This document shows, piece after piece, positions 1 through 64,000 of a DNA stretch of 64,000 bases. The position numbers and the translations under genes are program-made. The DNA is from an uncultured Christensenellaceae bacterium. GTDB lineage: Bacteria; Bacillota; Clostridia; Christensenellales; UBA1242. Positions within the stretch are counted from its first letter, which is position 1. The number at the start of each line of letters is the position of its first letter. The notes below the pieces were generated by a model that searched no databases, had not been told where the DNA came from, and saw nothing but the letters and a program-made list of their open reading frames with translations. The stretch is taken from contig CAJULT010000001.1 in NCBI GenBank assembly GCA_910587225.1, positions 42,753-106,752 on the forward strand, in the 5' to 3' direction.

Positions 1-1
1 G

Positions 2-2023
2 GACGTTGTGGAACTTGTAGTTGATAGACTTAAAGCAGACAACAAGCTTTTATATGCACATAAGTACAAGCACTCATATCCGTTCTGCTGGCGCTGCAAG
101 ACTGATCTTGTATACAAGCTTATATCATCATGGTTCATTAAAATGGACGAAATTCGTCCACTTGCATTGAAAGCGATTGAAAATGTTACTTTCAAGCCTG
201 ACTATGCTAAAAAGCGTATGGTAGACTGGCTGAACAATATGGGGGATTGGAACATATCGAGAAGCCGTTTCTATGGATTGCCACTTCCATTCTATGTTTG
301 TTCTAAGTGCGGAAAGGTTCATGTAATTGGCAGCCTTGAAGAGCTTAGAGAAAGGGCGGTTAATCCGTCGCTTGTTGACAGTCTGCCAAACTTGCATAGA
401 CCGTGGATTGATGATATAAAAATCAAATGTGAGTGCGGGGAGGAGCTTACCAGAGTTCCCGAAGTTGGGGATGCTTGGCTAGATGCGGGCATTACACCAT
501 TTTCAACTAAGAAATATTTTACTGATAAAAAATTCTTTAACGAAAACTTCCCAAGTGCCTATGTTTGCGAGATGATTGAACAGATTAAGCTTTGGTTCTA
601 TTCGCTGCTTGTTATGAGCGTTGTGCTTACTGGCAAAGCGCCTTATGAAAAAGTTGTTACCTATCAGTATGTGAAAGACGAACATGGCGGAGAGTTCCAT
701 AAGAGCGGCGGCAACACTTTGGAAGCAGAGGTTGTAGCTGACAAGGTGGGCGCTGATGTAATCAGATATTTATACTGCTCTTCTTCACCTTCAAATGATA
801 TGCGTTTTGGTTTTAGTCTTACCGATGAGGCAAGAAGAAAACTTCTCGGAATGTGGAACGTATATACTTTCTTTAACACTTATGCCTACATTGATAATCC
901 TGACATTGCGCATTTTACCCCTAAAAACTTTACTTTTGCGGACAAGTGGCTTATTGAAAGTGTTAATAAGTTTATTGCAGACAGTGACGCAAATTATGCA
1001 GATGATAAGAATTTCTTAGTTGTTCGTGACTTTGAAAAGCTGATTGATGATATTTCAAACTTCTACATTCGTACCAGTCGTAGAAGGTTCTGGAAGAGTG
1101 AAGACAAGGACGATCAGATGACTGCATATTGGTGCTTATACCACGCTATTAAGAAAGTCATGCAAGTTATGACGCCGATAATTCCTTTCCTTAGTGAGTA
1201 TATTTGGCAAAACCTTGTACGTGAAATTGAACCGAGCGAAAAAGAATGCGTTATGCTAGCCGGCTATCCAGATGCAATTTTAGGCAAACACTTTGATGGC
1301 GTGATTGAAAGCGTTAATGTTGCACGAGATATTATGTCTACTGCGCAGCGCCTTAGAAATGAAAATCAAATTAAAGTTAAGCAGCCGCTCGGCAGGATGT
1401 ACCTTTCTGGCGTGAGTGAGAATGTGCTTAACTCACTTGGCGATGTAATTCGCGACGAACTTAACATAAAAGAAACAGTACTTGTGAAAGACGATTCAAC
1501 TTTTAATGACGAGTATCTTACAGTAAACTTTAAGGCGGCAGGAGCGGTACTTAAAGGCGAGGTTCAAAAACTGAAACAAGCACTTTCTGATGCTGATAAT
1601 ATGGGTGAAATTGTTGCTTCTTACAAGGGGGGAAAGGTTAGCGTTGGCGGATTTAATGACCTTGATGCGAGTCTATTTAATTTGGAAAAGAAACCAAAAG
1701 ATGGATTTGTAATTGCTCATGAAAATGGCAACACTGTGGTTCTTGATATCAATTTGACGCAGGAGCTTATTAGCGAAGGGTTGTATCGTGAGTTTGTTCG
1801 CGCTTTGCAGGTGCTTCGCAAGGAGGCAGGGTTTGAAATTGACGAGAGAATTAAGGCAAGTTTTGTATATGGCGACAGTCTTAAAGCTACGCTCACAAAA
1901 TTTGAAGATAAGGTAAAACAAGAAGTTCTCATTCGCGAAATATTACCTAGCCTTGACAATATTGCAATCGAAAAAGAGGTTGAAGTAGGAAATAGCAGCG
2001 TAAAAGTTCGTCTTGGAAAATAA
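2..2023 (+). CDS. ileS: Isoleucyl-tRNA synthetase, C-terminal ~670 aa (5' end outside window)
   Basis: The ORF is open to the window edge. It has DWNISRSRFYG, Cys knuckles (CSKCGK, CECGE) and the anticodon-domain NFYIRTSRRRFW typical of type-2 IleRS. Confidence 0.85.
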   Translation, partial: DVVELVVDRLKADNKLLYAHKYKHSYPFCWRCKTDLVYKLISSWFIKMDEIRPLALKAIENVTFKPDYAKKRMVDWLNNMGDWNISRSRFYGLPLPFYVCSKCGKVHVIGSLEELRERAVNPSLVDSLPNLHRPWIDDIKIKCECGEELTRVPEVGDAWLDAGITPFSTKKYFTDKKFFNENFPSAYVCEMIEQIKLWFYSLLVMSVVLTGKAPYEKVVTYQYVKDEHGGEFHKSGGNTLEAEVVADKVGADVIRYLYCSSSPSNDMRFGFSLTDEARRKLLGMWNVYTFFNTYAYIDNPDIAHFTPKNFTFADKWLIESVNKFIADSDANYADDKNFLVVRDFEKLIDDISNFYIRTSRRRFWKSEDKDDQMTAYWCLYHAIKKVMQVMTPIIPFLSEYIWQNLVREIEPSEKECVMLAGYPDAILGKHFDGVIESVNVARDIMSTAQRLRNENQIKVKQPLGRMYLSGVSENVLNSLGDVIRDELNIKETVLVKDDSTFNDEYLTVNFKAAGAVLKGEVQKLKQALSDADNMGEIVASYKGGKVSVGGFNDLDASLFNLEKKPKDGFVIAHENGNTVVLDINLTQELISEGLYREFVRALQVLRKEAGFEIDERIKASFVYGDSLKATLTKFEDKVKQEVLIREILPSLDNIAIEKEVEVGNSSVKVRLGK

Positions 2024-2032
2024 ATTTCTATC

Positions 2033-2060
2033 TTGACAAATTTCTCCCTTGTGGTATAAT
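2033..2060 (+). promoter_or_regulatory. Sigma-A type promoter TTGACA-16 nt-TATAAT (TGG immediately upstream of the -10)
   Basis: TTGACA at 2033-2038 and TATAAT at 2055-2060, about 22 nt upstream of the ATG at 2082. Confidence 0.6.
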
Positions 2061-2080
2061 AAAATCACAAGGGAGAAATT
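2039..2080 (+). promoter_or_regulatory. Perfect 15-bp inverted repeat enclosing the -10 box; the 3' arm contains the RBS
   Basis: AATTTCTCCCTTGTG (2039-2053) pairs with CACAAGGGAGAAATT (2066-2080). It lies directly after the ileS stop. Confidence 0.7.
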
Positions 2081-2081
2081 T

Positions 2082-2663
2082 ATGTTTGACGAGAAAAACT
2101 TTATTTTAGTTTTAGAGGCAGAGCTTCGAGAGTATTTTCCTAAAAAGCTAAGATCAAAACAATGCAGAATGTATATAAAACCTATTGAAGAAGAACTAAA
2201 AATTTTTGACCGTAAATTGTTTGAACAGGATACTTTAATTGTTCCGCTTGTGATGAAAGGTGGTAAAATTCAGAAAATTGATCTTTCTTTCCCATACAAA
2301 GATAACTTGCATTGGCAGCAGTTTATCTATGAAGAACTTCATCAGAATAAACTAGTAGAGTATCAATATAATGATTGTGAAAATTTGCCAGAGTTTTTAG
2401 AAATTGTTGATGAGTTTTATTCATTGCAAAATGAGGTGGAGAAGCTGATTGGCTTCCGCAGAGGAAAGAAAAGTGATAGAATTTATCGCTATGCGGCAGA
2501 TATCCCTTCACTTTCGCCAAAGCTAGACGACCTTACCTGCCGCGCTCAATCACTTGGCTATCAGTTTAATCAAAAGATAGAGCAAAGGCAGCAGGAAGAA
2601 GATTATCAGCAGTTTGTAAAAGATTGCATGGATGGAAAAATTGATTTTGAGGACGGGGAATAA
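2082..2663 (+). CDS. Hypothetical acidic protein (193 aa), tandem paralog A
   Basis: ATG at 2082 follows a GGGAGAA RBS. The C-terminal QQEEDYQQFV motif is shared with the next ORF. Confidence 0.7.
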   Translation: MFDEKNFILVLEAELREYFPKKLRSKQCRMYIKPIEEELKIFDRKLFEQDTLIVPLVMKGGKIQKIDLSFPYKDNLHWQQFIYEELHQNKLVEYQYNDCENLPEFLEIVDEFYSLQNEVEKLIGFRRGKKSDRIYRYAADIPSLSPKLDDLTCRAQSLGYQFNQKIEQRQQEEDYQQFVKDCMDGKIDFEDGE

Positions 2664-2665
2664 AT

Positions 2666-3181
2666 ATGGAATTTAAAGACAAACCATTAAAAGAGAATTA
2701 TTTTGCAATTGAAATGAAGTTAGTTGGTCGCAAGATGCAGGTAAGTCTTGAAGGTGGGATTTGCAAAATTAATGACCTAAGAGAGACTGACAAAAATCGT
2801 AAAATTTTAATATTGAATCATGACCTAATTACAGTTTGTAAGGAAGGACTGGCGGGTGGTGGCTATTTTGATAGCAAAAGACCAGAGTTTGAATATGATG
2901 AGTTTTGCGACATGTTTATTGAAATTGCAGCCAAAGCTGAAGGTGTGAGAAAAAGAGCTGGTCGCCTTACAAATGACTATGTTTTGGAAAATAAGAGTGC
3001 GGCAAGAAAATTTGGGGAAGTGATGGACTCATTTGCTATGGCAGAGCCTGCCATGCAGGAAGCAACTGAGCGGATGAAGGAGCTCGCCCACCTTTTAATA
3101 GATCAGGAATTGCAAAGACGGGAAGAGGAAGATTATAAAAGCTTTATAGACAATTTTGTCCTTGAAGAAGACGAAGATTAA
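2666..3181 (+). CDS. Hypothetical acidic protein (171 aa), tandem paralog B
   Basis: Starts 2 nt after the previous stop. The C-terminal REEEDYKSFI motif parallels paralog A. Confidence 0.7.
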   Translation: MEFKDKPLKENYFAIEMKLVGRKMQVSLEGGICKINDLRETDKNRKILILNHDLITVCKEGLAGGGYFDSKRPEFEYDEFCDMFIEIAAKAEGVRKRAGRLTNDYVLENKSAARKFGEVMDSFAMAEPAMQEATERMKELAHLLIDQELQRREEEDYKSFIDNFVLEEDED

Positions 3182-3188
3182 ATAAATT

Positions 3189-3209
3189 AGCGCGAGTTAG
3201 CGCTTTTTT
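3189..3209 (+). terminator. Intrinsic terminator candidate
   Basis: AGCGC-loop-GCGCT followed by a T6 run. Confidence 0.5.
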
Positions 3210-3258
3210 ATTGCGTTTTTAATGTAAAAATGATATATTTTCATTAGAGGTATTTATT

Positions 3259-4104
3259 TTGAAAATTGCAAATGGTTGGAAGGATTATAAAGTTTTAGCG
3301 ACTGGTGATGGTGAAAAGCTTGAGAGGTGGGGAGAGTATACTTTGCTTAGACCCGACCCTCAGGTGATTTGGCATGCAGCTAGCCCGCTTGAAAAATGCA
3401 AAGGACTTGATGCTCATTACAGGCGAGAAACAAGCGGCGGCGGACATTGGGACATTATTCGTAAAATGCCAGAACAGTGGACAATTTCATGGCAGGGCAT
3501 TAAGTTTATAATTAAGCCTATGGGTTTTAAGCACACGGGGCTTTTCCCTGAGCAAGCTGTAAACTGGGAAAAGATGCTGAGCCTAATAAAAAATGCAAAT
3601 AGACCTATAAAAGTATTAAACTTATTTGCTTATACTGGGGCTGCATCCATTGCTTGTGCGAAAGCGGGGGCGAGTGTAACTCACATTGATGCTAGCAAAG
3701 GTATGGTGCAGCGTGCGAAAGAGAACGCTGAAATCAATGGCATTTCAAACATACGCTTTATTGTAGATGATTGTGAAAAATTTATTGAGCGCGAGATAAG
3801 GCGGGGGAACTTCTATGACGCGATTATAATGGACCCACCAAGCTATGGCAGAGGACCAAATGGCGAAATGTGGAAACTTGAAGACAAGCTTTTTGATTTC
3901 GTTGCTTTGACTAAAAAGGTACTTTCAAACAAGCCGCTATTTGTACTTATAAGTTCTTACACGACAGGCTTGCAGGCGAGTGTGCTTACAAACATACTTT
4001 CCCTAAATTTTGGAAAGGGAAATATTGACAGTGATGAAATTGGGCTTCCGACAGAGGAAGATATTGTGCTTCCGTGCGGGGCAAGGGGGATGAAAATATG
4101 GTAA
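3259..4104 (+). CDS. Class I SAM-dependent (RlmI/RlmK-like) RNA methyltransferase
   Basis: TTG start after an AGAGG RBS. Motifs: FKHTGLFPEQ, the SAM-binding LFAYTGAASIA...HIDAS, and IMDPPSYG. Confidence 0.75.
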   Translation: MKIANGWKDYKVLATGDGEKLERWGEYTLLRPDPQVIWHAASPLEKCKGLDAHYRRETSGGGHWDIIRKMPEQWTISWQGIKFIIKPMGFKHTGLFPEQAVNWEKMLSLIKNANRPIKVLNLFAYTGAASIACAKAGASVTHIDASKGMVQRAKENAEINGISNIRFIVDDCEKFIEREIRRGNFYDAIIMDPPSYGRGPNGEMWKLEDKLFDFVALTKKVLSNKPLFVLISSYTTGLQASVLTNILSLNFGKGNIDSDEIGLPTEEDIVLPCGARGMKIW

Positions 4105-4787
4105 ATATTTTATATGAAGATAATCAAATAGTGGTAATAGTTAAGCCTCAAAACATGCCTTCCGCACCTGATGAGTCTGGCGATGAGGATGCACTTACAT
4201 TTGTTAAAAACTATATCAAAGAGAAATACAATAAGCCGGGCGAGGCATACATTGGTCTTGTGCATAGGCTGGATAGACCAACTGGTGGGGTTATGGTATT
4301 TGCCCGCACTTCAAAGGCGGCGGCAAGGTTATCTAGTCAGCTTCAAGATGGAACTATGAAAAAAACATACTATGCGATCTGTAATGACTGTCCAAAAGAC
4401 AAAAGCGGCCGCCTTGTAAACTATTTGAAAAAAGACAGCAAAGAAAACATTGTAAAAATCGTATCGCAGGGTGAAACAAACGCAAAGAGGGCAGAACTTG
4501 AATATAAGGTACTTGTAAGAGGGGAAACCTCGCTACTCGAAGTGAATATTTTGACTGGCAGAAGTCATCAAATTCGCGTTCAGCTTGCTGGAATAGGCTG
4601 TCCGCTTGTTGGCGATAATAAGTATGGAAAAGATAAAACTCGTGCTTCTAAGAAGCTAGGGCTTTGGGCAGGACGACTTGAATTTGTTCACCCAGTGACA
4701 AAAGAGAAAATGGTTTTTGTGGCGCCGCCAGAACTTTCAAGCGAGCCATGGAAAGATTTTTATATCGAAAAGTATTTTCTTAGATAG
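4098..4787 (+). CDS. RluA-family pseudouridine synthase (no S4 domain)
   Basis: ATG at 4098 after an AGGGGGA RBS. Catalytic HRLDRPTGGVMVFA, plus TGRSHQIRVQL. Confidence 0.85.
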   Translation: MVNILYEDNQIVVIVKPQNMPSAPDESGDEDALTFVKNYIKEKYNKPGEAYIGLVHRLDRPTGGVMVFARTSKAAARLSSQLQDGTMKKTYYAICNDCPKDKSGRLVNYLKKDSKENIVKIVSQGETNAKRAELEYKVLVRGETSLLEVNILTGRSHQIRVQLAGIGCPLVGDNKYGKDKTRASKKLGLWAGRLEFVHPVTKEKMVFVAPPELSSEPWKDFYIEKYFLR

Positions 4788-4795
4788 GAGTAATC

Positions 4796-6574
4796 ATGAA
4801 GTCAAGAAGTCAAATTGAGGAAAAATATAAGTGGGATTTATCCTTTTTATGTGCAAATGATGACGAGTTTGAAAAGAGCTATGCAAAGTCTGAAAAGTTA
4901 ATGCAAAAGTGCGGGGACTTTAAAGGAAAGTTAAAAGATAAAAAGCAGTTGTATGATTGCCTTAAATTTGAAGAAGAGTTTGCCAAGACTTTTTATCCGA
5001 TAGCTTACTATGCGTCACATGCAAAAGATGTGGATTTGTCTAGCAGTAAATATTCTGAAAAGATTGAACGCTGCGACAACCTTGGCACTAAGTACGCTGT
5101 GGCAATGAGTTATGTTGAGCCTGAAATGGCAAAGTTCAGCGATAAATACATTGACGAGCTTCTTGCTGACCCTCTTTTTAAAGATTACGATTATTCATTA
5201 AGACTTCTAAAAAGGCAGAAAAAACACATGCTTTCAGATGAGGCAAGTCGCATTATTTCAGGGATGAACTTCTTGGATTTCGGTGAAAGCTTTTCGCTGT
5301 TTAGTGATTCGGGATTAAAATTTAAAGATGCGGTAGATAGCAGGGGTAAAAAGCATGAGCTTACCAGCCAAACTGCATCGCTGCTGCTTATGAAAAGAGA
5401 TGAGCCGCTCCGCCGTTCAACCTCTAAAAACTTGCATGAGGGCTATGGTCAATATATCGACTTCTTAACACAAAATTACTTGAACGAAGTGAAGGGAGAG
5501 GTTTATTTTTCGCGTCTAGAAAAGTATGATAGTGTGCTTCAAAAGTACATGGACGGCGAAGATGTTGACATTAAAGTCTACAATATGCTACTCAAAAAGG
5601 TGGAAGAAAATATTCCACTTATAAATGAATACTTTACCTTAAAAGCAAAAGTGCTTGGCATGAAAAAACTTCATAACTATGATTTGCACCTTCCTATTTC
5701 AAAGGTTGGTGAAAAAAAGTATAGCTATGAAGAAGGATTTAAACTTGTAAAAGAGGCACTTATGCCACTTGGAAAGGATTATGTTGCTGTGCTTGATGAG
5801 GCAAAAGAGAAACGCTGGATTGACGTTATGCCTAGCCGCAATAAGTACTCGGGGGCTTATTCAAGCTGCTTGTATGGTTATCCGCCTATTGTGCTTATGA
5901 ACTATATGGGTAACTTAGACTCAGTTTCAACCCTTGCACATGAACTGGGACACAGCTTGCAGTCCTATCTTTCAAACAAAAATCAGCCGAGAACCAAAGC
6001 GAGCTATCCTATCTTTCTTGCTGAGATTGCAAGTACTACCAATGAACTGCTTCTTATGCAGCATCTACTTCATACTCTTCCTAAGAAAGATAGGGTTGGC
6101 ATATATGACGACTTATTTGATAGGGTTCATTCTACTATTTTTAGACAGGTAATGTTTTCTGAGTTTGAAAAGTATGCGCTCACAAGCGTTGAGCAAGATA
6201 AGCCGCTTGATAAAGATAAGCTTTGCTCGCATTATTTCTCACTTTGCAAAAAGTTTATGCCTAAGCTTAGCCTTATTTCTGAACTTAAATATGAATGGGC
6301 AAGAATACCTCACTTTTTCATGGGTTTTTATGTGTACAAATATGCAATTGGCATGATTTCCGCTTTTAACTTCTCAAGCCGTATACTAGCAGGCGAAGAA
6401 GGGGCGGCAAGAAAATATCTCGGTTTTCTTTCTGCGGGTGGGCATAAAGCACCAAATGAAATCTTGAAAGAAGCGGGTTGTGACCTAGAAGACGAAAAAA
6501 CTTATGACAGGGCATTTGAGCTGATTAGGCAGATGCTGCAAGAATTTAAGTCACTACTCAAAAGCAAAAAATAA
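4796..6574 (+). CDS. pepF: Oligoendopeptidase F (M3B family)
   Basis: HELGH zinc motif, 592 aa length and a PepF-like N terminus (KYKWDLS). Confidence 0.85.
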   Translation: MKSRSQIEEKYKWDLSFLCANDDEFEKSYAKSEKLMQKCGDFKGKLKDKKQLYDCLKFEEEFAKTFYPIAYYASHAKDVDLSSSKYSEKIERCDNLGTKYAVAMSYVEPEMAKFSDKYIDELLADPLFKDYDYSLRLLKRQKKHMLSDEASRIISGMNFLDFGESFSLFSDSGLKFKDAVDSRGKKHELTSQTASLLLMKRDEPLRRSTSKNLHEGYGQYIDFLTQNYLNEVKGEVYFSRLEKYDSVLQKYMDGEDVDIKVYNMLLKKVEENIPLINEYFTLKAKVLGMKKLHNYDLHLPISKVGEKKYSYEEGFKLVKEALMPLGKDYVAVLDEAKEKRWIDVMPSRNKYSGAYSSCLYGYPPIVLMNYMGNLDSVSTLAHELGHSLQSYLSNKNQPRTKASYPIFLAEIASTTNELLLMQHLLHTLPKKDRVGIYDDLFDRVHSTIFRQVMFSEFEKYALTSVEQDKPLDKDKLCSHYFSLCKKFMPKLSLISELKYEWARIPHFFMGFYVYKYAIGMISAFNFSSRILAGEEGAARKYLGFLSAGGHKAPNEILKEAGCDLEDEKTYDRAFELIRQMLQEFKSLLKSKK

Positions 6575-6668
6575 CTCGCGACAAAGGTCGGCAAGAGTGA
6601 ATAATTATCGGCAAGAATTTTCTTCGCCGATTTTTTATGCTTTGTTATGCTTAAAGTGGGGGAAGAGG

Positions 6669-7466
6669 ATGAAAATTGTTATTGAATACACGCTTACAAT
6701 CAACTTCATTGTCAACATTTTTATTCTTAAAAGCTGCGGACTATTTTTAAAAGAAAAAGTCAGGTTTGTTTATCTTGCCTCCTTGCTTTCGGCGGGGTTG
6801 AGTTTGGTGCTGCCTATCTTTCATCTTGCCGCCCTTTTAAAAATAGTTGTGATTGTCTTTTTAGATGGACTTATGGTGTGTGCCTGCTTTAAATTCTCAT
6901 CTTTTAAGCGTTTTTTGGCAATATTTGCTTCTATGCTTGGCACAACTTTCATTTTTGGAGGAGGCTGCTATGCACTCGAACAAGCTTTTGGCAGTCTGCC
7001 ACTTTTCTGTGTTTTAATAGTGTGCGGGGCAATTTATGTTGTAACAACTTTGGTTTTAAGACATCGCAACCGCCTACGTGTGATTGAAACCTTTTCTTAC
7101 AAAGTTAAACTTGTTTGCAATGGGAAGGTGATTGAAGAAGAGGGTTTTTTAGATAGCGGGAATTTGCTTGTAGACCCCATTTCGCAAAAGCCTATTGTGC
7201 TTATAAGTTTTGAAGTGTTTTCAAAGTTTTATGAGGGAATTGACTACATAAGCGCTGCTCTTAAAAATATCGACATAAATCGCTTGCATAACGGTCACTA
7301 TGTCAACATAAACTCGGTAGCGAGTGGCGGGAAAATACTGGTTTTTACAGCTGCACGACTTGAATTTGATAACAAACAATTTGACAACATTTCGCTGGGA
7401 CTTTCTTTTTCGGGCTTTGACAAGGCGTTGGGGCGGAAGATACTTTTAAATAGTCAGTTAATATAG
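6669..7466 (+). CDS. spoIIGA: Sigma-E processing aspartic peptidase SpoIIGA
   Basis: Multi-TM N-terminal half and a FLDSGN catalytic motif. Lies immediately upstream of sigE. ATG at 6669 after GGGGGAAGAGG. Confidence 0.85.
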   Translation: MKIVIEYTLTINFIVNIFILKSCGLFLKEKVRFVYLASLLSAGLSLVLPIFHLAALLKIVVIVFLDGLMVCACFKFSSFKRFLAIFASMLGTTFIFGGGCYALEQAFGSLPLFCVLIVCGAIYVVTTLVLRHRNRLRVIETFSYKVKLVCNGKVIEEEGFLDSGNLLVDPISQKPIVLISFEVFSKFYEGIDYISAALKNIDINRLHNGHYVNINSVASGGKILVFTAARLEFDNKQFDNISLGLSFSGFDKALGRKILLNSQLI

Positions 7467-7474
7467 GAGGCAAT

Positions 7475-8200
7475 ATGAAAAATATTATATTCAAAATAAA
7501 GTTATTTTTTTATAATCTATTTCATAAAAGGAGTTTATTAAATACTAAAAATATTGTCTGCTATCTTATAAGCGAGCAGCTGCCAAACCCGCTAACGCTT
7601 GAAGAGGAGGAGGCACTTTTAATTGCGCGTGATAATGGAGATGCAACGGCTGTTGAAAAACTGATAGAACATAACCTTAGACTTGTTATTTTTATTTCAA
7701 AACGCTTTAAAGGTCCTAACATTGAAGCGGAGGACATTATTTCAATAGGGTCTATTGGGCTTATCAAAGCAATCAAGACATTTAAGATTGATAAAAATAT
7801 CAGGCTTGCAACTTACGCCTCGCGCTGCATTGAGAATGAAATTTTGATGTATCTTAGAAAAGCTAATAAGAGCATGAATGATTTAAGTCTTGACAGGCCA
7901 ATTCATACAGACGGCGAGGGTAACGAGCTTTGCCTAAGCGACATTATTCCAATAGACGGAGATATAGTTGAGCAGGGCATTGACAAGGCGGAAGATAAGA
8001 AGGTGTTATTTGAACTTTTGGAAGGACTTAATGTACGCGATCAGGAAATTATGATAATGCGCTATGGGCTTGGCGGGCAGGACGAACTTACTCAAAAAGA
8101 AATTGCCGAAAAGATGAATATAAGTCAAAGTTATATTTCTCGTCTTGAAAAAAGAATTCTTGTGCAGATGAGAAAGAAATACGAGCGTCAAGTCCTTTAG
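7475..8200 (+). CDS. sigE: Sporulation sigma factor E (pro-sigma-E)
   Basis: Sigma-70 regions 2-4, an N-terminal pro-sequence and spoIIGA-sigE-sigG synteny. Confidence 0.9.
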   Translation: MKNIIFKIKLFFYNLFHKRSLLNTKNIVCYLISEQLPNPLTLEEEEALLIARDNGDATAVEKLIEHNLRLVIFISKRFKGPNIEAEDIISIGSIGLIKAIKTFKIDKNIRLATYASRCIENEILMYLRKANKSMNDLSLDRPIHTDGEGNELCLSDIIPIDGDIVEQGIDKAEDKKVLFELLEGLNVRDQEIMIMRYGLGGQDELTQKEIAEKMNISQSYISRLEKRILVQMRKKYERQVL

Positions 8201-8348
8201 ACTGCAATAAAACTTCGCGATCGTAATTTTTTCAAAATTACTTGCTGCGTTAACTGTAAAACGCCCCAAAACAGTCATTTAGGTTTACTAAACTCCTGCT
8301 TTGGGACATTTTCCGAGCCTTGCCTCGCTGGTTTTCTTGCAGTCTAAA
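8196..8348 (+). promoter_or_regulatory. Nested hairpin structure in the sigE-sigG spacer
   Basis: A perfect 12-bp outer stem, TTTAGACTGCAA (8196-8207) with TTGCAGTCTAAA (8337-8348), encloses two hairpins at 8223-8241 and 8265-8305. Confidence 0.6.
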
Positions 8349-8461
8349 ACTGCTTATATTGTCTTTTTTTAATATTTTTTAGCGTTTTTTAGCACATTTG
8401 CCTTACTTATGAATTAAAATATCAATTTCGCCAACAATATCCCATGAATAATGGAGGTAGT

Positions 8462-9235
8462 ATGGCGTCTAAAGTTTTTATTGCGGGTGTGGACACTTCC
8501 CGTTTGCCGAAGCTTACCAACGATGACATTGCTGCGCTTATGAAAAAAGTTAAACAGGGGGACGAGTATGCGCGCTCCTGCTTTGTGGTGGCAAACCTGA
8601 GGCTTGTACTATCTGTCGTTCATCGCTTTGGCGGGCGTGGTGACCGCGCTGACGATATGTTTCAGGTGGGGTGCGTCGGGCTTATGAAGGCAATCGACAA
8701 TTTTGATGAAAGCCTTAATGTTAAGTTTTCCACCTATGCGGTGCCTATGATTATAGGTGAAATTAGAAGATACCTCCGTGACAACAATTCGGTGCGGGTA
8801 TCAAGAAGTCTACGCGACATTGCGTATCGCGCCCTTCAAGCAAAAGACGAACTTTCTAAGGCAAGTTTTAAAGAACCCAGCCTTGACGAAATAGCCGAGG
8901 CAATTGGCGAGCCTTTAAAAACGGTTACTTTTGCACTTGACGCGATTAGTGAAACTGTGTCACTTAGCGAGCCAGTTTATAGTGACGGAACGGACACCAT
9001 TCATCTTCTCGACCAGATTGCAGATACCGCACAGACGGACGAGCGCTTGCATGAAAAGATTTCTATTGAGGACGCTATTAAAACACTTTCAAAGAGGGAA
9101 AAAGAAATTCTTCTAATGCGCTACTATATAGGTAAAACGCAAATGGAAGTGAGCGAGGAAATAGGTATAAGTCAGGCGCAGGTATCTAGGCTTGAAAAAA
9201 ATGCGCTTTCATCAATTAAACAATTTTTAGAGTAA
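8462..9235 (+). CDS. sigG: Sporulation sigma factor G
   Basis: Sigma-70 family protein located after sigE. ATG at 8462 after a GGAGG RBS. Confidence 0.9.
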   Translation: MASKVFIAGVDTSRLPKLTNDDIAALMKKVKQGDEYARSCFVVANLRLVLSVVHRFGGRGDRADDMFQVGCVGLMKAIDNFDESLNVKFSTYAVPMIIGEIRRYLRDNNSVRVSRSLRDIAYRALQAKDELSKASFKEPSLDEIAEAIGEPLKTVTFALDAISETVSLSEPVYSDGTDTIHLLDQIADTAQTDERLHEKISIEDAIKTLSKREKEILLMRYYIGKTQMEVSEEIGISQAQVSRLEKNALSSIKQFLE

Positions 9236-9274
9236 AGAGTAATTTTTTAGTGGCTTTTCGCATAACTATGCTAT

Positions 9275-9556
9275 GTGGAAACTTCATTTTTGGAATTACG
9301 TTGTAAAGAGGTTGTTAATGTCCTAGACGGGCGAAGGCTTGGGCATATTGTAGATATGGTGCTGGATTTGCCGTCAGGGCAGATGTTGGGTTTTGTAGTG
9401 CCGGGTGAAAAGACATTTTGGAATGTGTTTAAAGGCGGCTCACAGCTTTTTATTCCTTTTGGATGCATTGTAAAAATAGGGGAAGATACAATCTTAGTGC
9501 AGCTGGGCGGGCAAGCACCAAATCCGTATATCTTGTCTAACGACAATAAAAAATGA
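9275..9556 (+). CDS. ylmC: YlmC/YmxH-family sporulation protein (PRC-barrel)
   Basis: ELRCKEVVNVLDGRRLGHIVDMVLD is typical of the YlmC/YmxH family. Lies downstream of sigG. Confidence 0.8.
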   Translation: METSFLELRCKEVVNVLDGRRLGHIVDMVLDLPSGQMLGFVVPGEKTFWNVFKGGSQLFIPFGCIVKIGEDTILVQLGGQAPNPYILSNDNKK

Positions 9557-9612
9557 CGCTTGGGCGTCATTTTTTAGTGAATAGTGAAAAAGTGAAAGAG
9601 TGAAAAAGTTAA
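9548..9612. repeat. Direct repeat copy 1: bidirectional terminator hairpin plus a 4 x 8-bp AGTGAAnn array
   Basis: aaaaaatgacgcttgggcgtcatttttt followed by agtgaat agtgaaaa agtgaaag agtgaaaa agttaagg. Confidence 0.85.
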
Positions 9613-9629
9613 GGACAGCCGTTGGCTGT

Positions 9630-9866
9630 TTAAATTTCGGGACATATCAATTCGAGTATGTACTTGATAACTTGCTTTTGATTTTCAATCATAAAATCAA
9701 AGTCCAAAAAATCATAATCATGTAATGCGTGACGCTGTTCTTTATTCAACATATTACATAATTTTGAAAAACTTTTCTCTCGTTCGCTTAAACCTTCGCT
9801 ATCTTTCACATATCGTTCTTCATACGCTCGAAATAATAGTTCAGTCACTACATCTTTATTTTCCAT
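9630..9866 (-). CDS. Hypothetical small protein (78 aa)
   Basis: ATG at 9866 is preceded by AAGGAGGTGA. The longer ORF-track version begins inside the repeat. Confidence 0.65.
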   Translation of the reverse strand: MENKDVVTELLFRAYEERYVKDSEGLSEREKSFSKLCNMLNKEQRHALHDYDFLDFDFMIENQKQVIKYILELICPEI

Positions 9867-9954
9867 TTTATCACCTCCTTTGTTTGCATTATACATTTGT
9901 TTTTGAAGAAAAAAGCCGATATTCGTTATAAAGTATGAAAAATTTTTAGAAAAG

Positions 9955-10022
9955 AAAAAATGGCGCGTGGGCGTCATTTTTTTAATGAATAAATGAAAGA
10001 ATGAAACAATGAATAAATTAAG
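9955..10022. repeat. Direct repeat copy 2: terminator hairpin plus a 4 x 8-bp AATGAAnn array
   Basis: aaaaaatggcgcgtgggcgtcattttttt followed by aatgaata aatgaaag aatgaaac aatgaata aattaagg. Confidence 0.85.
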
Positions 10023-10069
10023 GTCGGGAAACGCCTAAAAACAGGCGAAGCTTAATAAAAGACGAAGTC

Positions 10070-10513
10070 TTACATTTCTTCGAGGAGTTTTTTGAAAGAG
10101 GTTATATCTTTGAATTGACGATAAACAGAGGCAAAGCGAACATATGCCACTTCGTCAAGGTCTTTAAGCGCGTTCATAACCATTTCGCCGATTTCATTTG
10201 AACGGATTTCCTGTTGCAATTTATTTTGAAGGTTTTTCTCAATCTCCATTGCCACAGTTTCGATTTGGCTAAGGCTTACTGGTCTTTTTTCACATGCTTT
10301 AATCATGCCGCCGATGATTTTGTTGCGGTCAAATGGTTGGCGCGCACCATCTGTTTTAACCACTAAGATAGGGGTGGTTTCAACTGTTTCATAAGTTGTA
10401 AAGCGGCGTCCGCAATGCAGACATTCGCGACGTCTTCTAATTGAATTGGTTTCGTCTGTGCTGCGAGAGTCCAGCACTTTACTTTCTTCACATCCACAAT
10501 AAATACATTTCAT
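10070..10513 (-). CDS. nrdR: Transcriptional repressor NrdR
   Basis: MKCIYCG...SKVLDSR...[17 protein letters not shown] zinc ribbon plus an ATP-cone. ATG at 10513 after an AGGAGAA RBS. Confidence 0.92.
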
Positions 10514-10616
10514 AGGTTTTCTCCTTATAGCGTCATTATAACAAAAAAAAATTACTTTTCCAAGCAATTTTTTATCTTTTGTCATGATAAACAAATCTTG
10601 TCCATATTTTTATATC

Positions 10617-10847
10617 ATGAAAAACCTATTAGATTGTAAGTTTAATCGTGAATATGTTGTCAAGGACATTGACAAAAATTTGCCGCTAAAAGTAAGAAGG
10701 CGGCTACTCGAACTGGGCTTTACAAATGGAACTCTGGTTACGCTTGTGCGTTCAAGTAGTCTTAAAAAGGCGTACCTTATAACGCTGCGCGGTTACACAC
10801 TTTCTTTGAGGGCGGATCTTGCTAGGGCGGTGATTATAGATGATTAA
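10617..10847 (+). CDS. feoA: Ferrous iron transport protein A
   Basis: Small FeoA-like protein whose end overlaps the feoB start. Confidence 0.8.
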   Translation: MKNLLDCKFNREYVVKDIDKNLPLKVRRRLLELGFTNGTLVTLVRSSSLKKAYLITLRGYTLSLRADLARAVIIDD

Positions 10848-12930
10848 AGTAAATTTAGTTGGAAATCCTAACACTGGAAAAACCACTCTATTTAATCTGC
10901 TTACCGGCGCACATGAGCATGTAGGCAACTGGCATGGAGTGACGGTAGAGGAAAAGGTTTCTCGTTACAAATTCAAAAACGAGGAGATTGAGCTTTGTGA
11001 CCTTCCCGGACTTTATTCACTGACGCCGCTAAGCTATGAGGAAGAAGTCGCCGCAGATTTCATTTTAAAAAATCCCGATAGGCTTATTGTCAACATCTGC
11101 GACCAGAGCAATTTGCAGCGGAATTTATACCTTACCCTTTCTCTTTTGGAAAGGGGGTGCAAGGTTATCTTGGCGGTAAATCAAATTGAAAAAAGACCGC
11201 TATGCAAAATTGACTATGGGAAACTTTCTCAGCTTTTAGGCATTCCTGTTGTTGCAATCAACGCAGAGCGAAAGGAGGACGGGGAAAAGCTTAACCAAAA
11301 GATTTTGGGGTTTAAAGGGGGAACGAAATATAATCTTCCCTATCTTAACAAACTCCACCTTAATGAAATTCCAAAAGTTTCGGATGAGGCGAGTGATTTT
11401 TATAAAATAAAGCTACTCGAAGGGGATGAAAAGATTTGCGCTAAGTTTTCATCAAGTATTGCTCCGCAACCTGAAAAGGTGGCAGATGCTAGGTATGACT
11501 ATATCGATCAAATTATGAAGCTTGTCAGCGGCAAGCGGGAGCGGGTTTACGGACAAAGTAAGTTTGATAAAATTCTTATGAACAGGTTTTTGGCATTTCC
11601 TATCTTTTTAGGGATGCTTGCACTAGTATTTTATTTAACCTTCTTTTCTTTTGGGGCGTGGCTTAGTGACCTGATGAGCTGGCTGCTTGAAACATGCATT
11701 GGACAGCCGATATTAAATCTTTTAACTTCTCATCTGGGGCAGTCAAGTTGGGTTTGCGGACTTTTTGAAACGGCGGTTATTGGCGGGGTGGGTTCAATTC
11801 TCAGTTTCCTGCCGCAAGTGGCGCTTCTGTTTTTCTTCCTTTCAATACTAGAAGATAGTGGTTATCTTGCCCGTGTCGCTTTCGCGATTGAAGATATACT
11901 TGGCAAGGTTGGGCTTTCAGGAAAGAGTGTCTATACACTTTTAATGGGGTTTGGCTGCTCGACAACTGCGGTACTTACCGCTCGTAACATGGAAGACAAG
12001 AATGCCAAAATAAAAACTGGACTTTTGACGCCGTATATGAGTTGCAGTGCAAAGTTTCCTATTTACTCTGTGCTAGGTGGGGCGTTCTTCGGTGCGAGCA
12101 ATATTCTAGTTATTTTAGGGTTATATCTTTTAGGCGTTGTAGTCGCGCTTATTATCAGCTTAATTTTTGAAAAGACGGTTTTAAAGAGCAAAGAGCAGAA
12201 CTTTATTCTTGAATTTCCTCCATATCATGCAATGAGTGCAAAGCGTGTGGCGAGAGTTTTATTTGACAATGTTAAGTCCTTTGTATTGCGAGTAGGCTCG
12301 CTGATTGTAGCCATGAATGTTATAGTTTGGGTGCTTGGCAATTTTACTTTTACCTTTAAATACATTCCGTCAAGTGGTGGAGTGAGCATACTTGAAACTT
12401 TGGGAAAAATATTTGCGCCTATATTTATTCCGCTTGGTTTTGGCAGCTGGGCGCCAGTATCTGCCTTGCTTGCTGGGCTGGTTGCAAAAGAGGTTATCAT
12501 ATCTTCCCTTGCTATGTTTAACGGAGCAAGCGATGCGGGAGCGGGAGCTATTGCAAATTCCTTTCACGACCCGGCAAGCGCCGCCTATTTTGCGTCGGGT
12601 GCGAGCGTAATAAGCTATCTTGTTTTCTGCCTTTTATACTTTCCTTGTCTTGCAACCACATCTGTTCTTTCAAAAGAGATAGGCAGAAAGTGGACGGCTA
12701 TTGGAATTATAGTCGAGCTTATCGTTGCATATATCACCGCATGGGTGGTTTATACGCTTGCTCGCACTATTGAAAGTTTTGGAGCGATGAAAGTGCTATT
12801 AACGCTTTTAGGGATTTTCGTGATAATCCTTTCAGTTATTTTTGTGTGGAGGCGTCTTAAAAAGAAAAAAGCTTGTCCTTTTTCGTCAAAATGTAAGAAA
12901 AATTGCGCGAAAGCCAAAAAAGAAAAATAA
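10840..12930 (+). CDS. feoB: Ferrous iron transporter FeoB
   Basis: N-terminal G-domain GNPNTGKTTLFN and a polytopic membrane domain. Has a Cys/Lys-rich C-terminal tail. Confidence 0.92.
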   Translation: MIKVNLVGNPNTGKTTLFNLLTGAHEHVGNWHGVTVEEKVSRYKFKNEEIELCDLPGLYSLTPLSYEEEVAADFILKNPDRLIVNICDQSNLQRNLYLTLSLLERGCKVILAVNQIEKRPLCKIDYGKLSQLLGIPVVAINAERKEDGEKLNQKILGFKGGTKYNLPYLNKLHLNEIPKVSDEASDFYKIKLLEGDEKICAKFSSSIAPQPEKVADARYDYIDQIMKLVSGKRERVYGQSKFDKILMNRFLAFPIFLGMLALVFYLTFFSFGAWLSDLMSWLLETCIGQPILNLLTSHLGQSSWVCGLFETAVIGGVGSILSFLPQVALLFFFLSILEDSGYLARVAFAIEDILGKVGLSGKSVYTLLMGFGCSTTAVLTARNMEDKNAKIKTGLLTPYMSCSAKFPIYSVLGGAFFGASNILVILGLYLLGVVVALIISLIFEKTVLKSKEQNFILEFPPYHAMSAKRVARVLFDNVKSFVLRVGSLIVAMNVIVWVLGNFTFTFKYIPSSGGVSILETLGKIFAPIFIPLGFGSWAPVSALLAGLVAKEVIISSLAMFNGASDAGAGAIANSFHDPASAAYFASGASVISYLVFCLLYFPCLATTSVLSKEIGRKWTAIGIIVELIVAYITAWVVYTLARTIESFGAMKVLLTLLGIFVIILSVIFVWRRLKKKKACPFSSKCKKNCAKAKKEK

Positions 12931-12984
12931 ATTAAGGTTTTTCAATTGTAATTAAAAGCAAAATGTGTTAATCTATAACTAGAT

Positions 12985-14298
12985 ATGTACAGACCTATTG
13001 TCGCAGTTGTTGGTCGTCCTAATGTTGGCAAAAGCACCTTCTTTAACAAAATCTGCGGAAAGCGAATCAGTATTGTAGATGACACGCCGGGCGTTACGCG
13101 CGACCGCATTTATGCTGACGCAAGTTGGGCGGGAAAGGATTTTACACTTATTGATACTGGTGGGCTTGACCCGAAAAGTGAAGATATTTTCCAAAGTGAA
13201 ATTAAGTTTCAAGCCGAAGAAGCCATTAAAGCAAGCGATGTAATTGTATTTTTGGTGGACGGCAGAGCTGGCGTTACTGCAAGTGATGAAGAGGTTGCTA
13301 ATCTCTTAAAGCGCTCCAAAACGCCGGTAGTTTTAGTTGTAAACAAACTTGATAATTTTGAAGTTGAAAACACTTATGAGTTTTATAGTTTAGGGCTTGG
13401 CGAGCCTATGCCTCTTTCCTGCATGCAAAGTAAGGGAATTGGTGACGTGCTAGATGCGATTATTTCTCGCTTTCCAAAAAGACAGCAAGGGGAAGAGGAA
13501 ACAGGTGCAACTAAGGTTGCGATTGTTGGTCGTCCTAATGTTGGCAAATCAAGTCTTGTAAACAGGCTTTTGGGGCAAAACAGAGTTGTGGTAAGTAGCG
13601 TTGAGGGAACAACACGTGATGCAGTACTCGTTCCTTTCAAGGCGCATGGGAAGGACTATGCGCTCGTTGACACGGCGGGACTGCGTAGAAAGCGTGGTGT
13701 TGAGAACCAGTCTATTGAAGGTTACAGCGTTCTTCGCACCATGAGCGCGATTGAAGAGGCAGATGTAGCCATGATTGTCTTTGACGCGAGTGAGGGCAGG
13801 CTTACTGAGCAGGATGTACGAATTGCAGGTTATGTGCATGAAGCGGGCAAGCCAAGTGTTATTGTGGTTAACAAGTGGGACCAAAAGAAGATGACCAAAG
13901 ATGAATACAAAGCTATGCTTGATCGCGAGCTTGCTTTTATGGACTACTATGAGGCAATATTTGTTTCGGCGCTGACTGGTGCAAGTGTGGGACAGATTAT
14001 GGAGAAAGTCGAGATGTCGGTAGAAAATAGCCGCAAGCGCATTACCACTGGGCTTTTAAATGACCTACTTCATGATGCTATTCTCAATTTTGAGCCGCCA
14101 GCACATGCGGGCAGACGAGCTAAAATTCAGTATATTACTGAGGCGGATATTTGTCCTCCAACTTTTGTGCTTTTTGTAAATGATCCGAAACTTATTAATG
14201 TTTCATACATACGTTATCTTGAAAACAGATTTCGCGAAAAGGTGGATTTTAGAGGAACACCTATAAAAATCCTAATAAAAGGTAGGGGGGAAGAATGA
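12985..14298 (+). CDS. der: Ribosome-associated GTPase Der/EngA
   Basis: Two tandem G domains (GRPNVGKST twice) and a KH-like C terminus. Confidence 0.93.
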   Translation: MYRPIVAVVGRPNVGKSTFFNKICGKRISIVDDTPGVTRDRIYADASWAGKDFTLIDTGGLDPKSEDIFQSEIKFQAEEAIKASDVIVFLVDGRAGVTASDEEVANLLKRSKTPVVLVVNKLDNFEVENTYEFYSLGLGEPMPLSCMQSKGIGDVLDAIISRFPKRQQGEEETGATKVAIVGRPNVGKSSLVNRLLGQNRVVVSSVEGTTRDAVLVPFKAHGKDYALVDTAGLRRKRGVENQSIEGYSVLRTMSAIEEADVAMIVFDASEGRLTEQDVRIAGYVHEAGKPSVIVVNKWDQKKMTKDEYKAMLDRELAFMDYYEAIFVSALTGASVGQIMEKVEMSVENSRKRITTGLLNDLLHDAILNFEPPAHAGRRAKIQYITEADICPPTFVLFVNDPKLINVSYIRYLENRFREKVDFRGTPIKILIKGRGEE

Positions 14299-15047
14299 TT
14301 AAAGTTTTAATTTTTACTGCAATTGCAATCGTATCCTATCTTGTAGGGAATATTAACTTTGCGAAAATAATCTCTTGGCACAGACATAGAAAAGATATTA
14401 CAAAGCTTGGTAGTGGCAATCCCGGAACAATGAACATGATGCGTAACTTTGGTTTGGGCGTGGCGCTTGTTACCGTACTTTTGGAGTTTGCTAAGACCAT
14501 TCTTTGCTGCGTGGTAAGTGGTCTTATCATGAAAGGGGATGGACTTTATAACTTCGCTTACTTTTTCGCGGGAGCGTTTGTAGTGCTCGGTTCGGTCTTT
14601 CCTATCGGTACGAAAGGTGGTAAAGGGCTTGCCTGCCTTGCGGGCGTATTTATGTGCAGTCCGCTTTGGTATGTAGGGCTTGGATTATTTGTACTTGGCT
14701 TTGTAGTTTTGTATTTTGTGGATTTCGCTTTTGTACCAACCCTTTCTTTCTGCATACTTATGACAATCGGGCTGACCATTTATTTCTCACTTGTGCGAGT
14801 AACATATTTCTGGGCAATAATAGTGATAATTTGGCTTTTGCTATTTCTTATTATTTTTCAGCATAGAGGCAATATTAAGCGCTTTATTCGCAAGGAAGAA
14901 AAGAAACTGGGCTTTCCTCAAATGGTGAAAAAGTTATTTAAAAAGCAAAAGGGCGTTGAGCAGATTGACGAGGATAAGGTAGACACTCCGCCAGAGGCAG
15001 AAATCGTAATTGACGAAAATGATAAAAATCAAAATCAAAATTCTTAA
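14295..15047 (+). CDS. plsY: Glycerol-3-phosphate acyltransferase PlsY with a hydrophilic C-terminal extension
   Basis: GSGNPGTMN motif, multi-TM, in der-plsY synteny. A tail of roughly 50 aa is charged and Asn/Gln-rich. Confidence 0.85.
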   Translation: MIKVLIFTAIAIVSYLVGNINFAKIISWHRHRKDITKLGSGNPGTMNMMRNFGLGVALVTVLLEFAKTILCCVVSGLIMKGDGLYNFAYFFAGAFVVLGSVFPIGTKGGKGLACLAGVFMCSPLWYVGLGLFVLGFVVLYFVDFAFVPTLSFCILMTIGLTIYFSLVRVTYFWAIIVIIWLLLFLIIFQHRGNIKRFIRKEEKKLGFPQMVKKLFKKQKGVEQIDEDKVDTPPEAEIVIDENDKNQNQNS

Positions 15048-15053
15048 AATATA

Positions 15054-15082
15054 GCATAAAAACTAAACCTCCACCATAGATT
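15054..15082 (+). promoter_or_regulatory. Sigma-E-like promoter candidate for spoIVA
   Basis: GCATAAA-14 nt-CATAGATT compared with the remembered sigma-E consensus ZHATAxx-14-CATACAHT. Confidence 0.45.
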
Positions 15083-15106
15083 AGTGTATCACGTGGAGGT
15101 TATTTT

Positions 15107-16582
15107 ATGGAAAAATATGAAATCTATGATGATATTAAATCCAGAACAGGCGGCGATATATATGTCGGAGTGGTAGGCCCAGTACGCGTTGGAAAGTCTA
15201 CCTTTATTACCGAATTTATGAAAAAGCTTGTTCTTCCAAATATCACCGAGAAAAATGCAAAAGAAAGAACTGTTGATGAGCTTCCTCAATCAGCAGACGG
15301 AAAAACTATCATGACTACTCAGCCGCATTTTGTGCCAAACGAGGCGGTAAAAATCAAGGTTGCTAACGCGGACATGAGAGTAAGAATGATTGACTGCGTT
15401 GGGTATCTTGTAAGCGGCGTTATGGGACATACCGAAAACGAGAAACCACGCCTTGTTAAAACTCCTTGGTCTGAAAAGGAAATGCCTTTTGAAGAGGCGG
15501 CGGAACTTGGCACTAAAAAGGTAATGCAGGAACATTCAACTGTTGGCCTTGTAGTGACAACTGACGGTAGCGTTACCGAGCTTGCAAGAGCAAACTATGT
15601 GGAAGCTGAGGAGAGAGTTGTAGCAGAAATGAAGGCGACAGGCAAACCATTTGTTATGGTGCTTAACACTAAAAACCCAAGCTCTGCTGAAACTAAGAAA
15701 CTAGCAAATGGGCTTAGTGATAAGTACGATGTGCCAGTAGTTGCAGTTGACGCGCTTGACCTTAAAGAAGGGGATATTGACAAGATATTTGAAAAAATGC
15801 TTGGCGAGTTTCCTATTCAATCTATTCGCGTTAAAATGCCAGAGTGGCTTAGAGCGCTTTCTTATGATGATGAGATTATCACCGAAATTGCAAACGAAAT
15901 GCGCAAAATGGGAAGCTCAATCACAAAGTTAAGTCAAATGGACAAAAATCAGTTGGCTTTTACCGAAAGTGCAGCGTTTGACCCTATCACTTTCTCTAAT
16001 ATTGAACTTGGCGAAGGTATCGTTAAATTCAATGTAATACCAAAGGATGACTTATTCTATCGCGTGCTTAGCAAAGAGTGCGGTTATGAAATTAAAGATG
16101 ACTACTGCCTTGTAAACTATATTAAAGAGCTTGCAATTGCTAAACTCGAATATGACAAAATTAAGTTTGCGCTTGACCAAGTTAAAGAAACTGGCTATGG
16201 CATTGTTGAGCCTCGTCGCGAAGAGTTTGTACTTGGTGAACCTGAAATTATCAAGCAGGGTAGCCGTTTCGGCGTTAAGCTTAAAGCGTCAGCACCATCT
16301 CTTCACATTATGCGTGTAGATGTTGATACTGAGGTTACTCCACTTGTGGGAACTGAAACTCAAAGCCAAGACCTTGCTAAAAATCTTATGGAACAGTTTG
16401 AGGCTAACCCTGAAACTATCTGGAACACAAATATTCTCGGTCGCAGCCTAGACAGCCTTATCGGCGACAATATTGCGTCTAAGATAGTTATGATGCCTGT
16501 TGAGGCACAAAACAAGATGCGCAAAACTTTGGGCAGAATTATTAACGAGGGGAAAGGCGGAGTAATATGTATATTACTATGA
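15107..16582 (+). CDS. spoIVA: Stage IV sporulation protein A (spore coat morphogenetic ATPase)
   Basis: N-terminal Walker A VGPVRVGKSTFI and 491 aa length. The SpoIVA-like sequence runs throughout. Confidence 0.93.
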   Translation: MEKYEIYDDIKSRTGGDIYVGVVGPVRVGKSTFITEFMKKLVLPNITEKNAKERTVDELPQSADGKTIMTTQPHFVPNEAVKIKVANADMRVRMIDCVGYLVSGVMGHTENEKPRLVKTPWSEKEMPFEEAAELGTKKVMQEHSTVGLVVTTDGSVTELARANYVEAEERVVAEMKATGKPFVMVLNTKNPSSAETKKLANGLSDKYDVPVVAVDALDLKEGDIDKIFEKMLGEFPIQSIRVKMPEWLRALSYDDEIITEIANEMRKMGSSITKLSQMDKNQLAFTESAAFDPITFSNIELGEGIVKFNVIPKDDLFYRVLSKECGYEIKDDYCLVNYIKELAIAKLEYDKIKFALDQVKETGYGIVEPRREEFVLGEPEIIKQGSRFGVKLKASAPSLHIMRVDVDTEVTPLVGTETQSQDLAKNLMEQFEANPETIWNTNILGRSLDSLIGDNIASKIVMMPVEAQNKMRKTLGRIINEGKGGVICILL

Positions 16583-16583
16583 T

Positions 16584-16758
16584 GCGGGCGGCAACTAGGA
16601 TTTTTTAACGCCAGTACGCCTTGCGGCTAGTGGCTAAAATCCGTTTCCCCCACATGCCCCTTTTAGCCCCCTTGAAAATTTCGTACCGACAATTTTCTGG
16701 CGGGGAGAGGTGTTCAACAAATTTTATAGCCGCGCAAAGCGCTTCCCCTATAAAATTT
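16584..16758 (+). repeat. Structured intergenic element, copy A (candidate ncRNA or 3' UTR element)
   Basis: Aligns over about 175 nt with 41794-41968. It has four helices, three of which carry compensatory changes between the copies. Confidence 0.8.
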
Positions 16759-16776
16759 ATTGACTTAATAAAAAAT

Positions 16777-16802
16777 AAAAGCAGCCATGAGGCTGCTTTT
16801 TT
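16777..16802. terminator. Bidirectional intrinsic terminator
   Basis: AGCAGCC-atga-GGCTGCT flanked by A and T runs. Confidence 0.7.
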
Positions 16803-16947
16803 ATCGCTGAAAAATAATAAGTTGAAATAAAGTATCATTTTTATTTTTGATTAAGAAATAGTTTGGAAATCTTTCAGCATTTTTTAATAAATTTTCTTCT
16901 GTAAGTACATTTAAATATTCTGTCAAAAATTCCATGATTTCGTTCAT
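16801..16947 (-). CDS. Hypothetical 48-aa protein divergent from the XRE regulator
   Basis: ATG at 16947 is preceded by GGAGGTAAAAAT. No recognisable family. Confidence 0.45.
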   Translation of the reverse strand: MNEIMEFLTEYLNVLTEENLLKNAERFPNYFLIKNKNDTLFQLIIFQR

Positions 16948-16973
16948 ATTTTTACCTCCGACACTATTATTCC

Positions 16974-17019
16974 ATGCCTGTGGGCATAATTGCAAATAAT
17001 TTATGCCTTTTGGTATAAA
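16974..17019. promoter_or_regulatory. Two palindromic operator candidates overlapping the xre promoter
   Basis: ATGCCTGTGGGCAT (16974-16987) and ATGCCTTTTGGTAT (17003-17016). The promoter is TTGCAA-18-TATAAA with TGG upstream. Confidence 0.45.
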
Positions 17020-17044
17020 CTTTTTTCGCATAAAGGAGAGAAAT

Positions 17045-17248
17045 ATGAGTAAATTTGCAGAAAGAGTTAAAGAATTACGAGTTGAGAAAGGGTTGTCGCA
17101 AGCGGAACTAGCAAAAGCAATAGGTGTAACTCAATCAATAGTTGCTAGATGGGAGGCTGATTTGCGTATACCTAAAATGGATAGCATTATTGCTTTGACA
17201 GAGTTTTTCAAAATTTCTAGTGATTACTTGATAGGTATTGTTGATTAA
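17045..17248 (+). CDS. XRE-family helix-turn-helix transcriptional regulator (67 aa)
   Basis: LRVEKGLSQAELAKAIGVTQSIVARWE is a canonical HTH_3 sequence. ATG at 17045 after an AAGGAGAG RBS. Confidence 0.85.
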   Translation: MSKFAERVKELRVEKGLSQAELAKAIGVTQSIVARWEADLRIPKMDSIIALTEFFKISSDYLIGIVD

Positions 17249-17276
17249 AAAAAGAAGGCAGTTGCCTTCTTTTTTA
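17247..17276. terminator. Bidirectional terminator between convergent genes
   Basis: aaaaaaAGAAGGCagttGCCTTCTttttt. Confidence 0.7.
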
Positions 17277-17693
17277 TTCGTCTTCGCCTGCGTCCTGTGG
17301 CATATATTCAAATTGTAATTCTTTTGGACTGATGATTTGGGCTTTCTCAGTTTCATTATGAATAGGCAAGAGTGGGGTTTCAAGCGTTTTGCACCAGCCG
17401 ATAATTTTTTTGCCATTACTTTCAGTTTGGCTGTTTTCGTTGAATTCTTCGTTCGGTACGAACTCGCCAACCTTGTAATATTCTTGGTTATATTCAGGTG
17501 AGCGGCGTTCCAGCTTTTTGCCTTTAAAGTAGAAATTCTCTACATCGACATCATAAAGTTTGAAAGAGTAGGTTTCTGTGCCGTACAATTTGAAATTTTT
17601 CTTTACCCACTCAATGTCATGAGTAGGTATTTCTGTTGTTCTTTCACTGCATCCGATATCAGCAATTTTTTCGTGAATATAATGTTTAACCAT
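17274..17693 (-). CDS. Hypothetical cytoplasmic protein (139 aa, acidic C terminus)
   Basis: AGGAGA RBS 8 nt upstream of the ATG at 17693. No family recognised. Confidence 0.7.
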   Translation of the reverse strand: MVKHYIHEKIADIGCSERTTEIPTHDIEWVKKNFKLYGTETYSFKLYDVDVENFYFKGKKLERRSPEYNQEYYKVGEFVPNEEFNENSQTESNGKKIIGWCKTLETPLLPIHNETEKAQIISPKELQFEYMPQDAGEDE

Positions 17694-17715
17694 GATTCTT
17701 ATCTCCTTTTTATAT

Positions 17716-17743
17716 AGTATAACATGCGGGGGGGGGATGTCAA
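17716..17743 (-). promoter_or_regulatory. Sigma-A promoter TTGACA-16-TATACT with a C9 tract in the spacer
   Basis: The minus strand reads TTGACA t CCCCCCCCC gcatgt TATACT. The G9 run is at 17728-17736 on the plus strand. Confidence 0.6.
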
Positions 17744-17819
17744 GTCTGTTTCTAAAAAAACAGCCAACGGCTGTTCACTTTTATGCACGCGCTGCAAGGC
17801 GAGCGCATAAAGTATTATT

Positions 17820-17909
17820 ATGAAAGAGAACAACAAATTTAAAATCATTTGCATTAAAGTGCCTAAATGGCTAAGCTATATCTTACGCAAATTACAAAAA
17901 AGCAACTAA
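17820..17909 (+). CDS. spoVM: SpoVM-like small sporulation peptide (29 aa), absent from the ORF track
   Basis: MKENNKFKIICIKVPKWLSYILRKLQKSN resembles the remembered B. subtilis SpoVM sequence MKFYTIKLPKFLGGIVRAML. Adjacency to rpmB matches B. subtilis synteny. There is no clear SD. Confidence 0.6.
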   Translation: MKENNKFKIICIKVPKWLSYILRKLQKSN

Positions 17910-17920
17910 TTTCAGGGCAT

Positions 17921-17944
17921 AAAAAAGGACTGAAAAGTCAGTCC
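17921..17944 (-). terminator. rpmB terminator
   Basis: GGACTG-aaaagt-CAGTCC, with a T6 run on the minus strand. Confidence 0.6.
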
Positions 17945-17956
17945 TCAAACCTTTCT

Positions 17957-18139
17957 TTATGCCTTCTTTGCTTTTTTGATGCAACGTGTACAAGCCTTAA
18001 CTTTGGTTGGTTTTCCATCAACTTCGATGGTGGTTTCTTGTAAGTTAAGTTCAAAAGTTCTGTTCATCTTCTTGTTTGAAAAGCAAACTTGATGACCTGT
18101 TCCGCGGCTTCTTCCGCATATTTCACATACTCTGCTCAT
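17957..18139 (-). CDS. rpmB: 50S ribosomal protein L28
   Basis: MSRVCEICGR...GHQVCFSNKK. ATG at 18139 after a GGAGGA RBS. Confidence 0.93.
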   Translation of the reverse strand: MSRVCEICGRSRGTGHQVCFSNKKMNRTFELNLQETTIEVDGKPTKVKACTRCIKKAKKA

Positions 18140-18298
18140 AATGTCCTCCAATTCTCACGCATTTAACTATATCATCTTTTTTCTTAAAAATCAACTCTTT
18201 TTGTCAAGATTTCGAAAATTCTTTAAATTTCGTTTGTATTTTTGATTGCTTTATAGTATAGTATATAAAGCAAGAAATATCTTTAAGGGGGCAAAAGC

Positions 18299-18649
18299 TT
18301 GACTGTTGATACCAATAATTATTATGGCAACATTTCAATTAGCGACGACTCGATTAGGGTGGTCGCAGGTTATGCTGCACTTGATTGCTATGGCGTGGTT
18401 GACCTTGTTTCCCGTTCACTTAAAGATAGTGCGCGCGAATTATTAAAAAAAGAATCTTATTCCAAGGGAATTAAAATCAGTCATATCGACAACCGCATCT
18501 ACATTGACGTTTTCTGTATTTTGAAATACGGTGTGTCTATTAGTGCTGTGGCGGAGAGTCTTCGCAATACTGTTAAGTACAGCGTTGAGAGATTTACTGG
18601 CATGCTTGTTGACGCAGTCAATGTTCATGTTGTCGGCGTGAGAGTTTAG
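18299..18649 (+). CDS. Asp23/Gls24-family envelope stress protein (YloU-like)
   Basis: ISISDDSIRVVAGYAALDCYGVVDL is an Asp23 signature. It precedes the DAK2 protein, as yloU-yloV do in Bacillus. Confidence 0.85.
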   Translation: MTVDTNNYYGNISISDDSIRVVAGYAALDCYGVVDLVSRSLKDSARELLKKESYSKGIKISHIDNRIYIDVFCILKYGVSISAVAESLRNTVKYSVERFTGMLVDAVNVHVVGVRV

Positions 18650-18662
18650 GAGATACTATACT

Positions 18663-20297
18663 ATGATAAAGACAATCGGGGGCGCAACATTCCGCAAGAT
18701 GATCGTTGCAGGCGCTAGCCTTCTTGAACAAAACAAAAAGTACGTTGACTCGCTCAACGTTTTTCCTGTACCAGACGGAGATACTGGGACTAATATGTTC
18801 CTCACCATGAAATCTGCTGTTAACGAACTTTCTAAGTGTATCAACAACAATGTTGACGAACTTAGCGAGTGCTTTGCCAAAGGTGCTTTAAAGGGCGCTA
18901 GGGGTAACAGCGGTGTTATCACTTCTCAAATTTTTAAGGGCTTTTGCAGCGAAACAGCTAAGGTAAGTGAAGTTACTACCAAAGTTTTCGCCAAAGCTAT
19001 GCAGGCGGGAGCTGAGATTGCTTACAAAGCAGTTACTAAGCCAAAAGAGGGGACTATTCTTACTGTTATTCGCGTTATGGCTGAAAATGCGGTAAACGTT
19101 GCTAAAAAGTGTGACGACTTTGAAGTTTTCCTTAAAAGCGTACTTGACACAGGTGAAGAAATTTTAAGACAGACACCTGAAATGCTTCCTGTACTCAAAA
19201 AAGCAGGGGTAGTTGACGCGGGCGGACGCGGAATTTTAATTATCTTCACTGGTTTCTATAAACTTCTTATTGGACAAGAGGATCTTGAAATCAATTTTGA
19301 GGACGAACAAAAACCTCAAACCGTTGATGATGTTATTGCCGACATTAACAGTCTTGGCGACATCCAATTCGGTTATTGCACCGAGTATATGATCATCAAC
19401 ATGAACAAAAAGACCACCGAAGCCGACATTGACAAGCTCCGTGAGAAGTTGATGGCAATAGGCGACAGCGTAATCTGCATTGGTGACCTTAACCTTGTAA
19501 AAGTGCATGTTCACTCAAATGAACCTAACAAGGCTATTGGTTACGCTTTGGAGCTTGGCGAAATTTACAATATTAAAATTGAAAATATGCGCGAGCAGAA
19601 CCGTGAATTAAAGAAAAAGGCTAATGTGCTTGAAGAAACTAAGGAAATCGGTATGGTTGCAGTTGCTCCTGGTGAGGGACTTAGCGCAATTTTCAAGGAC
19701 TTGGGGGTTGACGAGATTATTTTTGGCGGACAAACTATGAACCCTAGCGCTGCCGACATTGCAGCTGCGGCTGATAAAGTTCCTGCACGTAATGTCATTG
19801 TATTCCCTAATAATAAGAACATTATTTTGGCTGCACAGCAGGCAAATGACCTTACAAATAAAAACCTTGTAATTATTCCTACCCGCAGCGTTCCAGAAGG
19901 AATTTCAGCGTCTATTGCTTTCAATCCTGAGGGGGCAGTTGAGGAAAATACAGAGGCTATGAAAGAGGCAATTAAAGCTGTTAAATCAGCATCTGTAACC
20001 TATGCGGTGCGTGATACGCATGTTGACGGTTTTGACCTTAGAGTTGGTGAAATCATCGGTCTTGACGATAAGGCAATTTTGGCAAAAGGCAAGCTTGTTG
20101 CTGACACTACCGAAACACTTATCGAAAAGCTTATGACAGAAGAGATTATGACAATAACTCTTTTCTACGGTGAAGACATTCGCGAAGAAGAGGCGATGGC
20201 ACTTGCTGAGAAACTTGGCGCGAAGTATCCTGATTGCGAAGTTTCAGCAGCTTATGGCGGACAGCCAGTATATTACTACCTTGTATCTTTGGAATAA
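18663..20297 (+). CDS. DAK2 domain fusion protein (YloV-like)
   Basis: PDGDTGTNM Dak2 motif, 544 aa, and synteny with asp23. Confidence 0.88.
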   Translation: MIKTIGGATFRKMIVAGASLLEQNKKYVDSLNVFPVPDGDTGTNMFLTMKSAVNELSKCINNNVDELSECFAKGALKGARGNSGVITSQIFKGFCSETAKVSEVTTKVFAKAMQAGAEIAYKAVTKPKEGTILTVIRVMAENAVNVAKKCDDFEVFLKSVLDTGEEILRQTPEMLPVLKKAGVVDAGGRGILIIFTGFYKLLIGQEDLEINFEDEQKPQTVDDVIADINSLGDIQFGYCTEYMIINMNKKTTEADIDKLREKLMAIGDSVICIGDLNLVKVHVHSNEPNKAIGYALELGEIYNIKIENMREQNRELKKKANVLEETKEIGMVAVAPGEGLSAIFKDLGVDEIIFGGQTMNPSAADIAAAADKVPARNVIVFPNNKNIILAAQQANDLTNKNLVIIPTRSVPEGISASIAFNPEGAVEENTEAMKEAIKAVKSASVTYAVRDTHVDGFDLRVGEIIGLDDKAILAKGKLVADTTETLIEKLMTEEIMTITLFYGEDIREEEAMALAEKLGAKYPDCEVSAAYGGQPVYYYLVSLE

Positions 20298-20361
20298 TAA
20301 AAAATATTGTAAAAGCGGCGAAAAAGTCGCTTTTTTTATTACTTTATGTTAGAATATAAGT

Positions 20362-21150
20362 ATGAGAATTGACATTTATCTTGTAAAAAAGGGGATAATA
20401 ACCTCTCGCGAGAAGGCAAAAGAAGCGGTTGTTAATGGTGAGATTATGGTGGGCGGCAGCGTTGTTACTAAGCCCTCTTTTGTAGTGAATGAGGGCGATG
20501 AGGTAAGCGTAAAAGAGGTTAAAAGGTATGTTTCGCGAGGTGCGCACAAGCTTTTACGCGCCAAAAGCGAGTTTGATTTTGAAATCTTAGGCAAGGTAGT
20601 AATGGACATGGGTGCGTCAACTGGCGGCTTTACTCAGGTGGCACTTGAAAGCGGTGCGAGCAAGGTGTATAGTGTGGATGTGGGGCGCGGAGAACTTGCA
20701 ACTATTTTAAGAGAAGACGCGCGGGTTGTGAATATGGAAAATACCGATATCCGTGCGCTTACGGCGGACATGTGCAAAGATGTGCAACTTGTAGTCGGTG
20801 ACTTATCCTTTATTTCGCTAAGACATATTTTACCAAAACTTAAAGACCTATTTGGCAAACCAGAATGTGTGCTTTTATTTAAACCGCAATTTGAGTGCGG
20901 TGCGAATGAAGCGAAAAAATATAAGGGGGTTGTGCTTGATAAGAAACTTCATATAAGGCTACTTGAAGAGTTTGCTATCTATGTTAAAGGGCTTGGTTTT
21001 GAACTTAGTGAACTTACATATAGCGATTTGCGAGGCAAGGAAGGAAACATTGAATATCTTGTGCATTTAAACGGGCTAGCTAAAAAGATTAATATCGTTG
21101 ATATAGTAGAAAATGCGTTTAATGCATTATTAAAAAAGCAACCGAGGTAG
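20362..21150 (+). CDS. tlyA: TlyA-family rRNA 2'-O-methyltransferase
   Basis: N-terminal S4 domain (RIDIYLVKKGIITSREKA) followed by an FtsJ-like methyltransferase (DMGASTGGFTQV). Confidence 0.85.
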   Translation: MRIDIYLVKKGIITSREKAKEAVVNGEIMVGGSVVTKPSFVVNEGDEVSVKEVKRYVSRGAHKLLRAKSEFDFEILGKVVMDMGASTGGFTQVALESGASKVYSVDVGRGELATILREDARVVNMENTDIRALTADMCKDVQLVVGDLSFISLRHILPKLKDLFGKPECVLLFKPQFECGANEAKKYKGVVLDKKLHIRLLEEFAIYVKGLGFELSELTYSDLRGKEGNIEYLVHLNGLAKKINIVDIVENAFNALLKKQPR

Positions 21151-21162
21151 GTTGCTTTTTTG
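21132..21162. terminator. Bidirectional terminator shared by tlyA and the Cys/Pro-rich gene
   Basis: AGCAACC-gaggta-GGTTGCT flanked by A6 and T6 runs. Confidence 0.7.
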
Positions 21163-21167
21163 TGTTA

Positions 21168-21491
21168 TTATTTTTGGTTTCCGCAAAAGGACATTCCTGC
21201 TAAGAAAAATATCAAACTGCATGGGATTTGCAAGTTAAAGCAGCCGCACGGGTCGCAGGGACGAGTGCAGGGATTCCAGTTTGTACAAGGACAGCAAGGT
21301 TGCGGGTTAGGGAAGCCAAAAGGTTGCTGCCAAATATCTGAAAATGGTGGGCGGCAGTTACAGCCATCAAACGGCGGACGAGGGTTTGGGAAAGACCCGC
21401 AGCCACAATCGTTTGGAAAAGGTGGGCGAGGCGGGTGGCGATGAAAACACTGCATATCTACAAAGTTACCAAGTGTATAACTCGTGTTCAT
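21168..21491 (-). CDS. Cys/Pro-rich small protein (107 aa), candidate spore-surface protein
   Basis: Strong AAAGGAGGAAATT RBS before the ATG at 21491. The protein has many Cys and Pro residues (PPRPPFPNDCGCG..., CCPCTNWNPCTRPCDPCGC). Confidence 0.65.
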   Translation of the reverse strand: MNTSYTLGNFVDMQCFHRHPPRPPFPNDCGCGSFPNPRPPFDGCNCRPPFSDIWQQPFGFPNPQPCCPCTNWNPCTRPCDPCGCFNLQIPCSLIFFLAGMSFCGNQK

Positions 21492-21540
21492 AATTTCCTC
21501 CTTTTAGCATTTTGCACGAATTTTTTTCGTAAATTAAACT

Positions 21541-22536
21541 ATGAGGCAATCTATCTATGCTTTTTTAGTTACGCTAGGGACGGTAATTGGGTCTGGCTTT
21601 TTGTCGGGCAAGGAAATTGTGGTCTTTTTTACAAGGTTTGGTCTATTATCCTTTCCTTGTATTTTCCTTGCTTTTTTCTTATTTTGGGGCATTTTTTACT
21701 TCATGATGCTCAGAGGCGGCGACGCATTAGAGCGGCTAGAAAAGTCGCCGGTAGCCAACATAAGTAACATCATTGTTTGCATTACAATTGGCGGGGCAAT
21801 GTTCGCGGGAAGTTATGACATAGTGGCGGGCAGCAAAGTGGCAAGCTATATAGTGATGTTTATTTTAGTATGCATTTGCTTTTATGTTGTTAAAAAAGGT
21901 ACAGCATCACTTGGCAAGATAAGCACGGTTTTACTGCCATTTATGATAATCTTTCTGCTTATCAATGGCGGGCTTAGTTTGGACTTTTCAAAGCCGCTAC
22001 TTAGCGGGCAGAATAGTCTTGCCTGCATTTATTATGCGGTCATGTATGTTGTTTTCAACACATCAAATTCGGGCTTGCTACTTGCGCACATGAGTAAAAA
22101 CCTATCCAAAAAGCAAAAAGCACGAGTGAGCTTTGCGTCAGCACTCGTACTTTCAGCCATATTACTACTCGCAAACATTTTGCTTTTGCAAAACGGAGCG
22201 GTTTGCGGGGAAGATATGCCGCTACTTGCAATCTTTGGCGGCGGGGGAAGGGTTGTGATGCAGATTGTTCTATTTCTAGGTTGCATAACCACCTTATTTT
22301 CGCTTGTGTTTTCGCTTGCCTGCTCGCTTAGAGGGCTTATGCGGGCGAGGCTTGCGAACATTTTAGCGGTTATTTTGCCGCTTATAGTTAGTTTTGCAGG
22401 CTTTGGTTTTATCGTTTCCCAGCTGTATCCGCTGACGAGTGTGCTTTCGGCGCTTATTATTTTTGACTTATTTTTGTTGCCATTTTTCAAGAAGCCCAAC
22501 AAGCGCATTCATTGCAGCGGCAAGGATGCAAAGTAG
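21541..22536 (+). CDS. YkvI-like polytopic membrane protein (putative transporter)
   Basis: N-terminal LGTVIGSGFLSGKEIVVFF resembles the YkvI family. About 10 TM segments. Confidence 0.6.
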   Translation: MRQSIYAFLVTLGTVIGSGFLSGKEIVVFFTRFGLLSFPCIFLAFFLFWGIFYFMMLRGGDALERLEKSPVANISNIIVCITIGGAMFAGSYDIVAGSKVASYIVMFILVCICFYVVKKGTASLGKISTVLLPFMIIFLLINGGLSLDFSKPLLSGQNSLACIYYAVMYVVFNTSNSGLLLAHMSKNLSKKQKARVSFASALVLSAILLLANILLLQNGAVCGEDMPLLAIFGGGGRVVMQIVLFLGCITTLFSLVFSLACSLRGLMRARLANILAVILPLIVSFAGFGFIVSQLYPLTSVLSALIIFDLFLLPFFKKPNKRIHCSGKDAK

Positions 22537-23265
22537 ACATATACTGGTCATAACTATATCAAGTTTCAGCATTTGGCTGCCATAACTTATTAGGTAGCCA
22601 AGTCCTGCCTTACTTGACAGGTATTCGCCCATAACCGTTCCTACCCAGCTCATACCTACATTCACTTTTAGTACGCTTACTAGCGCGCCAAGTGAGGAAG
22701 GAAGAACGAGTTTGAACAGAATTTGCAGTTTGTTTGCCCGCATTGATTTCATAAGTAGTAGTTTATCGGGGTCAACTGATATAAAGGCATTTAACATGGT
22801 GATAACTGTGATGACTATACAAATTAGCACACACATTACCACAGTAGCTTTGCTGCCTGAGCCTACCCAAAATATTATCATAGGGCCGAGCGCGATTTTG
22901 GGCAAGCTGTTTAGAATAATTAGATATGGCTCTAAGATTTTTCGTAGTCTTTCGCTCCACCAGAGCATGACCGCAATTACAAGGCCGAGCGCCATTGCAA
23001 TTATAAATCCGATTATCGTTTCATATAGAGATGTCCAGATATGGAGCATCAAGTTTCCATTTGTCAGTAGGTCAACAAAGGTGACAGCTATCCGAGAAGG
23101 AGAGGAGAAGAAAAAGGGATCAAGCACGCCTACATAGGTGAGAAGTTGCCACAAGGCAAGAAATACTATGAATATGGTTATTTGCCAAAAAATGACAATT
23201 ATCTTATCTTTTTTGAGCCGTTTTAGATATTTTTTATGAGCTTGTGAAAGGTTCTGTGTTTTCAT
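22468..23265 (-). CDS. ABC transporter permease (NitT/TauT-type)
   Basis: Six-TM BPD-transport-type permease with an EAA-like loop. Overlaps the upstream ATPase gene. Confidence 0.85.
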   Translation of the reverse strand: MKTQNLSQAHKKYLKRLKKDKIIVIFWQITIFIVFLALWQLLTYVGVLDPFFFSSPSRIAVTFVDLLTNGNLMLHIWTSLYETIIGFIIAMALGLVIAVMLWWSERLRKILEPYLIILNSLPKIALGPMIIFWVGSGSKATVVMCVLICIVITVITMLNAFISVDPDKLLLMKSMRANKLQILFKLVLPSSLGALVSVLKVNVGMSWVGTVMGEYLSSKAGLGYLISYGSQMLKLDIVMTSICLLCILAAAMNALVGLLEKWQQK

Positions 23266-24019
23266 TGGTAAGATTTCTCCATATCATTTCAAAATGCTTG
23301 CCAAAATCTTTGTCCTCGCGTTTTGCAAGTGGGGTATCGCCGCTAAGAGATAAATCTAACGTCTCTTTTACGCTTGCTGGACGATGAGAGAGTATGACAA
23401 TTCTGTCGCTTAGGGATAGCGCTTCCGAGATGTCGTGAGTGACTAGCAGCGCCGTCTTATGTTCAGTTTTAATAATGTTATAAACATCATCGCAAACTTT
23501 CAGACGGGTTTGGAAGTCTAGGGCTGAAAAAGGTTCGTCAAGAAGCAAGAGCGATGGCTCAAGCACAAGCGTGCGGATGAGAGCAACTCGCTGGCGCATA
23601 CCTCCACTTAAAGTGCGAGGTTTTTTATTTTTGAAGCCGTAGAGGTCATATTTTTTTAGAAGAGTTTCGGCAAGTTCAATCTTTTTCGGATCTTTATTTT
23701 TCTTTTGAAGTTCAAGTCCAAGCATTATGTTTTGCCAGATAGTGCGCCATTCAAAAAGCTGGTCACGCTGGAACATGTAGCCTATTCGGTCATCATTTTT
23801 GGTTACTTTGCGTCCTTCTAAGGTTATTTCGCCGTCTGACGGGTCGAGTAGACCTGCGGTAAGCGACAGGACGGTTGTTTTTCCGCAGCCACTTGGGCCA
23901 ACTAGGGATGCAAAGCTAAATTTGTCTACTTCAAAAGAGACATCTTTAAGGGCATGAACTTCACTTTCTTTTGTTTGATAAAAGAAGTTGACATTTTTGA
24001 ACTCTAAAAACTTTTCCAT
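23234..24019 (-). CDS. ABC transporter ATP-binding protein (NitT/TauT-type)
   Basis: Walker A GPSGCGKTT, signature LSGGMRQRV and Walker B LLLLDEP. Confidence 0.9.
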   Translation of the reverse strand: MEKFLEFKNVNFFYQTKESEVHALKDVSFEVDKFSFASLVGPSGCGKTTVLSLTAGLLDPSDGEITLEGRKVTKNDDRIGYMFQRDQLFEWRTIWQNIMLGLELQKKNKDPKKIELAETLLKKYDLYGFKNKKPRTLSGGMRQRVALIRTLVLEPSLLLLDEPFSALDFQTRLKVCDDVYNIIKTEHKTALLVTHDISEALSLSDRIVILSHRPASVKETLDLSLSGDTPLAKREDKDFGKHFEMIWRNLTNENTEPFTSS

Positions 24020-24085
24020 TTTTACCTCTACAATAACATTTTAGCGGGGATAAAAATATTTGTTACTATTTTGTGGCAGTAAACC

Positions 24086-24114
24086 TTGATTTGAAAAATT
24101 TCGGATTATATAAT
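24086..24114 (+). promoter_or_regulatory. Consensus sigma-A promoter TTGATT-17-TATAAT in front of the phage-like module
   Basis: TTGATT at 24086-24091, a 17-nt spacer, and TATAAT at 24109-24114. Confidence 0.6.
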
Positions 24115-24140
24115 TTGCCAAAAGTTGCGGGGAGGAAAGC

Positions 24141-24431
24141 GTGGACGATGAGGAAAAGATACGAAAAGCCTTGCTGAAAAAGGCTCTTGGTTACATGGCG
24201 AGCGAAACAGTTGAAGAGTATGTTTTAGATGAGAACGGACAAGAAAAGCTGGCTAAACGAAAGGTAACCAAAAAGCATGTAAGCCCCGATATTGCAGCGG
24301 TTAGAGTTTACCTTGAACGGTACAACACCGACCTTGCAGACAGCATAAGGGGAATGAGCGATGAAGAACTTTTGGCTGAACAAACGCGACTTTTAAAACT
24401 TTTGAAGGAGGAATATGATGGAAATTTATGA
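24141..24431 (+). CDS. Phage protein resembling the C-terminal part of small terminase subunits
   Basis: GTG start after a GGGGAGGAAA RBS. KKALGY...KVTKKHVSPDIAAVRVYLER resembles TerS C-terminal motifs. Confidence 0.4.
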   Translation: MDDEEKIRKALLKKALGYMASETVEEYVLDENGQEKLAKRKVTKKHVSPDIAAVRVYLERYNTDLADSIRGMSDEELLAEQTRLLKLLKEEYDGNL

Positions 24432-24633
24432 GTGTAGGCACAAAGTCAAATGCGATTTTGCGGGCTGTGGAAAGGTGGCAAAATATTCGCTTGTGAAGCG
24501 GGGCTTACTTAGGCGTGACATAAATTTTTGTGATGAATGCCTAAGCGAGATTGCGAGGCTTGCCGGGAAGGTTAAAGCGCCAAGGGCGGTAAAAAGTCCA
24601 TTTAAATTAAATAAAAGGTTGGAGGAGAAATGA
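24418..24633 (+). CDS. Small Cys-rich (zinc-finger-like) phage protein
   Basis: CRHKVKCDFAGCG...FCDECL. Its stop overlaps the portal start (ATGA). Confidence 0.6.
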   Translation: MEIYECRHKVKCDFAGCGKVAKYSLVKRGLLRRDINFCDECLSEIARLAGKVKAPRAVKSPFKLNKRLEEK

Positions 24634-26480
24634 AAAAAGAAAATAGTTTAGTTAAAGAGGTTATTGAAGATTTTAAAGCGCGTCAGTTAGCCCGCAAAAA
24701 CTTTGAAACTGCGTGGCAGATTAATATGAACTTCCTTATGGGAAATCAATACTGCTCTGTTGGCTACGGCGGCAGCGTAGAGGAGGCGGACAAGCAGTTC
24801 TTCTGGCAGGAGAGAGAAGTATTTAACCATATAGCGCCTATTTACGACATTAGATGTGCAAAGCTTGCTAAAAATAAACCTGAGTTTTCGGTTGTCCCTG
24901 CTACCGATGATGAGCGAGATAGACAGGCGTGCAAAGTTTCTAAGAAGATTTTAAATTCGGTTTATTACAAGCTTAACATGGATGAAAAAATCAATCAGGC
25001 GATTAAGTGGAGTGAGGTTTGCGGAACATCCTTTTATAAAGTAAGTTGGAACGCCTCACAAGGTCAGCTTATTGCCACAGATGATGAAAATCGTGAGATT
25101 AGAAGCGGGGAAGTTGAGGTTGAAGTGTGCAGCCCATTTGAAATTTTTCCTGACGATCCTACTCATGAAAATATTGAAGACTGCCAAAGCATAATTCATG
25201 CTAGGGCATATAGCGTGGAGCAAATAGAAAAGCTTTACGGAGTTAAGGTCGACGGAGAGAGAATGAATTGTTACAGCCTTAACAGCGTTGCGAAGGGGCT
25301 GGGCGGACTTGGTTATAACGCTACTGCAACAAAGCTAATCGAAAGTGAAAAAGACAACTGTGCGCTGGTGCTTGAGCGTTATTCAAGACCGACAGTAGAT
25401 TTTCCAAATGGAAGGCTTGTAATTATCGCTGGGCAGACTTTGGTGTATGACGGTGAGCTTCCTTATGCATGCGGTAATGACGGCAAGCGCGACTTCCCAT
25501 TTATTAAGCAGTCAAGCATTGAGCAGACTGGATGTTTTTGGGGCGGCAGCGTGATTGAAAGGTTAGTACCTGTTCAAAGAGCGTACAATGCGGTTAAAAA
25601 TCGCAAACATGAATATATTAACAGACTTACACTTGGCGTTTTAAGTGTGGAGGACGGGTCAATTGACCTTGATGACTTAGAGGAAGAAGGACTTGCACCC
25701 GGCAAGGTTCTTGTTTACAGGCAGGGGGCAAGTGAGCCGCATTATTTGTCGGGCGAAAACATACCTAGCGGCTTTGCTGACGAGGAAGAAAAGCTGCTTG
25801 ATGAATTTAACAAAATCAGCGGGGTAAGTGACAAGTTTGGCAGTGATTTTGCAAGAACAAACATTTCGGGAACATCTCTTGAACTTATGATAAGTGAAGA
25901 TGAATCAAGACTTAACATTTCAGCGCAGTCAATTAAAGCGGCGTCAACTTCTATTGCAAGAAAGATTTTAAGACTTTATAAGCAGTTTGCCCTGTTCCCT
26001 CGTCTTGCAAGAATAGTAGGTGATAACGGACAAATTGAACTTTTCTACTTTTCGTCAAATGATATTTCTAGTGATGATGTTATGGTTGACCTGACGGGCG
26101 ACAATGCGCAGACGATGGTTCAAAAGCGGGAACTTATATTCGAGCTTTTAAAGGCAGGAGTTCTTTCTGACGAAGAGGGCAAGGTGCAGCCAACCATGAA
26201 AGTTAAAATTCTTGACATGCTTGGCATGGGCAACTGGGAAAGTGCGCAGGATATAAGTCAGCTTCACATTAAAAAAGCCGAAAAAGAGAACTTAAAGCTT
26301 TTGGACGGTGTGAATGTTAAGGTCAGCGAAATTGATGAGCATCAGCTCCACATTTCAAGCCACATTGCATTTATGCTAGGCGGCGACTATGAAAGTATAA
26401 AAACCAAAAATCCGCAACTTGAAGAGCTTTTTATGGCACATATCAAAGCTCACAAGCGTGCAAGTAAAATGGAGGAATAA
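24630..26480 (+). CDS. Phage portal protein
   Basis: 616 aa, placed before the scaffold and capsid genes. Portal-like N terminus (FETAWQINMNFLMGNQY). Confidence 0.75.
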   Translation: MKKENSLVKEVIEDFKARQLARKNFETAWQINMNFLMGNQYCSVGYGGSVEEADKQFFWQEREVFNHIAPIYDIRCAKLAKNKPEFSVVPATDDERDRQACKVSKKILNSVYYKLNMDEKINQAIKWSEVCGTSFYKVSWNASQGQLIATDDENREIRSGEVEVEVCSPFEIFPDDPTHENIEDCQSIIHARAYSVEQIEKLYGVKVDGERMNCYSLNSVAKGLGGLGYNATATKLIESEKDNCALVLERYSRPTVDFPNGRLVIIAGQTLVYDGELPYACGNDGKRDFPFIKQSSIEQTGCFWGGSVIERLVPVQRAYNAVKNRKHEYINRLTLGVLSVEDGSIDLDDLEEEGLAPGKVLVYRQGASEPHYLSGENIPSGFADEEEKLLDEFNKISGVSDKFGSDFARTNISGTSLELMISEDESRLNISAQSIKAASTSIARKILRLYKQFALFPRLARIVGDNGQIELFYFSSNDISSDDVMVDLTGDNAQTMVQKRELIFELLKAGVLSDEEGKVQPTMKVKILDMLGMGNWESAQDISQLHIKKAEKENLKLLDGVNVKVSEIDEHQLHISSHIAFMLGGDYESIKTKNPQLEELFMAHIKAHKRASKMEE

Positions 26481-26485
26481 AAATT

Positions 26486-27085
26486 ATGGAAGAAATCAGA
26501 GAACAACCGACCATGGAACCGGCAAATGTTTCGATTGAAACGGGTGAGGTGAGTGCTGCGAGTGAGGTCGGCTCTCAAACCGTTCGACAAGTTGAAAAAC
26601 CCGAACAAAGTGAATTTGGTAAGTTCAAAAATGCGGAAAGTTTGCTTACGGCCTATAACAATCTTGAAGCTGAGTTTACCAAAAAATGCCAAAGGCTGAG
26701 CGAACTTGAGAAAGAGCAAGCTCCTACGGCGGCGCAGTCGCTTGAAGAGTTTCTTTCGAATAAGCAGGAGGCTCGACCATTTGCGGACAAGTTGCAAGCG
26801 CTTGCAACTGAAAGCAAAAATGGGTCATACGAGGGGGCATGGGAAAGGCTGGTATATGAAAGCCTTACAAAGGGTGATACCTCTGACCCGATAATAAGTC
26901 ATTATATATTATCTAATAATGAACTTAAAGAAAAAATAGTTGAAGACTATCTAAACGCACTAAACAATAACAAACCGCCGATTATAATTTCATCGCAAAA
27001 GGGAGAACGAGTGTCTAGTGTAAAACCAGACACTCCGACTTCACTTGCGGAAGCTAAAAAAATGGTGGAGAAAATGTTTAGCTAA
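26486..27085 (+). CDS. Phage capsid scaffolding protein
   Basis: 199 aa, acidic and helical, with GKFKNAESLLTAYNNLEAEFTKK. Lies between the portal and capsid genes. Confidence 0.6.
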   Translation: MEEIREQPTMEPANVSIETGEVSAASEVGSQTVRQVEKPEQSEFGKFKNAESLLTAYNNLEAEFTKKCQRLSELEKEQAPTAAQSLEEFLSNKQEARPFADKLQALATESKNGSYEGAWERLVYESLTKGDTSDPIISHYILSNNELKEKIVEDYLNALNNNKPPIIISSQKGERVSSVKPDTPTSLAEAKKMVEKMFS

Positions 27086-27098
27086 AAGGAGAAAAAAA

Positions 27099-28298
27099 AT
27101 GGTTACATTACAAACAGCGGAAAACGCTTTAAAATCTGTTTATCTCGGCGCTATTGCTGAGCAAATCAACATTGCCACAAGTCCACTTTTTGCTAAAATT
27201 AAAAGAGCGAGCAAGGACATCTTCGGTAAAGAAATCGTAAAAGCTGCACCTTTTGGTGTTAATGGTGGTTTCTGTGCTGGTGGCGAAACTGACGCACTTC
27301 CTGTTGCTGGCAATTCAAGCTATGTTCAACTTAGAAGCGCTCTTAAAAACCTCTATGGAAAATTTGAAATCAGTGACAAGGCAGTACGTGCTTCAACAAG
27401 CAATGTTGGCGCATTTGTAAACCTTCTTGCTGATGAGATGGAAAAGCTTGTTAAATCTTGCTCTTTCAATCTCAACCGCATGCTTTTTGGTGACGGAAGC
27501 GGACTTGTTGCAACTGTTTCAGCTGCTACGGCAGGGGAACTTACCTGCGATAGCGTAAGAAACCTTGCAGAAGGTATGATGCTTGACGTTTACAAAGCAG
27601 ACGGAACTAAACTTGGACAAGTTCCTATGACTATTATCTCTGTTGACAGAGTTAATAACAAGGTAAAATATGCTACCACTTTCACAGACACTGTTTCGGC
27701 TGGTGCTAAACTTTACATTCAAGGTTCAAAAGATAAAGAAATCACTGGTATTGAAGCGCTCTTTACCGCAAGCGAACTTTATGGACTTAAAAAGAGCGAT
27801 TATGCTTGGCTTACTCCATACAAGGATGCAACAGCAGGTGAAATTAGCGACATTCGCATCCAAAAGGCAATCGACTTCTTGGAAGAAAACGCTGACAGCC
27901 GCGTAAACTTTATCGCAACTTCTAGAGAAGTTCGTCGTGCTTACCAAGAATATCTTGGCATTTATCGCAAGAACGTTGATATTGTGGACATGGGAAATGG
28001 TTACAAGACTATCACTCACAATGGCATACCTGTATATGCTGAAAGATTTATGGCTCCTAAGGCTATGTATCTTCTTAATACTGATGACTTCACCCTTTAT
28101 GAAATGGCTGACTGGTCTTGGATTGAGGACGGCGCAGGTCACATTTTAAGACAAAATGCAGGCTTCCCAACTTACAGTGCAACACTTGTAAAATATGCTG
28201 AACTTATCTGTGATAAACCACTCGGACAGGGCAAACTTGAAAACATAGCTCTTAGCGTGGAAGATCCTTACAAAACATACATTCCAGCAAATGAGTAA
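27099..28298 (+). CDS. Phage major capsid protein
   Basis: ATG at 27099 after an AAAGGAGAAA RBS. About 400 aa. Called from position and general capsid-like sequence. Confidence 0.7.
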   Translation: MVTLQTAENALKSVYLGAIAEQINIATSPLFAKIKRASKDIFGKEIVKAAPFGVNGGFCAGGETDALPVAGNSSYVQLRSALKNLYGKFEISDKAVRASTSNVGAFVNLLADEMEKLVKSCSFNLNRMLFGDGSGLVATVSAATAGELTCDSVRNLAEGMMLDVYKADGTKLGQVPMTIISVDRVNNKVKYATTFTDTVSAGAKLYIQGSKDKEITGIEALFTASELYGLKKSDYAWLTPYKDATAGEISDIRIQKAIDFLEENADSRVNFIATSREVRRAYQEYLGIYRKNVDIVDMGNGYKTITHNGIPVYAERFMAPKAMYLLNTDDFTLYEMADWSWIEDGAGHILRQNAGFPTYSATLVKYAELICDKPLGQGKLENIALSVEDPYKTYIPANE

Positions 28299-28342
28299 AG
28301 GATGAGAGGCAATAGCCTCTTTTCCTTTTATGGAGAAATATA

Positions 28343-28657
28343 ATGAAAAAATACTTAATCGTAGAACATGACCCACTGTTTATCTGCCAAAGACTGAAAG
28401 AAATTGATGAAAGTTACTTTGTGCTTTACAACCTGCAATCCTGTCAATTTGAAGTGCACTCAAATGCGCAGGAGGGAAATAGTTTTTGCTTTGCAGTTCG
28501 GTTTGACGGGCTGGACGCGAGAACGCTTGAAAAGGCAAGGGAAACTCGAAAAGAAAACATTGATGCGCTTATTGCTAAAATGGATGAAGAAAACGACAGA
28601 CTCTATAAAAAGCAGATTGAGGATGCGGCATGGGCTATGGCGGAGGTGATAAAATGA
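28343..28657 (+). CDS. Phage hypothetical protein (104 aa)
   Basis: Has an RBS and is translationally coupled to the next gene (ATGA overlap). Confidence 0.6.
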   Translation: MKKYLIVEHDPLFICQRLKEIDESYFVLYNLQSCQFEVHSNAQEGNSFCFAVRFDGLDARTLEKARETRKENIDALIAKMDEENDRLYKKQIEDAAWAMAEVIK

Positions 28658-29205
28658 AAGCATACGAAGTAATAAAACTTGCATGCGAGCTTTGTGAGGA
28701 TGATTTTGCAGATAAACTTGAAGATATTGAAAATATCTCGTTTTCAGAAGATGAGCAAAAGAAGATAAAAAAACTTTTATCTCTTCTTGACCTTGTAACA
28801 AGTGAGGCAGCGACTGAGCGTCCACTAACTTGCGAGGAAACTTTAAAAAGTGAAAATGGCAAGCTTATGCTAAAAAATCTTGGCGAGAAGTTACTTTCGG
28901 TGGTGTCTATCAAAAATGAAAATGGGAGAAGGCTTAACTACAAAATTTTCTCTTCTTACATTTCGGTAGAGGCTGAAAGCGTGAAAATTCGTTACACTTA
29001 TCTTCCAAAGAAGGCAACTATTGATAGCGAAGTGGAAACGCATCTGCCGCTTAGGATTTTGGCGTTTGCGCTTGCAAGAGAGATATGTCTAAGCGAAGGT
29101 CTTAACGAAGATGCTGATATATTTGAAGAGCGTTACAAGGCTGCACTTTCACTTCTTCCTTCACTTAAAAGAAGAGCAAGCGTTAGCGGGAGGAGGTGGC
29201 TTTAA
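28654..29205 (+). CDS. Phage head-completion/adaptor-like protein
   Basis: ATG at 28654 after a GGAGGTGA RBS. Called from position after the capsid gene; identity is tentative. Confidence 0.45.
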   Translation: MKAYEVIKLACELCEDDFADKLEDIENISFSEDEQKKIKKLLSLLDLVTSEAATERPLTCEETLKSENGKLMLKNLGEKLLSVVSIKNENGRRLNYKIFSSYISVEAESVKIRYTYLPKKATIDSEVETHLPLRILAFALAREICLSEGLNEDADIFEERYKAALSLLPSLKRRASVSGRRWL

Positions 29206-30659
29206 TGGCTAAATTTAACTCAAAAACCATTAAAACATTTACTTTTAACGATTTTTGCCGCCCAGATGGGCAGAAAGAAGATTATCAGACTAAGGCGATA
29301 AGTTATAACTTTTTCTTAGACAAACAGTCTTTTTCAAGCGGTTATGGCGTGGAAGTTATGAAAATGCCGACCGACAAAAATGACTTAAATAATCAGACGC
29401 CACTCGACATGGTGGGAAGTCAGGTTTTGCGTATGTGGAGCTTTCCATGGTTTAACGACTGGGAAAATGAAATAAAGTATAAACTTTTCTACTTTAATGA
29501 TCAGAAACAGTTTGTTAATATGACTATTATCGGTTCGCGCGAGCTTGATAGCCCTCTATCAAGTAATTTTACAAGCGTGCCTGTAGGAATGAACTACCGC
29601 ATTCATGGTCATGACTATATGATTTTCTCGGCAGCTGACGGGGATACATACGCGCTTGGCGAAACTTATCAGAAGGTACTTGAAAATGCTCCTAAGCTTA
29701 TGGATATATGTTCACATGATGATAAGCTTTATGCCTTAACCGCAACCGGCAGGCGAACTCTTGTTTACTCGGAAAGTAACAACATTTTCGATTGGGACAA
29801 TTCCACAACCGCACACCTTGATTTTACAGATGAGCGCGGACAGATGACAAAGGTGTTATCTTTTAATGATTACCTTTATGTCTTTCGCGAGTTTGGAATT
29901 ACAAGGGTGTCAACTTATGCAAATGGTGAGTTTAACATATCCCATATTTTTCAATCTACTAGCTATATCTTCCCTGAAACAATTTCATCAAGTGGTGAAG
30001 AGATTTATTTCTTAACGCGTGAGGGATTTTATAGATTTGACGGCTCTACCGTGAAAAAACTAGATTTGGACTTGGCAAAAAATATTCAAGACTTAACTCA
30101 TGCTAGCGCGTCAGTATTTGAAGGTAAGTATTATCTTGCCTGCAGGCTCGATTTTAAAGACGCAGCCACAGTAGGCTGCGAAGAGGGTGAGTATATAAAC
30201 AATGCAATCATTATCTATGATATTGGCAGCGGCGAGGTGGAAGTGATGCGCGGGGTAGATGCGGCGCAGCTACTTGCACTGAACAATCCTTACGTTTCAA
30301 AACTTGCTATTTCTTTTAATGGAGAACATATCGGAAAAATAGGGCAGCTTTCTTCTGACGGAAAAATATTTGGAAGTAGTATAAGAAAATATTGGTCAAG
30401 TAAATTTAGTTACTTTGGTATGGGGCGCGGCATGAAACGAGTTGAAAGTTTTTCTTTCAACTTTGAAGGCAAGTTCACCTTAAAAATTGAGAGTGACATT
30501 GACGCAAAAGAATTTACTTTTGAAGGGACTGGCACAAAGCGGGTGCGCGTAAAACTTAGTGGTCACAAATTTAAGTTAAGTTTTGCATCAGATGACGACG
30601 TGAAAATAAATGATTTTCAAATTTCAATAAGCGCGCAAAGTGAAGCTCGACAACTATAA
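29205..30659 (+). CDS. Phage structural protein (484 aa), function unknown
   Basis: ATG at 29205 overlaps the previous stop (TAATG) after GGGAGGAGGTGG. Appears beta-rich. Confidence 0.55.
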   Translation: MAKFNSKTIKTFTFNDFCRPDGQKEDYQTKAISYNFFLDKQSFSSGYGVEVMKMPTDKNDLNNQTPLDMVGSQVLRMWSFPWFNDWENEIKYKLFYFNDQKQFVNMTIIGSRELDSPLSSNFTSVPVGMNYRIHGHDYMIFSAADGDTYALGETYQKVLENAPKLMDICSHDDKLYALTATGRRTLVYSESNNIFDWDNSTTAHLDFTDERGQMTKVLSFNDYLYVFREFGITRVSTYANGEFNISHIFQSTSYIFPETISSSGEEIYFLTREGFYRFDGSTVKKLDLDLAKNIQDLTHASASVFEGKYYLACRLDFKDAATVGCEEGEYINNAIIIYDIGSGEVEVMRGVDAAQLLALNNPYVSKLAISFNGEHIGKIGQLSSDGKIFGSSIRKYWSSKFSYFGMGRGMKRVESFSFNFEGKFTLKIESDIDAKEFTFEGTGTKRVRVKLSGHKFKLSFASDDDVKINDFQISISAQSEARQL

Positions 30660-30754
30660 CCATATTAATTATATAAATCGAAAGAACATAGTTATCTGGG
30701 AGGTAGTTATGAAAAATATTCTCGAACTGAAAAATAAATCGGCAGACAGTAAAA

Positions 30755-30988
30755 ATGGATTTTTGGAATGAGCTTATAAGCGTCGTCGTGTCAAATGGTG
30801 TTTTTGCAACGCTTTTTGTATTCTTGTTTTTCTATCAACTTAAAGATAGCGCAAAACGAGAAAAAGCATATCAAAATACTATTGCAAATCTGACCGAGCA
30901 TCTTCAAATGATAGAGGATGTCAAGGAAGAAGTATCTGAACTTAAAGACCTTATTTTAAAGGAGGACGAAAGTGAAACAGAAGATTAA
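30755..30988 (+). CDS. BhlA/UviB-family holin-like protein
   Basis: NGVFATLFVFLFFYQLKDSAKREKAYQNTI parallels the remembered BhlA sequence QGPFAVLFCWLLFYVMKTSKERE. Confidence 0.7.
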   Translation: MDFWNELISVVVSNGVFATLFVFLFFYQLKDSAKREKAYQNTIANLTEHLQMIEDVKEEVSELKDLILKEDESETED

Positions 30989-31217
30989 ATCATACGGATT
31001 TTGGACAGCACTTTCGGGTGCGGTGGTTGTTCTTTTGGAAGCGCTCGGCAAAGCCTTTGGCTTTTCTGTGAATAATGATGTTGTTTCTTCAATCATTATG
31101 GCAATAGCCGGCGTGCTAGTTGTATTTGGCGTTGTAAGCATGCCAAATAAAGACAAGGACAATAGCGAAACTGAAGAGAAGCAGGAAAATGAACAAGACA
31201 AAGAAAAAGGGGAATAA
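30972..31217 (+). CDS. Phage holin (two-TM, phi-LC3-like)
   Basis: GTG start after a GGAGGA RBS. Two hydrophobic helices and a charged C-terminal tail. Confidence 0.65.
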   Translation: MKQKIKSYGFWTALSGAVVVLLEALGKAFGFSVNNDVVSSIIMAIAGVLVVFGVVSMPNKDKDNSETEEKQENEQDKEKGE

Positions 31218-31230
31218 TTCCCCTTTTTTT
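31204..31230 (+). terminator. Terminator ending the phage-like module
   Basis: GGGGAAT-a-ATTCCCC followed by a T7 run. Confidence 0.65.
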
Positions 31231-31294
31231 GTTTTAAGCGCGAAAAATCTTAAAATTTGTTGGAATTTTACGAGATTTTTATTAAAATAACCTT

Positions 31295-32782
31295 ATGTTA
31301 AAGCCGCCCTTTCATTTTAGGAAATTCTTTTACTGCTTTCTTGCCTTTGCGCTAGGGATTGTGGTTGCAAATAAATTGTACAGTGGACATGTAGCGACAA
31401 TCATCACGATTGTACTTACTTTTTGCGCGCTTGCGACCGGCTTTTTCTTGTTTGGCAGGTGGAAAGGGCTTCTTTTTATTTTGGCATTTTTCTTTATAGG
31501 TAATGGTAGTTATTATTTAAGTGATTATCTTTACGCGCCTAATACATATTCGGGCGAGTGTATGATTGTGGGCAGGGTAAGTTTTGTTTCCTCAAATTCT
31601 AGTTATGTTTATCTTGATAATGTAATGGTTGGCGGTGAGAAAGCCAAAAACATGTGTGCATATCTTAGCATTGAAGATGATATTGCTATCGGCGACAAAG
31701 TTGTTTTTACTTCTACCATAGAGAAAATTGACTTGTTTAGGAATGATAGTTTTTCAAGTTCCTATCTGCGTGCTGGTGTTGCGTATAAGACAAGTATAGA
31801 TGAAAATAATTATCAAATTGTTGCAAGTGGTCAATTTAGTTATGATGAAAGTTTGCGGTTTAAAGTTAAAGACATGCTTGAAGAGTATATGCCAAAGGAA
31901 AATGCAAATATATGTTATGCAATGCTGTTTGGTGACAAAAATGATTTAAATTCTTCTGTGAAAGAATTGTTCTCTCTTGCTGGCATTTCTCATATTCTTG
32001 TGGTATCTGGCTTACATGTGGGATTTTTAGTGGGAATGATATTTGGTCTACTTCGCCTTTTAAAGTTAAAACGTATTCCAAGTACCATTATTACTTTTAT
32101 TATTCTGCTTCTATACAATATAGTTTGTGGTTTTTCACCTAGCGTGGTAAGAGCGAGCATTATGGCAATTGTGTTAATGCTATCCAAAGTATTTGGTGGA
32201 GAATATGACGGATTAAATTCGCTGGGGCTTGCTGGCTTTATCACACTTCTTATTCAGCCACTTTTCGTTTTTGATTATGGATTTTTAATGAGTTATGGTT
32301 GTGTAGCGGCAATCTATCTTCTATGTCCGACGCTTACAAAACTATTTCGTAAATTTCTTCCAAGAAAAGCGGGTGACTTAATCGCGGTTTCTATCTCTGC
32401 ATCGCTTGGCTTTCTGCCATTCCTTGCCATGTTTGCAAGCAAGGTGAATTTGCTTTCTCCGTTTATTAACCTTTTGATTGTTCCTATCTTTTCAATTTTC
32501 TTTCCAGTGCTATTTATAATTTCGCTTATTGCGTTTGTTATACCTATATTGTCGCCGCTCCTTGTTGTATTATCCTACATAATTGACTTTATGATTTTAC
32601 TCGCTTCCTTCTTTGCGGGGACAGATTTATATTTCCCATTGAAAGTGCCTGCGCTGGCAACCGTTATTGTCTATTTCGCGAGCATGATTAATTTGAGCAG
32701 GATTAAAATGTCGGCTAAAAGTACAAAATTTATTTCTTTTTGTGTTTTGGGGATTTTGCTTATTGTTACAATTTTAATTTAA
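31295..32782 (+). CDS. comEC: ComEC/Rec2 competence channel protein (no metallo-beta-lactamase domain)
   Basis: LFGDKNDLNSSVKELFSLAGISHILVVSGLHVG. comEC-holA synteny. Only 495 aa. Confidence 0.85.
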   Translation: MLKPPFHFRKFFYCFLAFALGIVVANKLYSGHVATIITIVLTFCALATGFFLFGRWKGLLFILAFFFIGNGSYYLSDYLYAPNTYSGECMIVGRVSFVSSNSSYVYLDNVMVGGEKAKNMCAYLSIEDDIAIGDKVVFTSTIEKIDLFRNDSFSSSYLRAGVAYKTSIDENNYQIVASGQFSYDESLRFKVKDMLEEYMPKENANICYAMLFGDKNDLNSSVKELFSLAGISHILVVSGLHVGFLVGMIFGLLRLLKLKRIPSTIITFIILLLYNIVCGFSPSVVRASIMAIVLMLSKVFGGEYDGLNSLGLAGFITLLIQPLFVFDYGFLMSYGCVAAIYLLCPTLTKLFRKFLPRKAGDLIAVSISASLGFLPFLAMFASKVNLLSPFINLLIVPIFSIFFPVLFIISLIAFVIPILSPLLVVLSYIIDFMILLASFFAGTDLYFPLKVPALATVIVYFASMINLSRIKMSAKSTKFISFCVLGILLIVTILI

Positions 32783-32830
32783 TTGCTTGCATGTTGGCAA
32801 GCAGTTATGATATAACTAAGTTAGGTAGAT

Positions 32831-33775
32831 ATGAAAACTTTAAAAAGCAGGCTTAAAGAAGGAATAGATTGTTGTTATCTTGTCAGTGGCGATGACCACT
32901 TCCTTTTTGATAAGGCTGCTAGTATGATTACAAAGGCTATCAACTTGCAACTTGAAGACTTTAACAAGTCTATCTTTGATGATGATAATTATTCGGCGCA
33001 AAGCGTGCTTGCTGCCTGTGAGATTTTGCCTATGGGAAGCGAAAAGCGGCTGGTGCTTGTAAAAAATGTTACAAAAGTAAGCGAGAGTGATAAGGCATTA
33101 TATTTAAAGTATCTTCAAAATCCTTGTCGTAGCACTGTGCTTTTAATTTTAGATTACAATGATAAATTCGGCTATCTTAAAAACGAGTGTGCATATGTTG
33201 ACGCGAAGAGGATGGATAGAACTCTTGCTAAAAATGTTATTGTGGCGACCTTGGCTAAGGCGGGCAAGCAGATAAGTGGTGAGGCGGTTGATACTTTGCT
33301 TGACTATGGCAATGGGTATTTAACAAATGTTATGAACGAACTTGACAAACTTATTTATTTCGACCCTTACGAAAGTCTTATTACAAAAAACCTTGTTGAA
33401 AAAGTAGCAATTAAGAACATGGAATTTACAGTCTTTGAACTTACCGAAGCGCTAGGTCGAAAAAATTTTGATAAGGCAATCAAGCTACTTTCCTATATGG
33501 AAAAAGAGGCGGGAACGTTAAGTCTTATAACCAATCATTTTAGAAGAATGTTTTTTATTTCTATTAGTGGAATGAGTGATAGTGAACTGGCGTCTTTGCT
33601 TGGTGTAAAAGAATATGCAGTAATGAAACAGCGTCAGCAGGCGGCAAACTTTTCAAAAATGCAGCTTAAAAAAATCTACGCGCTGCTTGAAGAGGTCGAC
33701 TATAAAATTAAAAGTGGGCAGATGCTTTCGAGCAATGCGTTATATTATTTAGTCTTTCAAATCGCATTTATTTAG
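32831..33775 (+). CDS. holA: DNA polymerase III delta subunit
   Basis: 314 aa, lies after comEC as in Bacillus, with a delta-like N terminus. Confidence 0.8.
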   Translation: MKTLKSRLKEGIDCCYLVSGDDHFLFDKAASMITKAINLQLEDFNKSIFDDDNYSAQSVLAACEILPMGSEKRLVLVKNVTKVSESDKALYLKYLQNPCRSTVLLILDYNDKFGYLKNECAYVDAKRMDRTLAKNVIVATLAKAGKQISGEAVDTLLDYGNGYLTNVMNELDKLIYFDPYESLITKNLVEKVAIKNMEFTVFELTEALGRKNFDKAIKLLSYMEKEAGTLSLITNHFRRMFFISISGMSDSELASLLGVKEYAVMKQRQQAANFSKMQLKKIYALLEEVDYKIKSGQMLSSNALYYLVFQIAFI

Positions 33776-33788
33776 ATGCGATTTTTTG
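33759..33788 (+). terminator. holA terminator
   Basis: AATCGCAT-loop-ATGCGATT followed by a T run. Confidence 0.65.
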
Positions 33789-33930
33789 CATATGTCATTC
33801 CTGTATTTTTATCCGCAATTTTCGTAAAATTTAGACATAATACAGCTCCGCGATTTATTTGGTGAAACTTTGATAAATTGTTATACTTGGCATGTTTCCT
33901 AAAAAAAATAAAAGGAGTTTAAAAATTATC

Positions 33931-34254
33931 ATGAAACGGGAAGTGCTTAAAAGTTTAGCGTTAAAAGCTAAGAATAGACTTATACACAAAAAGGAAGGAA
34001 AAGATTTTATTGCTGAATTTGATCAAGCTATTGATGTTAAAATTATTACCGACGAAGACGAGATATTTTATGATAAGGTCAAAGCACTTCTTGAAGAGGA
34101 TCAAGACATTATTAATCCTATCAAAAAGTTAATGGACGAAAACTATCTTTTGCGTTTGGATGCGCGAGCAAGAGAGCGTTATCTACTCGACACTATTGAC
34201 AAATATCATAAGACTCGCAAAATGATTGAACAGGAGAGAGCATTAATTTGCTAG
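33931..34254 (+). CDS. Hypothetical protein (107 aa)
   Basis: ATG at 33931 after an AAAGGAG RBS. No family recognised. Confidence 0.6.
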   Translation: MKREVLKSLALKAKNRLIHKKEGKDFIAEFDQAIDVKIITDEDEIFYDKVKALLEEDQDIINPIKKLMDENYLLRLDARARERYLLDTIDKYHKTRKMIEQERALIC

Positions 34255-34331
34255 TTAAAAAAGGTGGCAATGCCACTCTTTTTTATTGAAATTCATTTTG
34301 AAATATATGGGTTTTAGGTTACAATATAGCT

Positions 34332-38497
<4,166 letters not shown>

Positions 38498-38534
38498 TGA
38501 AGGAAATTTTTTGTTTTTTAGTTAAATTTCAGTA

Positions 38535-38563
38535 TTGACAAAGCTATATTTTTGATTTAATAT
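38535..38563 (+). promoter_or_regulatory. Sigma-A promoter TTGACA-17-TAATAT
   Basis: Hexamers at 38535-38540 and 38558-38563. Confidence 0.55.
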
Positions 38564-38580
38564 TGCTTAAAGAGGTAAAT

Positions 38581-39246
38581 ATGTTATCAAAACAACAAAA
38601 AAACGAGCTAACTCTTGCGGCGCTTGAGGCAACTTACAGACAGGATGACGAATATACATTCAAGAAACTTAGTGATAAAGAACTTGAAGCGTTGCAAATT
38701 GCGGCAAGGCAGATAAATGCTCAAATGGTGAAAAATGGCTTTGATGGTTTAGTTAAGCTACGCAAAAGCAAAAAACAGTTTAGACCTGCAAAAATTCTTC
38801 CACCATATGTGTGTATGTGGGCTTTGTTAGCCGTCTCAGGCACCATGTTAAAGTCTTCTCCAGAGGTGTCATATGTGCTGGCAAGTGCGACATCGATTGC
38901 TCTGCTTGCTAAAACGATAAAAGATTTACATTCTATGAGTAAAATTGACAAAGGATATAACGATCTTTATTATAGGTTAAGGGAGTGGGAGGCTCTTATA
39001 GATTCTCCGACCTATATAAGAGAGTTTCTTAACCTGAATAATCTCGAATTTGACCTTGAAGATGAGTTTGCTGGTATTTCGCATGCACAGATGCAAGATG
39101 CGATGAAAAACGGCATAATATTCCCGGGCGAGTGGAGAGAATACCACTATCCTGAGAGAATTAAGCATGAAAAGAATGTAATCTTAGGCAAAAAAGACAA
39201 TTATAATCGTGAAGACATGGAAGGTTACGACGGAATAATAATATAA
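38581..39246 (+). CDS. Hypothetical protein, tandem paralog family member 1 (central hydrophobic segment)
   Basis: ATG at 38581 after an AGAGG RBS. Shares YxxLxYxxxEW...TYIxxFxxLNNL...LEDE with the next ORF. Confidence 0.7.
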   Translation: MLSKQQKNELTLAALEATYRQDDEYTFKKLSDKELEALQIAARQINAQMVKNGFDGLVKLRKSKKQFRPAKILPPYVCMWALLAVSGTMLKSSPEVSYVLASATSIALLAKTIKDLHSMSKIDKGYNDLYYRLREWEALIDSPTYIREFLNLNNLEFDLEDEFAGISHAQMQDAMKNGIIFPGEWREYHYPERIKHEKNVILGKKDNYNREDMEGYDGIII

Positions 39247-39271
39247 GCGGCAAGCGCCGCTTTTTTATATA

Positions 39272-39300
39272 TTGACAAATTATATGTTTTATGGTATAAT
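39272..39300 (+). promoter_or_regulatory. Sigma-A promoter TTGACA-17-TATAAT (TGG extended -10)
   Basis: Hexamers at 39272-39277 and 39295-39300. Confidence 0.6.
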
Positions 39301-39317
39301 TATTTTATGAGGTGCTA

Positions 39318-39998
39318 ATGAAAAAGCGATATTCTCGGATAGAGAAAGAGATAATGAAATTTGACATTGTCAAGCAGGGCTATTTTGACGAAGATATAGT
39401 ATATGCAATTCAATGTGCTGAAAAAGGAATGGTGGAAGAGTATCAAGAGGAAGTAAAATTTTATGATAAGGTCCGCAAGCTTATTGGCGAGCAAATCATG
39501 CCTTGGTTTGAAGCAAGTTATGACATTGCTTGTGAGGAATTAGAGGGAGATTATACTTTTGCAAAAATAGCAGGCTTTACAACCGTGGCAGCGGAAGCTT
39601 TAACTGCAACGCTGCTTCGCGAGCATCCTGATGCGGCGCTTGTGCTATGCGGCGCGATTGCGGGGGGGGGACTTGCAGGTATCCTTGGCCCATTTACCCA
39701 CGTGGGTATAGCTAAAAAGAATGTTAGAACTTATGATAAACTTTTATACGAGTGGTACGAATTTAGCTGTTCACTAACATATATTAAAGACTTTGTAAAA
39801 CTGAATAACCTTACCGTCTTGGAAGATGATGAAACTGGCGAGATTATGTTTGATGAGGAATGTCTTGAACAACTTTACAATGATTATGTATATTTTCCTG
39901 CTGAAACAAAGATTTATGAAGATAGAAAAGCGTTATCAAAAACTGTAAAAGACATTTGCAAAGGAAAGATTGAGGCGGCGGAAGTAGAAGAGGTTTAA
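39318..39998 (+). CDS. Hypothetical protein, paralog family member 2, with an internal G9 tract
   Basis: ATG at 39318 after a GAGGTG RBS. The G9 run at 39662-39670 encodes the GGG of AIAGGGLAG. Confidence 0.7.
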   Translation: MKKRYSRIEKEIMKFDIVKQGYFDEDIVYAIQCAEKGMVEEYQEEVKFYDKVRKLIGEQIMPWFEASYDIACEELEGDYTFAKIAGFTTVAAEALTATLLREHPDAALVLCGAIAGGGLAGILGPFTHVGIAKKNVRTYDKLLYEWYEFSCSLTYIKDFVKLNNLTVLEDDETGEIMFDEECLEQLYNDYVYFPAETKIYEDRKALSKTVKDICKGKIEAAEVEEV

Positions 39999-40012
39999 TT
40001 TAGAGGTAAGAA

Positions 40013-40621
40013 ATGAATAAAAAACAAAGAATAACATCAGAAAAATATAGAAGATACTGCATTGACATGTTTGACAAAAGTTTTGGCGATATTGACCCGA
40101 AATTTGGCAAAAGAGTAATTGTCTTTGCGGTATGGCATGATGTGGTTGAGCCTGCACGAAAGAAGGAAGATGCAAAATTTACAATTAGATTTGGCAATAA
40201 ATATGTAGATGAAAACAAACTTGCACTTGAAGAATTTGATCGCTTTAAGGATAGCAGGTCGTATGTTGAATTGTTTATGAACCTTAACGGCATTTCAACC
40301 GAAATGCGAGGTGGAGTGCTGCATGCTTATAGAACTAGTGATGAGCCTTTCCGTTCGCCAGTGCTTGCTGCGATGAAAGGGGAAGATATTAAGTGTGATA
40401 CCTTTATTTGCACTAGTCAAATTCTTGCAGACTTTAAGGAATTTAATTACTTCGTGGACAACGAGTTTATTAGGGAAACTATGCTTGAAGTTTTGCAACG
40501 AAAGCTAGATAATAACCTTCATCCGCCCAAAGATTTTACTAAGGGGCTTGATAAAGAGTTCGACATTGACGACATCCAAAGAAGGCTCGAAAGTTCTAGC
40601 GCTAAAAAAGACGATGAATAA
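40013..40621 (+). CDS. Hypothetical protein, distant paralog family member 3
   Basis: SRSYVELFMNLNGIS aligns with TYIREFLNLNNLEF and TYIKDFVKLNNLTV of members 1 and 2. Confidence 0.65.
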   Translation: MNKKQRITSEKYRRYCIDMFDKSFGDIDPKFGKRVIVFAVWHDVVEPARKKEDAKFTIRFGNKYVDENKLALEEFDRFKDSRSYVELFMNLNGISTEMRGGVLHAYRTSDEPFRSPVLAAMKGEDIKCDTFICTSQILADFKEFNYFVDNEFIRETMLEVLQRKLDNNLHPPKDFTKGLDKEFDIDDIQRRLESSSAKKDDE

Positions 40622-40656
40622 ATGTAAAGTTTATTGAAAAATGTTAGCCAAAATGG

Positions 40657-40685
40657 TTGACAAAGGGTGGCTAGTTAGGTATAAT
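40657..40685 (+). promoter_or_regulatory. str operon promoter TTGACA-17-TATAAT
   Basis: Both hexamers are perfect consensus, at 40657-40662 and 40680-40685. Confidence 0.7.
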
Positions 40686-40691
40686 AATCAG

Positions 40692-40896
40692 CGTATGCTT
40701 CGTTGTCGGAAGCGATGCTTTGAAAAAGCATAAACAAACAACAAGTGACGGCTAGTTTCCGTACGCTGATTTGCAGATTTTGCAAAGTTGCCTTGTGGCA
40801 ATCGTGTTGTTCATGTTTGATACGCCTATTTAAGCATTTTAAGTTCACGGCAACAGCTGTGAATTTTTTTGACAAATTTAAAAAGGAGGAATCGGT
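40692..40896 (+). promoter_or_regulatory. Structured ~205-nt rpsL leader ending in an intrinsic terminator (40844-40870)
   Basis: Several hairpins. TTCACGGC-aaca-GCTGTGAA followed by T7 lies 26 nt before the rpsL ATG. Confidence 0.55.
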
Positions 40897-41283
40897 ATGC
40901 CAACAATAAACCAACTTGTTAAGAAAGGTCGTAAAACTTTCGAGAAGAAGTCAAAAGCTCCACTTCTTGAACAGTGTCCTCAAAAAAGAGGGGTGTGCCT
41001 CTCTGTAAGGACTGCTACACCAAAGAAACCTAACTCAGCTCTTCGTAAGATTGCCAGAGTTAAACTTTCAAATGGACAAGAAGGAACTTGCTACATCCCG
41101 GGCGTTGGACACAACTTGCAAGAGCACAGTGTTGTTCTCATCCGTGGTGGAAGAGTTAAGGACCTGCCTGGTGTTCGTTATCACATCGTTCGCGGAACAC
41201 TTGATACCGCCGGCGTGCAGAACAGAAAGCAAGGTCGTTCTAAATACGGCGCTAAACGCCCAAAAACACAAAATAAAAAGTAA
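40897..41283 (+). CDS. rpsL: 30S ribosomal protein S12
   Basis: [12 protein letters not shown]...[10 protein letters not shown]. Confidence 0.97.
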
Positions 41284-41315
41284 ATCTAGTATAAAAATTT
41301 TATAAGGAGGAAATT

Positions 41316-41789
41316 ATGCCAAGAAGAAATAGTGCCGTTAAGAAAGATGTTCTTCCTGATCCAATTTACAATTCAAAAGTTGTTACTAAACTTGTTAACC
41401 AAGTTATGTTGAGTGGTAAAAAGGGTCTTGCACAGAGAATTGTTTACGGAGCATTCGACATTATTAAAGAAAAAACTGGCGCGCAGCCACTTGATGTTTT
41501 CAATGCAGCTGTTGAAAATGTTAAACCAGTGCTTGAAACCAAGTCTAGAAGAGTTGGTGGTGCAACCTACCAAGTTCCAATGGAAATCAGACCTGAAAGA
41601 CGTCAAACACTTGCAATTCGCTGGATTGTAGACTTTGCAAGAAAGCGCAGCGGTGAACGTACAATGGACGGACGCCTTGCAGGCGAAATCATGGATGCTT
41701 ATAATAACACAGGCGCATCTATTAAACGTCGTGATGAAATGCACAGAATGGCGGAAGCTAATAAGGCTTTTGCACACTTTAAGTGGTAA
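41316..41789 (+). CDS. rpsG: 30S ribosomal protein S7
   Basis: [20 protein letters not shown]...AHFKW. Confidence 0.97.
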
Positions 41790-41793
41790 TGTC

Positions 41794-41968
41794 GCGGGCG
41801 ACAACTAGAATTTTAACGCCATACGCCTTGACGGCTAGTGGCTAAAATTCGTTTTCCCCACGTGCCCCTTTTAGCCTTGCTGAAAATTTCCGCTGGACAA
41901 TTTTCTAGCAAGAGAAGTTGCTAACAAATTTTTGAGGTCGGGCAAAGCCCTTCTTCCATCAAAAATTT
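41794..41968 (+). repeat. Structured intergenic element, copy B (between rpsG and fusA)
   Basis: Homologous to 16584-16758, in the same orientation as the flanking genes. Confidence 0.8.
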
Positions 41969-42020
41969 CTTAGCGGATTAAAGGGTTTTAATCAATCTAA
42001 TTAAAAGGAAGAATAAATTT

Positions 42021-44096
42021 ATGGCTACAAACCTAGAATTAACCAGAAATGTTGGTATTATGGCGCACATCGACGCTGGTAAAACTACAACTACTGAGCG
42101 TATCTTGTATTATACCGGTAAAAGTCATAAGATAGGTGAGGTTCATGACGGCGCTGCTACCATGGACTGGATGGCTCAGGAGCAGGAACGTGGTATTACC
42201 ATTACTTCCGCTTGTACCACTTGTGAGTGGAAAGGCCACAAAATCAACATTATCGATACCCCGGGACACGTTGACTTCACAATCGAAGTTGAGCGTTCAC
42301 TTAAAGTCCTTGACGGGTCTGTTCTTGTGCTATCAGCGCGCGACAAAGTTCAGCCTCAAACTGAAACTGTTTGGCGTCAAGCTACAAGATATAAAGTTCC
42401 TATCATCATATATGTAAATAAGATGGATAGAGATGCTGCCGATTTCTTCGGCTGCGTACAGTCTATTAAAACTAGACTTAAAACTAATCCGCTTCCAATT
42501 CAAATGCCTATTGGAGCAGAGGATAACTTCCGTGGAATTATCGACATTCTTACCATGAAAGCTGAAATATATAAAGATGACATGGGTAAAGAGATTGAAA
42601 TTACCGAAATTCCTGCTGAGCTTAAAGCAGAAGCTCAAAAACTTCATGACGAAGTTATTGAAAAAATCGTTGAAACTGATGACGCTCTTCTTGAAAGATA
42701 CTTTGAAGGGGAAGAAATCAGCCTTGACGAACTTAAAAAGGCAATTCGTAAGGCTACAATCAGCAAAGCTCTTACACCAGTTCTTTGCGGATCATCTTAC
42801 AAGAACAAGGGTGTTCAAATGCTTCTTGACGCTATGGTAGACTATCTGCCAAGCCCACTTGACATTGAACATATTACTGGTATTAACCCAGATACAGGGG
42901 AAGAGGAAAGCCGCGCTCCAAGTGAGACTGCTCCATTCTCTGGTCTTGCATTTAAGATTATGACTGACCCTTATGTTGGTGGACTTACCTTCTTCCGTGT
43001 TTACTCTGGTAAACTTATGGCTGGAAGTTATGTTTACAACTCTAACAACGGCAAGACTGAACGTGTTGGTCGACTAATTCGAATGCACTCAAATCAACGT
43101 CAGGAAATTTCTGAGGTTGGCGCTGGTGACATTGCCGCAATCGTAGGTCTTAAAGATACTATCACAGGACACACTCTTTGTGATGAAAAACATCCTATCC
43201 AACTTGAAAGTATGGAGTTCCCTGACCCAGTTATTCAGCTCGCTATTGAGCCTAAAACTAAGGATATGCAGGAAAAAATGAGCCTTGCGCTTGCAAAACT
43301 TATGCGTGAAGACCCTTCTTTCCGTGTTACTACAAGCCAGGAAACTGGACAAACTCTTATCGCCGGCATGGGCGAACTTCACCTTGAAATCATTGTAGAT
43401 CGTCTTCTTCGTGAATTTAAGGTTGAGGCAAACATCGGTGATCCACAAGTTTCTTACCGTGAAACAATCAGAAAACCTGTTAAAGCTGAGGGTAAATTCA
43501 TCCGTCAGAGCGGTGGTAAGGGACAATATGGACACTGCGTAATTGAAATGGAGCCACTTCCAGCAGGAACTGGTTACGAATTCGTAGATAAGACAGTAGG
43601 TGGATCTATTCCAAAAGAATATATTCAACCTGTTAACAATGGTATTCAAGAAGCTTCTCATAACGGTGTACTTGCCGGCTATGAAACTGTTGACTTTAGA
43701 GTAACCGTTGTTGACGGCTCATACCACGAAGTTGACTCTTCTGAAATGGCGTTCAAGATTGCCGGATCTATGGCATTCCAAGACGCTGCTAAGAAGGCAG
43801 ACCCAGTAATCTTAGAGCCTATTATGAAGGTTCAAGTTGAAGTGCCTGAAGACTATCTTGGTACTGTTATGGGTAACCTTACTTCAAGAAGAGGTATGCT
43901 TACTGGTAACGAAACTAAGGCGGACGTTCAAGTAATCAACGCTGAAGTTCCACTTGCAAATATGTTCGGTTATGCAACAGACCTCCGTTCTCAAACTCAA
44001 GGTCGTGGAACATTTACTATGGAGTTCTTGAAATATCAAGAAGTTCCACGTTCTATCGCAGAAGATATTATTGGCGCTAGAGCTAAAAAGAACTAA
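42021..44096 (+). CDS. fusA: Elongation factor G
   Basis: [23 protein letters not shown], 691 aa. Confidence 0.97.
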
Positions 44097-44125
44097 AAAA
44101 TCTTTAAAAACATTGCAAAATCGTT

Positions 44126-44153
44126 TTGAAAAAAATGTTTTGTATGCTAAAAT
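44126..44153 (+). promoter_or_regulatory. Candidate internal tuf promoter TTGAAA-16-(TGc)TAAAAT
   Basis: Hexamers at 44126-44131 and 44148-44153 in the fusA-tuf spacer. Confidence 0.4.
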
Positions 44154-44187
44154 GGCTAAGTAAAATAAAAAAAGGAGATTTAAAATT

Positions 44188-45387
44188 ATGGCTGGAGTTT
44201 TTAATAGAAACAAACCACACGTAAACATTGGTACCGTTGGACACGTAGACCACGGTAAAACCACTCTTACCGCTGCAATTACTATGACACTTGCTGCAGA
44301 AGGTAAGGCTGAACAGATGAGATATGATCAAATCGACAAAGCGCCTGAGGAAAAAGCAAGAGGTATTACAATTAATACTTCTCACGTTGAGTATGAAACT
44401 GACAAACGTCACTATGCTCACGTTGACTGCCCGGGACACGCTGACTACGTAAAAAACATGATCACTGGTGCTGCTCAAATGGATGGAGCTATCCTTGTTG
44501 TTGCTGCAACTGATGGTCCTATGCCTCAAACTAGAGAGCATATCCTTCTTGCTCGTCAAGTAGGCGTTCCTTACATCGTAGTTTTCATGAACAAGACCGA
44601 TCAAGTTGACGATCCTGAACTTCTTGAACTCGTTGAAATGGAAATCCGTGACCTTCTTTCTGAGTATGGATTCCCAGGAGATGACACTCCAATTATCAAA
44701 GGCTCAGCGCTTAAAGCACTTGAAGCTGCTCAAGCTGGTAATGCAAATGCCCCTGCTTGTGACTGCATTCGTGAACTTATGGCTGCTGTTGATAGCTTTA
44801 TCCCTGATCCATTACGCGATACTGATAAACCATTCCTTATGCCAGTTGAAGACGTATTTACAATCACTGGTCGTGGTACCGTTGCTACTGGTAGAGTAGA
44901 GCGTGGATCTGTTAAGGTTGGCGATGTTGTAGAACTCGTTGGTCTTGGCGAATCTAAACAAACAGTTGTTACTGGCGTGGAAATGTTCCACAAGTCACTT
45001 GACGCTGCAATCGCAGGCGACAATGCTGGACTTCTTCTTCGTGGTATTGATAGAAAGGGTATTGAGAGAGGACAAGTTCTCTGCAAACCTGGTTCAATTC
45101 ACCCACACACTAAGTTCGTTGCTGAAGTATACGTTCTTAAGAAAGAAGAGGGTGGCCGTCACACTCCATTCTTCAATGGATATAGACCACAATTCTATTT
45201 CAGAACAACAGACATCACTGGTGTTATCGAACTTGAAAAGGGCGTAGAAATGGTTATGCCTGGTGACCACGTTAATATGACTGTAAGCCTTATTAACCCA
45301 ATCGCTATCGAACAAGGACTTCGTTTCGCTATCCGTGAAGGTGGCAGAACAGTTGGTTCTGGTGTCGTTTCTTCAATCATCGAATAA
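44188..45387 (+). CDS. tuf: Elongation factor Tu
   Basis: [22 protein letters not shown], 399 aa. Confidence 0.98.
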
Positions 45388-45411
45388 TCGATACAAAACT
45401 AAATTAGAATT

Positions 45412-45442
45412 AAAAAATCACAACGCGTGTTGTGATTTTTTT
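45412..45442 (+). terminator. tuf terminator
   Basis: ATCACAAC-gcgt-GTTGTGAT followed by T6. Confidence 0.8.
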
Positions 45443-45455
45443 GTTGGTAATATGA

Positions 45456-46226
45456 TTATAAATTAACTTTTATTTTTTTTCGTTTTATTCTATTTAAATA
45501 TGCTGGTATGTAAAAATCAATTACTTTTTGGACACTCTGTGGTGGTACATCAAAATCATGAAAATCGAACTTATTATTTTCAAATCTAAAGTCAAATGAA
45601 ATATTGTCAAGCGGTATAAATTCCATATCTTTTTTTATCTGATTAATGACTGAGCCTTTATTTTTATATAACCTTTTGACAATATTTTGTATTTCCTGCA
45701 ACTGTGCATCGGTTAAATTTGATTTTTCAATTTCAATATTTTCATAACTTTTTTTAAGAGTTATGTATGGTATTTGTTCATTATTATTTTTACCTAAGTG
45801 ATCTAAGATATGGTCATCATAACTGAAAGCCATTTCTATTAAATCAGAAGCATTTGTTGTATTACTCACATATAAACGACATTTCCAAGATAATATTGTA
45901 GACGATTCAATAATCCAAATTTCATTATCTTTTTCAAAGATAGTGTCAACATTCAGGATAAAATCCTCTAAAGCTTGTTGAGTGTCTATATTTATATGTT
46001 CAGATTTAAATCCCTGTTGCCGAACTTTTAAAACTAGTAGTGTTTTATTTTTATTAAATAAATTTATCGCAAATTGTAACAATTTTGTTTTTTGCGATTT
46101 TTTAAAAATATAGAGTCCGTTCATTTCACTTTGTTTTCGGAAGCCCATAGCGACAGTAACTAGTGATTTTTGAAATCTTTGAGATGTACTTTTCAATATT
46201 TTCTCCTTATAGAAAAAGTTTATCAA
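45456..46226 (-). CDS. Hypothetical protein in a very AT-rich gene (start uncertain; TTG at 46196 has the best RBS)
   Basis: Long ORF with Asn/Lys/Ile-rich composition. AAGGAG lies 6 nt before the TTG at 46196. No family recognised. Confidence 0.55.
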   Translation of the reverse strand: MINFFYKEKILKSTSQRFQKSLVTVAMGFRKQSEMNGLYIFKKSQKTKLLQFAINLFNKNKTLLVLKVRQQGFKSEHINIDTQQALEDFILNVDTIFEKDNEIWIIESSTILSWKCRLYVSNTTNASDLIEMAFSYDDHILDHLGKNNNEQIPYITLKKSYENIEIEKSNLTDAQLQEIQNIVKRLYKNKGSVINQIKKDMEFIPLDNISFDFRFENNKFDFHDFDVPPQSVQKVIDFYIPAYLNRIKRKKIKVNL

Positions 46227-46263
46227 CTATAATGAAAAAAGTCAAACTTAAAATTGCATTTCT

Positions 46264-46292
46264 AAAAAAAGACCCAAGCGGGTCTTTTTTTT
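46264..46292. terminator. Bidirectional terminator between the two island genes
   Basis: AGACCC-aagc-GGGTCT flanked by A7 and T8 runs. Confidence 0.7.
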
Positions 46293-46866
46293 AAGCGTTA
46301 TCTTCGTCAGATTGGTCGGCTTTGGTAATGTTTTTCATTTCTTTAATTCTTTCAATAGCTTCTGGCGCAAGAGCTTTATCTAGGGTGTTAGTTGCGAGAT
46401 ATTTTGCTAATGCTTCATAGCAAGATTTATAGCGTGGAATCATATTTTCGCTCATAAACTCTTCTGCTTTTGCTATATGTTCTTCTGTGTTTAAGCTTAT
46501 GTTTTGTGGTTTGCCATCTTTCATATATCCGTAGGAAAGTTTTTTGTATACCTGCTCAGCGGTGGTTACAATGTAACTAAATTTCCCCATTGTTCTGGAA
46601 AGGTTATTGCTAAGCCATCTAAATTCTTGATAGTATGGGTTTATATCTTTAAATGCCCAAGCTAAACAATTGAATAGGTCACGCAAGTAATCCATATGGT
46701 TTGTAGTGGGTGCAAGTACAAAAAAGTTGAGTGTTGAGTTGATATAATTCCCTTTTTCATCCTTTGCATCTAGTACTTTTAATAAAACTTCTGCGGTCTT
46801 ATGAAGTTCATGACATTTATTAATTTGAGCTTCCAAAAGTGCTGGATTTTCTATGATTTTACTCAT
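46291..46866 (-). CDS. Hypothetical helical protein (191 aa)
   Basis: GAGGAGA RBS before the ATG at 46866. No family recognised. Confidence 0.65.
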   Translation of the reverse strand: MSKIIENPALLEAQINKCHELHKTAEVLLKVLDAKDEKGNYINSTLNFFVLAPTTNHMDYLRDLFNCLAWAFKDINPYYQEFRWLSNNLSRTMGKFSYIVTTAEQVYKKLSYGYMKDGKPQNISLNTEEHIAKAEEFMSENMIPRYKSCYEALAKYLATNTLDKALAPEAIERIKEMKNITKADQSDEDNA

Positions 46867-47015
46867 TTTAATCTCCTCTTGATTTTTTATTTATGCCAAG
46901 CCTCAGTGTCAGCACTTATCATTATACTTATAAGAAGGAATAAGTCAATGGTTATTTGCAATTTTATTTGCTTTTTCAGTGGGAATTATGCTATATTCTT
47001 GTTAAGAGGTGACAT

Positions 47016-47384
47016 ATGGCATTTATGAAATATGTTTTTGGTGCGCTTGGCTTTGAAAATGATGGCAAAAAAAGCAAACCTAAAAAAGAAAAGCCTAAAA
47101 AAGCGACTTACAATTTTAAAAATGGCAAAAATGAAAGAGTGGAACATATTGATGGCATTCCTGTTTATTATCCTGCAAGTTTTGATCAGTCCAAAGATTA
47201 TGGTCAGTTTTTGAGAGATAAAAAAGCGGTGATAATCAGCATAGAGGCTTGCACAAAGGATGATAGCGAAAGAATATTAGATTACTATCAAGGTGTTGTA
47301 TATGGTATGAGCGGCAAGTTTATCACGCTTGACGAGGGGCGGCTATATCTTCTTTTGCCGCAAGGACTTGAAGTTGAGGAATAA
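47016..47384 (+). CDS. sepF: Cell division protein SepF
   Basis: The C-terminal domain (VIISIEACTKDDSERILDYYQGVVYGMSGKF...YLLLPQGLEV) matches the SepF/DUF552 pattern. Confidence 0.75.
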   Translation: MAFMKYVFGALGFENDGKKSKPKKEKPKKATYNFKNGKNERVEHIDGIPVYYPASFDQSKDYGQFLRDKKAVIISIEACTKDDSERILDYYQGVVYGMSGKFITLDEGRLYLLLPQGLEVEE

Positions 47385-47394
47385 GGGGCAGGAA

Positions 47395-47928
47395 TTGAAA
47401 AATAAAAAATTTCCAGTTTCAGCGATAATAGCTATTTGTGTTGCTGTTGGTGCTTTTGGACTGGATATTCTTACAAAATATATTGTAGAGGCAAATTTGG
47501 CGGTAGGGCAGTCCGCTTCTTTTATTCCCGGCTTTATTGGTTTTCTATTTGATTATAATGACGGTGCTGGTTTTAGCATTCTTTCGGGAAAGCGAGCGCT
47601 ATTGATTATATTTTCCATCGTTATTTTAGTAGTAATTATCACTTTCTTTGTATTAAAGCTAGTCAAATCACCTATTAAAGTATCAAAAACGCTAGGCTGG
47701 GCTATAGGACTTATCGGGGGCGGCTGTCTTGGCAATCTTTATGACCGTATTGTTATAGGACAAGTGCGTGACTTTATTAATCTTGAATTTATGCGTTTTC
47801 CTATCTTTAATCTTGCTGATACTGCACTTACTATTGGTATGATTGTGTTATTTGTTTACCTGATTTTTATATATCCGAAAGAAGAAAAGAAGGCAAAGGA
47901 AATTAAAGAAAACAAGGAGGACAAATGA
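47395..47928 (+). CDS. lspA: Lipoprotein signal peptidase II
   Basis: TTG at 47395 after an AAGGGG RBS. NDGAGFS and FNLAD motifs, four TM segments, lspA-rluD synteny. Confidence 0.85.
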   Translation: MKNKKFPVSAIIAICVAVGAFGLDILTKYIVEANLAVGQSASFIPGFIGFLFDYNDGAGFSILSGKRALLIIFSIVILVVIITFFVLKLVKSPIKVSKTLGWAIGLIGGGCLGNLYDRIVIGQVRDFINLEFMRFPIFNLADTALTIGMIVLFVYLIFIYPKEEKKAKEIKENKEDK

Positions 47929-48815
47929 CAGAAAAATTTGTTATCTCTTGTGAAGAAGTCGGTCAGCGACTTGATAGGGTGTTTTGTAACCACTTTCCAG
48001 AGTTTACCCGGGCGCATGTTAAAAATTTAATTGATGATGGCAAACTATTTTTGGATGGTAAAGTAGTTAAAGCTGGACAAGCTGTAAAAGAAGGACAGGA
48101 AGTTGTTTGCGAAATAGAGGAAGTTAAACCGCTTGATGCGCAACCTGAGGATATTGATTTTGAAATCGTTTATGAAGATGAAGATCTAATTGTAATAAAT
48201 AAACCGCAAGGGTTGGTTGTTCATCCTTGCGCCTCTACCAAAAGTGGAACGCTTGTTAACGGGCTTTTGTATCGCATAAAAGATTTATCTGGAATAAATG
48301 GCATTCTTCGTCCCGGAATTGTACATAGACTTGACAAAAACACCTCGGGGCTTATGGTGGTTGCCAAGAATGACATGGCACATGTTAGCCTTGCGGAGCA
48401 GATAAAAAATAAAACTTGTAAGCGAAAATATAAAGCACTACTTGAAGGCAATTTAAAAAACGACGAAGGTGACATAGAAACCTATCTTGATAGGAGCAAA
48501 AGCGACCGAAAGAAAATGGCAGTTTCGGACAAGGGCAAGCTTGCAATAACTCATTATCGTGTACTTGAAAGATATCCTAAAACATGTCTTGTTGAGTTTG
48601 AACTTAAAACGGGTAGAACTCATCAAATTAGAGTGCATGCGAAAATGCTTGGGCATCCAGTTGTTGGCGACCCGGAGTACGGACATGCTGTTAAAGGGTT
48701 AATGGGACAACAACTGCATTCGTACAGTTTGACTTTTATTCATCCGCGAACTAAAAAAGAAATGCATTTTGAAATAGACACACCTTTTCAGCGAAGAAGG
48801 AAGAGTGAAGAATGA
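47925..48815 (+). CDS. rluD: 23S rRNA pseudouridine synthase RluD
   Basis: S4 domain followed by HRLDKNTSGLMVVAKN and GRTHQIRVH. Confidence 0.9.
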   Translation: MTEKFVISCEEVGQRLDRVFCNHFPEFTRAHVKNLIDDGKLFLDGKVVKAGQAVKEGQEVVCEIEEVKPLDAQPEDIDFEIVYEDEDLIVINKPQGLVVHPCASTKSGTLVNGLLYRIKDLSGINGILRPGIVHRLDKNTSGLMVVAKNDMAHVSLAEQIKNKTCKRKYKALLEGNLKNDEGDIETYLDRSKSDRKKMAVSDKGKLAITHYRVLERYPKTCLVEFELKTGRTHQIRVHAKMLGHPVVGDPEYGHAVKGLMGQQLHSYSLTFIHPRTKKEMHFEIDTPFQRRRKSEE

Positions 48816-48834
48816 AGATTTTATAAAAAAACAG

Positions 48835-48862
48835 CCGAGTGGCTGTTTTTTTGTTATCTTTG
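48835..48862. terminator. Bidirectional terminator
   Basis: AACAGCC-gagt-GGCTGTT flanked by A and T runs. Confidence 0.75.
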
Positions 48863-49249
48863 AATTTCGGTAATGCCAACGTGGCGTTTCTTGCGCTCTG
48901 CTTCAATTGTGTTTGAAACAAGGTCACGCACTTCGTAAGGGTGGCTAACTTTACGAAGGTGGAAAAGTGGTGCGCTTTCGTCGTTACTATAAATGGCAAT
49001 AGTACCAGTTCTAAAAATTTTATCAGCAAGAGAAATGTGAAGGTTTACGTCGTAGCATCTATATGCGTTGATTTCGTCAATAATAGCAGACAAAAAGCCT
49101 TTATGACGGAAAAATTTAACCCATTTAATTTCTCCATTTTCATCCTTCTTTTGTACTAAATAATATCTATAAAATGATATTGGCAATCCGAAGTGTCTTT
49201 TTCTGTCATGCCAAATTACCTCTGCGCCTTTTTCAAATCTCATAGTCAT
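48854..49249 (-). CDS. Bacterial PH-domain (bPH_2/YdbT-like) protein
   Basis: HFGLPISFYRY...YRCYDVNL...IFRTGTIAIYSNDESAP...HPYEVRDL fits the bPH_2 pattern as I remember it. Confidence 0.65.
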   Translation of the reverse strand: MTMRFEKGAEVIWHDRKRHFGLPISFYRYYLVQKKDENGEIKWVKFFRHKGFLSAIIDEINAYRCYDVNLHISLADKIFRTGTIAIYSNDESAPLFHLRKVSHPYEVRDLVSNTIEAERKKRHVGITEIQR

Positions 49250-49306
49250 CCTCCTAAACTTATCTTTATTTTATACGAAATTCATTAAAAAGTAAAGAGT
49301 TTTTAT

Positions 49307-49338
49307 AAAAAAAAGAGGCAGAAACTGCCTCTTTTTTT
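49307..49338. terminator. Bidirectional terminator
   Basis: AGAGGCA-gaaac-TGCCTCT flanked by A8 and T7 runs. Confidence 0.75.
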
Positions 49339-49352
49339 GATTTTTAAACTTT

Positions 49353-49544
49353 TTAGCATCTATTTCCGCAAGTGCCGCCGCATCCGCAAAGTATAAGCAT
49401 GAGTAAGATGAGGGTGCATGGGTCACAGCCACAAGTGCCGTTTCCACCGCAAAGGCATTGCAATAAAAGAATGAGAATAATTAGAGTGCAAGGATCGCAG
49501 CCGCAGCCACCATTGCCATTGCAACCATTGTTAAAAAAGTTCAT
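49353..49544 (-). CDS. Tiny Cys/Gly-rich hydrophobic protein (63 aa) with an internal duplication
   Basis: AGGAGGAAAAAA RBS. Two units are present: GCGCDPCTLIILILLLQC and TCGCDPCTLILLMLILC. Confidence 0.65.
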   Translation of the reverse strand: MNFFNNGCNGNGGCGCDPCTLIILILLLQCLCGGNGTCGCDPCTLILLMLILCGCGGTCGNRC

Positions 49545-49836
49545 TTTTTCCTCCTAAGAATTTCCTATGTAATTTGTGGGGCTTAAATTGCCTACACATT
49601 AACATACTATTTATTCGTCACTTTTTTTGTGCGTGATTTAGAGGAAAAATTTAATTTATTTTTCGACAAAACAAGTGTTTTTTCTTTCGCATATTAAATG
49701 CACTTGTCCACAAAATATTTTTGTCTTTCAGGACGAAAACAGTTGACAATAAACGAAAAATAAGGTAAACTTAAAAAGATTATATTGGTAGGCTGTCGCT
49801 ATGTGGCGACTGCCACTAAAATTGCGAGGTTTATAT

Positions 49837-52800
49837 ATGACTAAAATCAAAAAAACTAAGGGGAAAATCTATAAAGGCGCTATGTTTGCTTTGGCTTCTG
49901 TTATGGCTACTTCAATGCTGCCAACAAACGCTTTGGCATCGCTTGCTGCTTGGACAGGTCCAACAACAAAAGCTAGTGCAAACAGCATAGTTTTAAGAGG
50001 GGACAACATTCAAAAGAATGTTATTCTTGGTAACACCTATACAATTCCTAAGGCAGAGTATACCGCTGATGGAAGCACTTATAATGATGTGACTAACATT
50101 AGAGTTACTTACAAAAACACCAACGACGAGGCTAAACTTTCAGATGATAAAAAATCATTCAAGCCAACCCGCGTGGGTACTTATGTGATTGAGTATACTT
50201 ACGGTGCTTACACATTCAATTATGAAATCAACTGCGAAGTTTCTGGTGCATACTTTGAATTTGATGATTTTGATTATGTTATGCCTTCAGTTTACGACCT
50301 TGGAATTTTGAAAGATAAAGAGTACTATGATGTTTATCTTCCGACCCCAGCTGTTTATGACGAAAATGACAAACTTGTAAAAGAAACTGTTAAAGAAACG
50401 ACAGATAGTGGTGAAGTAGAAAAAGAGGTTGATCTTCCATACTATACTGATTTTGTGGAAGCTGCTACAAAGTCTGACAACTTTGTTGTTATCAGCGTCG
50501 CTGGTAGAGAAGGTGTTAAGATTGATGAAGAGGAAGGCAAGTTTAAAATTGCCGGCAAAGCCACCGATGAGGCCTCGTCAGAAGAATATGGTCTTAGCGT
50601 TTGGGGAGTTGGTAACTACACAGTGACTTACTCATTCTACAGAAACGACTCATTCATTACTTCTACCGAAAAGACATTTGAAGTTAGCGACAAGTACTAT
50701 ACAGACAAGGATGGCAAGAGTGGTTACACATTAAACACTACTTGGGGAACAACTCCTTTCACAACTGCAAATACTGGTGTGAAGAAGGAACTTCCTACTA
50801 TCAAAGGACAAACAAGTGCTACTGATAGTCCTGCTACAACTGAAATTCCAGTTTCATACAGCGTTCATATTTTCCACAAGGAAGATGGCAAGTATGTTGA
50901 CAGAACTAATGATGAAGATGGTGAGCCTCTCGCTCTTGTAAAAGAGTATGGCAAACTTTACTTTATGCCATACGCTGATGGTGATTATAAAATCCAATAC
51001 ACAGTTGAAGATTTCTATGGAAATAAAGCTAAAGTTGAAAACACTACTTTCTATGTAGATAAAGTTAAAGACCAACAGCTTCCTACCGTTTACGTTTATG
51101 ACGCTAACGGTGGCTATGACGAAGCAACCAACACTTATACAAGTGCTAAAAACAAAATGCTTTCTGCAAGCGGGAATAAGAATATTGTAATTTACGCTAT
51201 CGGCGCTACTGATAACGCATCTACAAATATCGAACTTACAAGAGTTATTCGTCAGCCTGGTTCAACCCGTGTTACAATTTCAGACTATGCTGATAAAAAC
51301 TTAATTTTCAGTTATACCAACGCAAGAGAGTTTGTAGCTTCAAACTTTGCAATTAAGCGCGAAATGCTTAAAGGTGATGATAAGGTAACTGATTTGACAG
51401 ATGATACTCAGGTTCAAACTTGGCTTAGAAATCATAATTATCTAATTGTCACTGGCAATCTTAAGAAAAACCCTATAACTGGCGCGGATTTAGTTTGGCC
51501 AGAAGGAACTTTCGATAAAGATGGCAACCCTGTTGACCTTCCTGCGATGAAGGCAGAACTTGAAAAGCAAGGCTTTGCTTATGTGGTAAATGGTGATTAC
51601 GAATTCAAAGATACTACTTACACTATTGTTTATCGCGCACGCGACGAATATGCTATTGAGAAGGGTGATAAGGCAGAAATTTCTTGTGAAATGATTATTT
51701 CTACCGATTCATACACAGATTCAATTGCTCCTGTTGTAACTGGACCTAAAAATCTTCAAAACACCTATCTTCCAGAAGATGTTATTGAATTTAGTGATTT
51801 GAGTGCAAACGACACTGACTCTCAAATGGATAAAGTAGTACTTTACAGATACCTTAATTCTGGTAAAGCGCCTATCGAAAGCGGTGAAACCACACTTGAA
51901 TTTGATTACTCTAAGACAAATGACTTTACTAAACCTAACGGCGAACAAATTAGCGTTGATGAACTTTGGGATGGAACTGCTACTTCTAAATGGTATAAGT
52001 TAGACCTTGAAAAGGGCAAGACTAAATATACTATTGACCTTGCAAATAAGGTTGATGGCGCACAATATGTTCAGTTGTACATCTATGCAGTTGATGACTT
52101 CGGCAATGTAGGTTCTTGGACTAAGACAATGCGCATTGCTCAAACTAACGATGAGGCAGCACCTGTACTTTACAAGGTAGAGAAGCCTACAAACGTGCTT
52201 GAGCAGGGTAATGAAATTATTCTTCCAACCCTTTACTACGCTGATGACTATGCTGACTATATGTCTTCACAAGTATATGTTTACCATGTGTCTTCAGAAG
52301 GCGAAAAGAAACTTGTAACAAGTTACAACATGTCACCTGAAGCAAACGCTTACAACCAAACCTTTATCCTCAAAGCTGGTGCTTTCCGTGCTTCTTATGC
52401 AGGAAAATATGAGGTAGTTGTAGTTGCGAAAGATAGTGCTAATCACCAAATCGCAACATACTTTGATTACACAGTTACTGGTGAATCTTATGTTGAAGAT
52501 ATAGAGATTGACAATATCACTTCTGAAACAATTACTTTGAGAGTGGGAGAAAAACAATATCTTACCGAACCTACATTATCAATTAGCGGAAGCTCACAAT
52601 ATGGTTATGTAGGAATTGATAGCGATGACGATGCAAACACAGCTTCTTACTATACTGTAAATGCAGTTTCTTCAGAAACTCCAAACTTCCAACTTGAAAC
52701 TCACTATTTCAGTGCAACAAGCAAGGGCAAATATGAAATTCAATATAATGTATTCCTTGTTAGATATGAGAAGAGCGAGTTAGAGGCGGGCGGTCACCTT

Positions 52801-53883
52801 GAACTTGTTGACGGCAGACTTTACTTTAAAGACGGCGGAAATAAATATCTTGTTTTCGTAGATAAAACAGTTGACACAGATGGTAACGAAAGCTATGTAC
52901 TTAGAGTCAATACAAACTCTTGGGCAGACAAATCTTCTGATGTTGCTGAAAGCAAGTATTCTTCATACCTTAAATTTGAAACTCGTCAAAGTAAAGTGCA
53001 GACTATCAATGTAACTGATACTGATAAACCAATCCCTCACATTAACTTTGATAAGATTAAAGCTTCTTATGAAAATACTGGAAGCTGGATTGTAGTACCT
53101 AGAATTGAGGCTTCTACACTCAATGCACAAGGACTTCATCCTACAAAGTCTTATGTGACAATCACAGTTCAGAAGCCAACAGGCACTGATACCTTAGCAA
53201 AAATTGAAATGGGTAATTGGGAAAGTTCAAGTCTCTTTGTGAAAGCTGATACTGCTGATGCTGACCTTAAAGACGGACAAACCAAAGGGGAACTTAACTT
53301 ACACCTTGAAGAAAACGGAACTTACACTATCAAATATCACCTTGAAGATTATTCAGGCAACTATGATGAAAGTGCAGTTAAGACTATTTCAAATGGTGAC
53401 GTAGTTAAACCTACAATCACTCCACAAACTGGTTACCTTAAAAACCAAGACGGTAAAGTGATGAAGAAGGATGAATACAAAGTTGGCGACAGCATTGTAA
53501 TCGACCTTAGCAAAATTGACCTTGTAGATAAGGGTGGCTCTGATAGAGATTACCTTCTCAGCAAGCTCAAAATTACCTGTGAAAATACAGACATTAATGA
53601 AACTGTATCAAACAGCGGAAACGAAAATGAAATGACTTGGAACTTCAAGATCAAAGCCGCTGGAAAATACAAGATTACAATTACTACCGAGGATGAACAC
53701 AAGTGGACAGCTACCTATACTGAAAATATCACAGTATCGGGCGCAAACAATGATTCAGTTCCTGTTTACAAGACAATCGGAACAATCCTTATTGTAATCT
53801 CATGCGTACTTCTTGTTGGTATAGTTGCTTACTTCGTAGTTTCAAAAGTTAAACAAGACAAGAAAAAGAAATTAAAGAGGTAA
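49837..53883 (+). CDS. Large cell-surface protein: signal peptide, about 9 or more Ig-like repeats, C-terminal TM anchor
   Basis: ATG at 49837 after a GAGG RBS. Signal peptide ...MLPTNALA. The G-x-Y-x-[IV]-x-Y...D..GN pattern recurs. The C terminus is IGTILIVISCVLLVGIVAYFVV followed by a KKKK stop-transfer. Confidence 0.8.
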   Translation: MTKIKKTKGKIYKGAMFALASVMATSMLPTNALASLAAWTGPTTKASANSIVLRGDNIQKNVILGNTYTIPKAEYTADGSTYNDVTNIRVTYKNTNDEAKLSDDKKSFKPTRVGTYVIEYTYGAYTFNYEINCEVSGAYFEFDDFDYVMPSVYDLGILKDKEYYDVYLPTPAVYDENDKLVKETVKETTDSGEVEKEVDLPYYTDFVEAATKSDNFVVISVAGREGVKIDEEEGKFKIAGKATDEASSEEYGLSVWGVGNYTVTYSFYRNDSFITSTEKTFEVSDKYYTDKDGKSGYTLNTTWGTTPFTTANTGVKKELPTIKGQTSATDSPATTEIPVSYSVHIFHKEDGKYVDRTNDEDGEPLALVKEYGKLYFMPYADGDYKIQYTVEDFYGNKAKVENTTFYVDKVKDQQLPTVYVYDANGGYDEATNTYTSAKNKMLSASGNKNIVIYAIGATDNASTNIELTRVIRQPGSTRVTISDYADKNLIFSYTNAREFVASNFAIKREMLKGDDKVTDLTDDTQVQTWLRNHNYLIVTGNLKKNPITGADLVWPEGTFDKDGNPVDLPAMKAELEKQGFAYVVNGDYEFKDTTYTIVYRARDEYAIEKGDKAEISCEMIISTDSYTDSIAPVVTGPKNLQNTYLPEDVIEFSDLSANDTDSQMDKVVLYRYLNSGKAPIESGETTLEFDYSKTNDFTKPNGEQISVDELWDGTATSKWYKLDLEKGKTKYTIDLANKVDGAQYVQLYIYAVDDFGNVGSWTKTMRIAQTNDEAAPVLYKVEKPTNVLEQGNEIILPTLYYADDYADYMSSQVYVYHVSSEGEKKLVTSYNMSPEANAYNQTFILKAGAFRASYAGKYEVVVVAKDSANHQIATYFDYTVTGESYVEDIEIDNITSETITLRVGEKQYLTEPTLSISGSSQYGYVGIDSDDDANTASYYTVNAVSSETPNFQLETHYFSATSKGKYEIQYNVFLVRYEKSELEAGGHLELVDGRLYFKDGGNKYLVFVDKTVDTDGNESYVLRVNTNSWADKSSDVAESKYSSYLKFETRQSKVQTINVTDTDKPIPHINFDKIKASYENTGSWIVVPRIEASTLNAQGLHPTKSYVTITVQKPTGTDTLAKIEMGNWESSSLFVKADTADADLKDGQTKGELNLHLEENGTYTIKYHLEDYSGNYDESAVKTISNGDVVKPTITPQTGYLKNQDGKVMKKDEYKVGDSIVIDLSKIDLVDKGGSDRDYLLSKLKITCENTDINETVSNSGNENEMTWNFKIKAAGKYKITITTEDEHKWTATYTENITVSGANNDSVPVYKTIGTILIVISCVLLVGIVAYFVVSKVKQDKKKKLKR

Positions 53884-53886
53884 AAT

Positions 53887-53914
53887 AAAAAGAAGGTTTT
53901 AAACCTTCTTTTTT
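53887..53914 (+). terminator. Terminator of the surface protein gene
   Basis: AGAAGGTTT-AAACCTTCT palindrome followed by a T run. Confidence 0.7.
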
Positions 53915-53945
53915 GTTGTAAAATTAAGATTTTATTCCTTTTTTC

Positions 53946-53974
53946 TTGACTTATTAATCTATTTATGTTATATT
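53946..53974 (+). promoter_or_regulatory. rplU operon promoter TTGACT-17-TATATT
   Basis: Hexamers at 53946-53951 and 53969-53974. Confidence 0.55.
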
Positions 53975-54056
53975 ATCAGCGTATCCGCATGTAAAGGGTT
54001 TTTTAAGTCCTTCTAGGCACCCCGGGCAGCGAGTTTGGTTAGAGGAGGTAAAGATT
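53975..54056 (+). promoter_or_regulatory. Candidate ribosomal protein L21 leader
   Basis: An ~80-nt 5' UTR before rplU-prp-rpmA, where the Firmicute L21 leader is known to reside. The sequence was not matched to a covariance model. Confidence 0.35.
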
Positions 54057-54365
54057 ATGTTTGCTATTGTACAGACCGGTGGAAAGCAGTATAAAGTAAG
54101 TGAGAACGATGTTATCAGCGTTGAAAAGCTTGATAATGCTGTTGGCGACAAAGTTAAACTTGAAGTCATTTTAGTAAGTGACAATGGACAAGTTGTTGCT
54201 GGAAACCCTGTTGTAGCTGGCGCAGAGTGCGTTGCAGAAGTAGTTGCTCATGGCAAAGGCGACAAGATTGTCGTTTTCAAATACAAGCCAAAGAAGAACG
54301 AGCGTAAAAAGCAAGGTCACAGACAGCCATTTACACAACTTAAAATTTTGTCTATAAAGAAGTAA
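54057..54365 (+). CDS. rplU: 50S ribosomal protein L21
   Basis: MFAIVQTGGKQYKV. Confidence 0.97.
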   Translation: MFAIVQTGGKQYKVSENDVISVEKLDNAVGDKVKLEVILVSDNGQVVAGNPVVAGAECVAEVVAHGKGDKIVVFKYKPKKNERKKQGHRQPFTQLKILSIKK

Positions 54366-54369
54366 ATCA

Positions 54370-54693
54370 ATGACAAAAATAACTTTTTATAAAAAAGAAA
54401 ATATCTTCACAGGATTTGAAGTGAAAGGGCATACTGGAAAGGCAGAGCGTGGCAATGACCTATTATGTTGCCAAATATCGACTGCAGCGCAGTTTGTGGC
54501 GACAGGGGTGCTTGAACACATTAAGACTGCTTTTGTCGAGATAAGCGACGGTTATCTAAAAGTTAAATTAGATATTAAAGACGCAAAAAGGCAGGACATG
54601 AAATGCCTTATGACAACCGCTTATTCATCCTTTCAATCGATTATCCTTGGAGAAGAAAAATTTGCAAAAATGGAGGTACAAAATGATTTTTAA
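54370..54693 (+). CDS. prp: Ribosomal-processing cysteine protease Prp
   Basis: [18 protein letters not shown]. Lies between rplU and rpmA. Confidence 0.85.
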
Positions 54694-54958
54694 GTTTGAC
54701 GCTCAACTTTTCGCTCATAAAAAGGGCGGTGGTAGTACTAAAAACGGTCGTGAATCTCAAAGCAAAAGACTTGGTGTTAAAGCCTACGCTGGTGAACATG
54801 TTACAGCTGGCTCAATCATAATCAGACAACGTGGAACTAAGGTTTATCCGGGTGAAAATGTTGGACTTGGTAAAGACTATACACTTTTTGCGCTTTGCGA
54901 CGGAACTGTTAAGTTCGACACCAAAAATGCGAAAAAGATTGTTAGCATTGTTAAATAA
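54683..54958 (+). CDS. rpmA: 50S ribosomal protein L27 with an N-terminal propeptide
   Basis: ATG at 54683 after a [19 protein letters not shown] / [12 protein letters not shown] carries a Prp cleavage-type motif. Confidence 0.93.
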
Positions 54959-54963
54959 CCATA

Positions 54964-54987
54964 AGCGTGGAAAGTCCACGCTTTTTG
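54964..54987 (+). terminator. rpmA terminator
   Basis: AGCGTGG-aaagt-CCACGCT followed by T5. Confidence 0.75.
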
Positions 54988-55001
54988 TTTAAGAGGTACA
55001 A

Positions 55002-55826
55002 ATGAATTATAAAGTTCAAAGTGACAGAATTCAAATTTTAGATAAGGTTGATTTCAACCCTGAGCATATTTTAGAGTGTGGTCAGGTTTTTTCCTTTCAT
55101 AAAGAGGGAAATGTTTACAAGGTATATCCATCTAGTAAGTATGCTGAGATTGTGGAAACTGAAAAAGGCTATGACATTATTACAAAGGATGTGAAGTATT
55201 TTATTGAATATTTTGACCTTAACACCGATTATAGCAAGATAAAGAAAGATCTTTCAAAATTTGAAATTTTAAAAGAGCCAATGGCTTTTGGAAGTGGAAT
55301 CCGCATTTTAAAGCAGGACTTATTTGAAGTTTTGATTTCGTTTATAATATCAGCAAACAACAATATTAAAAGAATAAAACACATTTTAAACGACATTAGG
55401 GCAGCTATTGGGCAGAAGACTGAGTATGGCTACGCGTTTCCGACTTATGAGCAACTTTTAGCGCAAGATGAAGCATTCTTTGCGAGCATGGGTGCTGGGT
55501 ACAGAGCGAAATATCTTTTTAATACATTGCGACAGATTACGCCTGATATGCTTGACGAATGGAGAAAGCTGGATACTATATCACTGCAAAAGAAGCTTCT
55601 TAGTTTATTTGGTGTTGGCCCAAAAGTTGCAGATTGTGTTTTGCTATTCGGATATGGACGGGGAGATGCCTTTCCGGTAGATACTTGGATACATAAGGTA
55701 TATAACAGATATTATCCGCCGCTTGACAATCGAACTACTATTCATAACAATCTTATTGCTCAGTTTGGCTCTCTTTCTGGCTATGCTCAGCAGTACTTAT
55801 TTTACTATCAAAGAAGTGAAAACTAA
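55002..55826 (+). CDS. ogg: 8-oxoguanine DNA glycosylase / HhH-GPD family
   Basis: LFGVGPKVADCVLLFGYGRGDAFPVDTW is a HhH-GPD motif with the catalytic Lys and Asp. Confidence 0.8.
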   Translation: MNYKVQSDRIQILDKVDFNPEHILECGQVFSFHKEGNVYKVYPSSKYAEIVETEKGYDIITKDVKYFIEYFDLNTDYSKIKKDLSKFEILKEPMAFGSGIRILKQDLFEVLISFIISANNNIKRIKHILNDIRAAIGQKTEYGYAFPTYEQLLAQDEAFFASMGAGYRAKYLFNTLRQITPDMLDEWRKLDTISLQKKLLSLFGVGPKVADCVLLFGYGRGDAFPVDTWIHKVYNRYYPPLDNRTTIHNNLIAQFGSLSGYAQQYLFYYQRSEN

Positions 55827-55961
55827 CCGCGCTCTGCGGTTTTTATTTTTAAAAAGTGATATGTCATAATCTCATTGTCAGTATAAGACAGTGAGACTTT
55901 TTTTATAGGTTCGTCTTATAATGACGAGCCTATTTTTTTGTTTAAAAGGAGGTGATGACAT

Positions 55962-56183
55962 TTGGTTAAAAAGAACGAAAGAGAGTCAGATGCAGTTAAA
56001 CAAGAAAAATATATTGGCTTTTACCTTGACATTGATATTTGCAACAAAATTGGCGTTTTGGCAGATCTCAAGACCAGTAAGACTGGAGTCAAGCATTCAC
56101 AAAGCGATATATTGCGACTTGCTGTAAATGACCTTTTAAAGAAAAATGGACTATTAGCGACATCCGACCAAGAACACGACTAA
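55962..56183 (+). CDS. Ribbon-helix-helix (CopG/Arc-like) DNA-binding protein
   Basis: TTG start after a GGAGGTGA RBS. KYIGFYLDIDICNKIGVLA...SQSDILRLAVNDLL has an RHH pattern. Confidence 0.55.
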   Translation: MVKKNERESDAVKQEKYIGFYLDIDICNKIGVLADLKTSKTGVKHSQSDILRLAVNDLLKKNGLLATSDQEHD

Positions 56184-56290
56184 TAATCCACAACGAGTTT
56201 GCTAACCAAAAAATGTTAATCAACTCCTTTTTAGTTTAGCACACTCACAATTAAAAATCAAAAATTTTAAGTAAAAAGTGAGGAAAAATT

Positions 56291-56605
56291 ATGGAATTTA
56301 AGAAAGAACTAGGAGAAATGCTCCTAACATTATCAACTAAGTTAGTTGAAGAAGAAATGAAAACTGAAAATGATACAGAATTGAAATCGCTTTATGAACA
56401 AGCAAAAGAACTTCAAAGCAAATTTGAGAAATATGCCTCAAGTTTAGAGCCAAGCAAAGAAACATTTAGCAAGTTAATGAATTTGGACATTACAATTACA
56501 AATATTCATCAATCACTGAATGAGAAGATTAGTGCTTCAAGAAAGTCTATTATGAAAGATTTTGTTGAAGATGTTGTAAAGGAAGGTGATGAAGATGGAG
56601 AATAA
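56291..56605 (+). CDS. Phage hypothetical coiled-coil protein
   Basis: GAGGAAAAATT RBS. 104 aa, helical and acidic. Confidence 0.6.
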   Translation: MEFKKELGEMLLTLSTKLVEEEMKTENDTELKSLYEQAKELQSKFEKYASSLEPSKETFSKLMNLDITITNIHQSLNEKISASRKSIMKDFVEDVVKEGDEDGE

Positions 56606-57395
56606 AGACCTTGTTGTAGTTGACAACCAAAACGAAGTTGTTGCACAAAATGATTCATTTGATATTCTTGGCAACGAAACAATTTTAATGTTGGCAGATC
56701 AAGCAGAAAAAAGAATCGAAGCAATGAATAAAATCATGAACGCTTCTTTGAAAATGACAACAGTTAATGACTGGGTGCTTATTGGTGGTATTCCATATCT
56801 TCAAGAGAGTGGAGCAACAAAGGTTGCAAGACTTTTCGGAATCTCTTGGCAGATTGAAGAGCCAAAGAAAGAAACAAGAGCCGATGGACACTACACAATC
56901 ACATATAAAGGAAAATTCTCTCTTGCTGGTGCAACTATTGAGGCAGAAGGTGCAAGAAGCAGTTTTGACGACTTTTTCGCATCTGCTGGAAAGGACAAAG
57001 ATGGTAATCCAAGACCAAGAAAGACACCAGATGAGATTGATATGAGAGATGTTAAGTTGGCAGCATATACAAACTGCATCAATAACGGAATTAAGAGAAT
57101 ACTTCCGGGATTGAGAAACCTTACTGTTGAAAACCTTGCTGAAGGTGGTATTGATACAAAAAACCTTAAAGGCTATTCATTCAAAGGAGAAAGCAAAAAA
57201 GCAGCATCCAAAGTTGAAGGAAGTGGCTTTAAATGTGAGCATTGTGGAGCAGAGATAAGTTCTGCTGAAGCATCTTACTCTAAATCTTACTATGGCAAAG
57301 AACTTTGTAGGAAGTGCCAAAAACTTGCAAAGGAGGGTGGATTAGATGACAGCAGAGAAACTGAATCAACTGATTCTGGAAACCAAACAGAATAA
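56586..57395 (+). CDS. Putative phage recombination (single-strand annealing-type) protein with a C-terminal zinc ribbon
   Basis: Lies directly upstream of the PD-(D/E)XK nuclease. CEHCG...CRKC. Identity is tentative, and the start could be 56595. Confidence 0.35.
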   Translation: MMKMENKDLVVVDNQNEVVAQNDSFDILGNETILMLADQAEKRIEAMNKIMNASLKMTTVNDWVLIGGIPYLQESGATKVARLFGISWQIEEPKKETRADGHYTITYKGKFSLAGATIEAEGARSSFDDFFASAGKDKDGNPRPRKTPDEIDMRDVKLAAYTNCINNGIKRILPGLRNLTVENLAEGGIDTKNLKGYSFKGESKKAASKVEGSGFKCEHCGAEISSAEASYSKSYYGKELCRKCQKLAKEGGLDDSRETESTDSGNQTE

Positions 57396-58266
57396 AATTA
57401 AAGTTTATCCTTGCAATAATTTAAGAGCATCTAATGTTGGACATCCTTGCGAAAGATATTTGTATCTTTCAATTAAGAACTGGGAAGATAAAACACCACA
57501 TGATGCAACACTTCAGAGCATTTTCGATTTAGGAAACTCTATTGAAGATTATGCAATTAAATCTTTGAAAGAATCTGGTCTTGAAGTGTTTACACCAACC
57601 GAAAGAAGTTGGAAAGTGGAAAATCCACTTATTACTGGAAGAGAAGATCTCCGTATCAAAGAAGAAGATGGACAACTTTATCCAGTTGAAGTTAAAGGCT
57701 TATCACCACAGGAATATGACAAACTCAATTCTATTGAAGATTTTTATAAGTCTAAAAAATATTATGTTCGAGCATATCCTTCACAACTTCTTGTTTACAT
57801 GTGGAAGTTTGGAAAAGAAAAAGGTTATTTCTGCCTTGTAAACAAACTTACAGGACAAATTAAACTTATTGAAGTAGCCTTTGACTATGACAAAGCAGAT
57901 GCACTTCTTAAGAAAGCAGAGAGAATCTATGATGCTATCAAAAAGAATGATTACAGTGAACTTGCGACTTGTGATGATTGCTCAATGTGTGAAAGGTGTG
58001 ATTTAAGACATTGCTGCACAGCAAGACATGAGCCAATCGAAGCAGAAATTGACGATGGCACGATTGAAGAACTTATCAATCGAAGAAGCGAACTTAAATC
58101 AAGTGCTGATGAATACAACGAGATAAATGACAAAATCAAACAAGCACTTGGGGAAAGAAAGAAGGTCATTGCTGGAAATTATCTTGTTACTATTACAGAG
58201 ACCGAAAGAAAGCCTTATACAGTGCAAGGTGGCATTTCACAGCGTTTGAATATCAAAAAGTTATAG
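57346..58266 (+). CDS. PD-(D/E)XK (Cas4/RecB-like) exonuclease with a Cys cluster
   Basis: GREDLRI...YPVEVKG nuclease motif, with an N-terminal Cys plus a C-terminal CDDCSMCERCDLRHCC. Confidence 0.65.
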   Translation: MTAEKLNQLILETKQNKIKVYPCNNLRASNVGHPCERYLYLSIKNWEDKTPHDATLQSIFDLGNSIEDYAIKSLKESGLEVFTPTERSWKVENPLITGREDLRIKEEDGQLYPVEVKGLSPQEYDKLNSIEDFYKSKKYYVRAYPSQLLVYMWKFGKEKGYFCLVNKLTGQIKLIEVAFDYDKADALLKKAERIYDAIKKNDYSELATCDDCSMCERCDLRHCCTARHEPIEAEIDDGTIEELINRRSELKSSADEYNEINDKIKQALGERKKVIAGNYLVTITETERKPYTVQGGISQRLNIKKL

Positions 58267-58275
58267 AGGTGGAAC

Positions 58276-58704
58276 ATGGACATCACATTTGAAGTTCTTG
58301 GAAAACCTCAAGGAAAAGCAAGAGTTAAAGTAACTCAAAGAAATGGCTTTGCTCTTGCTTACACTCCTGATAAAACAACAAATTATGAAAATTTAATCAA
58401 ACTTTGTTACATGAATTGTAAACCACATGGAGATCTTACACATGAGCCAATTTCAATGACGATTAGGGCAGATTATGAGATTCCAAAGAGTTTCAGTAAG
58501 AAGAAGCAAATCGAGGCTTTAAGTGGCAAATTAAGACCTAGAACAAAGCCAGATTTGGACAATATTGCCAAGATAGTTTGTGATGCGTTAAATAAGGTCG
58601 CTTACTATGACGACAACCAAGTCATTGATTTGCATGTAACAAAGTTTTACTCAAATCAACCAAAATTGGTTATTCGTTTGAAAGAGGTGAAAGATGAAAA
58701 TTGA
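58276..58704 (+). CDS. rusA: RusA-family Holliday junction resolvase
   Basis: GKPQGKAR...YTPDKT...KPDLDNIAKIVCDALN...YYDDNQV. Confidence 0.85.
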   Translation: MDITFEVLGKPQGKARVKVTQRNGFALAYTPDKTTNYENLIKLCYMNCKPHGDLTHEPISMTIRADYEIPKSFSKKKQIEALSGKLRPRTKPDLDNIAKIVCDALNKVAYYDDNQVIDLHVTKFYSNQPKLVIRLKEVKDEN

Positions 58705-59086
58705 TTTAAGAAAACCTATTGCAGAGATGAGCGAAGAAGAAAAAGCAGAGTTCTATGAGTTCATTCAAATATTGGCTGAGAAATGGGCTTCAAAGGAAAG
58801 TTTGCAACTTGAATTTAAAACCGATAGCGAAAGAGCAGTTCGCCGAAGAATTGAGATGTTGAGACGAAAAGAAAATATCCCTTATATTTCACATTCAAAG
58901 CGTAAAGGTTATAAAGTTGCAAAGTATATGGAAGATTATCCAGATGCTAAAAAATCTTCTCTTGAAATGCACAGTAGAGCCGAAAAAATATTAGAGTCAG
59001 TAAAACCTATTGATGAGTTCTGTCGGCTTTGTGAGGAAGGAAAAATCAAGTCTAGGGAGGAAGTGTCATGGCAAGAAAAAGAATGA
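58694..59086 (+). CDS. Phage hypothetical protein (130 aa)
   Basis: Overlaps both neighbouring genes. No family recognised. Confidence 0.55.
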   Translation: MKIDLRKPIAEMSEEEKAEFYEFIQILAEKWASKESLQLEFKTDSERAVRRRIEMLRRKENIPYISHSKRKGYKVAKYMEDYPDAKKSSLEMHSRAEKILESVKPIDEFCRLCEEGKIKSREEVSWQEKE

Positions 59087-59898
59087 TTGATCCTCAAATC
59101 TGGGCGAGTGAAGATTACTCTGAGTTAAGCAATTTTGCACAACTTGTTTGGATAGGCTTATTTTCACAAGCAGATGATGAAGGTCGTGGCAAGAGTAAAC
59201 CTGCTTATTTGAAATCAATTCTTTTTCCTTACAGCGAAGATATTAAACTTGTAAAAAAAGTAGATTCTGCACTTAATGAAATCGCTAAAATTATGTCAAT
59301 TACATTCTATCAATTAGACAATAATGAGTATTATCAACTTGAAAATTGGTCTAAATGGCAGAAGGTGGATAAGCCTCAAGCAAGTAAAATTCCACCTTTT
59401 TCAGAAGGTGCAAAGATTATTCGTAAATCATTCGCCGAACATTCGCCGAATAGTAGTCGAAAGGTTAGCGAACAATCGGCAACCAGTCAACTATCATTCT
59501 CGCCTAATAAGAATAAGAAAGAGAATAGAATAGAACAAGAAATAAAAGAGAACGAGAATATACAGGCGTGTGCGTGTGATTTATTAAATAAATTTACTTT
59601 TCAAGAGTTAATAGGCACTTGCGAAAAGTTAAGTCCTGTTATCTTCCAGAGACACAAAAAAGATCCTAATGGCGATTATAGGCTAGGGCAAATCTACGAA
59701 GAAGTGTCAGTTAATTCGACTTTGGAAGATATTGAGAAACTTCTTGCTCATGCGAACAAAACTTACATTGTGCAGCCAAAGTATAACACCCTTGACTTGT
59801 GTTGGGTGCTTAACAATCAGAAGGCTGTAATGTCGGCTAAAGAACTTACAACCATTGAAAACAATTCTCAACAAAGAGACTATGATAGCGAGGATTAG
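59068..59898 (+). CDS. Putative phage replication initiator / replisome organizer
   Basis: Lies immediately upstream of the DnaC-like loader. N terminus RMIDPQIWASEDYSELSNFAQLVWIGLFSQADDEGRG. Confidence 0.45.
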   Translation: MARKRMIDPQIWASEDYSELSNFAQLVWIGLFSQADDEGRGKSKPAYLKSILFPYSEDIKLVKKVDSALNEIAKIMSITFYQLDNNEYYQLENWSKWQKVDKPQASKIPPFSEGAKIIRKSFAEHSPNSSRKVSEQSATSQLSFSPNKNKKENRIEQEIKENENIQACACDLLNKFTFQELIGTCEKLSPVIFQRHKKDPNGDYRLGQIYEEVSVNSTLEDIEKLLAHANKTYIVQPKYNTLDLCWVLNNQKAVMSAKELTTIENNSQQRDYDSED

Positions 59899-59901
59899 CC
59901 T

Positions 59902-60696
59902 ATGGGAGAAGTTAAGTTATCAGATAATGAGTTCTTGAATGCTGAAGGCATTATTTGTTGCTCCAAATGTAAAGAGCCAAAGCAAAGCGAATATGAGGGA
60001 CATAAGTATCCGATCATGTGCAAATGCCGAAGAGATAGACTTGAGGAAGAAGAACTTGAAGAAAAGCGAAGGAAACTTGAAGATAGACGAATCCAATCAA
60101 TTCCAAATGCGAAATTAAGAAGTTTTACATTTGACAAAGACGATCAGCAAGACAAAGAAACTACAACGATTTTAAAACGCTATCTTTCAAAGTTTGTAGA
60201 AATGAAAGCGAAAGGTCTTGGCTTATTGCTTTGGGGAAGTGTTGGAACAGGCAAAACATTTTACGCTCATTGCATTGCTAACGAACTTATCAATGTTGGT
60301 TATTCAGTTAAAAGCACAAGTTTATCTAACATTGTTCAAATTGCTCAAGATTTTGAAAATGGAGAAATGTCAATCAACAAAATTCTTCAAAATCAAATTA
60401 TCTTGATTGATGATGTGGGAACTGAAAGACAGACAACCTTTGCCAATGAGCAAATTTATAACTTCATTGATAAGGCTACAAGTTTGAATAGAGTTTTAAT
60501 ACTCACAACAAACTTTATGCCAAAAGAATTTGAAGAGGCAGCACAAGACACAGCAGATCTTGTTCATGCCAGAATTTATAGCCGAATCTTAGAGAAGTGC
60601 TATCCAGTTAAAGTAAACAAAATAAAACATCGTGATGCACTTAAAGAAGAGAATAGGCAGTTTATGAAAAATCTTTTACAAGGGGAGGAAGTATGA
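59902..60696 (+). CDS. DnaC/IstB-like AAA+ helicase loader
   Basis: Walker A GSVGTGKTF and Walker B ILIDDVGTE. Confidence 0.8.
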   Translation: MGEVKLSDNEFLNAEGIICCSKCKEPKQSEYEGHKYPIMCKCRRDRLEEEELEEKRRKLEDRRIQSIPNAKLRSFTFDKDDQQDKETTTILKRYLSKFVEMKAKGLGLLLWGSVGTGKTFYAHCIANELINVGYSVKSTSLSNIVQIAQDFENGEMSINKILQNQIILIDDVGTERQTTFANEQIYNFIDKATSLNRVLILTTNFMPKEFEEAAQDTADLVHARIYSRILEKCYPVKVNKIKHRDALKEENRQFMKNLLQGEEV

Positions 60697-61109
60697 CATT
60701 TGACGAAGCCTATAGAACTTACAAAGAATTAAAACGCCAAGAGTTTAATCTTCAACTGAAGAAACAAGAGTTGCAGGAATCTTGTGGTTATCCTCAAGGC
60801 AGAGATTATTCAGATACACCAGTTTCTCACAGTGTTTCAACTCCTGCTGCACTTGTGTATGTAATGCGACTAGAAGAAATTGAGAAAAAAGAAAAAGAAC
60901 TTGATGCAACAATGGAATGCGTTAGAAATGACATTCAAAGATTTCTTGACAAGATAGACAATGACGATATTAGAAGAATCTGCTCAATAAAACTTTTCAC
61001 AAAAACAAGTTGGAAAAGAATAGCAGCAGACCTAGATAAAAGTTATTCACATGTTAGGAGTTTGTTTTATCAAGGCATGACATTGTTGCACACTATGGAG
61101 GAAATATGA
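60693..61109 (+). CDS. Phage sigma-70 region-4-like transcriptional regulator (RinA/DUF1492-like)
   Basis: C-terminal HTH-like segment TSWKRIAADLDKSYSHVRSLFYQGMTLL. Position is consistent with a late-gene activator. Confidence 0.45.
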   Translation: MTFDEAYRTYKELKRQEFNLQLKKQELQESCGYPQGRDYSDTPVSHSVSTPAALVYVMRLEEIEKKEKELDATMECVRNDIQRFLDKIDNDDIRRICSIKLFTKTSWKRIAADLDKSYSHVRSLFYQGMTLLHTMEEI

Positions 61110-61696
61110 CAACCGAAACAATGAAAACTAATCGGGGGGGGCAGAGAGTAGATATATTTTCAACTTCAAGGAAATATAGCATTATTTACGCCGATCCTCC
61201 GTGGAGATATAAAGTTTGGTCTAGAGACACTGGTTTAGGAAGAAGTGCAGACTCTCATTATTCTACGATGGAAAAACAAGATATTGAGGCTTTGCCAATC
61301 AATGAAATCTCAAATAAAGACTCGGTTTTGTTTTTGTGGGTTACTGCTCCATGTTTAGAACAAGGACTAGAACTTGTAAAAAAGTGGGGATTTAAGTATA
61401 AAACGATCGGCTTTAACTGGGTTAAGCAAAACAAGAAAAGTGATTCTTTGTTTTGGGGTATGGGTTATTACACAAGAGCGAATGCAGAGATTTGCATCCT
61501 TGCTACGAAGGGAAAGACCTTGCCAAGAATATCAAGAAGAGTTCATCAAGTCGTTTTAAGCCATGTCGAAGAACATTCAAAGAAACCTAACGAAGTTAGA
61601 AAAAGAATTGTCGAACTGTTCGGAGATCTTCCAAGAATTGAATTGTTTGCGAGACAATATGCAGATGGTTGGGATTGTTGGGGAAATGAAGTTTAA
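61106..61696 (+). CDS. MT-A70 family N6-adenine DNA methyltransferase with a G8 tract at codons 10-12
   Basis: IIYADPPWRY catalytic DPPW motif. The G8 run is at 61134-61141. Confidence 0.85.
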   Translation: MTTETMKTNRGGQRVDIFSTSRKYSIIYADPPWRYKVWSRDTGLGRSADSHYSTMEKQDIEALPINEISNKDSVLFLWVTAPCLEQGLELVKKWGFKYKTIGFNWVKQNKKSDSLFWGMGYYTRANAEICILATKGKTLPRISRRVHQVVLSHVEEHSKKPNEVRKRIVELFGDLPRIELFARQYADGWDCWGNEV

Positions 61697-61708
61697 AAAG
61701 GAAAAATC

Positions 61709-62941
61709 ATGAAAAAGTGGATTAAAATTTTAATTTTAGTTTTAGTATTGACTGCTTTCAGTGTTGGTATTTATTTTACCTTAAGAGCATTGGGAGTAAC
61801 CGATATTGAAGGTTTAAGAGAAATTATTGCAAAGTGTGGAACTTGGGGCTGGGTGGTGTTTATATTGCTATTCACAATCTGCTCAACGCTCTTGTGCATG
61901 ATACCAGCAACTTCTGCAACATTTATTGCAGTTTCAATAATTCTCTTTGGTGCTTTGTATGGTTTTATTATAAGCACAATTTCAGTCTTTCTTGCCTCTT
62001 CTCTTATGTTTCTTATTGGGAACACATTAGGAGAGAAAACAATAGAAAAACTGGTTGGAAAGAAGAGTCTTGAAAAAGCACAAAACTTGCTTGATATGAA
62101 ATCTAAAATGCTGTTACCATTGATGTTTCTTTTTCCAGTCTTTCCAGACGATGCATTGTGTATGGTCGCAGGAATGACAAAGATGCGTTATTGGTATTTT
62201 GCAATCATAGTTGCGATTTTCAGAACTGTGGGAGTTGCAACGATCTGCTTCTTAGGAAGTGGGTTTATAAACTGGAGCGAACTCAGTCTTGTTGATTGGT
62301 TTGTTCTTGTCAATGTTTGTGTCTTTGATATTGTTCTCATATTCAAATATCAAGACAAACTTGAAAAATTTATTTTATCTGCACCACCTTCGTATACATT
62401 GGACTTTAACAATGGAACTGTTGTTTTTGAAAATGGGAAAACAAGAGTGGTTAAAGTTGATAACAAAGGTGGCTACTTCAGATACAAACTTAAAAAAATC
62501 TATATTCAGTGTGAAAAGGAGATTGTTATGGATAACGAAAAAACTTTTATTACAAAGCCAGAGAAAGATGAAAGATATTATTTCATTCAAAGCACAGGGC
62601 AAATTAGAAATTGCTTGAACACAAAAGAAAACAAGAAAAATGCAAAAAGGCTTGATATGTTCAACTTCTTTAAAAATCAAAAAGAGGCTGAAAGACAAAG
62701 AAATTGCTTAAAGTTTACAAATCAACTTAGGAAGTATGTTGAAGAAAATGACATTGACGAAGCAATCGAAGGACAAAGGTATTTCATGTATTTTGATGAG
62801 ACTCAAGGTGAAATTGTTGTTGATTGGCTGCAATCTTGCGTTATTCAAGGCACAATCTTTGCGAACAGCAAGGAAGTGTTGTTGGATGCGATCAAGTTCG
62901 TAGGCGAAGAGAACATTAAGCAATATATTTTCGGCAAATAG
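61709..62941 (+). CDS. TVP38/TMEM64 (DedA-superfamily) membrane domain fused to an unknown ~195-aa soluble domain
   Basis: About 5 TM segments with a MFLFPVFPDDALCMVAGMT signature, followed by a hydrophilic C-terminal half. Confidence 0.6.
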   Translation: MKKWIKILILVLVLTAFSVGIYFTLRALGVTDIEGLREIIAKCGTWGWVVFILLFTICSTLLCMIPATSATFIAVSIILFGALYGFIISTISVFLASSLMFLIGNTLGEKTIEKLVGKKSLEKAQNLLDMKSKMLLPLMFLFPVFPDDALCMVAGMTKMRYWYFAIIVAIFRTVGVATICFLGSGFINWSELSLVDWFVLVNVCVFDIVLIFKYQDKLEKFILSAPPSYTLDFNNGTVVFENGKTRVVKVDNKGGYFRYKLKKIYIQCEKEIVMDNEKTFITKPEKDERYYFIQSTGQIRNCLNTKENKKNAKRLDMFNFFKNQKEAERQRNCLKFTNQLRKYVEENDIDEAIEGQRYFMYFDETQGEIVVDWLQSCVIQGTIFANSKEVLLDAIKFVGEENIKQYIFGK

Positions 62942-62950
62942 AGGTGGGCA

Positions 62951-63694
62951 ATGAAGTATATAGCAAGTTGCTCATTTGGAAAGGACAGCCTAGCGATGCT
63001 ATTAAAAATTTTGGAACTTGGTTTACCACTAGATGAAGTTGTTTATTGTGATATTCGATTTGACGAAAAATCTTTGAGTGGAGAAACGCCTGAAATGGCA
63101 GCATGGATTCCACAAGCAGAAAAAATACTTAAAGATAAGTTTAATGTAACAGTTAAACGCATTTCATCAAAATGGACTTTTAAGAGCCATTTCTATCGTG
63201 TAAAACGAAAGGGCAACCATATTGGAGATAACTATGGTTTCCCTTATGTTGTGGGAGCATGGTGCAATTCTAGGCTTAAATTAGAGCCAATGAATAAATA
63301 CATTAAACAGATTTTGAAAAGTGGCGAATCGGTAACTGAGTATATTGGCATTGCCAAAGATGAGCCAAAGAGATTGGAGCGTTACAAGAAACTTGAAACT
63401 GAAAAACACAAATATGTTACTCTTGCAGATTTCAACATTACAGAACTTGAAGCAATGGAGATTTGCAGAAAACATAATTTGTTAAGTCCAATTTATAAAA
63501 GCAGTTTTCGTGGTGGTTGTTGGTTTTGTCCAAAACAAAGTCTTAAGCAGTTGAAATGGCTTTACATGTATCATCCAGAGTTATGGCAAGAACTTAAAAA
63601 TATGGAGAAAGATAGTCATAACACATTTAAGCCGAACATGACACTTGTTGAACTGGAAGAACGCTTTAAACAAGAGGTGAAAAATGGAAATTAA
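62951..63694 (+). CDS. PAPS-reductase-like PP-loop ATPase (phage type)
   Basis: N-terminal SFGKDS PP-loop and a C-terminal GGCWFCP. Confidence 0.75.
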   Translation: MKYIASCSFGKDSLAMLLKILELGLPLDEVVYCDIRFDEKSLSGETPEMAAWIPQAEKILKDKFNVTVKRISSKWTFKSHFYRVKRKGNHIGDNYGFPYVVGAWCNSRLKLEPMNKYIKQILKSGESVTEYIGIAKDEPKRLERYKKLETEKHKYVTLADFNITELEAMEICRKHNLLSPIYKSSFRGGCWFCPKQSLKQLKWLYMYHPELWQELKNMEKDSHNTFKPNMTLVELEERFKQEVKNGN

Positions 63695-63950
63695 AGAAGT
63701 TACTATACCTGCTTGTGCAGAGCATCAAGGATTGTATTCTATCAAAGTAAAATTGCATTGGGTTTGTCCAGTGTGCAAAAAAGAGCGTGGAGAGATAGAA
63801 ACTGTTCGCTCTTATGATGGCAGTCAAGTTCTCTTCTGTGATGGCTGGAAGAATCCTTGTGGACATGTTGACTACTACTGCGATGTTAGAAAAGAAGCAA
63901 AAGAGAATGGGTTAAATATAAACAAAGATGGAGGAGAAACTGACAAATGA
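63684..63950 (+). CDS. Small Cys-rich (zinc-ribbon-like) phage protein
   Basis: CAEH...CPVCKKE...FCDGWKNPCGH. Overlaps both neighbouring genes. Confidence 0.55.
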   Translation: MEIKEVTIPACAEHQGLYSIKVKLHWVCPVCKKERGEIETVRSYDGSQVLFCDGWKNPCGHVDYYCDVRKEAKENGLNINKDGGETDK

Positions 63951-64000
63951 ACTTCCATCTAATGTTTGAGCAAAGTGGAACTTTTAAAAATGTTCTGAAA
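63947..64000 (+). CDS. 5' end of a further phage gene (possibly a DNA methyltransferase-like protein), truncated by the window
   Basis: The ATG at 63947 overlaps the previous stop (ATGA). MNFHLMFEQSGTFKNVLK is open to the edge. The EQSGTF motif recalls phage methylase N termini, but only weakly. Confidence 0.3.
   Translation, partial: MNFHLMFEQSGTFKNVLK

Follow-up and report, generated by a model that had tools for sequence, protein, structure and literature searches.

One 64-kb stretch of DNA carries the same folded sequence twice, directly behind spoIVA and again between rpsG and fusA, which raises the question of what kind of element this is: a dedicated RNA with two paralogues, the product of a single copying event, or a small structured repeat that inserts into intergenic sites. 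We refer to the whole stretch as the window and to the element as W, with W-A denoting the copy that adjoins spoIVA and W-B the copy that sits between rpsG and fusA.

Two copies of a repeat behind stop codons

By blastn, positions 16584-16761 of the window (W-A) align with positions 41794-41971 (W-B) at 78.6% identity over 182 columns (E = 1.2e-33). This confirms the repeat that the earlier note had described, though its wording, an almost gapless alignment, was slightly generous for a pair with 12 gap columns. Our best estimate of the boundaries, which carries an uncertainty of about 6 nt for both copies, places W-A at 16581-16766 (based on blastn, nhmmer, a covariance model, and empty sites in sister species) and W-B at 41790-41975 (based on blastn and the covariance model), both on the plus strand, and gives W a length of about 186 nt. 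The covariance model, R1, scores the copies at 212.7 and 211.9 bits, respectively. Within these boundaries, 33 substitutions (16 transitions and 17 transversions) fall among 180 aligned positions, corresponding to a substitution divergence of about 18%, plus six indels. The right ends of the two copies are not conserved. Conservation is highest in a 45-nt core, CGGCTAGTGGCTAAAATYCGTTTYCCCCACRTGCCCCTTTTAGCC, at 16624-16668 of the plus strand in W-A and at 41832-41876 of the plus strand in W-B, where 42 of the 45 positions are invariant and each of the three differences is one side of a compensated pair. The G+C content of W is 45-48%, versus 38.6% for the window, and its plus strand holds more C than G, opposite to the local skew. 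Searching the window with the repeat unit by nhmmer and blastn, a check that the earlier note had proposed, and with a separate repeat search recovered these two copies and no others. Within the species, W-A and W-B are identical or near-identical from source to source, both across Logan/ENA contigs of many samples and across metagenome-assembled genomes such as GCA_948561125.1 and GCA_949037005.1; strains of the source species differ by less than 0.1%.

Both copies begin 0-2 nt after a stop codon and, as had been claimed, lie in the sense orientation of their flanking genes, with W-A, W-B, spoIVA, rpsG, and fusA all on the plus strand. The gene upstream of W-A, spoIVA (15107-16582, plus strand; Pfam SpoIVA_ATPase, SpoIVA_middle, and SpoIVA_C), ends here in TGA (16580-16582), as opposed to TAA in four sister species, and W-A occupies its 3' UTR from the stop codon to a bidirectional intrinsic terminator hairpin just downstream (16777-16800; AAAAGCAGCC-atga-GGCTGCTTTT). 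W-B starts 1-2 nt past the stop codon of rpsG, which encodes ribosomal protein S7 (41316-41789, plus strand; Pfam Ribosomal_S7), and fills the 5' 80% of the 231-nt intercistronic spacer before fusA, the gene for EF-G (42021-44096, plus strand). No promoter-like or terminator-like site was found between rpsG and fusA. Given these positions—one between a stop codon and a terminator, the other in an operon spacer with neither promoter nor terminator—both copies should be transcribed in the sense orientation within their host mRNAs. Nearly all genes of the window lie on the plus strand, and GC skew is positive throughout.

W is non-coding. Two ORFs had been called across W-A (16605-16838 on the minus strand and 16621-16830 on the plus strand) and judged not to be conserved as protein, which is borne out by stop codons in all six frames of W-B and by indels between the copies that are not multiples of three. 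Likewise, a six-frame chimeric query designed to pick up any spurious ORFs annotated over other copies returned no match at E ≤ 10 among 5.8 billion proteins. Nor does W fall into a known RNA family, as had been suspected: the recommended cmscan search of the window against Rfam 15 gave no match at the gathering threshold; in E-value mode nothing was reported over 16581-16700, and weak matches were confined to the terminator at 16770-16840; and the corresponding sister-species loci had no Rfam match either. ARAGORN predicted no tRNA or tmRNA gene in the window, and no sigma-70-like promoter or intrinsic terminator lies inside either copy. An intrinsic terminator or attenuator, a promoter of its own, and a tRNA-like element were thus all searched for within W and rejected.

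The hallmarks of classical transposition were sought as well. W has no terminal inverted repeats, only internal hairpins, and its ends, GATGCGGGCGG... and ...TTTATTGACTT, are not complementary. No 5-bp flanking direct repeats are evident at W-A or W-B, and comparison with the empty site of sister species calls for a target duplication of 0-2 nt, a figure subject to the roughly 6-nt ambiguity of boundaries drawn from two copies. No transposase gene, including tnpA/RAYT, is present in the 64-kb window. The genes near W encode an XRE-type HTH protein and unknowns, and the 3' end of the window carries a PD-(D/E)XK nuclease, an IstB/DnaC-like ATPase, an MT-A70 methylase, and a PAPS-reductase-like gene, a group that is probably prophage-like. 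The two copies are not the attL and attR sites of an integrated element, as the intervening 25 kb is core genome (ligA, pcrA, comEC, holA, rpmB, and fakA) and is rearranged in sister contigs. They are also not the template and variable repeats of a diversity-generating (DGR) system, their differences being compensatory and not adenine-specific.

Fold and covariation of the two copies

Minimum free energy (MFE) folding resolves each copy into three side-by-side stem-loop domains, with plus-strand energies of -63.3 kcal/mol for W-A and -63.5 kcal/mol for W-B (z = -4.4 and -4.75 versus dinucleotide shuffles). All three lie on the plus strand. Domain 1 of W-A (16582-16655) is a long irregular hairpin that includes S1, one of four helices (S1 to S4) that the earlier note had drawn in both copies; its basal helix takes in the final nucleotide of the stop codon of spoIVA, and three of its pairs are changed on both sides relative to W-B. 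Domain 2 (16656-16713) is a hairpin with S3 at its apex (GAAAATT-TCG-tac-CGA-c-AATTTTC) and a variable outer stem, CCCC/GGGG in W-A versus CTTGCT/AGCAAG in W-B. Domain 3 (16714-16763), which was also recovered by an inverted-repeat search, corresponds to S4, with 16-nt arms TCAACAAATTTTATAG/CTATAAAATTTATTGA and an inner stem GCGC-aaa-GCGC; four of its pairs are changed on both sides between the copies. The MFE fold of W-B places its domains at 41791-41865, 41868-41917, and 41920-41974 of the plus strand, the third again recovered by the inverted-repeat search.

The four-helix drawing survives in part. Both copies contain S1, S3, and the two parts of S4, with the compensatory changes described, but S2 (GGCTAAAA/TTTTAGCC) uses the same AAAA as the 3' arm of S1, such that S1 and S2 are mutually exclusive. 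Forcing S2 costs 17.2 kcal/mol in W-A and 11.0 kcal/mol in W-B, and its pair probability is approximately zero; we therefore discarded S2 both as a component of the fold and as one state of a switch.

A consensus of the two plus strands (RNAalifold) contains 62 pairs, all of which are paired in both copies, none being broken; 10 are changed on both sides and eight on one side only with pairing retained, counts that come from two sequences and are thus suggestive rather than statistical proof. When the 3' partners were slid by one to three columns as a control, 38-58% of cells paired, with one or two double changes, and only one in 500 column shuffles attained the observed pairing values. As a mutation null, we took one copy and introduced 33 random substitutions at the observed transition share in 1000 trials. 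The mutated sequences had a mean MFE of -45 to -47 kcal/mol (standard deviation about 6), compared to about -63.4 kcal/mol observed, a loss of some 16 kcal/mol, and folded as well as the real partner in just 5-7 of 1000 trials for the plus strand and in none of 1000 for the minus strand. These results support the view that the fold of W has been kept well beyond what is expected of a decaying duplication, and with it the earlier proposal of selection on the fold, for which the 10 double changes and the lack of broken pairs also speak.

Covariation is alike on the two strands, and W may fold on either of them, as RNA or as single-stranded DNA. The reverse complements fold slightly better (-68.9 kcal/mol for W-A and -71.0 kcal/mol for W-B), and the minus-strand consensus has 59 pairs with 11 double changes at -47.4 kcal/mol, versus 10 double changes at -39.8 kcal/mol for the plus strand. 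Common to both strands are 61-62 pairs, all of them Watson-Crick. The plus strand has eight G-U cells, mostly where a U-run faces a purine run in domain 2, and the minus strand has a G-U at the base of domain 1 that is conserved in both copies. The asymmetry between G-U and A-C gave no strand preference.

Sister species and the search for further copies

At the spoIVA site, W is absent in four sister species (SpoIVA 79-86% identical), in which TAA is followed directly by the terminator. Excising 16581-16766 from the window restores this sister arrangement, CTA TAA and then the TAAAAAATAAAAGC hairpin, with no target duplication required, although an alternative cut 2-6 nt away would also serve. 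At the rpsG-fusA site, W is absent in all sister lineages examined (EF-G 91-95% identical), and their spacers, 191-454 nt in length, hold other structured, relatively G+C-rich inserts, which we call X, Y, and Z. Model R1 found no remote homologue of W in approximately 286 kb comprising the window and sister loci, about 220 kb of it from sister species; W is thus not an old conserved RNA of this clade. The earlier note had also considered a new cis-acting RNA, and here the absence of W from sister species weighs against it, making a conserved cis-regulatory role at spoIVA or fusA unlikely.

Family Y is itself multi-locus, with eight full copies and one truncated copy. Copies lie in the rpsL leader and the rpsG-fusA spacer; one metagenome contig has three in tandem, and the window has one at 8197-8346, between sigE and sigG. 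Across the eight copies, 18 of 33 pairs covary, and the invariant parts are a CTTAG-N6-CTAAG hairpin and a GAGCCTTG motif. Y has no Rfam match, and a metagenome scan with its core motif returned a single contig. Y is like W in belonging to the same clade, in occupying slots right after stop codons or in spacers of the str operon, and in combining covarying stems with an invariant core; it differs in being one nested hairpin whose closing stem is different in every copy, whereas W consists of three side-by-side domains. The two share no sequence or model similarity (alignment z = 0.2-0.6). Z, for its part, has 7/8 terminal inverted repeats and is MITE-like. W is not a diverged form of X, Y, or Z, given local alignment z-scores of -1.2 to 1.3 and the failure of the Y model, R2, to match W. 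Evidently, this clade turns over small structured elements in these same slots.

Searches beyond the window and sister loci yielded no additional copy. The pattern GTGGCTAAAA-N13-21-CCCTTTTAGCC had only two chance matches in 185,579 species genomes (Acidoferrum and Leptolyngbya), a stricter core pattern had none in JGI metagenomes, four core patterns in IMG/VR gave only chance matches of seed length, and blastn against phage and plasmid collections found no match to W. A hint of a third copy comes instead from assembly. De Bruijn assemblers end contigs where a k-mer is common to another locus, and Logan contigs from three samples stop at the identical base within W-A, window position 16695. 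Because W-B differs from W-A around 16665-16695, these identical ends make it likely that a third copy, similar to W-A in this interval, is present in the same or a co-resident genome.

Explanations and known repeat classes

Taken together, we consider it somewhat better than an even bet (a probability of roughly 0.55) that W is an insertion element, structured and non-coding, which is low in copy number, specific to its lineage, and of the same class as REP/BIME, bcr, BOX, and ERIC repeats. The idea of a dispersed repeat like bcr1, raised in the earlier note, is the best supported of its options, in that both loci carry W as an insertion when compared with every sister species examined and other structured families occupy such slots there, but falls short in that no third copy was retrieved. 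Under this explanation, W would have been inserted or copied into these slots at least twice in the lineage of this species, or once and then copied, with only non-disruptive sites surviving, namely the gaps that separate a stop codon from a terminator or from the following ribosome-binding site. It would ride passively on host transcripts, within the spoIVA 3' UTR and the rpsL-rpsG-fusA-tuf polycistronic mRNA, and its fold might persist because W matters in single-stranded form, be it for its own propagation or for the host mRNA. The likely effects on the host would be a shielding of upstream mRNA from 3' exonucleases and separate fates for upstream and downstream cistrons, both documented for REP and bcr repeats; hindered termination at the abutting stop codon is a further possibility. 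Liang, Rudd and Deutscher reportedly found in 2015 that terminating ribosomes can stall at a REP hairpin lying some 15 nt or less from a stop codon, which lowers expression of the upstream gene. The geometry of W fits such stalling, as its basal helix starts 0-2 nt past the stop codon.

Among the counterpoints to this interpretation, the very clean compensation and invariant core resemble a functional RNA more than a decaying selfish repeat, and one local act of copying would explain two copies separated by 25 kb just as well. The mobility of W is read solely from presence and absence.

The first counterpoint leads to a dedicated functional RNA with two paralogues, acting either as a cis-acting mRNA element or as a processed small RNA and maintained by selection on its RNA fold and on the invariant 45-nt core. 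Such an RNA would account for the retention of all 62 consensus pairs, 10 of them via double changes, and for a core in which 42 of 45 positions are invariant and all three differences are compensated. Searches of genomes, metagenomes, and sister loci turned up only two copies, as would suit a dedicated RNA, and its position should ensure co-transcription with the host genes. The eight one-sided changes hold pairing via G-U on the plus strand, all on the transcribed strand, and yet folding of the minus strand is no worse and its covariation is equal, and the pairs shared by both strands are all Watson-Crick. W has neither promoter nor terminator of its own, the two host genes are functionally unrelated, and non-homologous elements occupy the same rpsG-fusA slot in sister species. 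W is missing at the two orthologous sites and throughout about 220 kb of DNA from sister species, so that any such role would have to be species-specific. On balance, we regard a dedicated RNA as unlikely.

We hold a one-off copying event to be distinctly unlikely. In this scenario, illegitimate recombination or template switching would have carried a copy of the 5' part of the rpsG-fusA spacer into the spoIVA 3' UTR, or vice versa, with the hairpins retained in both copies thereafter. It agrees with the recovery of only two copies, which share a strand and are separated by 25 kb, and with a similarity that begins exactly at the stop codon in both. Moreover, the end of W-B, TTTCTTAGCG, resembles TTTCTAAGCG, which ends the Y-type insert at this site in sister species, so the copied unit may include older spacer sequence; this 10-nt likeness is weak, however, and overall similarity between W and Y is nil (z = 0.2-0.6). 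The copies also differ by about 18% substitutions and six indels in a species whose strains are less than 0.1% apart, which implies long separate histories or source copies that had already diverged, and the contig breaks hint at a further copy that is like W-A and unlike W-B.

If W is mobile, as we favor, the route of its movement can be narrowed to some extent. The absence of inverted repeats and of evident duplication, the end hairpins, the Watson-Crick helices, and the shared strand fit single-stranded DNA transposition in trans by an HUH enzyme better than they fit a classical MITE. Specifically, W would be a non-autonomous derivative, of the IS200/IS605 PATE or the REP/RAYT type, that moves in single-stranded form through the action of an HUH (Y1) transposase recognizing its terminal hairpins. 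Such a route would explain the lack of terminal inverted repeats, an empty site (CTA-T|AA-TAAAAAATAAAAGC) that requires no target duplication, stable hairpins at both ends, and helices that are almost purely Watson-Crick and foldable on either strand. Both left junctions read AT|G, and both copies are on the lagging-strand template, as a positive GC skew from end to end of the window makes the plus strand the leading-strand sequence; with two copies, though, strand and target preferences mean little. The hairpins of domains 1 and 3 are unlike, while IS200/IS605 ends usually carry similar ones; the right ends of the copies are not conserved; and the 64-kb window has no tnpA/RAYT gene. We rate this particular route as improbable.

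A broader possibility, to which we assign a similarly low likelihood, is that W, X, and Y together form an undescribed class of interchangeable RNA modules placed after stop codons, acquired without inverted repeats or target duplication, possibly from an RNA or single-stranded DNA template, and needed by the rpsG-fusA slot. A strong fold at the stop codon would then be retained for the control of termination or recycling, for the uncoupling of rpsG and fusA, or for protection of the mRNA 3' end, and the slot would always need a module, which lineages would have filled with non-homologous ones. Finally, an artefact of chance similarity or assembly chimerism, for which the only point in favor is that the source consists of metagenome-assembled genomes, is next to impossible at an E-value near 1e-33 and with both copies recurring in independent genomes and in Logan/ENA contigs.

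If W is indeed a structured insertion element, it adds one family, from an uncultured gut Clostridia lineage, to the small structured intergenic repeats; to our knowledge, none has been described from this lineage. The str operon spacers of the clade would then be turnover hot spots for such elements. W accounts for contig breaks and spurious ORF calls at both loci, and it cautions that covariation between two copies is not proof of a dedicated regulatory RNA. Its importance would increase if the placement after stop codons proved functional, affecting SpoIVA or EF-G output, or if the mechanism of copying proved new.

Among known systems, the bcr repeats of the Bacillus cereus group (bcr1-bcr18), and bcr1 above all, offer the closest points of comparison. 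They occur as transcribed segments of UTRs and operon spacers, bcr1 retains its fold through compensatory changes while its genomic distribution is not conserved (PMC3184786, PMC3446304), and bcr3 correlates with longer mRNA half-life (PMC3446304); going by a title cited in PMC3184786, bcr1 was reported as specific to the B. cereus group. W matches bcr1 (about 155 bp, intergenic, non-coding, with multiple stem-loops) in size, location, presence/absence pattern, and compensation: its distribution is not conserved between close relatives, W being absent in all sister species read, and its fold is held by compensatory changes, with 10 double changes and no broken pairs. By description, which is the sole basis of this comparison, the two differ in that bcr1 has many copies and 5-bp flanking direct repeats, whereas W has two copies seen and no evident repeats.

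REP/BIME elements of Enterobacteria and Pseudomonas are also extragenic hairpins, rich in G+C and found in transcribed regions such as 3' UTRs and intercistronic spacers, with an occupancy of given spacers that differs among related species, and they can stabilize upstream mRNA (PMC3184786). A REP, however, is a single palindrome of about 35 nt (20-40 nt, highly repeated, and often in inverted pairs) that numbers hundreds of copies and is associated with RAYT transposases, unlike the 186-nt, two-copy W, a composite of three unlike hairpins. The MITE-like BOX/RUP/SPRITE repeats of pneumococci, ERIC/IRU repeats of enterobacteria, and Correia elements of Neisseria share with W a length of 100-200 nt, an intergenic and co-transcribed position, and strong folding, and they affect mRNA stability or processing (PMC3184786); RUP, Correia, and ERIC differ in having terminal inverted repeats and mostly target duplications, as W has no inverted repeats and no evident duplication. 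Without terminal inverted repeats, W likewise stands apart from MITEs. The PATEs derived from IS200/IS605 resemble W, as a matter of compatibility only, in lacking terminal inverted repeats and an evident target duplication, in carrying a hairpin at each end, and in the strand specificity of insertion, but the left and right hairpins of W are dissimilar, its left flanks share only AT, and no conserved target or right-end tetranucleotide is visible in its two copies. W thus resembles bcr1-type, REP/BIME, BOX/RUP, and ERIC elements without demonstrably belonging to any of these families; most likely, it represents a new family of an already known kind of small structured intergenic repeat.

W copies across assemblies and around spoIVA

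Logan contigs from three sequencing runs (L016, L017, and L018) share exactly the same end base, window position 16695, which lies inside W-A, the copy of the structured non-coding repeat W that follows spoIVA. This shared contig end is consistent with a k-mer common to another W-like copy, one that is nearer to A than to B. The second window copy, W-B, located between rpsG and fusA, is covered by a locus of the MAG GCA_949037005.1 (L004), which differs from the window at six positions in 6.4 kb, two of them inside W-B. Both of these differences fall at the base of W-B domain 1, at window positions 41795 (C>A) and 41798 (G>A), and one of the two breaks a G-C pair; they could represent true polymorphism, or stem from another copy whose reads were collapsed into the assembly.

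Comparison of the window with the spoIVA loci of sister species (L019, L022, L023, and L024) puts W-A on the border of a variable islet, because the set of small genes between spoIVA and rpmB (window 16801-17950) differs in every species. Genes found in this interval across species encode XRE-type HTH proteins, Fic proteins, and unknown proteins of 125-162 aa. Separately, AACATGCAAGAA units form a short tandem array just 3' of the spoIVA terminator in one sister species (L024, ~11530-11600).

Other features of the window

A search of window 1-64000 against Rfam at the gathering threshold returned zero matches, and there are no tRNA genes in the whole 64 kb, despite the presence of the str operon. 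Two further features were recorded—first, a tandem duplication of ~408 nt (window 9542-10024), which includes terminator-like hairpins (GACAATAAAAAATGACGCTTGGGCGTCATTTTTT, 88% identity between copies) with adjacent A-rich stretches, and second, a run of genes with a phage or mobile-element flavour at ~56500-64000, comprising a PD-(D/E)XK nuclease, an IstB/DnaC-like ATPase, an MT-A70 methyltransferase, and a PAPS-reductase-like protein.

The Y family of structured elements

Y, a small structured element unrelated to W, is represented by nine copies, eight full-length and one truncated, in the window and at least four sister lineages. The window copy lies on the plus strand at 8197-8346, between sigE (7475-8200) and sigG (8444-9235). 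Other copies lie in the rpsL leader and in the rpsG-fusA spacer, and a metagenome contig (L038) carries three in tandem. Covariation was found in 18 of 33 Y pairs, and a CTTAG-N6-CTAAG hairpin and the motif GAGCCTTG are invariant; the closing stem has a different sequence in each copy, and in the window copy the sigE stop codon lies within the 5' arm of this stem, TTTAGACTGCAA. The family has no match in Rfam. Y elements may be located within another ribosomal-protein operon leader, because the tandem copies of L038 are immediately preceded by a weak match to the S10-Clostridia ribosomal protein leader (403-488, minus strand; 20.1 bits, below the gathering score of 35.1), itself 3' of a good promoter-like sequence.

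Inserts in the str operon spacers of sister lineages

The slot after rpsG that is occupied by W-B in the window is held in the closest relatives by X, a structured, G+C-rich insert of ~170 nt that is found directly 3' of the rpsG stop codon (L028 9687-9870, L032 367-545, L034 2878-3056, and L053 9640-9830). In the latter three loci, the 3' end of a Y element comes after X, an arrangement that suggests nested insertion or replacement. The rpsL-rpsG spacer of L053 contains a further long hairpin element (8984-9165; closing stem CAATTTTGAAA/TTTCAAAATTG), which begins immediately after the rpsL stop codon and extends this spacer to 182 nt, compared to 20-40 nt in other species. Finally, just 5' of the fusA ribosome-binding site, two loci carry Z, an insert of ~200 nt (L032 ~603-806 and L034 ~3114-3317) with short matches at other sister-locus positions (L028 19118, L029 16272, and L035 16273). 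Flanked by TAA/TAA and bearing terminal inverted repeats that match at 7 of 8 positions from the ends (GGACTGAC...GTCTGTCC), Z looks like a true MITE.

Follow-up and report, generated by a model that had tools for sequence, protein, structure and literature searches.

The locus considered here raises a question: what are ten phage-type genes, among them a portal, a capsid and a holin gene and with no large terminase (TerL) gene, doing between the host genes of a Christensenellaceae chromosome? The block occupies positions 24141-31217 of the window, by which we mean the whole 64-kb stretch of DNA analysed, and its flanking genes are those for an ABC transporter, comEC, holA and pcrA. An earlier note had offered three explanations, a capsid-forming satellite, a domesticated particle or GTA-like system, or a recently truncated prophage. 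We consider it probable that the block is the structural and lysis operon of a dispersed, domesticated, podovirus-like element of GTA type.

Organisation and products of the operon

The ORF list gives ten co-oriented ORFs, all on the plus strand and translationally coupled, each start being preceded by a GGAGG-type ribosome-binding site. The first two genes, g1 and g2, overlap by 14-17 nt, g2 and the portal gene share an ATGA at 24630, a second ATGA at 28654 joins g6 to g7, and the g7/g8 junction is a TAATG overlap (29203-29207). The genes and the stop/start overlaps at 24630, 28654 and 29205 that the earlier note had listed are thus all present in the sequence, and it was right to read the g1/g2/portal overlaps as native rather than as a deletion scar. 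The reading frames are not sequencing artefacts, because the block is 100% identical among five independent assemblies. At its end, where a clean terminator had been claimed, the intrinsic terminator AAAAAGGGGAATAATTCCCCTTTTTTT (31204-31230, plus strand), a G+C-rich hairpin with a T-run, overlaps the holin stop. Directly 3′ of the capsid gene, a stem-loop followed by a T-rich tract (28304-28321, plus strand) gave a terminator-like match in the scan and is possibly a partial terminator or attenuator.

Upstream of g1, a scan and a 12-species alignment define a promoter (24074-24114, plus strand) consisting of TTGATT, a 17-nt spacer and TATAAT (24086-24114), with the pentamer TGGCA 7 nt 5′ of the -35 box. 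The -35 TTG, the -10 TAnnAT and TGGCA are invariant in the alignment, and the promoter that the note had pointed out is therefore both present and conserved across species. Judging from its sequence conservation, TGGCA may take part in transcription, and a sigma-A-type promoter with this upstream element would drive all ten coupled genes. A sigma-54 reading of TGGCA-N-TTGC was rejected, as the GG-to-GC spacing is 11 and not 10, the second half is TTGA in most copies and a conserved -10 box follows; sporulation-sigma promoters were rejected on the -35 and -10 sequences. LexA boxes occur in some relatives, and none was found within the 64-kb window.

The assignments of TerS-like, portal, major capsid, BhlA and holin proteins made at first reading were upheld by Pfam, PHROG and NCBIfam matches. 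The product of g1 (24141-24431) is a 96-aa protein resembling a small terminase (TerS): phrog_309 (TerS) is matched by 34 of the 36 members of its family and phrog_23444 (TerS) by 16 of them. The oligomerisation-core motif is all that it has of a TerS, an N-terminal DNA-binding domain and an HTH domain both being absent, and family lengths as called are 89-151 aa, mostly about 96-115 aa; profile matches of g1 to designed repeat proteins among PDB sequences were dismissed as spurious. The next gene, g2 (24418-24633), encodes a zinc-ribbon protein of 71 aa whose C-terminal tail is basic and whose four cysteines (CxxxxC...CxxC) are invariant across 16 homologues; it has no match in Pfam, PHROG or NCBIfam, and it sits between g1 and the portal gene in 19 loci, some of them with TerL upstream.

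The portal protein (616 aa, 24630-26480) matches PF16510 P22_portal (1.4e-20) and phrog_156 (3.5e-38), and the major capsid protein (399 aa, 27099-28298) is of podovirus type, matching NCBIfam NF033394 capsid_maj_Podo (6.5e-66, above the curated cut-off) and phrog_14242 (4e-49). Between them lies the gene of a 199-aa protein (26486-27085) whose sole profile match is a weak one to phrog_1052 "head assembly"; 52 loci have a gene in this place, flanked by those for portal and capsid protein, and from position and composition the product is probably the scaffolding protein. Following the capsid gene, g6 (28343-28657) encodes a conserved 104-aa protein, by position a putative head or neck accessory, which lies between capsid and adaptor genes in 31 loci and gave nothing significant against Pfam, PHROG or PDB.

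The two genes that follow change the picture of the block. The 183-aa product of g7 (28654-29205, its ATG at 28654 being set from homologue alignments) has an AlphaFold model with pLDDT 95, and each of its best 22 Foldseek matches in the PDB is a chain of a phage adaptor, a connector or tail tubular protein A, among them those of KHP30, Pa223, SU10, PhiM1, A4 (TM 0.71) and KP32; Pfam SU10_adaptor is matched by two family members. The 484-aa product of g8 (29205-30659) is predicted to fold as a beta-propeller plus beta-sandwich (pLDDT 90, pTM 0.90). Its top Foldseek match in the PDB is the Pa223 tail (9nwi_Y, E 2e-19, TM 0.74), followed by VP1, SU10, GP4, the P22 tail complex and T7 gp12, and in BFVD it finds many "P22 Gp10, DNA-stabilising" proteins. 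Sequence comparison is far less telling: identity to solved structures is only 10-16%, tblastn of g8 against cultured phages gave no match, and profile searches against PDB sequences gave one weak SU10 match for g8 and nothing meaningful for g7, g6 or g1. The predicted structures identify g7 as a head-to-tail adaptor of the P22 gp4 / T7 gp11 / SU10 type and g8 as a tail hub or nozzle of the P22 gp10 / T7 gp12 type, completing with the P22-type portal the portal-adaptor-hub set of a P22-like tail machine. Since these are tail parts, the block encodes a capsid, a stub tail and holins. The earlier note had seen no tail genes, and had named a tail protein among its unassigned ORFs as grounds for giving its idea up; its view of a head-only block indeed falls, while its wider idea stands.

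Other tail parts are missing, as no needle or plug, tailspike or fibre, or receptor-binding protein gene is found in the block, and this clade lacks the coiled-coil gene (DUF7934) which 17 other loci carry behind that of the tail hub. A 1360-aa ORF (49801-53883), tried as a fibre, has no Pfam match and does not resemble the tail proteins that related loci encode. The operon closes with two holin-type genes. The first encodes a BhlA/UviB-type holin-like protein (77 aa, 30755-30988; PF10960 Holin_BhlA, 2.8e-17; phrog_2429, 2.5e-13), kept in position in 23 loci, and the second, which overlaps its end and has a GTG start behind an AGGAGG ribosome-binding site, a holin with two predicted membrane helices (81 aa, 30972-31217; phrog_297, 4.9e-10; weak PF04531). 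No endolysin was found in the block or the adjoining genes.

Inheritance and selection at a fixed site

One scan of a genome collection with the portal recovered 24 species-level genomes in which all ten genes recur with their order unchanged; they come from uncultured gut Clostridia that appear Christensenellales-like, and portal identities to these relatives are 52-71%. The same ABC transporter adjoins the block in 15 of the 24 species, and on the downstream side the five closest relatives have comEC where their flank reaches that far. Pairwise identities of the portal and of flanking host genes are correlated at r = 0.97-0.98 (28 pairs). In five close species pairs, dN/dS of all ten genes is 0.02-0.32, a range equal to that of the flanking ABC and membrane genes; these closer pairs were used in place of the window and its nearest species because dS is saturated in the latter comparison. 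All ten ORFs are full length against their homologues in the 24 species, and integrase, replication or lysogeny genes flank none of the copies examined. The block is fixed in the chromosome, vertically inherited and kept by purifying selection.

A fixed block in 24 species, its co-divergence with the host, purifying dN/dS and a conserved promoter together therefore rule out recent truncation and a mobile satellite. In particular, the recently truncated prophage suggested earlier does not fit a TerL-less block that is common to species so far apart in portal identity. Gradual decay fares little better. The absence of TerL, fibres, endolysin, integrase and replication genes would suit a decaying podovirus prophage remnant without present function, but we hold such a remnant to be improbable, given that the ORFs have kept their length, dN/dS is low throughout, the promoter is conserved, the five assemblies are identical and the block is retained down to 52% portal identity. 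The argument of the earlier note that intact ORFs and preserved coupling speak against simple decay is borne out by the same results.

A complete temperate phage starts near 56 kb, 25 kb downstream of the block, and this neighbour, along with capsid genes that lack a TerL, lends some colour to the capsid-forming satellite, which in cf-PICI-like fashion would borrow terminase and tails from such a helper. The proposal is nevertheless very improbable in our view. No att site, integrase, replication module or derepression module was found at the block, which keeps one site, co-diverges with its host and has its own adaptor and tail hub; the prophage, for its part, is mobile, occupying other sites in other genomes, and BLAST finds no similarity between its 444-aa terminase and the TerL of the block's family. 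IMG/VR classes many related contigs as viral, as might be expected if an active temperate podophage had been scrambled by assembly or binning errors. Such related "viral" contigs, however, carry host genes on their flanks, and the same host flanks recur across independent assemblies and species, making an artefact of this kind the least credible explanation of all.

The large terminase and its separate locus in relatives

Searches by tblastn with nine related TerLs found none in the window at E<=10, and none was found in the ~81 kb around this copy (the 64-kb window with 7 kb to its left and 10 kb to its right), where the extended left flank holds housekeeping genes and the right flank a separate phage. 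As first reported, profiles and tblastn give no TerL, integrase, repressor, replication gene or endolysin in the block or adjoining it. The note had, however, expected TerL between TerS and portal, whereas relatives carry it, intact, upstream of g1: many related loci read regulator, SH3, TerL, g1, g2, portal ... holin, where the regulator is sigma-region-4-like, SH3 is a membrane protein and g1 lies directly 3′ of TerL. This order is the ancestral one.

The distance between TerL and g1 varies widely. In one locus (L078) an ~800-aa gene stands between them. Against the 24 genome loci, tblastn with the nine TerLs found the gene in only two, 6.7 kb (L012) and 5.7 kb (L020) upstream, and it lies 8.1 kb upstream of the head operon in L077; the regulator-SH3-TerL trio and the head operon of relatives are separated by host genes over 6.7 kb, 8.1 kb or >10 kb. 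Three loci (L067-69) have the trio alone, with head genes absent within 10 kb, and another (L076) has it on a contig that ends about 3 kb downstream of TerL. The motif TG(A/G/T)CA-N6-7-TTGA(C)-N17-TAtAAT also occurs 5′ of the regulator gene or TerL in related loci, and in L077 a near-identical ~20-nt motif precedes both the regulator and g1, which are >8 kb apart. Conservation is high across the TerL family, whose Walker and nuclease motifs are intact; it is found on contigs up to 787 kb and comprises thousands of 90%-identity clusters (two protein searches, >4,600 clusters each). Among the 120 clusters listed, all were close to the queries and a copy of this species was not distinguishable, and the contexts of four matches included none from this species' assemblies. 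By analogy with its relatives, this genome may well keep TerL at another locus.

It is also conceivable that the operon was domesticated in a lineage truly without a terminase and is selected for some task independent of DNA packaging; it might release empty or protein- or RNA-filled particles by lysis, act as a decoy for phages or serve as a module for programmed lysis. Besides the lack of TerL in about 81 kb, this draws on two loci (L036, L037) in which only a 5′-truncated TerL remnant is left, so that real loss does occur in the family, on the loss of the DUF7934 gene from the clade, and on the purifying selection that the ten genes are under all the same. We nonetheless think it unlikely, as g1 is kept with dN/dS of 0.03-0.06 in four of the five close pairs, which would be odd without a terminase, a sister clade with the same ABC-transporter junction has kept its TerL intact, either in cis or in trans, and the adaptor and hub are DNA-retention proteins. 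Somewhat more doubtful again is the specific case in which terminase and DUF7934 have both truly been lost, leaving a self-lysing capsid machine with a role other than DNA transfer; if true, this machine could serve as a decoy for phages, as a released container for protein or RNA, or as a means of altruistic lysis.

The domesticated particle or GTA-like system of the earlier note thus gains support from the 24 species, co-divergence, selection, the promoter and the separate TerL and regulator locus of relatives. In such a GTA-type element, portal, scaffold and capsid protein would build a procapsid, into which a large terminase made from another locus, in relatives that of the trio, would package DNA with the help of g1 as a small-terminase core. 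Packaging would be non-specific because g1 has no DNA-binding domain; g1 would then act as a non-specific TerS, and the particles would presumably contain random host DNA. Adaptor (g7) and tail hub (g8) would close the portal, and the BhlA-like protein and holin would release the particles, aided by a host autolysin or an unlinked lysin.

Known systems and meaning for the family

The closest parallel may be FpGTA of Faecalibacterium, a demonstrated podovirus-like, multi-locus GTA whose particles have a tail-less look, measure about 40 nm and carry 8.4-8.9 kb of host DNA, and whose ~10-kb operon encodes a TerS without DNA-binding domain, TerL, portal, scaffold, capsid and short-tail proteins, other functions being placed at a second locus (Nat Commun 2026; PMC12946183). 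Like FpGTA, the block is chromosomal, podovirus-like and of gut Clostridia, has no replication or integration genes, has a TerS without DNA-binding domain and would be part of a multi-locus system. FpGTA has TerS upstream of TerL and TerL within the main operon, whereas here TerS follows the ancestral TerL position and the operon has no TerL; FpGTA holin and endolysin belong to operon II, whereas here two holin-type genes close the head operon with no linked endolysin. Compared by NCBI family names, the FpGTA capsid (RCH50849.1) is "N4-gp56 family" and that of the block NF033394 only. With neither an N4-gp56 capsid, on names, nor the TerS-TerL-portal order, the block appears to lie outside the FpGTA family. 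IMG/VR relatives of high GC (L054-L060) were considered as FpGTA and rejected, their capsid being capsid_maj_Podo.

Other systems share single aspects. RcGTA of Alphaproteobacteria is likewise domesticated, vertically inherited and under purifying selection, and its dispersal over several loci, its TerS lacking DNA-binding specificity and its release by lysis would have their counterparts here, but it has a siphovirus-like long tail, TerL in the main cluster and lysis genes at a separate locus, and its protein families and host phylum are unrelated to those of the block. The podoviruses P22, T7 and SU10 have the same adaptor and hub folds, a P22-type portal and the order portal, scaffold, capsid, adaptor, hub; compared with them the block lacks needle or plug, tailspike or fibre, ejection proteins, TerL and replication genes. 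The closest capsids of cultured phages, at 27-29% identity, are those of Arthrobacter Jasminevirus and related actinophages, including Microbacterium phages; the Jasminevirus group has in common the order terminase, two small ORFs, portal, scaffold-like gene, capsid, and unlike the block its members are lytic phages of Actinobacteria with complete genomes of 45 kb. PBSX of Bacillus subtilis resembles the block as a defective phage-like element that is fixed in a Firmicute chromosome, with holin-mediated release, and differs in a myovirus-like contractile tail, TerS and TerL within the cluster and a killing particle. PBSX packages random host DNA, and its late genes depend on the sigma-like factor Xpf.

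GTAs outside Alphaproteobacteria are barely known, FpGTA of 2026 being the first gut example. The FpGTA report also describes host DNA of Christensenellaceae MAGs packaged in GTA-like manner, in fragments of roughly 4-7 kb; in the sections drawn on here it names a gene cluster for Faecalibacterium only (PMC12946183). We propose the element of the block as a concrete candidate for that packaging. It is widespread, to judge from the 24 species of one scan and from the large terminase and adaptor families, the latter with 594 representatives at 50% identity. The series of loci records steps of domestication, from TerL adjacent, through one gene and then several host genes inserted, to full separation, with two loci retaining truncated terminase remnants only. 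The promoter motif, the sigma-like regulator and the LexA boxes of some relatives would offer testable ways into the horizontal movement of genes within a gut lineage that is heritable and associated with health.

Gene content and setting of the head operon

All ten plus-strand open reading frames that the earlier note had claimed at 24141-31217 are present: g1 (24141-24431, 96 aa), g2 (24418-24633, 71 aa), the portal gene (24630-26480, 616 aa), a scaffold-like gene (26486-27085, 199 aa), the major capsid protein gene (27099-28298, 399 aa), g6 (28343-28657, 104 aa), g7 (28654-29205, 183 aa), g8 (29205-30659, 484 aa), a BhlA-like gene (30755-30988, 77 aa) and a holin gene (30972-31217, 81 aa). 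The tight junctions were found as described (ATGA overlaps at 24630 and 28654, TAATG at 29203-29207, with g1 and g2 overlapping as well), as were the promoter TTGATT-17-TATAAT at 24086-24114 and the terminator after the holin, a hairpin with a T-run at 31204-31230. Moreover, a GGAGG-type ribosome-binding site precedes each of the ten starts, and a further stem-loop lies 3′ of the capsid gene (28304-28321). The block is 100% identical among five independent assemblies of the same species, hence its reading frames are real. MAGs of this species include GCA_948561125.1, GCA_948569925.1, GCA_949037005.1, GCA_948868355.1 and GCA_948759625.1.

The portal is matched by PF16510 (1e-20) and phrog_156 (4e-38), and the capsid protein by phrog_14242 (4e-49) and NCBIfam NF033394 capsid_maj_Podo (7e-66, exceeding the curated cut-off). 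The nearest cultured phages of the capsid protein are actinobacterial (Arthrobacter Jasminevirus, Microbacterium, Cellulosimicrobium; 27-29% identity), with the gene order terminase, two small ORFs, portal, scaffold-like gene and capsid; the Jasminevirus phages are presumably podoviruses. The AlphaFold model of g8 (58-sequence alignment, pLDDT 90, pTM 0.90) combines a beta-propeller with a beta-sandwich; in PDB it best matches the hub or nozzle chains of podovirus tails, namely Pa223 (E 2e-19, TM 0.74), VP1, SU10, GP4, the P22 tail complex and T7 gp12, while many matches in a viral structure library are labelled “P22 Gp10, DNA-stabilising.” For g7 (100-sequence alignment, pLDDT 95), the 22 best structural matches are all head-to-tail adaptors or tail tubular protein A, and two family members match Pfam SU10_adaptor. 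Small terminase (TerS) family phrog_309 is matched by 34 of 36 members of the g1 family and phrog_23444 by 16 of 36; these proteins are mostly ~96-115 aa long (89-151 aa as called), and their conserved part is the TerS core without the helix-turn-helix domain. g2 is a zinc ribbon with four invariant cysteines and a basic tail, and for g6 no relatives of known function were detected in Pfam, PHROG or PDB. Hence, the block consists of a TerS core, Zn-ribbon, portal, scaffold, capsid, small protein, adaptor, tail hub and two holin-type proteins. It had been described as a head module lacking a tail, a claim that fails because the adaptor and tail hub make it a capsid with a podoviral stub tail. 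The large terminase (TerL), fibre, endolysin, integrase, repressor and replication genes are indeed missing from the block, as the earlier note had stated, and so are a needle/plug and a receptor-binding protein. At 17 loci of relatives, the gene between tail hub and BhlA encodes a coiled-coil protein of ~300 aa (Pfam DUF7934, E 9e-36; e.g., L009 15878-16783); this gene is missing from the window clade, and its position and composition indicate that it could be a needle/plug or ejection protein.

The host is a spore former, with spoIVA, spoIIGA, sigE and sigG in the window. A divergent ABC permease/ATPase pair lies to the left of the block, and comEC, holA and pcrA to the right. The 5′ leader of the ABC transporter operon is highly conserved at 24020-24060 (ACCTCTACAATAACATTCTAT on the plus strand) and at homologous positions in an alignment of promoters from 12 species; one possibility is a regulatory RNA, another an operator in common with the intergenic region of the particle operon. 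At 21168-21491 (minus strand), a 107-aa Cys/Pro/Gly-rich ORF with CGCG, CPC and PCxxC motifs may encode a spore-coat-type protein; the seven species nearest to that of the window keep it beside the membrane protein gene. Six loci from the closest species (L001, L002, L004-L007) carry two large lipoprotein-like genes (~630-700 aa and 330-510 aa) on the minus strand between holin and comEC; the window has neither, comEC standing 78 nt from the holin terminator. Pfam gives no match for a 1360-aa ORF at 49801-53883, which shows no similarity either to the tail proteins that related elements encode.

Separation of the terminase from the head genes

Scanning IMG/VR with the portal alignment yielded 36 further loci, and in ~25 of them an intact TerL of ~480 aa is encoded immediately upstream of the g1 homologue. 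This family matches Terminase_6N/6C, and retains intact Walker A/B and nuclease motifs with 72% mean column identity; it is very large (>4,900 clusters at 90% identity), and the contigs bearing it reach 787 kb. Several loci carry two more genes in front of TerL, one for a divergent SH3-domain membrane protein and one for a 185-aa protein whose fold resembles sigma-70 region 4 and which also matches phage transcription regulators. Although labelled viral, these contigs look chromosomal because host genes flank them. Judged from these arrangements, the ancestral order is regulator, SH3, TerL, g1, g2, portal, scaffold, capsid, g6, adaptor, hub, DUF7934, BhlA and holin. With TerL standing before g1, the window's overlaps between g1, g2 and portal are native, and what the window lacks stood upstream of g1; the earlier note had taken them as such while expecting TerL between TerS and portal, a position at odds with that in relatives.

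In other genomes, the separation of TerL from the head operon is graded. A 783-aa gene stands between TerL and g1 in L078-81; TerL lies 5.7 kb upstream of g1 in L020, 6.7 kb upstream in L012 with host genes between, and 8.1 kb upstream in L077 with nine genes between. The genes intervening in L012 include a membrane protein and an ABC transporter that also flank the window copy. Furthermore, regulator, SH3 and TerL stand alone beside mgsA in L067-69, with no head genes within 10 kb, and again beside mgsA in L076, where the contig ends ~3 kb downstream of TerL. Two loci (L036, 5313-5864; L037, 9101-9712) carry 5′-truncated TerL remnants, keeping the C-terminal ~160-200 residues (the nuclease-domain half only), upstream of otherwise intact head genes. 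Homologues of TerL, regulator, SH3 and DUF7934 are found neither in the 64-kb window nor in 7 kb farther left or 10 kb farther right. A domesticated particle that truly has no TerL is a reading that we regard as unlikely.

A 730-840-aa protein with a signal peptide and G-rich repeats is encoded directly after TerL in several lineages (L078 11552-13903, L012 3066-5495, L067 11613-14120, L077 11519-13849, L036 7268-9466), three of these five copies (L012, L036, L078) having a C-terminal membrane anchor. In another lineage, homologous proteins of 600-660 aa are encoded 3′ of the holin (paralogues in L010, 12074-14017, and in L013, L022 and L009); no homologue occurs within the window. The repeated linkage of this protein to the element suggests a role; it might serve as a receptor, an exclusion factor or a surface partner.

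L077 has almost identical stretches of ~20 nt in front of the regulator gene (TTTTTGACATAAAGCTTTGAC) and g1 (TTTTTGACATAAAACCTTGAAA), the window counterpart being TTTGTGGCAGTAAACCTTGATT. This motif is read as a putative regulon signature, to which we infer that the sigma-region-4-like protein binds. Perfect LexA boxes of the Firmicute (Cheo) type (GAACATATGTTC or GAACGTATGTTC) lie ~170 nt upstream of the regulator gene in L078-L081 and ~50-160 nt upstream of TerL in L055-L057 and L060, which suggests that SOS may control the element in some lineages; the window has none. TTGTAAA direct repeats also precede the regulator promoter.

Inheritance and selection of the locus

A single scan of species-representative genomes with the portal as query found 24 loci (52-71% portal identity), labelled in database records as uncultured Clostridia, Eubacteriales, Christensenella sp. 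and Catabacter sp., with the same genes in the same order as far as contigs allow. The same ABC transporter adjoins 15 of the 24, and comEC was detected downstream in the five closest. Farther copies occupy other housekeeping contexts, e.g., between murE-mraY-murD-ftsW and rpsB-tsf, and these too lack surrounding phage genes. Between loci, the identity of portal and capsid correlates with that of two flanking proteins, the ABC ATPase and the membrane protein (r = 0.90-0.98, 28 pairs). Nei-Gojobori dN/dS is 0.02-0.32 for each of the ten genes across five close species pairs, the same range as in flanking host genes. Across 12 species, the promoter shows no variation in the -35 TTG, in the -10 TAnnAT or in a TGGCA element that lies 7 nt upstream of the -35. 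The conserved locus, its co-divergence with the flanks, the low dN/dS and the conserved promoter therefore exclude neutral decay as well as two of the three explanations offered earlier, a recently truncated prophage and a mobile capsid-forming satellite, and support the third, a domesticated or GTA-like (gene transfer agent) system.

From 56291 to the window end and beyond runs a complete temperate phage, with RusA, a DnaC-like loader, MT-A70 methylase, a PAPS-reductase-like gene and RtcB followed by packaging genes (Terminase_2 small subunit, 444-aa terminase, 521-aa portal). This mobile phage occurs in other genomes at different chromosomal sites, once directly after comEC-holA and once beside an rve transposase; its terminase has no BLAST similarity to the TerL of the block family.

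Between close species, dS is uneven along the operon: portal consistently has the highest values, scaffold and capsid the lowest (L001/L004: 2.05 vs. 0.31 and 0.55), possibly because codon usage is under selection in highly expressed genes or because of recombination. At L033 (13950-21062), a restriction-modification island with two Dcm methylases and an McrBC-like AAA+ pair is inserted directly after the capsid gene, and g6, adaptor and hub homologues were not detected downstream. The IMG/VR relative L027 (6514-8264) has four extra small genes between portal and scaffold, three of them paralogous at ~112 aa.

Likeness to gene transfer agents

Among described systems, FpGTA of Faecalibacterium, whose proteins include RCH50844-RCH50852, comes closest. 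It is a podovirus-like GTA encoded in the chromosome at two loci, and its particles, ~40 nm in size and tail-less in appearance, contain 8.4-8.9 kb of random host DNA (PMC12946183). For Christensenellaceae MAGs, the same paper describes GTA-like packaging with modes at ~4.1 kb and 6.3 kb, and in the portion consulted it names a gene cluster for Faecalibacterium only (PMC12946183). Judged by its genes, the block would work like FpGTA. However, the FpGTA capsid protein belongs to the “N4-gp56 family” and that of the block to capsid_maj_Podo, as compared by NCBI family names, TerS/TerL order differs, and, unlike in FpGTA, the holins lie inside the head operon and TerL outside. By capsid family name and gene order, the block is thus not a member of the FpGTA family; we file it not as a new kind of system but with the GTA-like ones, its function being predicted.

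The element, a gene set of ~9 kb, is fixed and under selection; it specifies a podovirus-type particle with holins and has a conserved promoter, and in related genomes the terminase and a dedicated regulator stand at another locus. Upon induction, the operon would build procapsids, which a trans-encoded TerL and g1, a TerS core devoid of a DNA-binding domain, would fill non-specifically with host DNA; adaptor and hub would then seal the portal, and BhlA and holin would release the particles, with a host or unlinked lysin. As a whole, this dispersed GTA-like reading of the block seems to us reasonably probable; what it and a TerL-less particle leave over is shared by decay, a satellite or an artefact.

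A full-text literature search found no earlier description of this element, which is widespread and previously unassigned in an important gut lineage. Its domestication series is unusually clear, and the element is a direct candidate for the observed but unexplained packaging activity of Christensenellaceae.

Follow-up and report, generated by a model that had tools for sequence, protein, structure and literature searches.

The structured element between rpsG and fusA is probably one copy of an interspersed, non-coding, hairpin-rich repeat of about 181 nt, a small non-autonomous mobile element of the REP, MITE or bcr kind found in a clade of uncultured mouse-gut Clostridia. Comparison within the clade showed that different loci are occupied in related species, while the orthologous sites elsewhere are empty. 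The window, that is, the whole 64,000-nt stretch of DNA analysed in this study, contains two copies, copy A behind spoIVA and copy B in the str operon (Table 1). An earlier note on this DNA had treated copy B as a two-state RNA switch. Its str gene and helix coordinates were exact, and the second copy that it placed in the 3'UTR of a sporulation gene was confirmed behind spoIVA (16584-16764).

Table 1. Features of the window and junctions of the repeat with the preceding stop codon (the slash marks the start of the element)
Feature	Position or junction	Strand	Remarks
Second, unrelated structured repeat family	8204-8365	+	directly past the sigE (7475-8200) stop; sigE-sigG (8444) spacer
spoIVA	15107-16582	+	PF09547, PF20438, PF20439; TGA stop 16580-16582
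Copy A of the repeat	16584-16764	+	cmsearch 180.8 bits; begins 1 nt past the spoIVA stop
Copy A hairpin domains	P1 16583-16654, P2 16656-16713, P3 16714-16763	+
Bidirectional intrinsic terminator	16775-16805	.	older than the insertion; in relatives ~10 nt past the spoIVA stop
Sigma-70-type consensus promoter TTGACA-17-TATAAT	40657-40685	+	5' of rpsL; hexamer matches 12/12
rpsL	40897-41283		str operon gene
rpsG (ribosomal protein S7)	41316-41789	+	PF00177; TAA stop 41787-41789
Copy B, structured repeat of ~181-184 nt	41792-41975	+	cmsearch 188.7 bits; 2-3 nt after the rpsG stop
Copy B hairpin domains	P1 41791-41865, P2 41868-41917, P3 41920-41974	+
Native fusA leader, ~45 nt	41976-42020	+	small hairpin 41977-41992; RBS AAAGGAAG; outside the repeat
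fusA (EF-G)	42021-44096	+
tuf	44188-45387		str operon gene
Junction of copy A	TGA-T/GCGGG
Junction of copy B	TAA-TGT/CGCGGG
Junction of copy C	TAA-CTC/GCGGG		upstream frame ends ...DDFGDFDE-stop
Junction of copy F	TAA-A/GCACCG
Junction of the L085 copy	TAA-GGCTGT/GCGGGG
Junction of the L076 sense fragment	TAA-GCCGT/GCGGGG
Junction of the L087 copy	TAG/GACAG

As the earlier note had described, the rpsG-fusA spacer is 231 nt long and is filled by the element together with one more hairpin, ATTAAA-GGGT-TTTAAT. The cmsearch hits and the junctions of the copies make the element wider than the 41794-41968 read at first. The small hairpin belongs to the fusA leader, which is orthologous to the final ~45-55 nt of the spacers of relatives, including relatives whose spacers hold other contents; its segment GGTTATAAATCT..AAAAGGAA is common to L073, L079 and L083 (L numbers denote loci of relatives). 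No promoter-like and no terminator-like site was found when the rpsG-fusA spacer was scanned. Because a promoter lies 5' of rpsL and the spacer contains neither kind of site, copy B is probably co-transcribed with rpsL-rpsG-fusA, which agrees with the earlier proposal, and the promoter upstream of rpsL is the likely source of the transcript that bears it. Stop codons interrupt all frames of copy B, which is therefore non-coding, and translations of the element gave no match in a protein database that was searched for wrongly called ORFs in other copies. A 229-aa S7 homologue (P0002) was considered as a possible read-through product and rejected; it does not read into the element and comes from a distant relative with an 18-nt spacer. 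Copy B is fixed within the species in all contigs seen, with two substitutions in one MAG.

Several other observations were made in and around the str operon. A low-depth contig of metagenome run X13 is 100% identical to the element over 183 nt (41792-41974), and in this contig the rpsG 3' end is diverged (CACTTCAAATGG vs CACTTTAAGTGG) and the junction reads TAA-AA/CGCGGG instead of TAA-TGT/CGCGGG. Possible explanations are that the site underwent insertion or conversion independently, or that the contig is chimeric through misassembly. The fusA-tuf spacer contains a promoter-like site with an extended -10 (44126-44153, TTGAAA-16-TG-TAAAAT); conservation of the segment around it in five relatives points to an internal tuf promoter. 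Two conserved ORFs lie between ligA and rpsL, at 39312-39998 (228 aa) and 40013-40621 (202 aa), and relatives have ORFs of similar size there (about 216-228 aa and 202 aa). Both ORFs were searched against Pfam and NCBIfam as candidates for a partner enzyme, and nothing was found.

Copies A and B are 73-79% identical. At the spoIVA site, three relatives with 84-86% SpoIVA identity have the stop codon, about 10 nt and then the terminator, and the element is absent. These empty sites identify copy A as an insertion between the spoIVA stop and a pre-existing terminator. Another repeat in the window lies at 9542-9615 and 9949-10024; the two occurrences of a near-identical terminator hairpin (AAAAAATGRCGCKTGGGCGTCATTTTTT, 88%) and the next ~30 nt are separated by about 407 nt, as if a small gene-plus-terminator module had been duplicated in tandem.

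Further copies were found in the same genome and in its relatives. Contigs of four mouse-gut metagenomes were aligned to both copies at 80% likeness. Run X1 yielded six or more distinct contigs with the element at the depth of this genome itself (11-16x), namely A, B, C, D, E and the diverged F; this number is a lower bound derived from contigs. Copy C differs from A at 7 positions in 112 nt, D at 14, and E at 16 in addition to indels. All of the metagenome alignments span 16584 to 16764, which defines the 181-nt unit. Several contigs terminate within the element, and a collapsed piece of 99 nt has twice the depth, which is the signature of a repeat. In its multiple dispersed copies, shorter than 300 bp and polymorphic for presence or absence between relatives, the element agrees with what is expected of a MITE.

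Relatives were located by protein searches with S7 and SpoIVA, and their contigs were then read. The fusA-tuf spacer measures 91-103 nt in five genomes, including the window, and 386 nt in L085, where a full sense copy follows immediately after the fusA TAA. In the sigE-sigG spacer, a diverged copy is present in L087 (30-62 bits) and none in L092 or L089. The rpsG-fusA spacer is only 12 nt and 18 nt long in more distant relatives, about 190 nt in L073, L079 and L081, where it is filled by a different hairpin element, and 361-368 nt in L083 and L084, where it holds other repeats. In L085, the otherwise universal rpsG-fusA pair is split by two ORFs (10627-11550; 92 aa and 194 aa), neither of which matched Pfam or NCBIfam. 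The 387-nt spacer of L076 (10475-10861; also L077:6608-6994) is composite. It consists of a sense fragment of the element (its initial ~42 nt), an RBS-region remnant like that of L085 (AAATTCTAGGCCGATAAGG), AT-rich DNA and a complete inverted copy, and the two P1 5' arms form a perfect inverted repeat of 16-17 nt (TTTTTAACGGCGACAC / GTGTCGCCGTTAAAAA). The relatives' rpsG-fusA spacers are thus short or differently filled, which is in line with the neutral insertion that the earlier note had named as the alternative to its switch. The other part of that alternative, a one-off event, did not hold: because copies exist at other loci, the element is a repeat family. The rpsL-rpsG spacer is also expanded in two relatives, to 131-182 nt (L083:9819-10000 and L085:9870-10000) vs 32 nt in the window, and a further repeat, CGCCGCCAAACGAAATCGC...GCGATTTGCGGC.ACTCTCGTGCGAAGAA, is common to the rpsG-fusA spacers of L083/L084 and L085. 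These expansions and the shared repeat indicate that several other small insertions populate the str operon of this clade.

Other searches added no copies. A broader covariance model (R2) found no more of them in 299 kb, and blastn of the element against plasmids and phages gave no match. The pattern TGGCTAAAAN{8,30}CCCTTTTAGCC matched 17 times in GTDB genomes, 45 times in JGI metagenomes and 0 times in IMG/VR; all of these matches were attributed to chance by blastn. The pattern is too strict for these negatives to say much about how widely the family occurs, since it misses even the L085 and L076 copies.

The element is structured and conserved, as the earlier note had claimed. Both copies in the window fold far more stably than shuffled sequence (z = -4.5 and -4.9), and each copy is predicted to form three hairpins. 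P1 is long and irregular, with its base a few nucleotides from the stop codon. The P2 hairpin has a pyrimidine/purine stem at its base, and GGGC-AAA-GCCC caps the long hairpin of P3. Covariation was examined after four diverged copies had been aligned, namely A, B, L085:13717-13899 and L076:10663-10845 (minus strand). The 41 consensus pairs show standard pairing in 95% of cells, and 16 of them have compensatory changes on both sides, compared with 2-4 in controls with slid partner columns; none of 500 shuffles reached the observed covariation values. Swaps in the inner part of P1 include GCCA/UGGC to GCGG/CCGC to GGCG/CGCC, and GCC/GGC to GGC/GCC. The alignment shows that the predicted three-hairpin fold is kept between copies by compensatory changes; the sequence diverges fast, and structure alone is kept. 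The antisense strand folds as well or better, with an equal or lower MFE and a consensus energy of -31.5 vs -24.8 kcal/mol for the sense strand. Neither G-U pairs nor fold energy tells sense from antisense as the functional strand. By itself, then, the modelled structure would not separate selection on the sense RNA from selection on single-stranded DNA during mobilisation.

The covariation data also bear on the proposed switch. It was held to be ligand-, protein- or RNase-responsive, to alternate between two helices, and to control fusA. Helix S1 (GAAUUUU/AAAAUUC as RNA) pairs GAATTTT at 41808-41814 with AAAATTC at 41844-41850 and is part of the covarying helix P1. Helix S2 (GGCUAAAA/UUUUAGCC as RNA) can indeed be drawn between GGCTAAAA at 41840-41847 and TTTTAGCC at 41869-41876, sharing the four A residues at 41844-41847 with S1, and copies A and B each allow either helix on paper. 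Since S2 is identical in A and B, these two copies are uninformative about it. In the more diverged copies S2 is not conserved and shows no covariation: its arms in L085, CGCTAAAA/TTTTCGCC (CGCUAAAA, UUUUCGCC), have two of eight pairs broken, and it is absent from the L076 and L087 copies. The G-to-C change in L085 that bears on S2 is compensated inside P1 (GCCA/UGGC to GCGG/CCGC) and not in S2. Energetics disfavour S2 as well. Forcing it costs 15.5 kcal/mol in copy A, 11.0 in copy B and 26.6 in L085, its pairs have an ensemble probability of about zero, and P1 is fully transcribed before the 3' arm of S2 exists. Nor was an expression platform found: the spacer contains no terminator, the fusA RBS is part of the native leader, beyond the element, instead of being sequestered, and copy A has no downstream gene. 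On neither strand did Rfam give a match for the whole window at the gathering threshold, and when the limit was relaxed to E <= 10 the two copies had only chance-level matches. One of these, to RT-14 (E = 0.84), spans the 3' end of the element plus fusA and was dismissed as chance. On this comparative evidence the switch reading appears largely refuted, and such a mechanism is very improbable.

The unusual property of the repeat is its placement. Eight copies could be placed (A, B, C, F, L085, L087, and the sense fragment and the inverted copy of L076); the flanks of D and E were not separable. Seven of the eight are in sense and start 0-6 nt past a stop codon (Table 1), the exception being the inverted copy of L076. 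Among all combinations of position and orientation in the 8.8 kb of intergenic DNA of the window, 2.4% lie within 0-6 nt after a stop in sense. Under uniform insertion this gives a crude binomial P of about 4e-11, which is a rough guide, as the null ignores selection. The gaps from stop to terminator and from stop to RBS are only 10-20 nt in these compact genomes and thus leave few other harmless positions, so filtering may explain part of the placement pattern. The precision of the stop adjacency and the sense bias exceed what simple filtering for tolerated sites explains, and might indicate that the RNA has a role linked to translation termination. A second structured repeat family, unrelated to the first, shows the same behaviour. 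In addition to its copy directly past sigE, it occurs at 10475-10665 in L073, L074, L075, L079, L081 and L082, following rpsG in several relatives, and it is the family that fills the rpsG-fusA spacer of L073, L079 and L081. It is recognised by the motifs GTCAYTTAGGTTT(T)ACTAARCTCC and CGAGCCTTGCCT and by the ends TTTTAAC...GTTAAAA.

These placements raise the question of whether the element works in cis as an RNA module coupled to translation termination, one that was copied to stop codons and retained there since it would function only in that position. A terminating ribosome would have to melt the base of P1, and the module would act as a protective 3' cap, a processing signal or a ribosome-release sensor for the upstream cistron. 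Beyond the stop adjacency and the sense orientation of the seven copies, this reading is favoured by the base of P1, which takes in the first nucleotides after the stop and covaries (AUG/CAU in A, CUGUG/CACAG in L085), by the compensatory changes that keep all three hairpins, and by the second family in the same position. REP elements of E. coli that lie no more than about 15 nt from a stop codon are also said, in work by Liang, Rudd and Deutscher from 2015, to stall terminating ribosomes. Against it, the genes that carry the element (rpsG, fusA, sigE, spoIVA and an unknown ORF) are unrelated to one another, close relatives lack the element at each of these sites, the L076 copy is inverted, and the antisense strand folds as well or better, so that nothing marks the sense RNA as the selected molecule. 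Such a module is the less favoured reading and rather unlikely. We are equally doubtful that both families are targeted to, or selected at, the first nucleotides after genuine stop codons in sense, whether by a termination-coupled function or by a targeting mechanism. If this were true, either insertion would recognise sites of translation termination by a mechanism not yet described, or the RNA would have a function that depends on the opening of the P1 base by the terminating ribosome, for example as a cistron 3' cap, in ribosome-release control or in the control of intercistronic processing in operons such as str.

The favoured reading is that of a non-autonomous mobile repeat. The element would be spread by a trans-acting enzyme encoded elsewhere in the genome, and its copies would survive only where they are harmless, between a stop codon and a terminator or the RBS of the next gene. 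There the transcript of the upstream gene would include it as 3'UTR or intercistronic RNA, and in this mRNA it would form a static stack of three hairpins that does not switch between two states. By analogy with REP, ERIC and bcr elements (PMC3184786, PMC3446304), its effect may at most be that of a 3' barrier or a processing site, with consequences for how stable the upstream segment is. No transposase was found in the ~360 kb of the clade that was read (the window and the loci of relatives). Comparison with empty sites revealed no target-site duplication at A (TGAT / TTAATA), C (AACTC / AAAATT) or L085. The 5' end CTAGAATTTT and the reverse complement of the 3' end have a weak likeness of ~10 nt by eye, and no TIR was called by a repeat finder. 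The lack of a transposase in the DNA read, of a duplication and of convincing TIRs counts against this reading, as do the stop adjacency with its sense bias and a known copy number (six or more) that is low for a classical REP or MITE family.

In a rival account, the element is a miniature derivative of a single-stranded DNA transposon of the IS200/IS605 or REP/RAYT type (PATE-like, possibly a guide-RNA scaffold), mobilised by an HUH transposase with an insertion bias relative to the replicating strand. The hairpins at both ends, the lack of a duplication or a clear TIR, and the ability of both DNA strands to fold agree with this account, and the head-to-head fragment and inverted copy of L076 are reminiscent of REPIN-like pairs. 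GC skew is positive across the window, which places the sense strands of A and B on the leading strand. Leading-strand orientation is expected for the single-stranded mode of transposition of IS608 and ISDra2. The orientation fits IS200/IS605 or REP/RAYT transposition and, equally, plain co-orientation with genes, with which any bias is confounded. The left flanks (TGAT, ACTC, ATGT, CTGT) share no target motif, whereas a conserved target of 4-5 nt would be expected beside the left end, and the right ends (TTGAC, TAGCG, TTACG) are unconserved. No tnpA, tnpB or RAYT gene was seen in the ~360 kb, and Rfam gave no match to HEARO or other guide-RNA families. A derivation of this type is improbable, though less so than the switch. 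A family of 3'UTR-derived, trans-acting small RNA genes would account for a structured RNA of ~180 nt at gene 3' ends, and in the case of copy A for the terminator that follows. The element lacks its own promoter, neither copy B nor the L085 copy has a terminator, and the sequence diverges fast between copies with structure alone kept; small RNA genes are thus a highly unlikely explanation.

The repeat reading has several consequences for these genomes. What looks like a conserved structured RNA of the str operon should be annotated as a lineage-specific repeat and not as a fusA regulator. For structured elements found in two copies in MAGs, repeat status should be checked before a riboswitch is called. 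The repeat also fragments the short-read assemblies of this species. In this clade, the rpsG-fusA, fusA-tuf, sigE-sigG and spoIVA 3' sites have been repeatedly colonised by structured repeats exactly at the stop codon. They may offer a natural system for studying how elements choose, or survive at, termination sites, and how a strong hairpin right after the stop affects termination, mRNA decay and operon polarity in Firmicutes.

Among known systems, riboswitches and other RNA switches resemble the element as structured non-coding RNAs within mRNA whose helices are supported by covariation. It differs from them in having no conserved alternative helix, no expression platform and no conserved core like a ligand pocket; moreover, it is an interspersed repeat and lies downstream of genes and not upstream. 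The bcr1-bcr3 elements of the Bacillus cereus group, which are MITE-like and ~150 nt long, are similarly Firmicute-specific, non-coding, multi-copy and structured, in a size range of 150-200 nt, but have no sequence similarity to the element. A TTTAT target duplication accompanies bcr1, and none was seen here. The bcr elements are non-coding, have a stable predicted structure, often lie in 3'UTR, 5'UTR or intercistronic transcripts, and vary in presence between close relatives (PMC3446304). Unlike the present element, they are not reported specifically at the first nucleotides after stop codons.

There is ample precedent for small, co-transcribed repeats at the 3' ends of genes, some of which change mRNA stability (PMC3184786; for bcr, PMC3446304). 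The REP/BIME and ERIC repeats of enterobacteria are likewise extragenic and palindromic, lie at gene 3' ends or within operons, and are co-transcribed, some of them altering mRNA stability (PMC3184786). REPs are GC-rich sequences of 20-40 nt with GTAG or CGTC heads and hundreds of copies (PMC3733652), whereas the element has 181 nt, three hairpins with AT-rich stems, no GTAG or CGTC head and about six or more copies. PATEs, which derive from IS200/IS605, and REPINs share with it the subterminal hairpins, the absence of TSDs and of clear TIRs, and a strand-biased orientation, which here is confounded with gene orientation; it differs from them in having no conserved target tetranucleotide, no partner transposase among the sequences read and no match to a guide-RNA family. 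The closest in kind are bcr1-3 and REP/ERIC, to which the element has no sequence relationship. Because its size and head are not those of a REP, it lacks the TSD of a MITE, and its flanks lack an IS200/IS605 target, it is filed in the broad class of small structured interspersed repeats and under no named family. Within this class, the stop-codon adjacency common to two families is the one property that specialists might find surprising.
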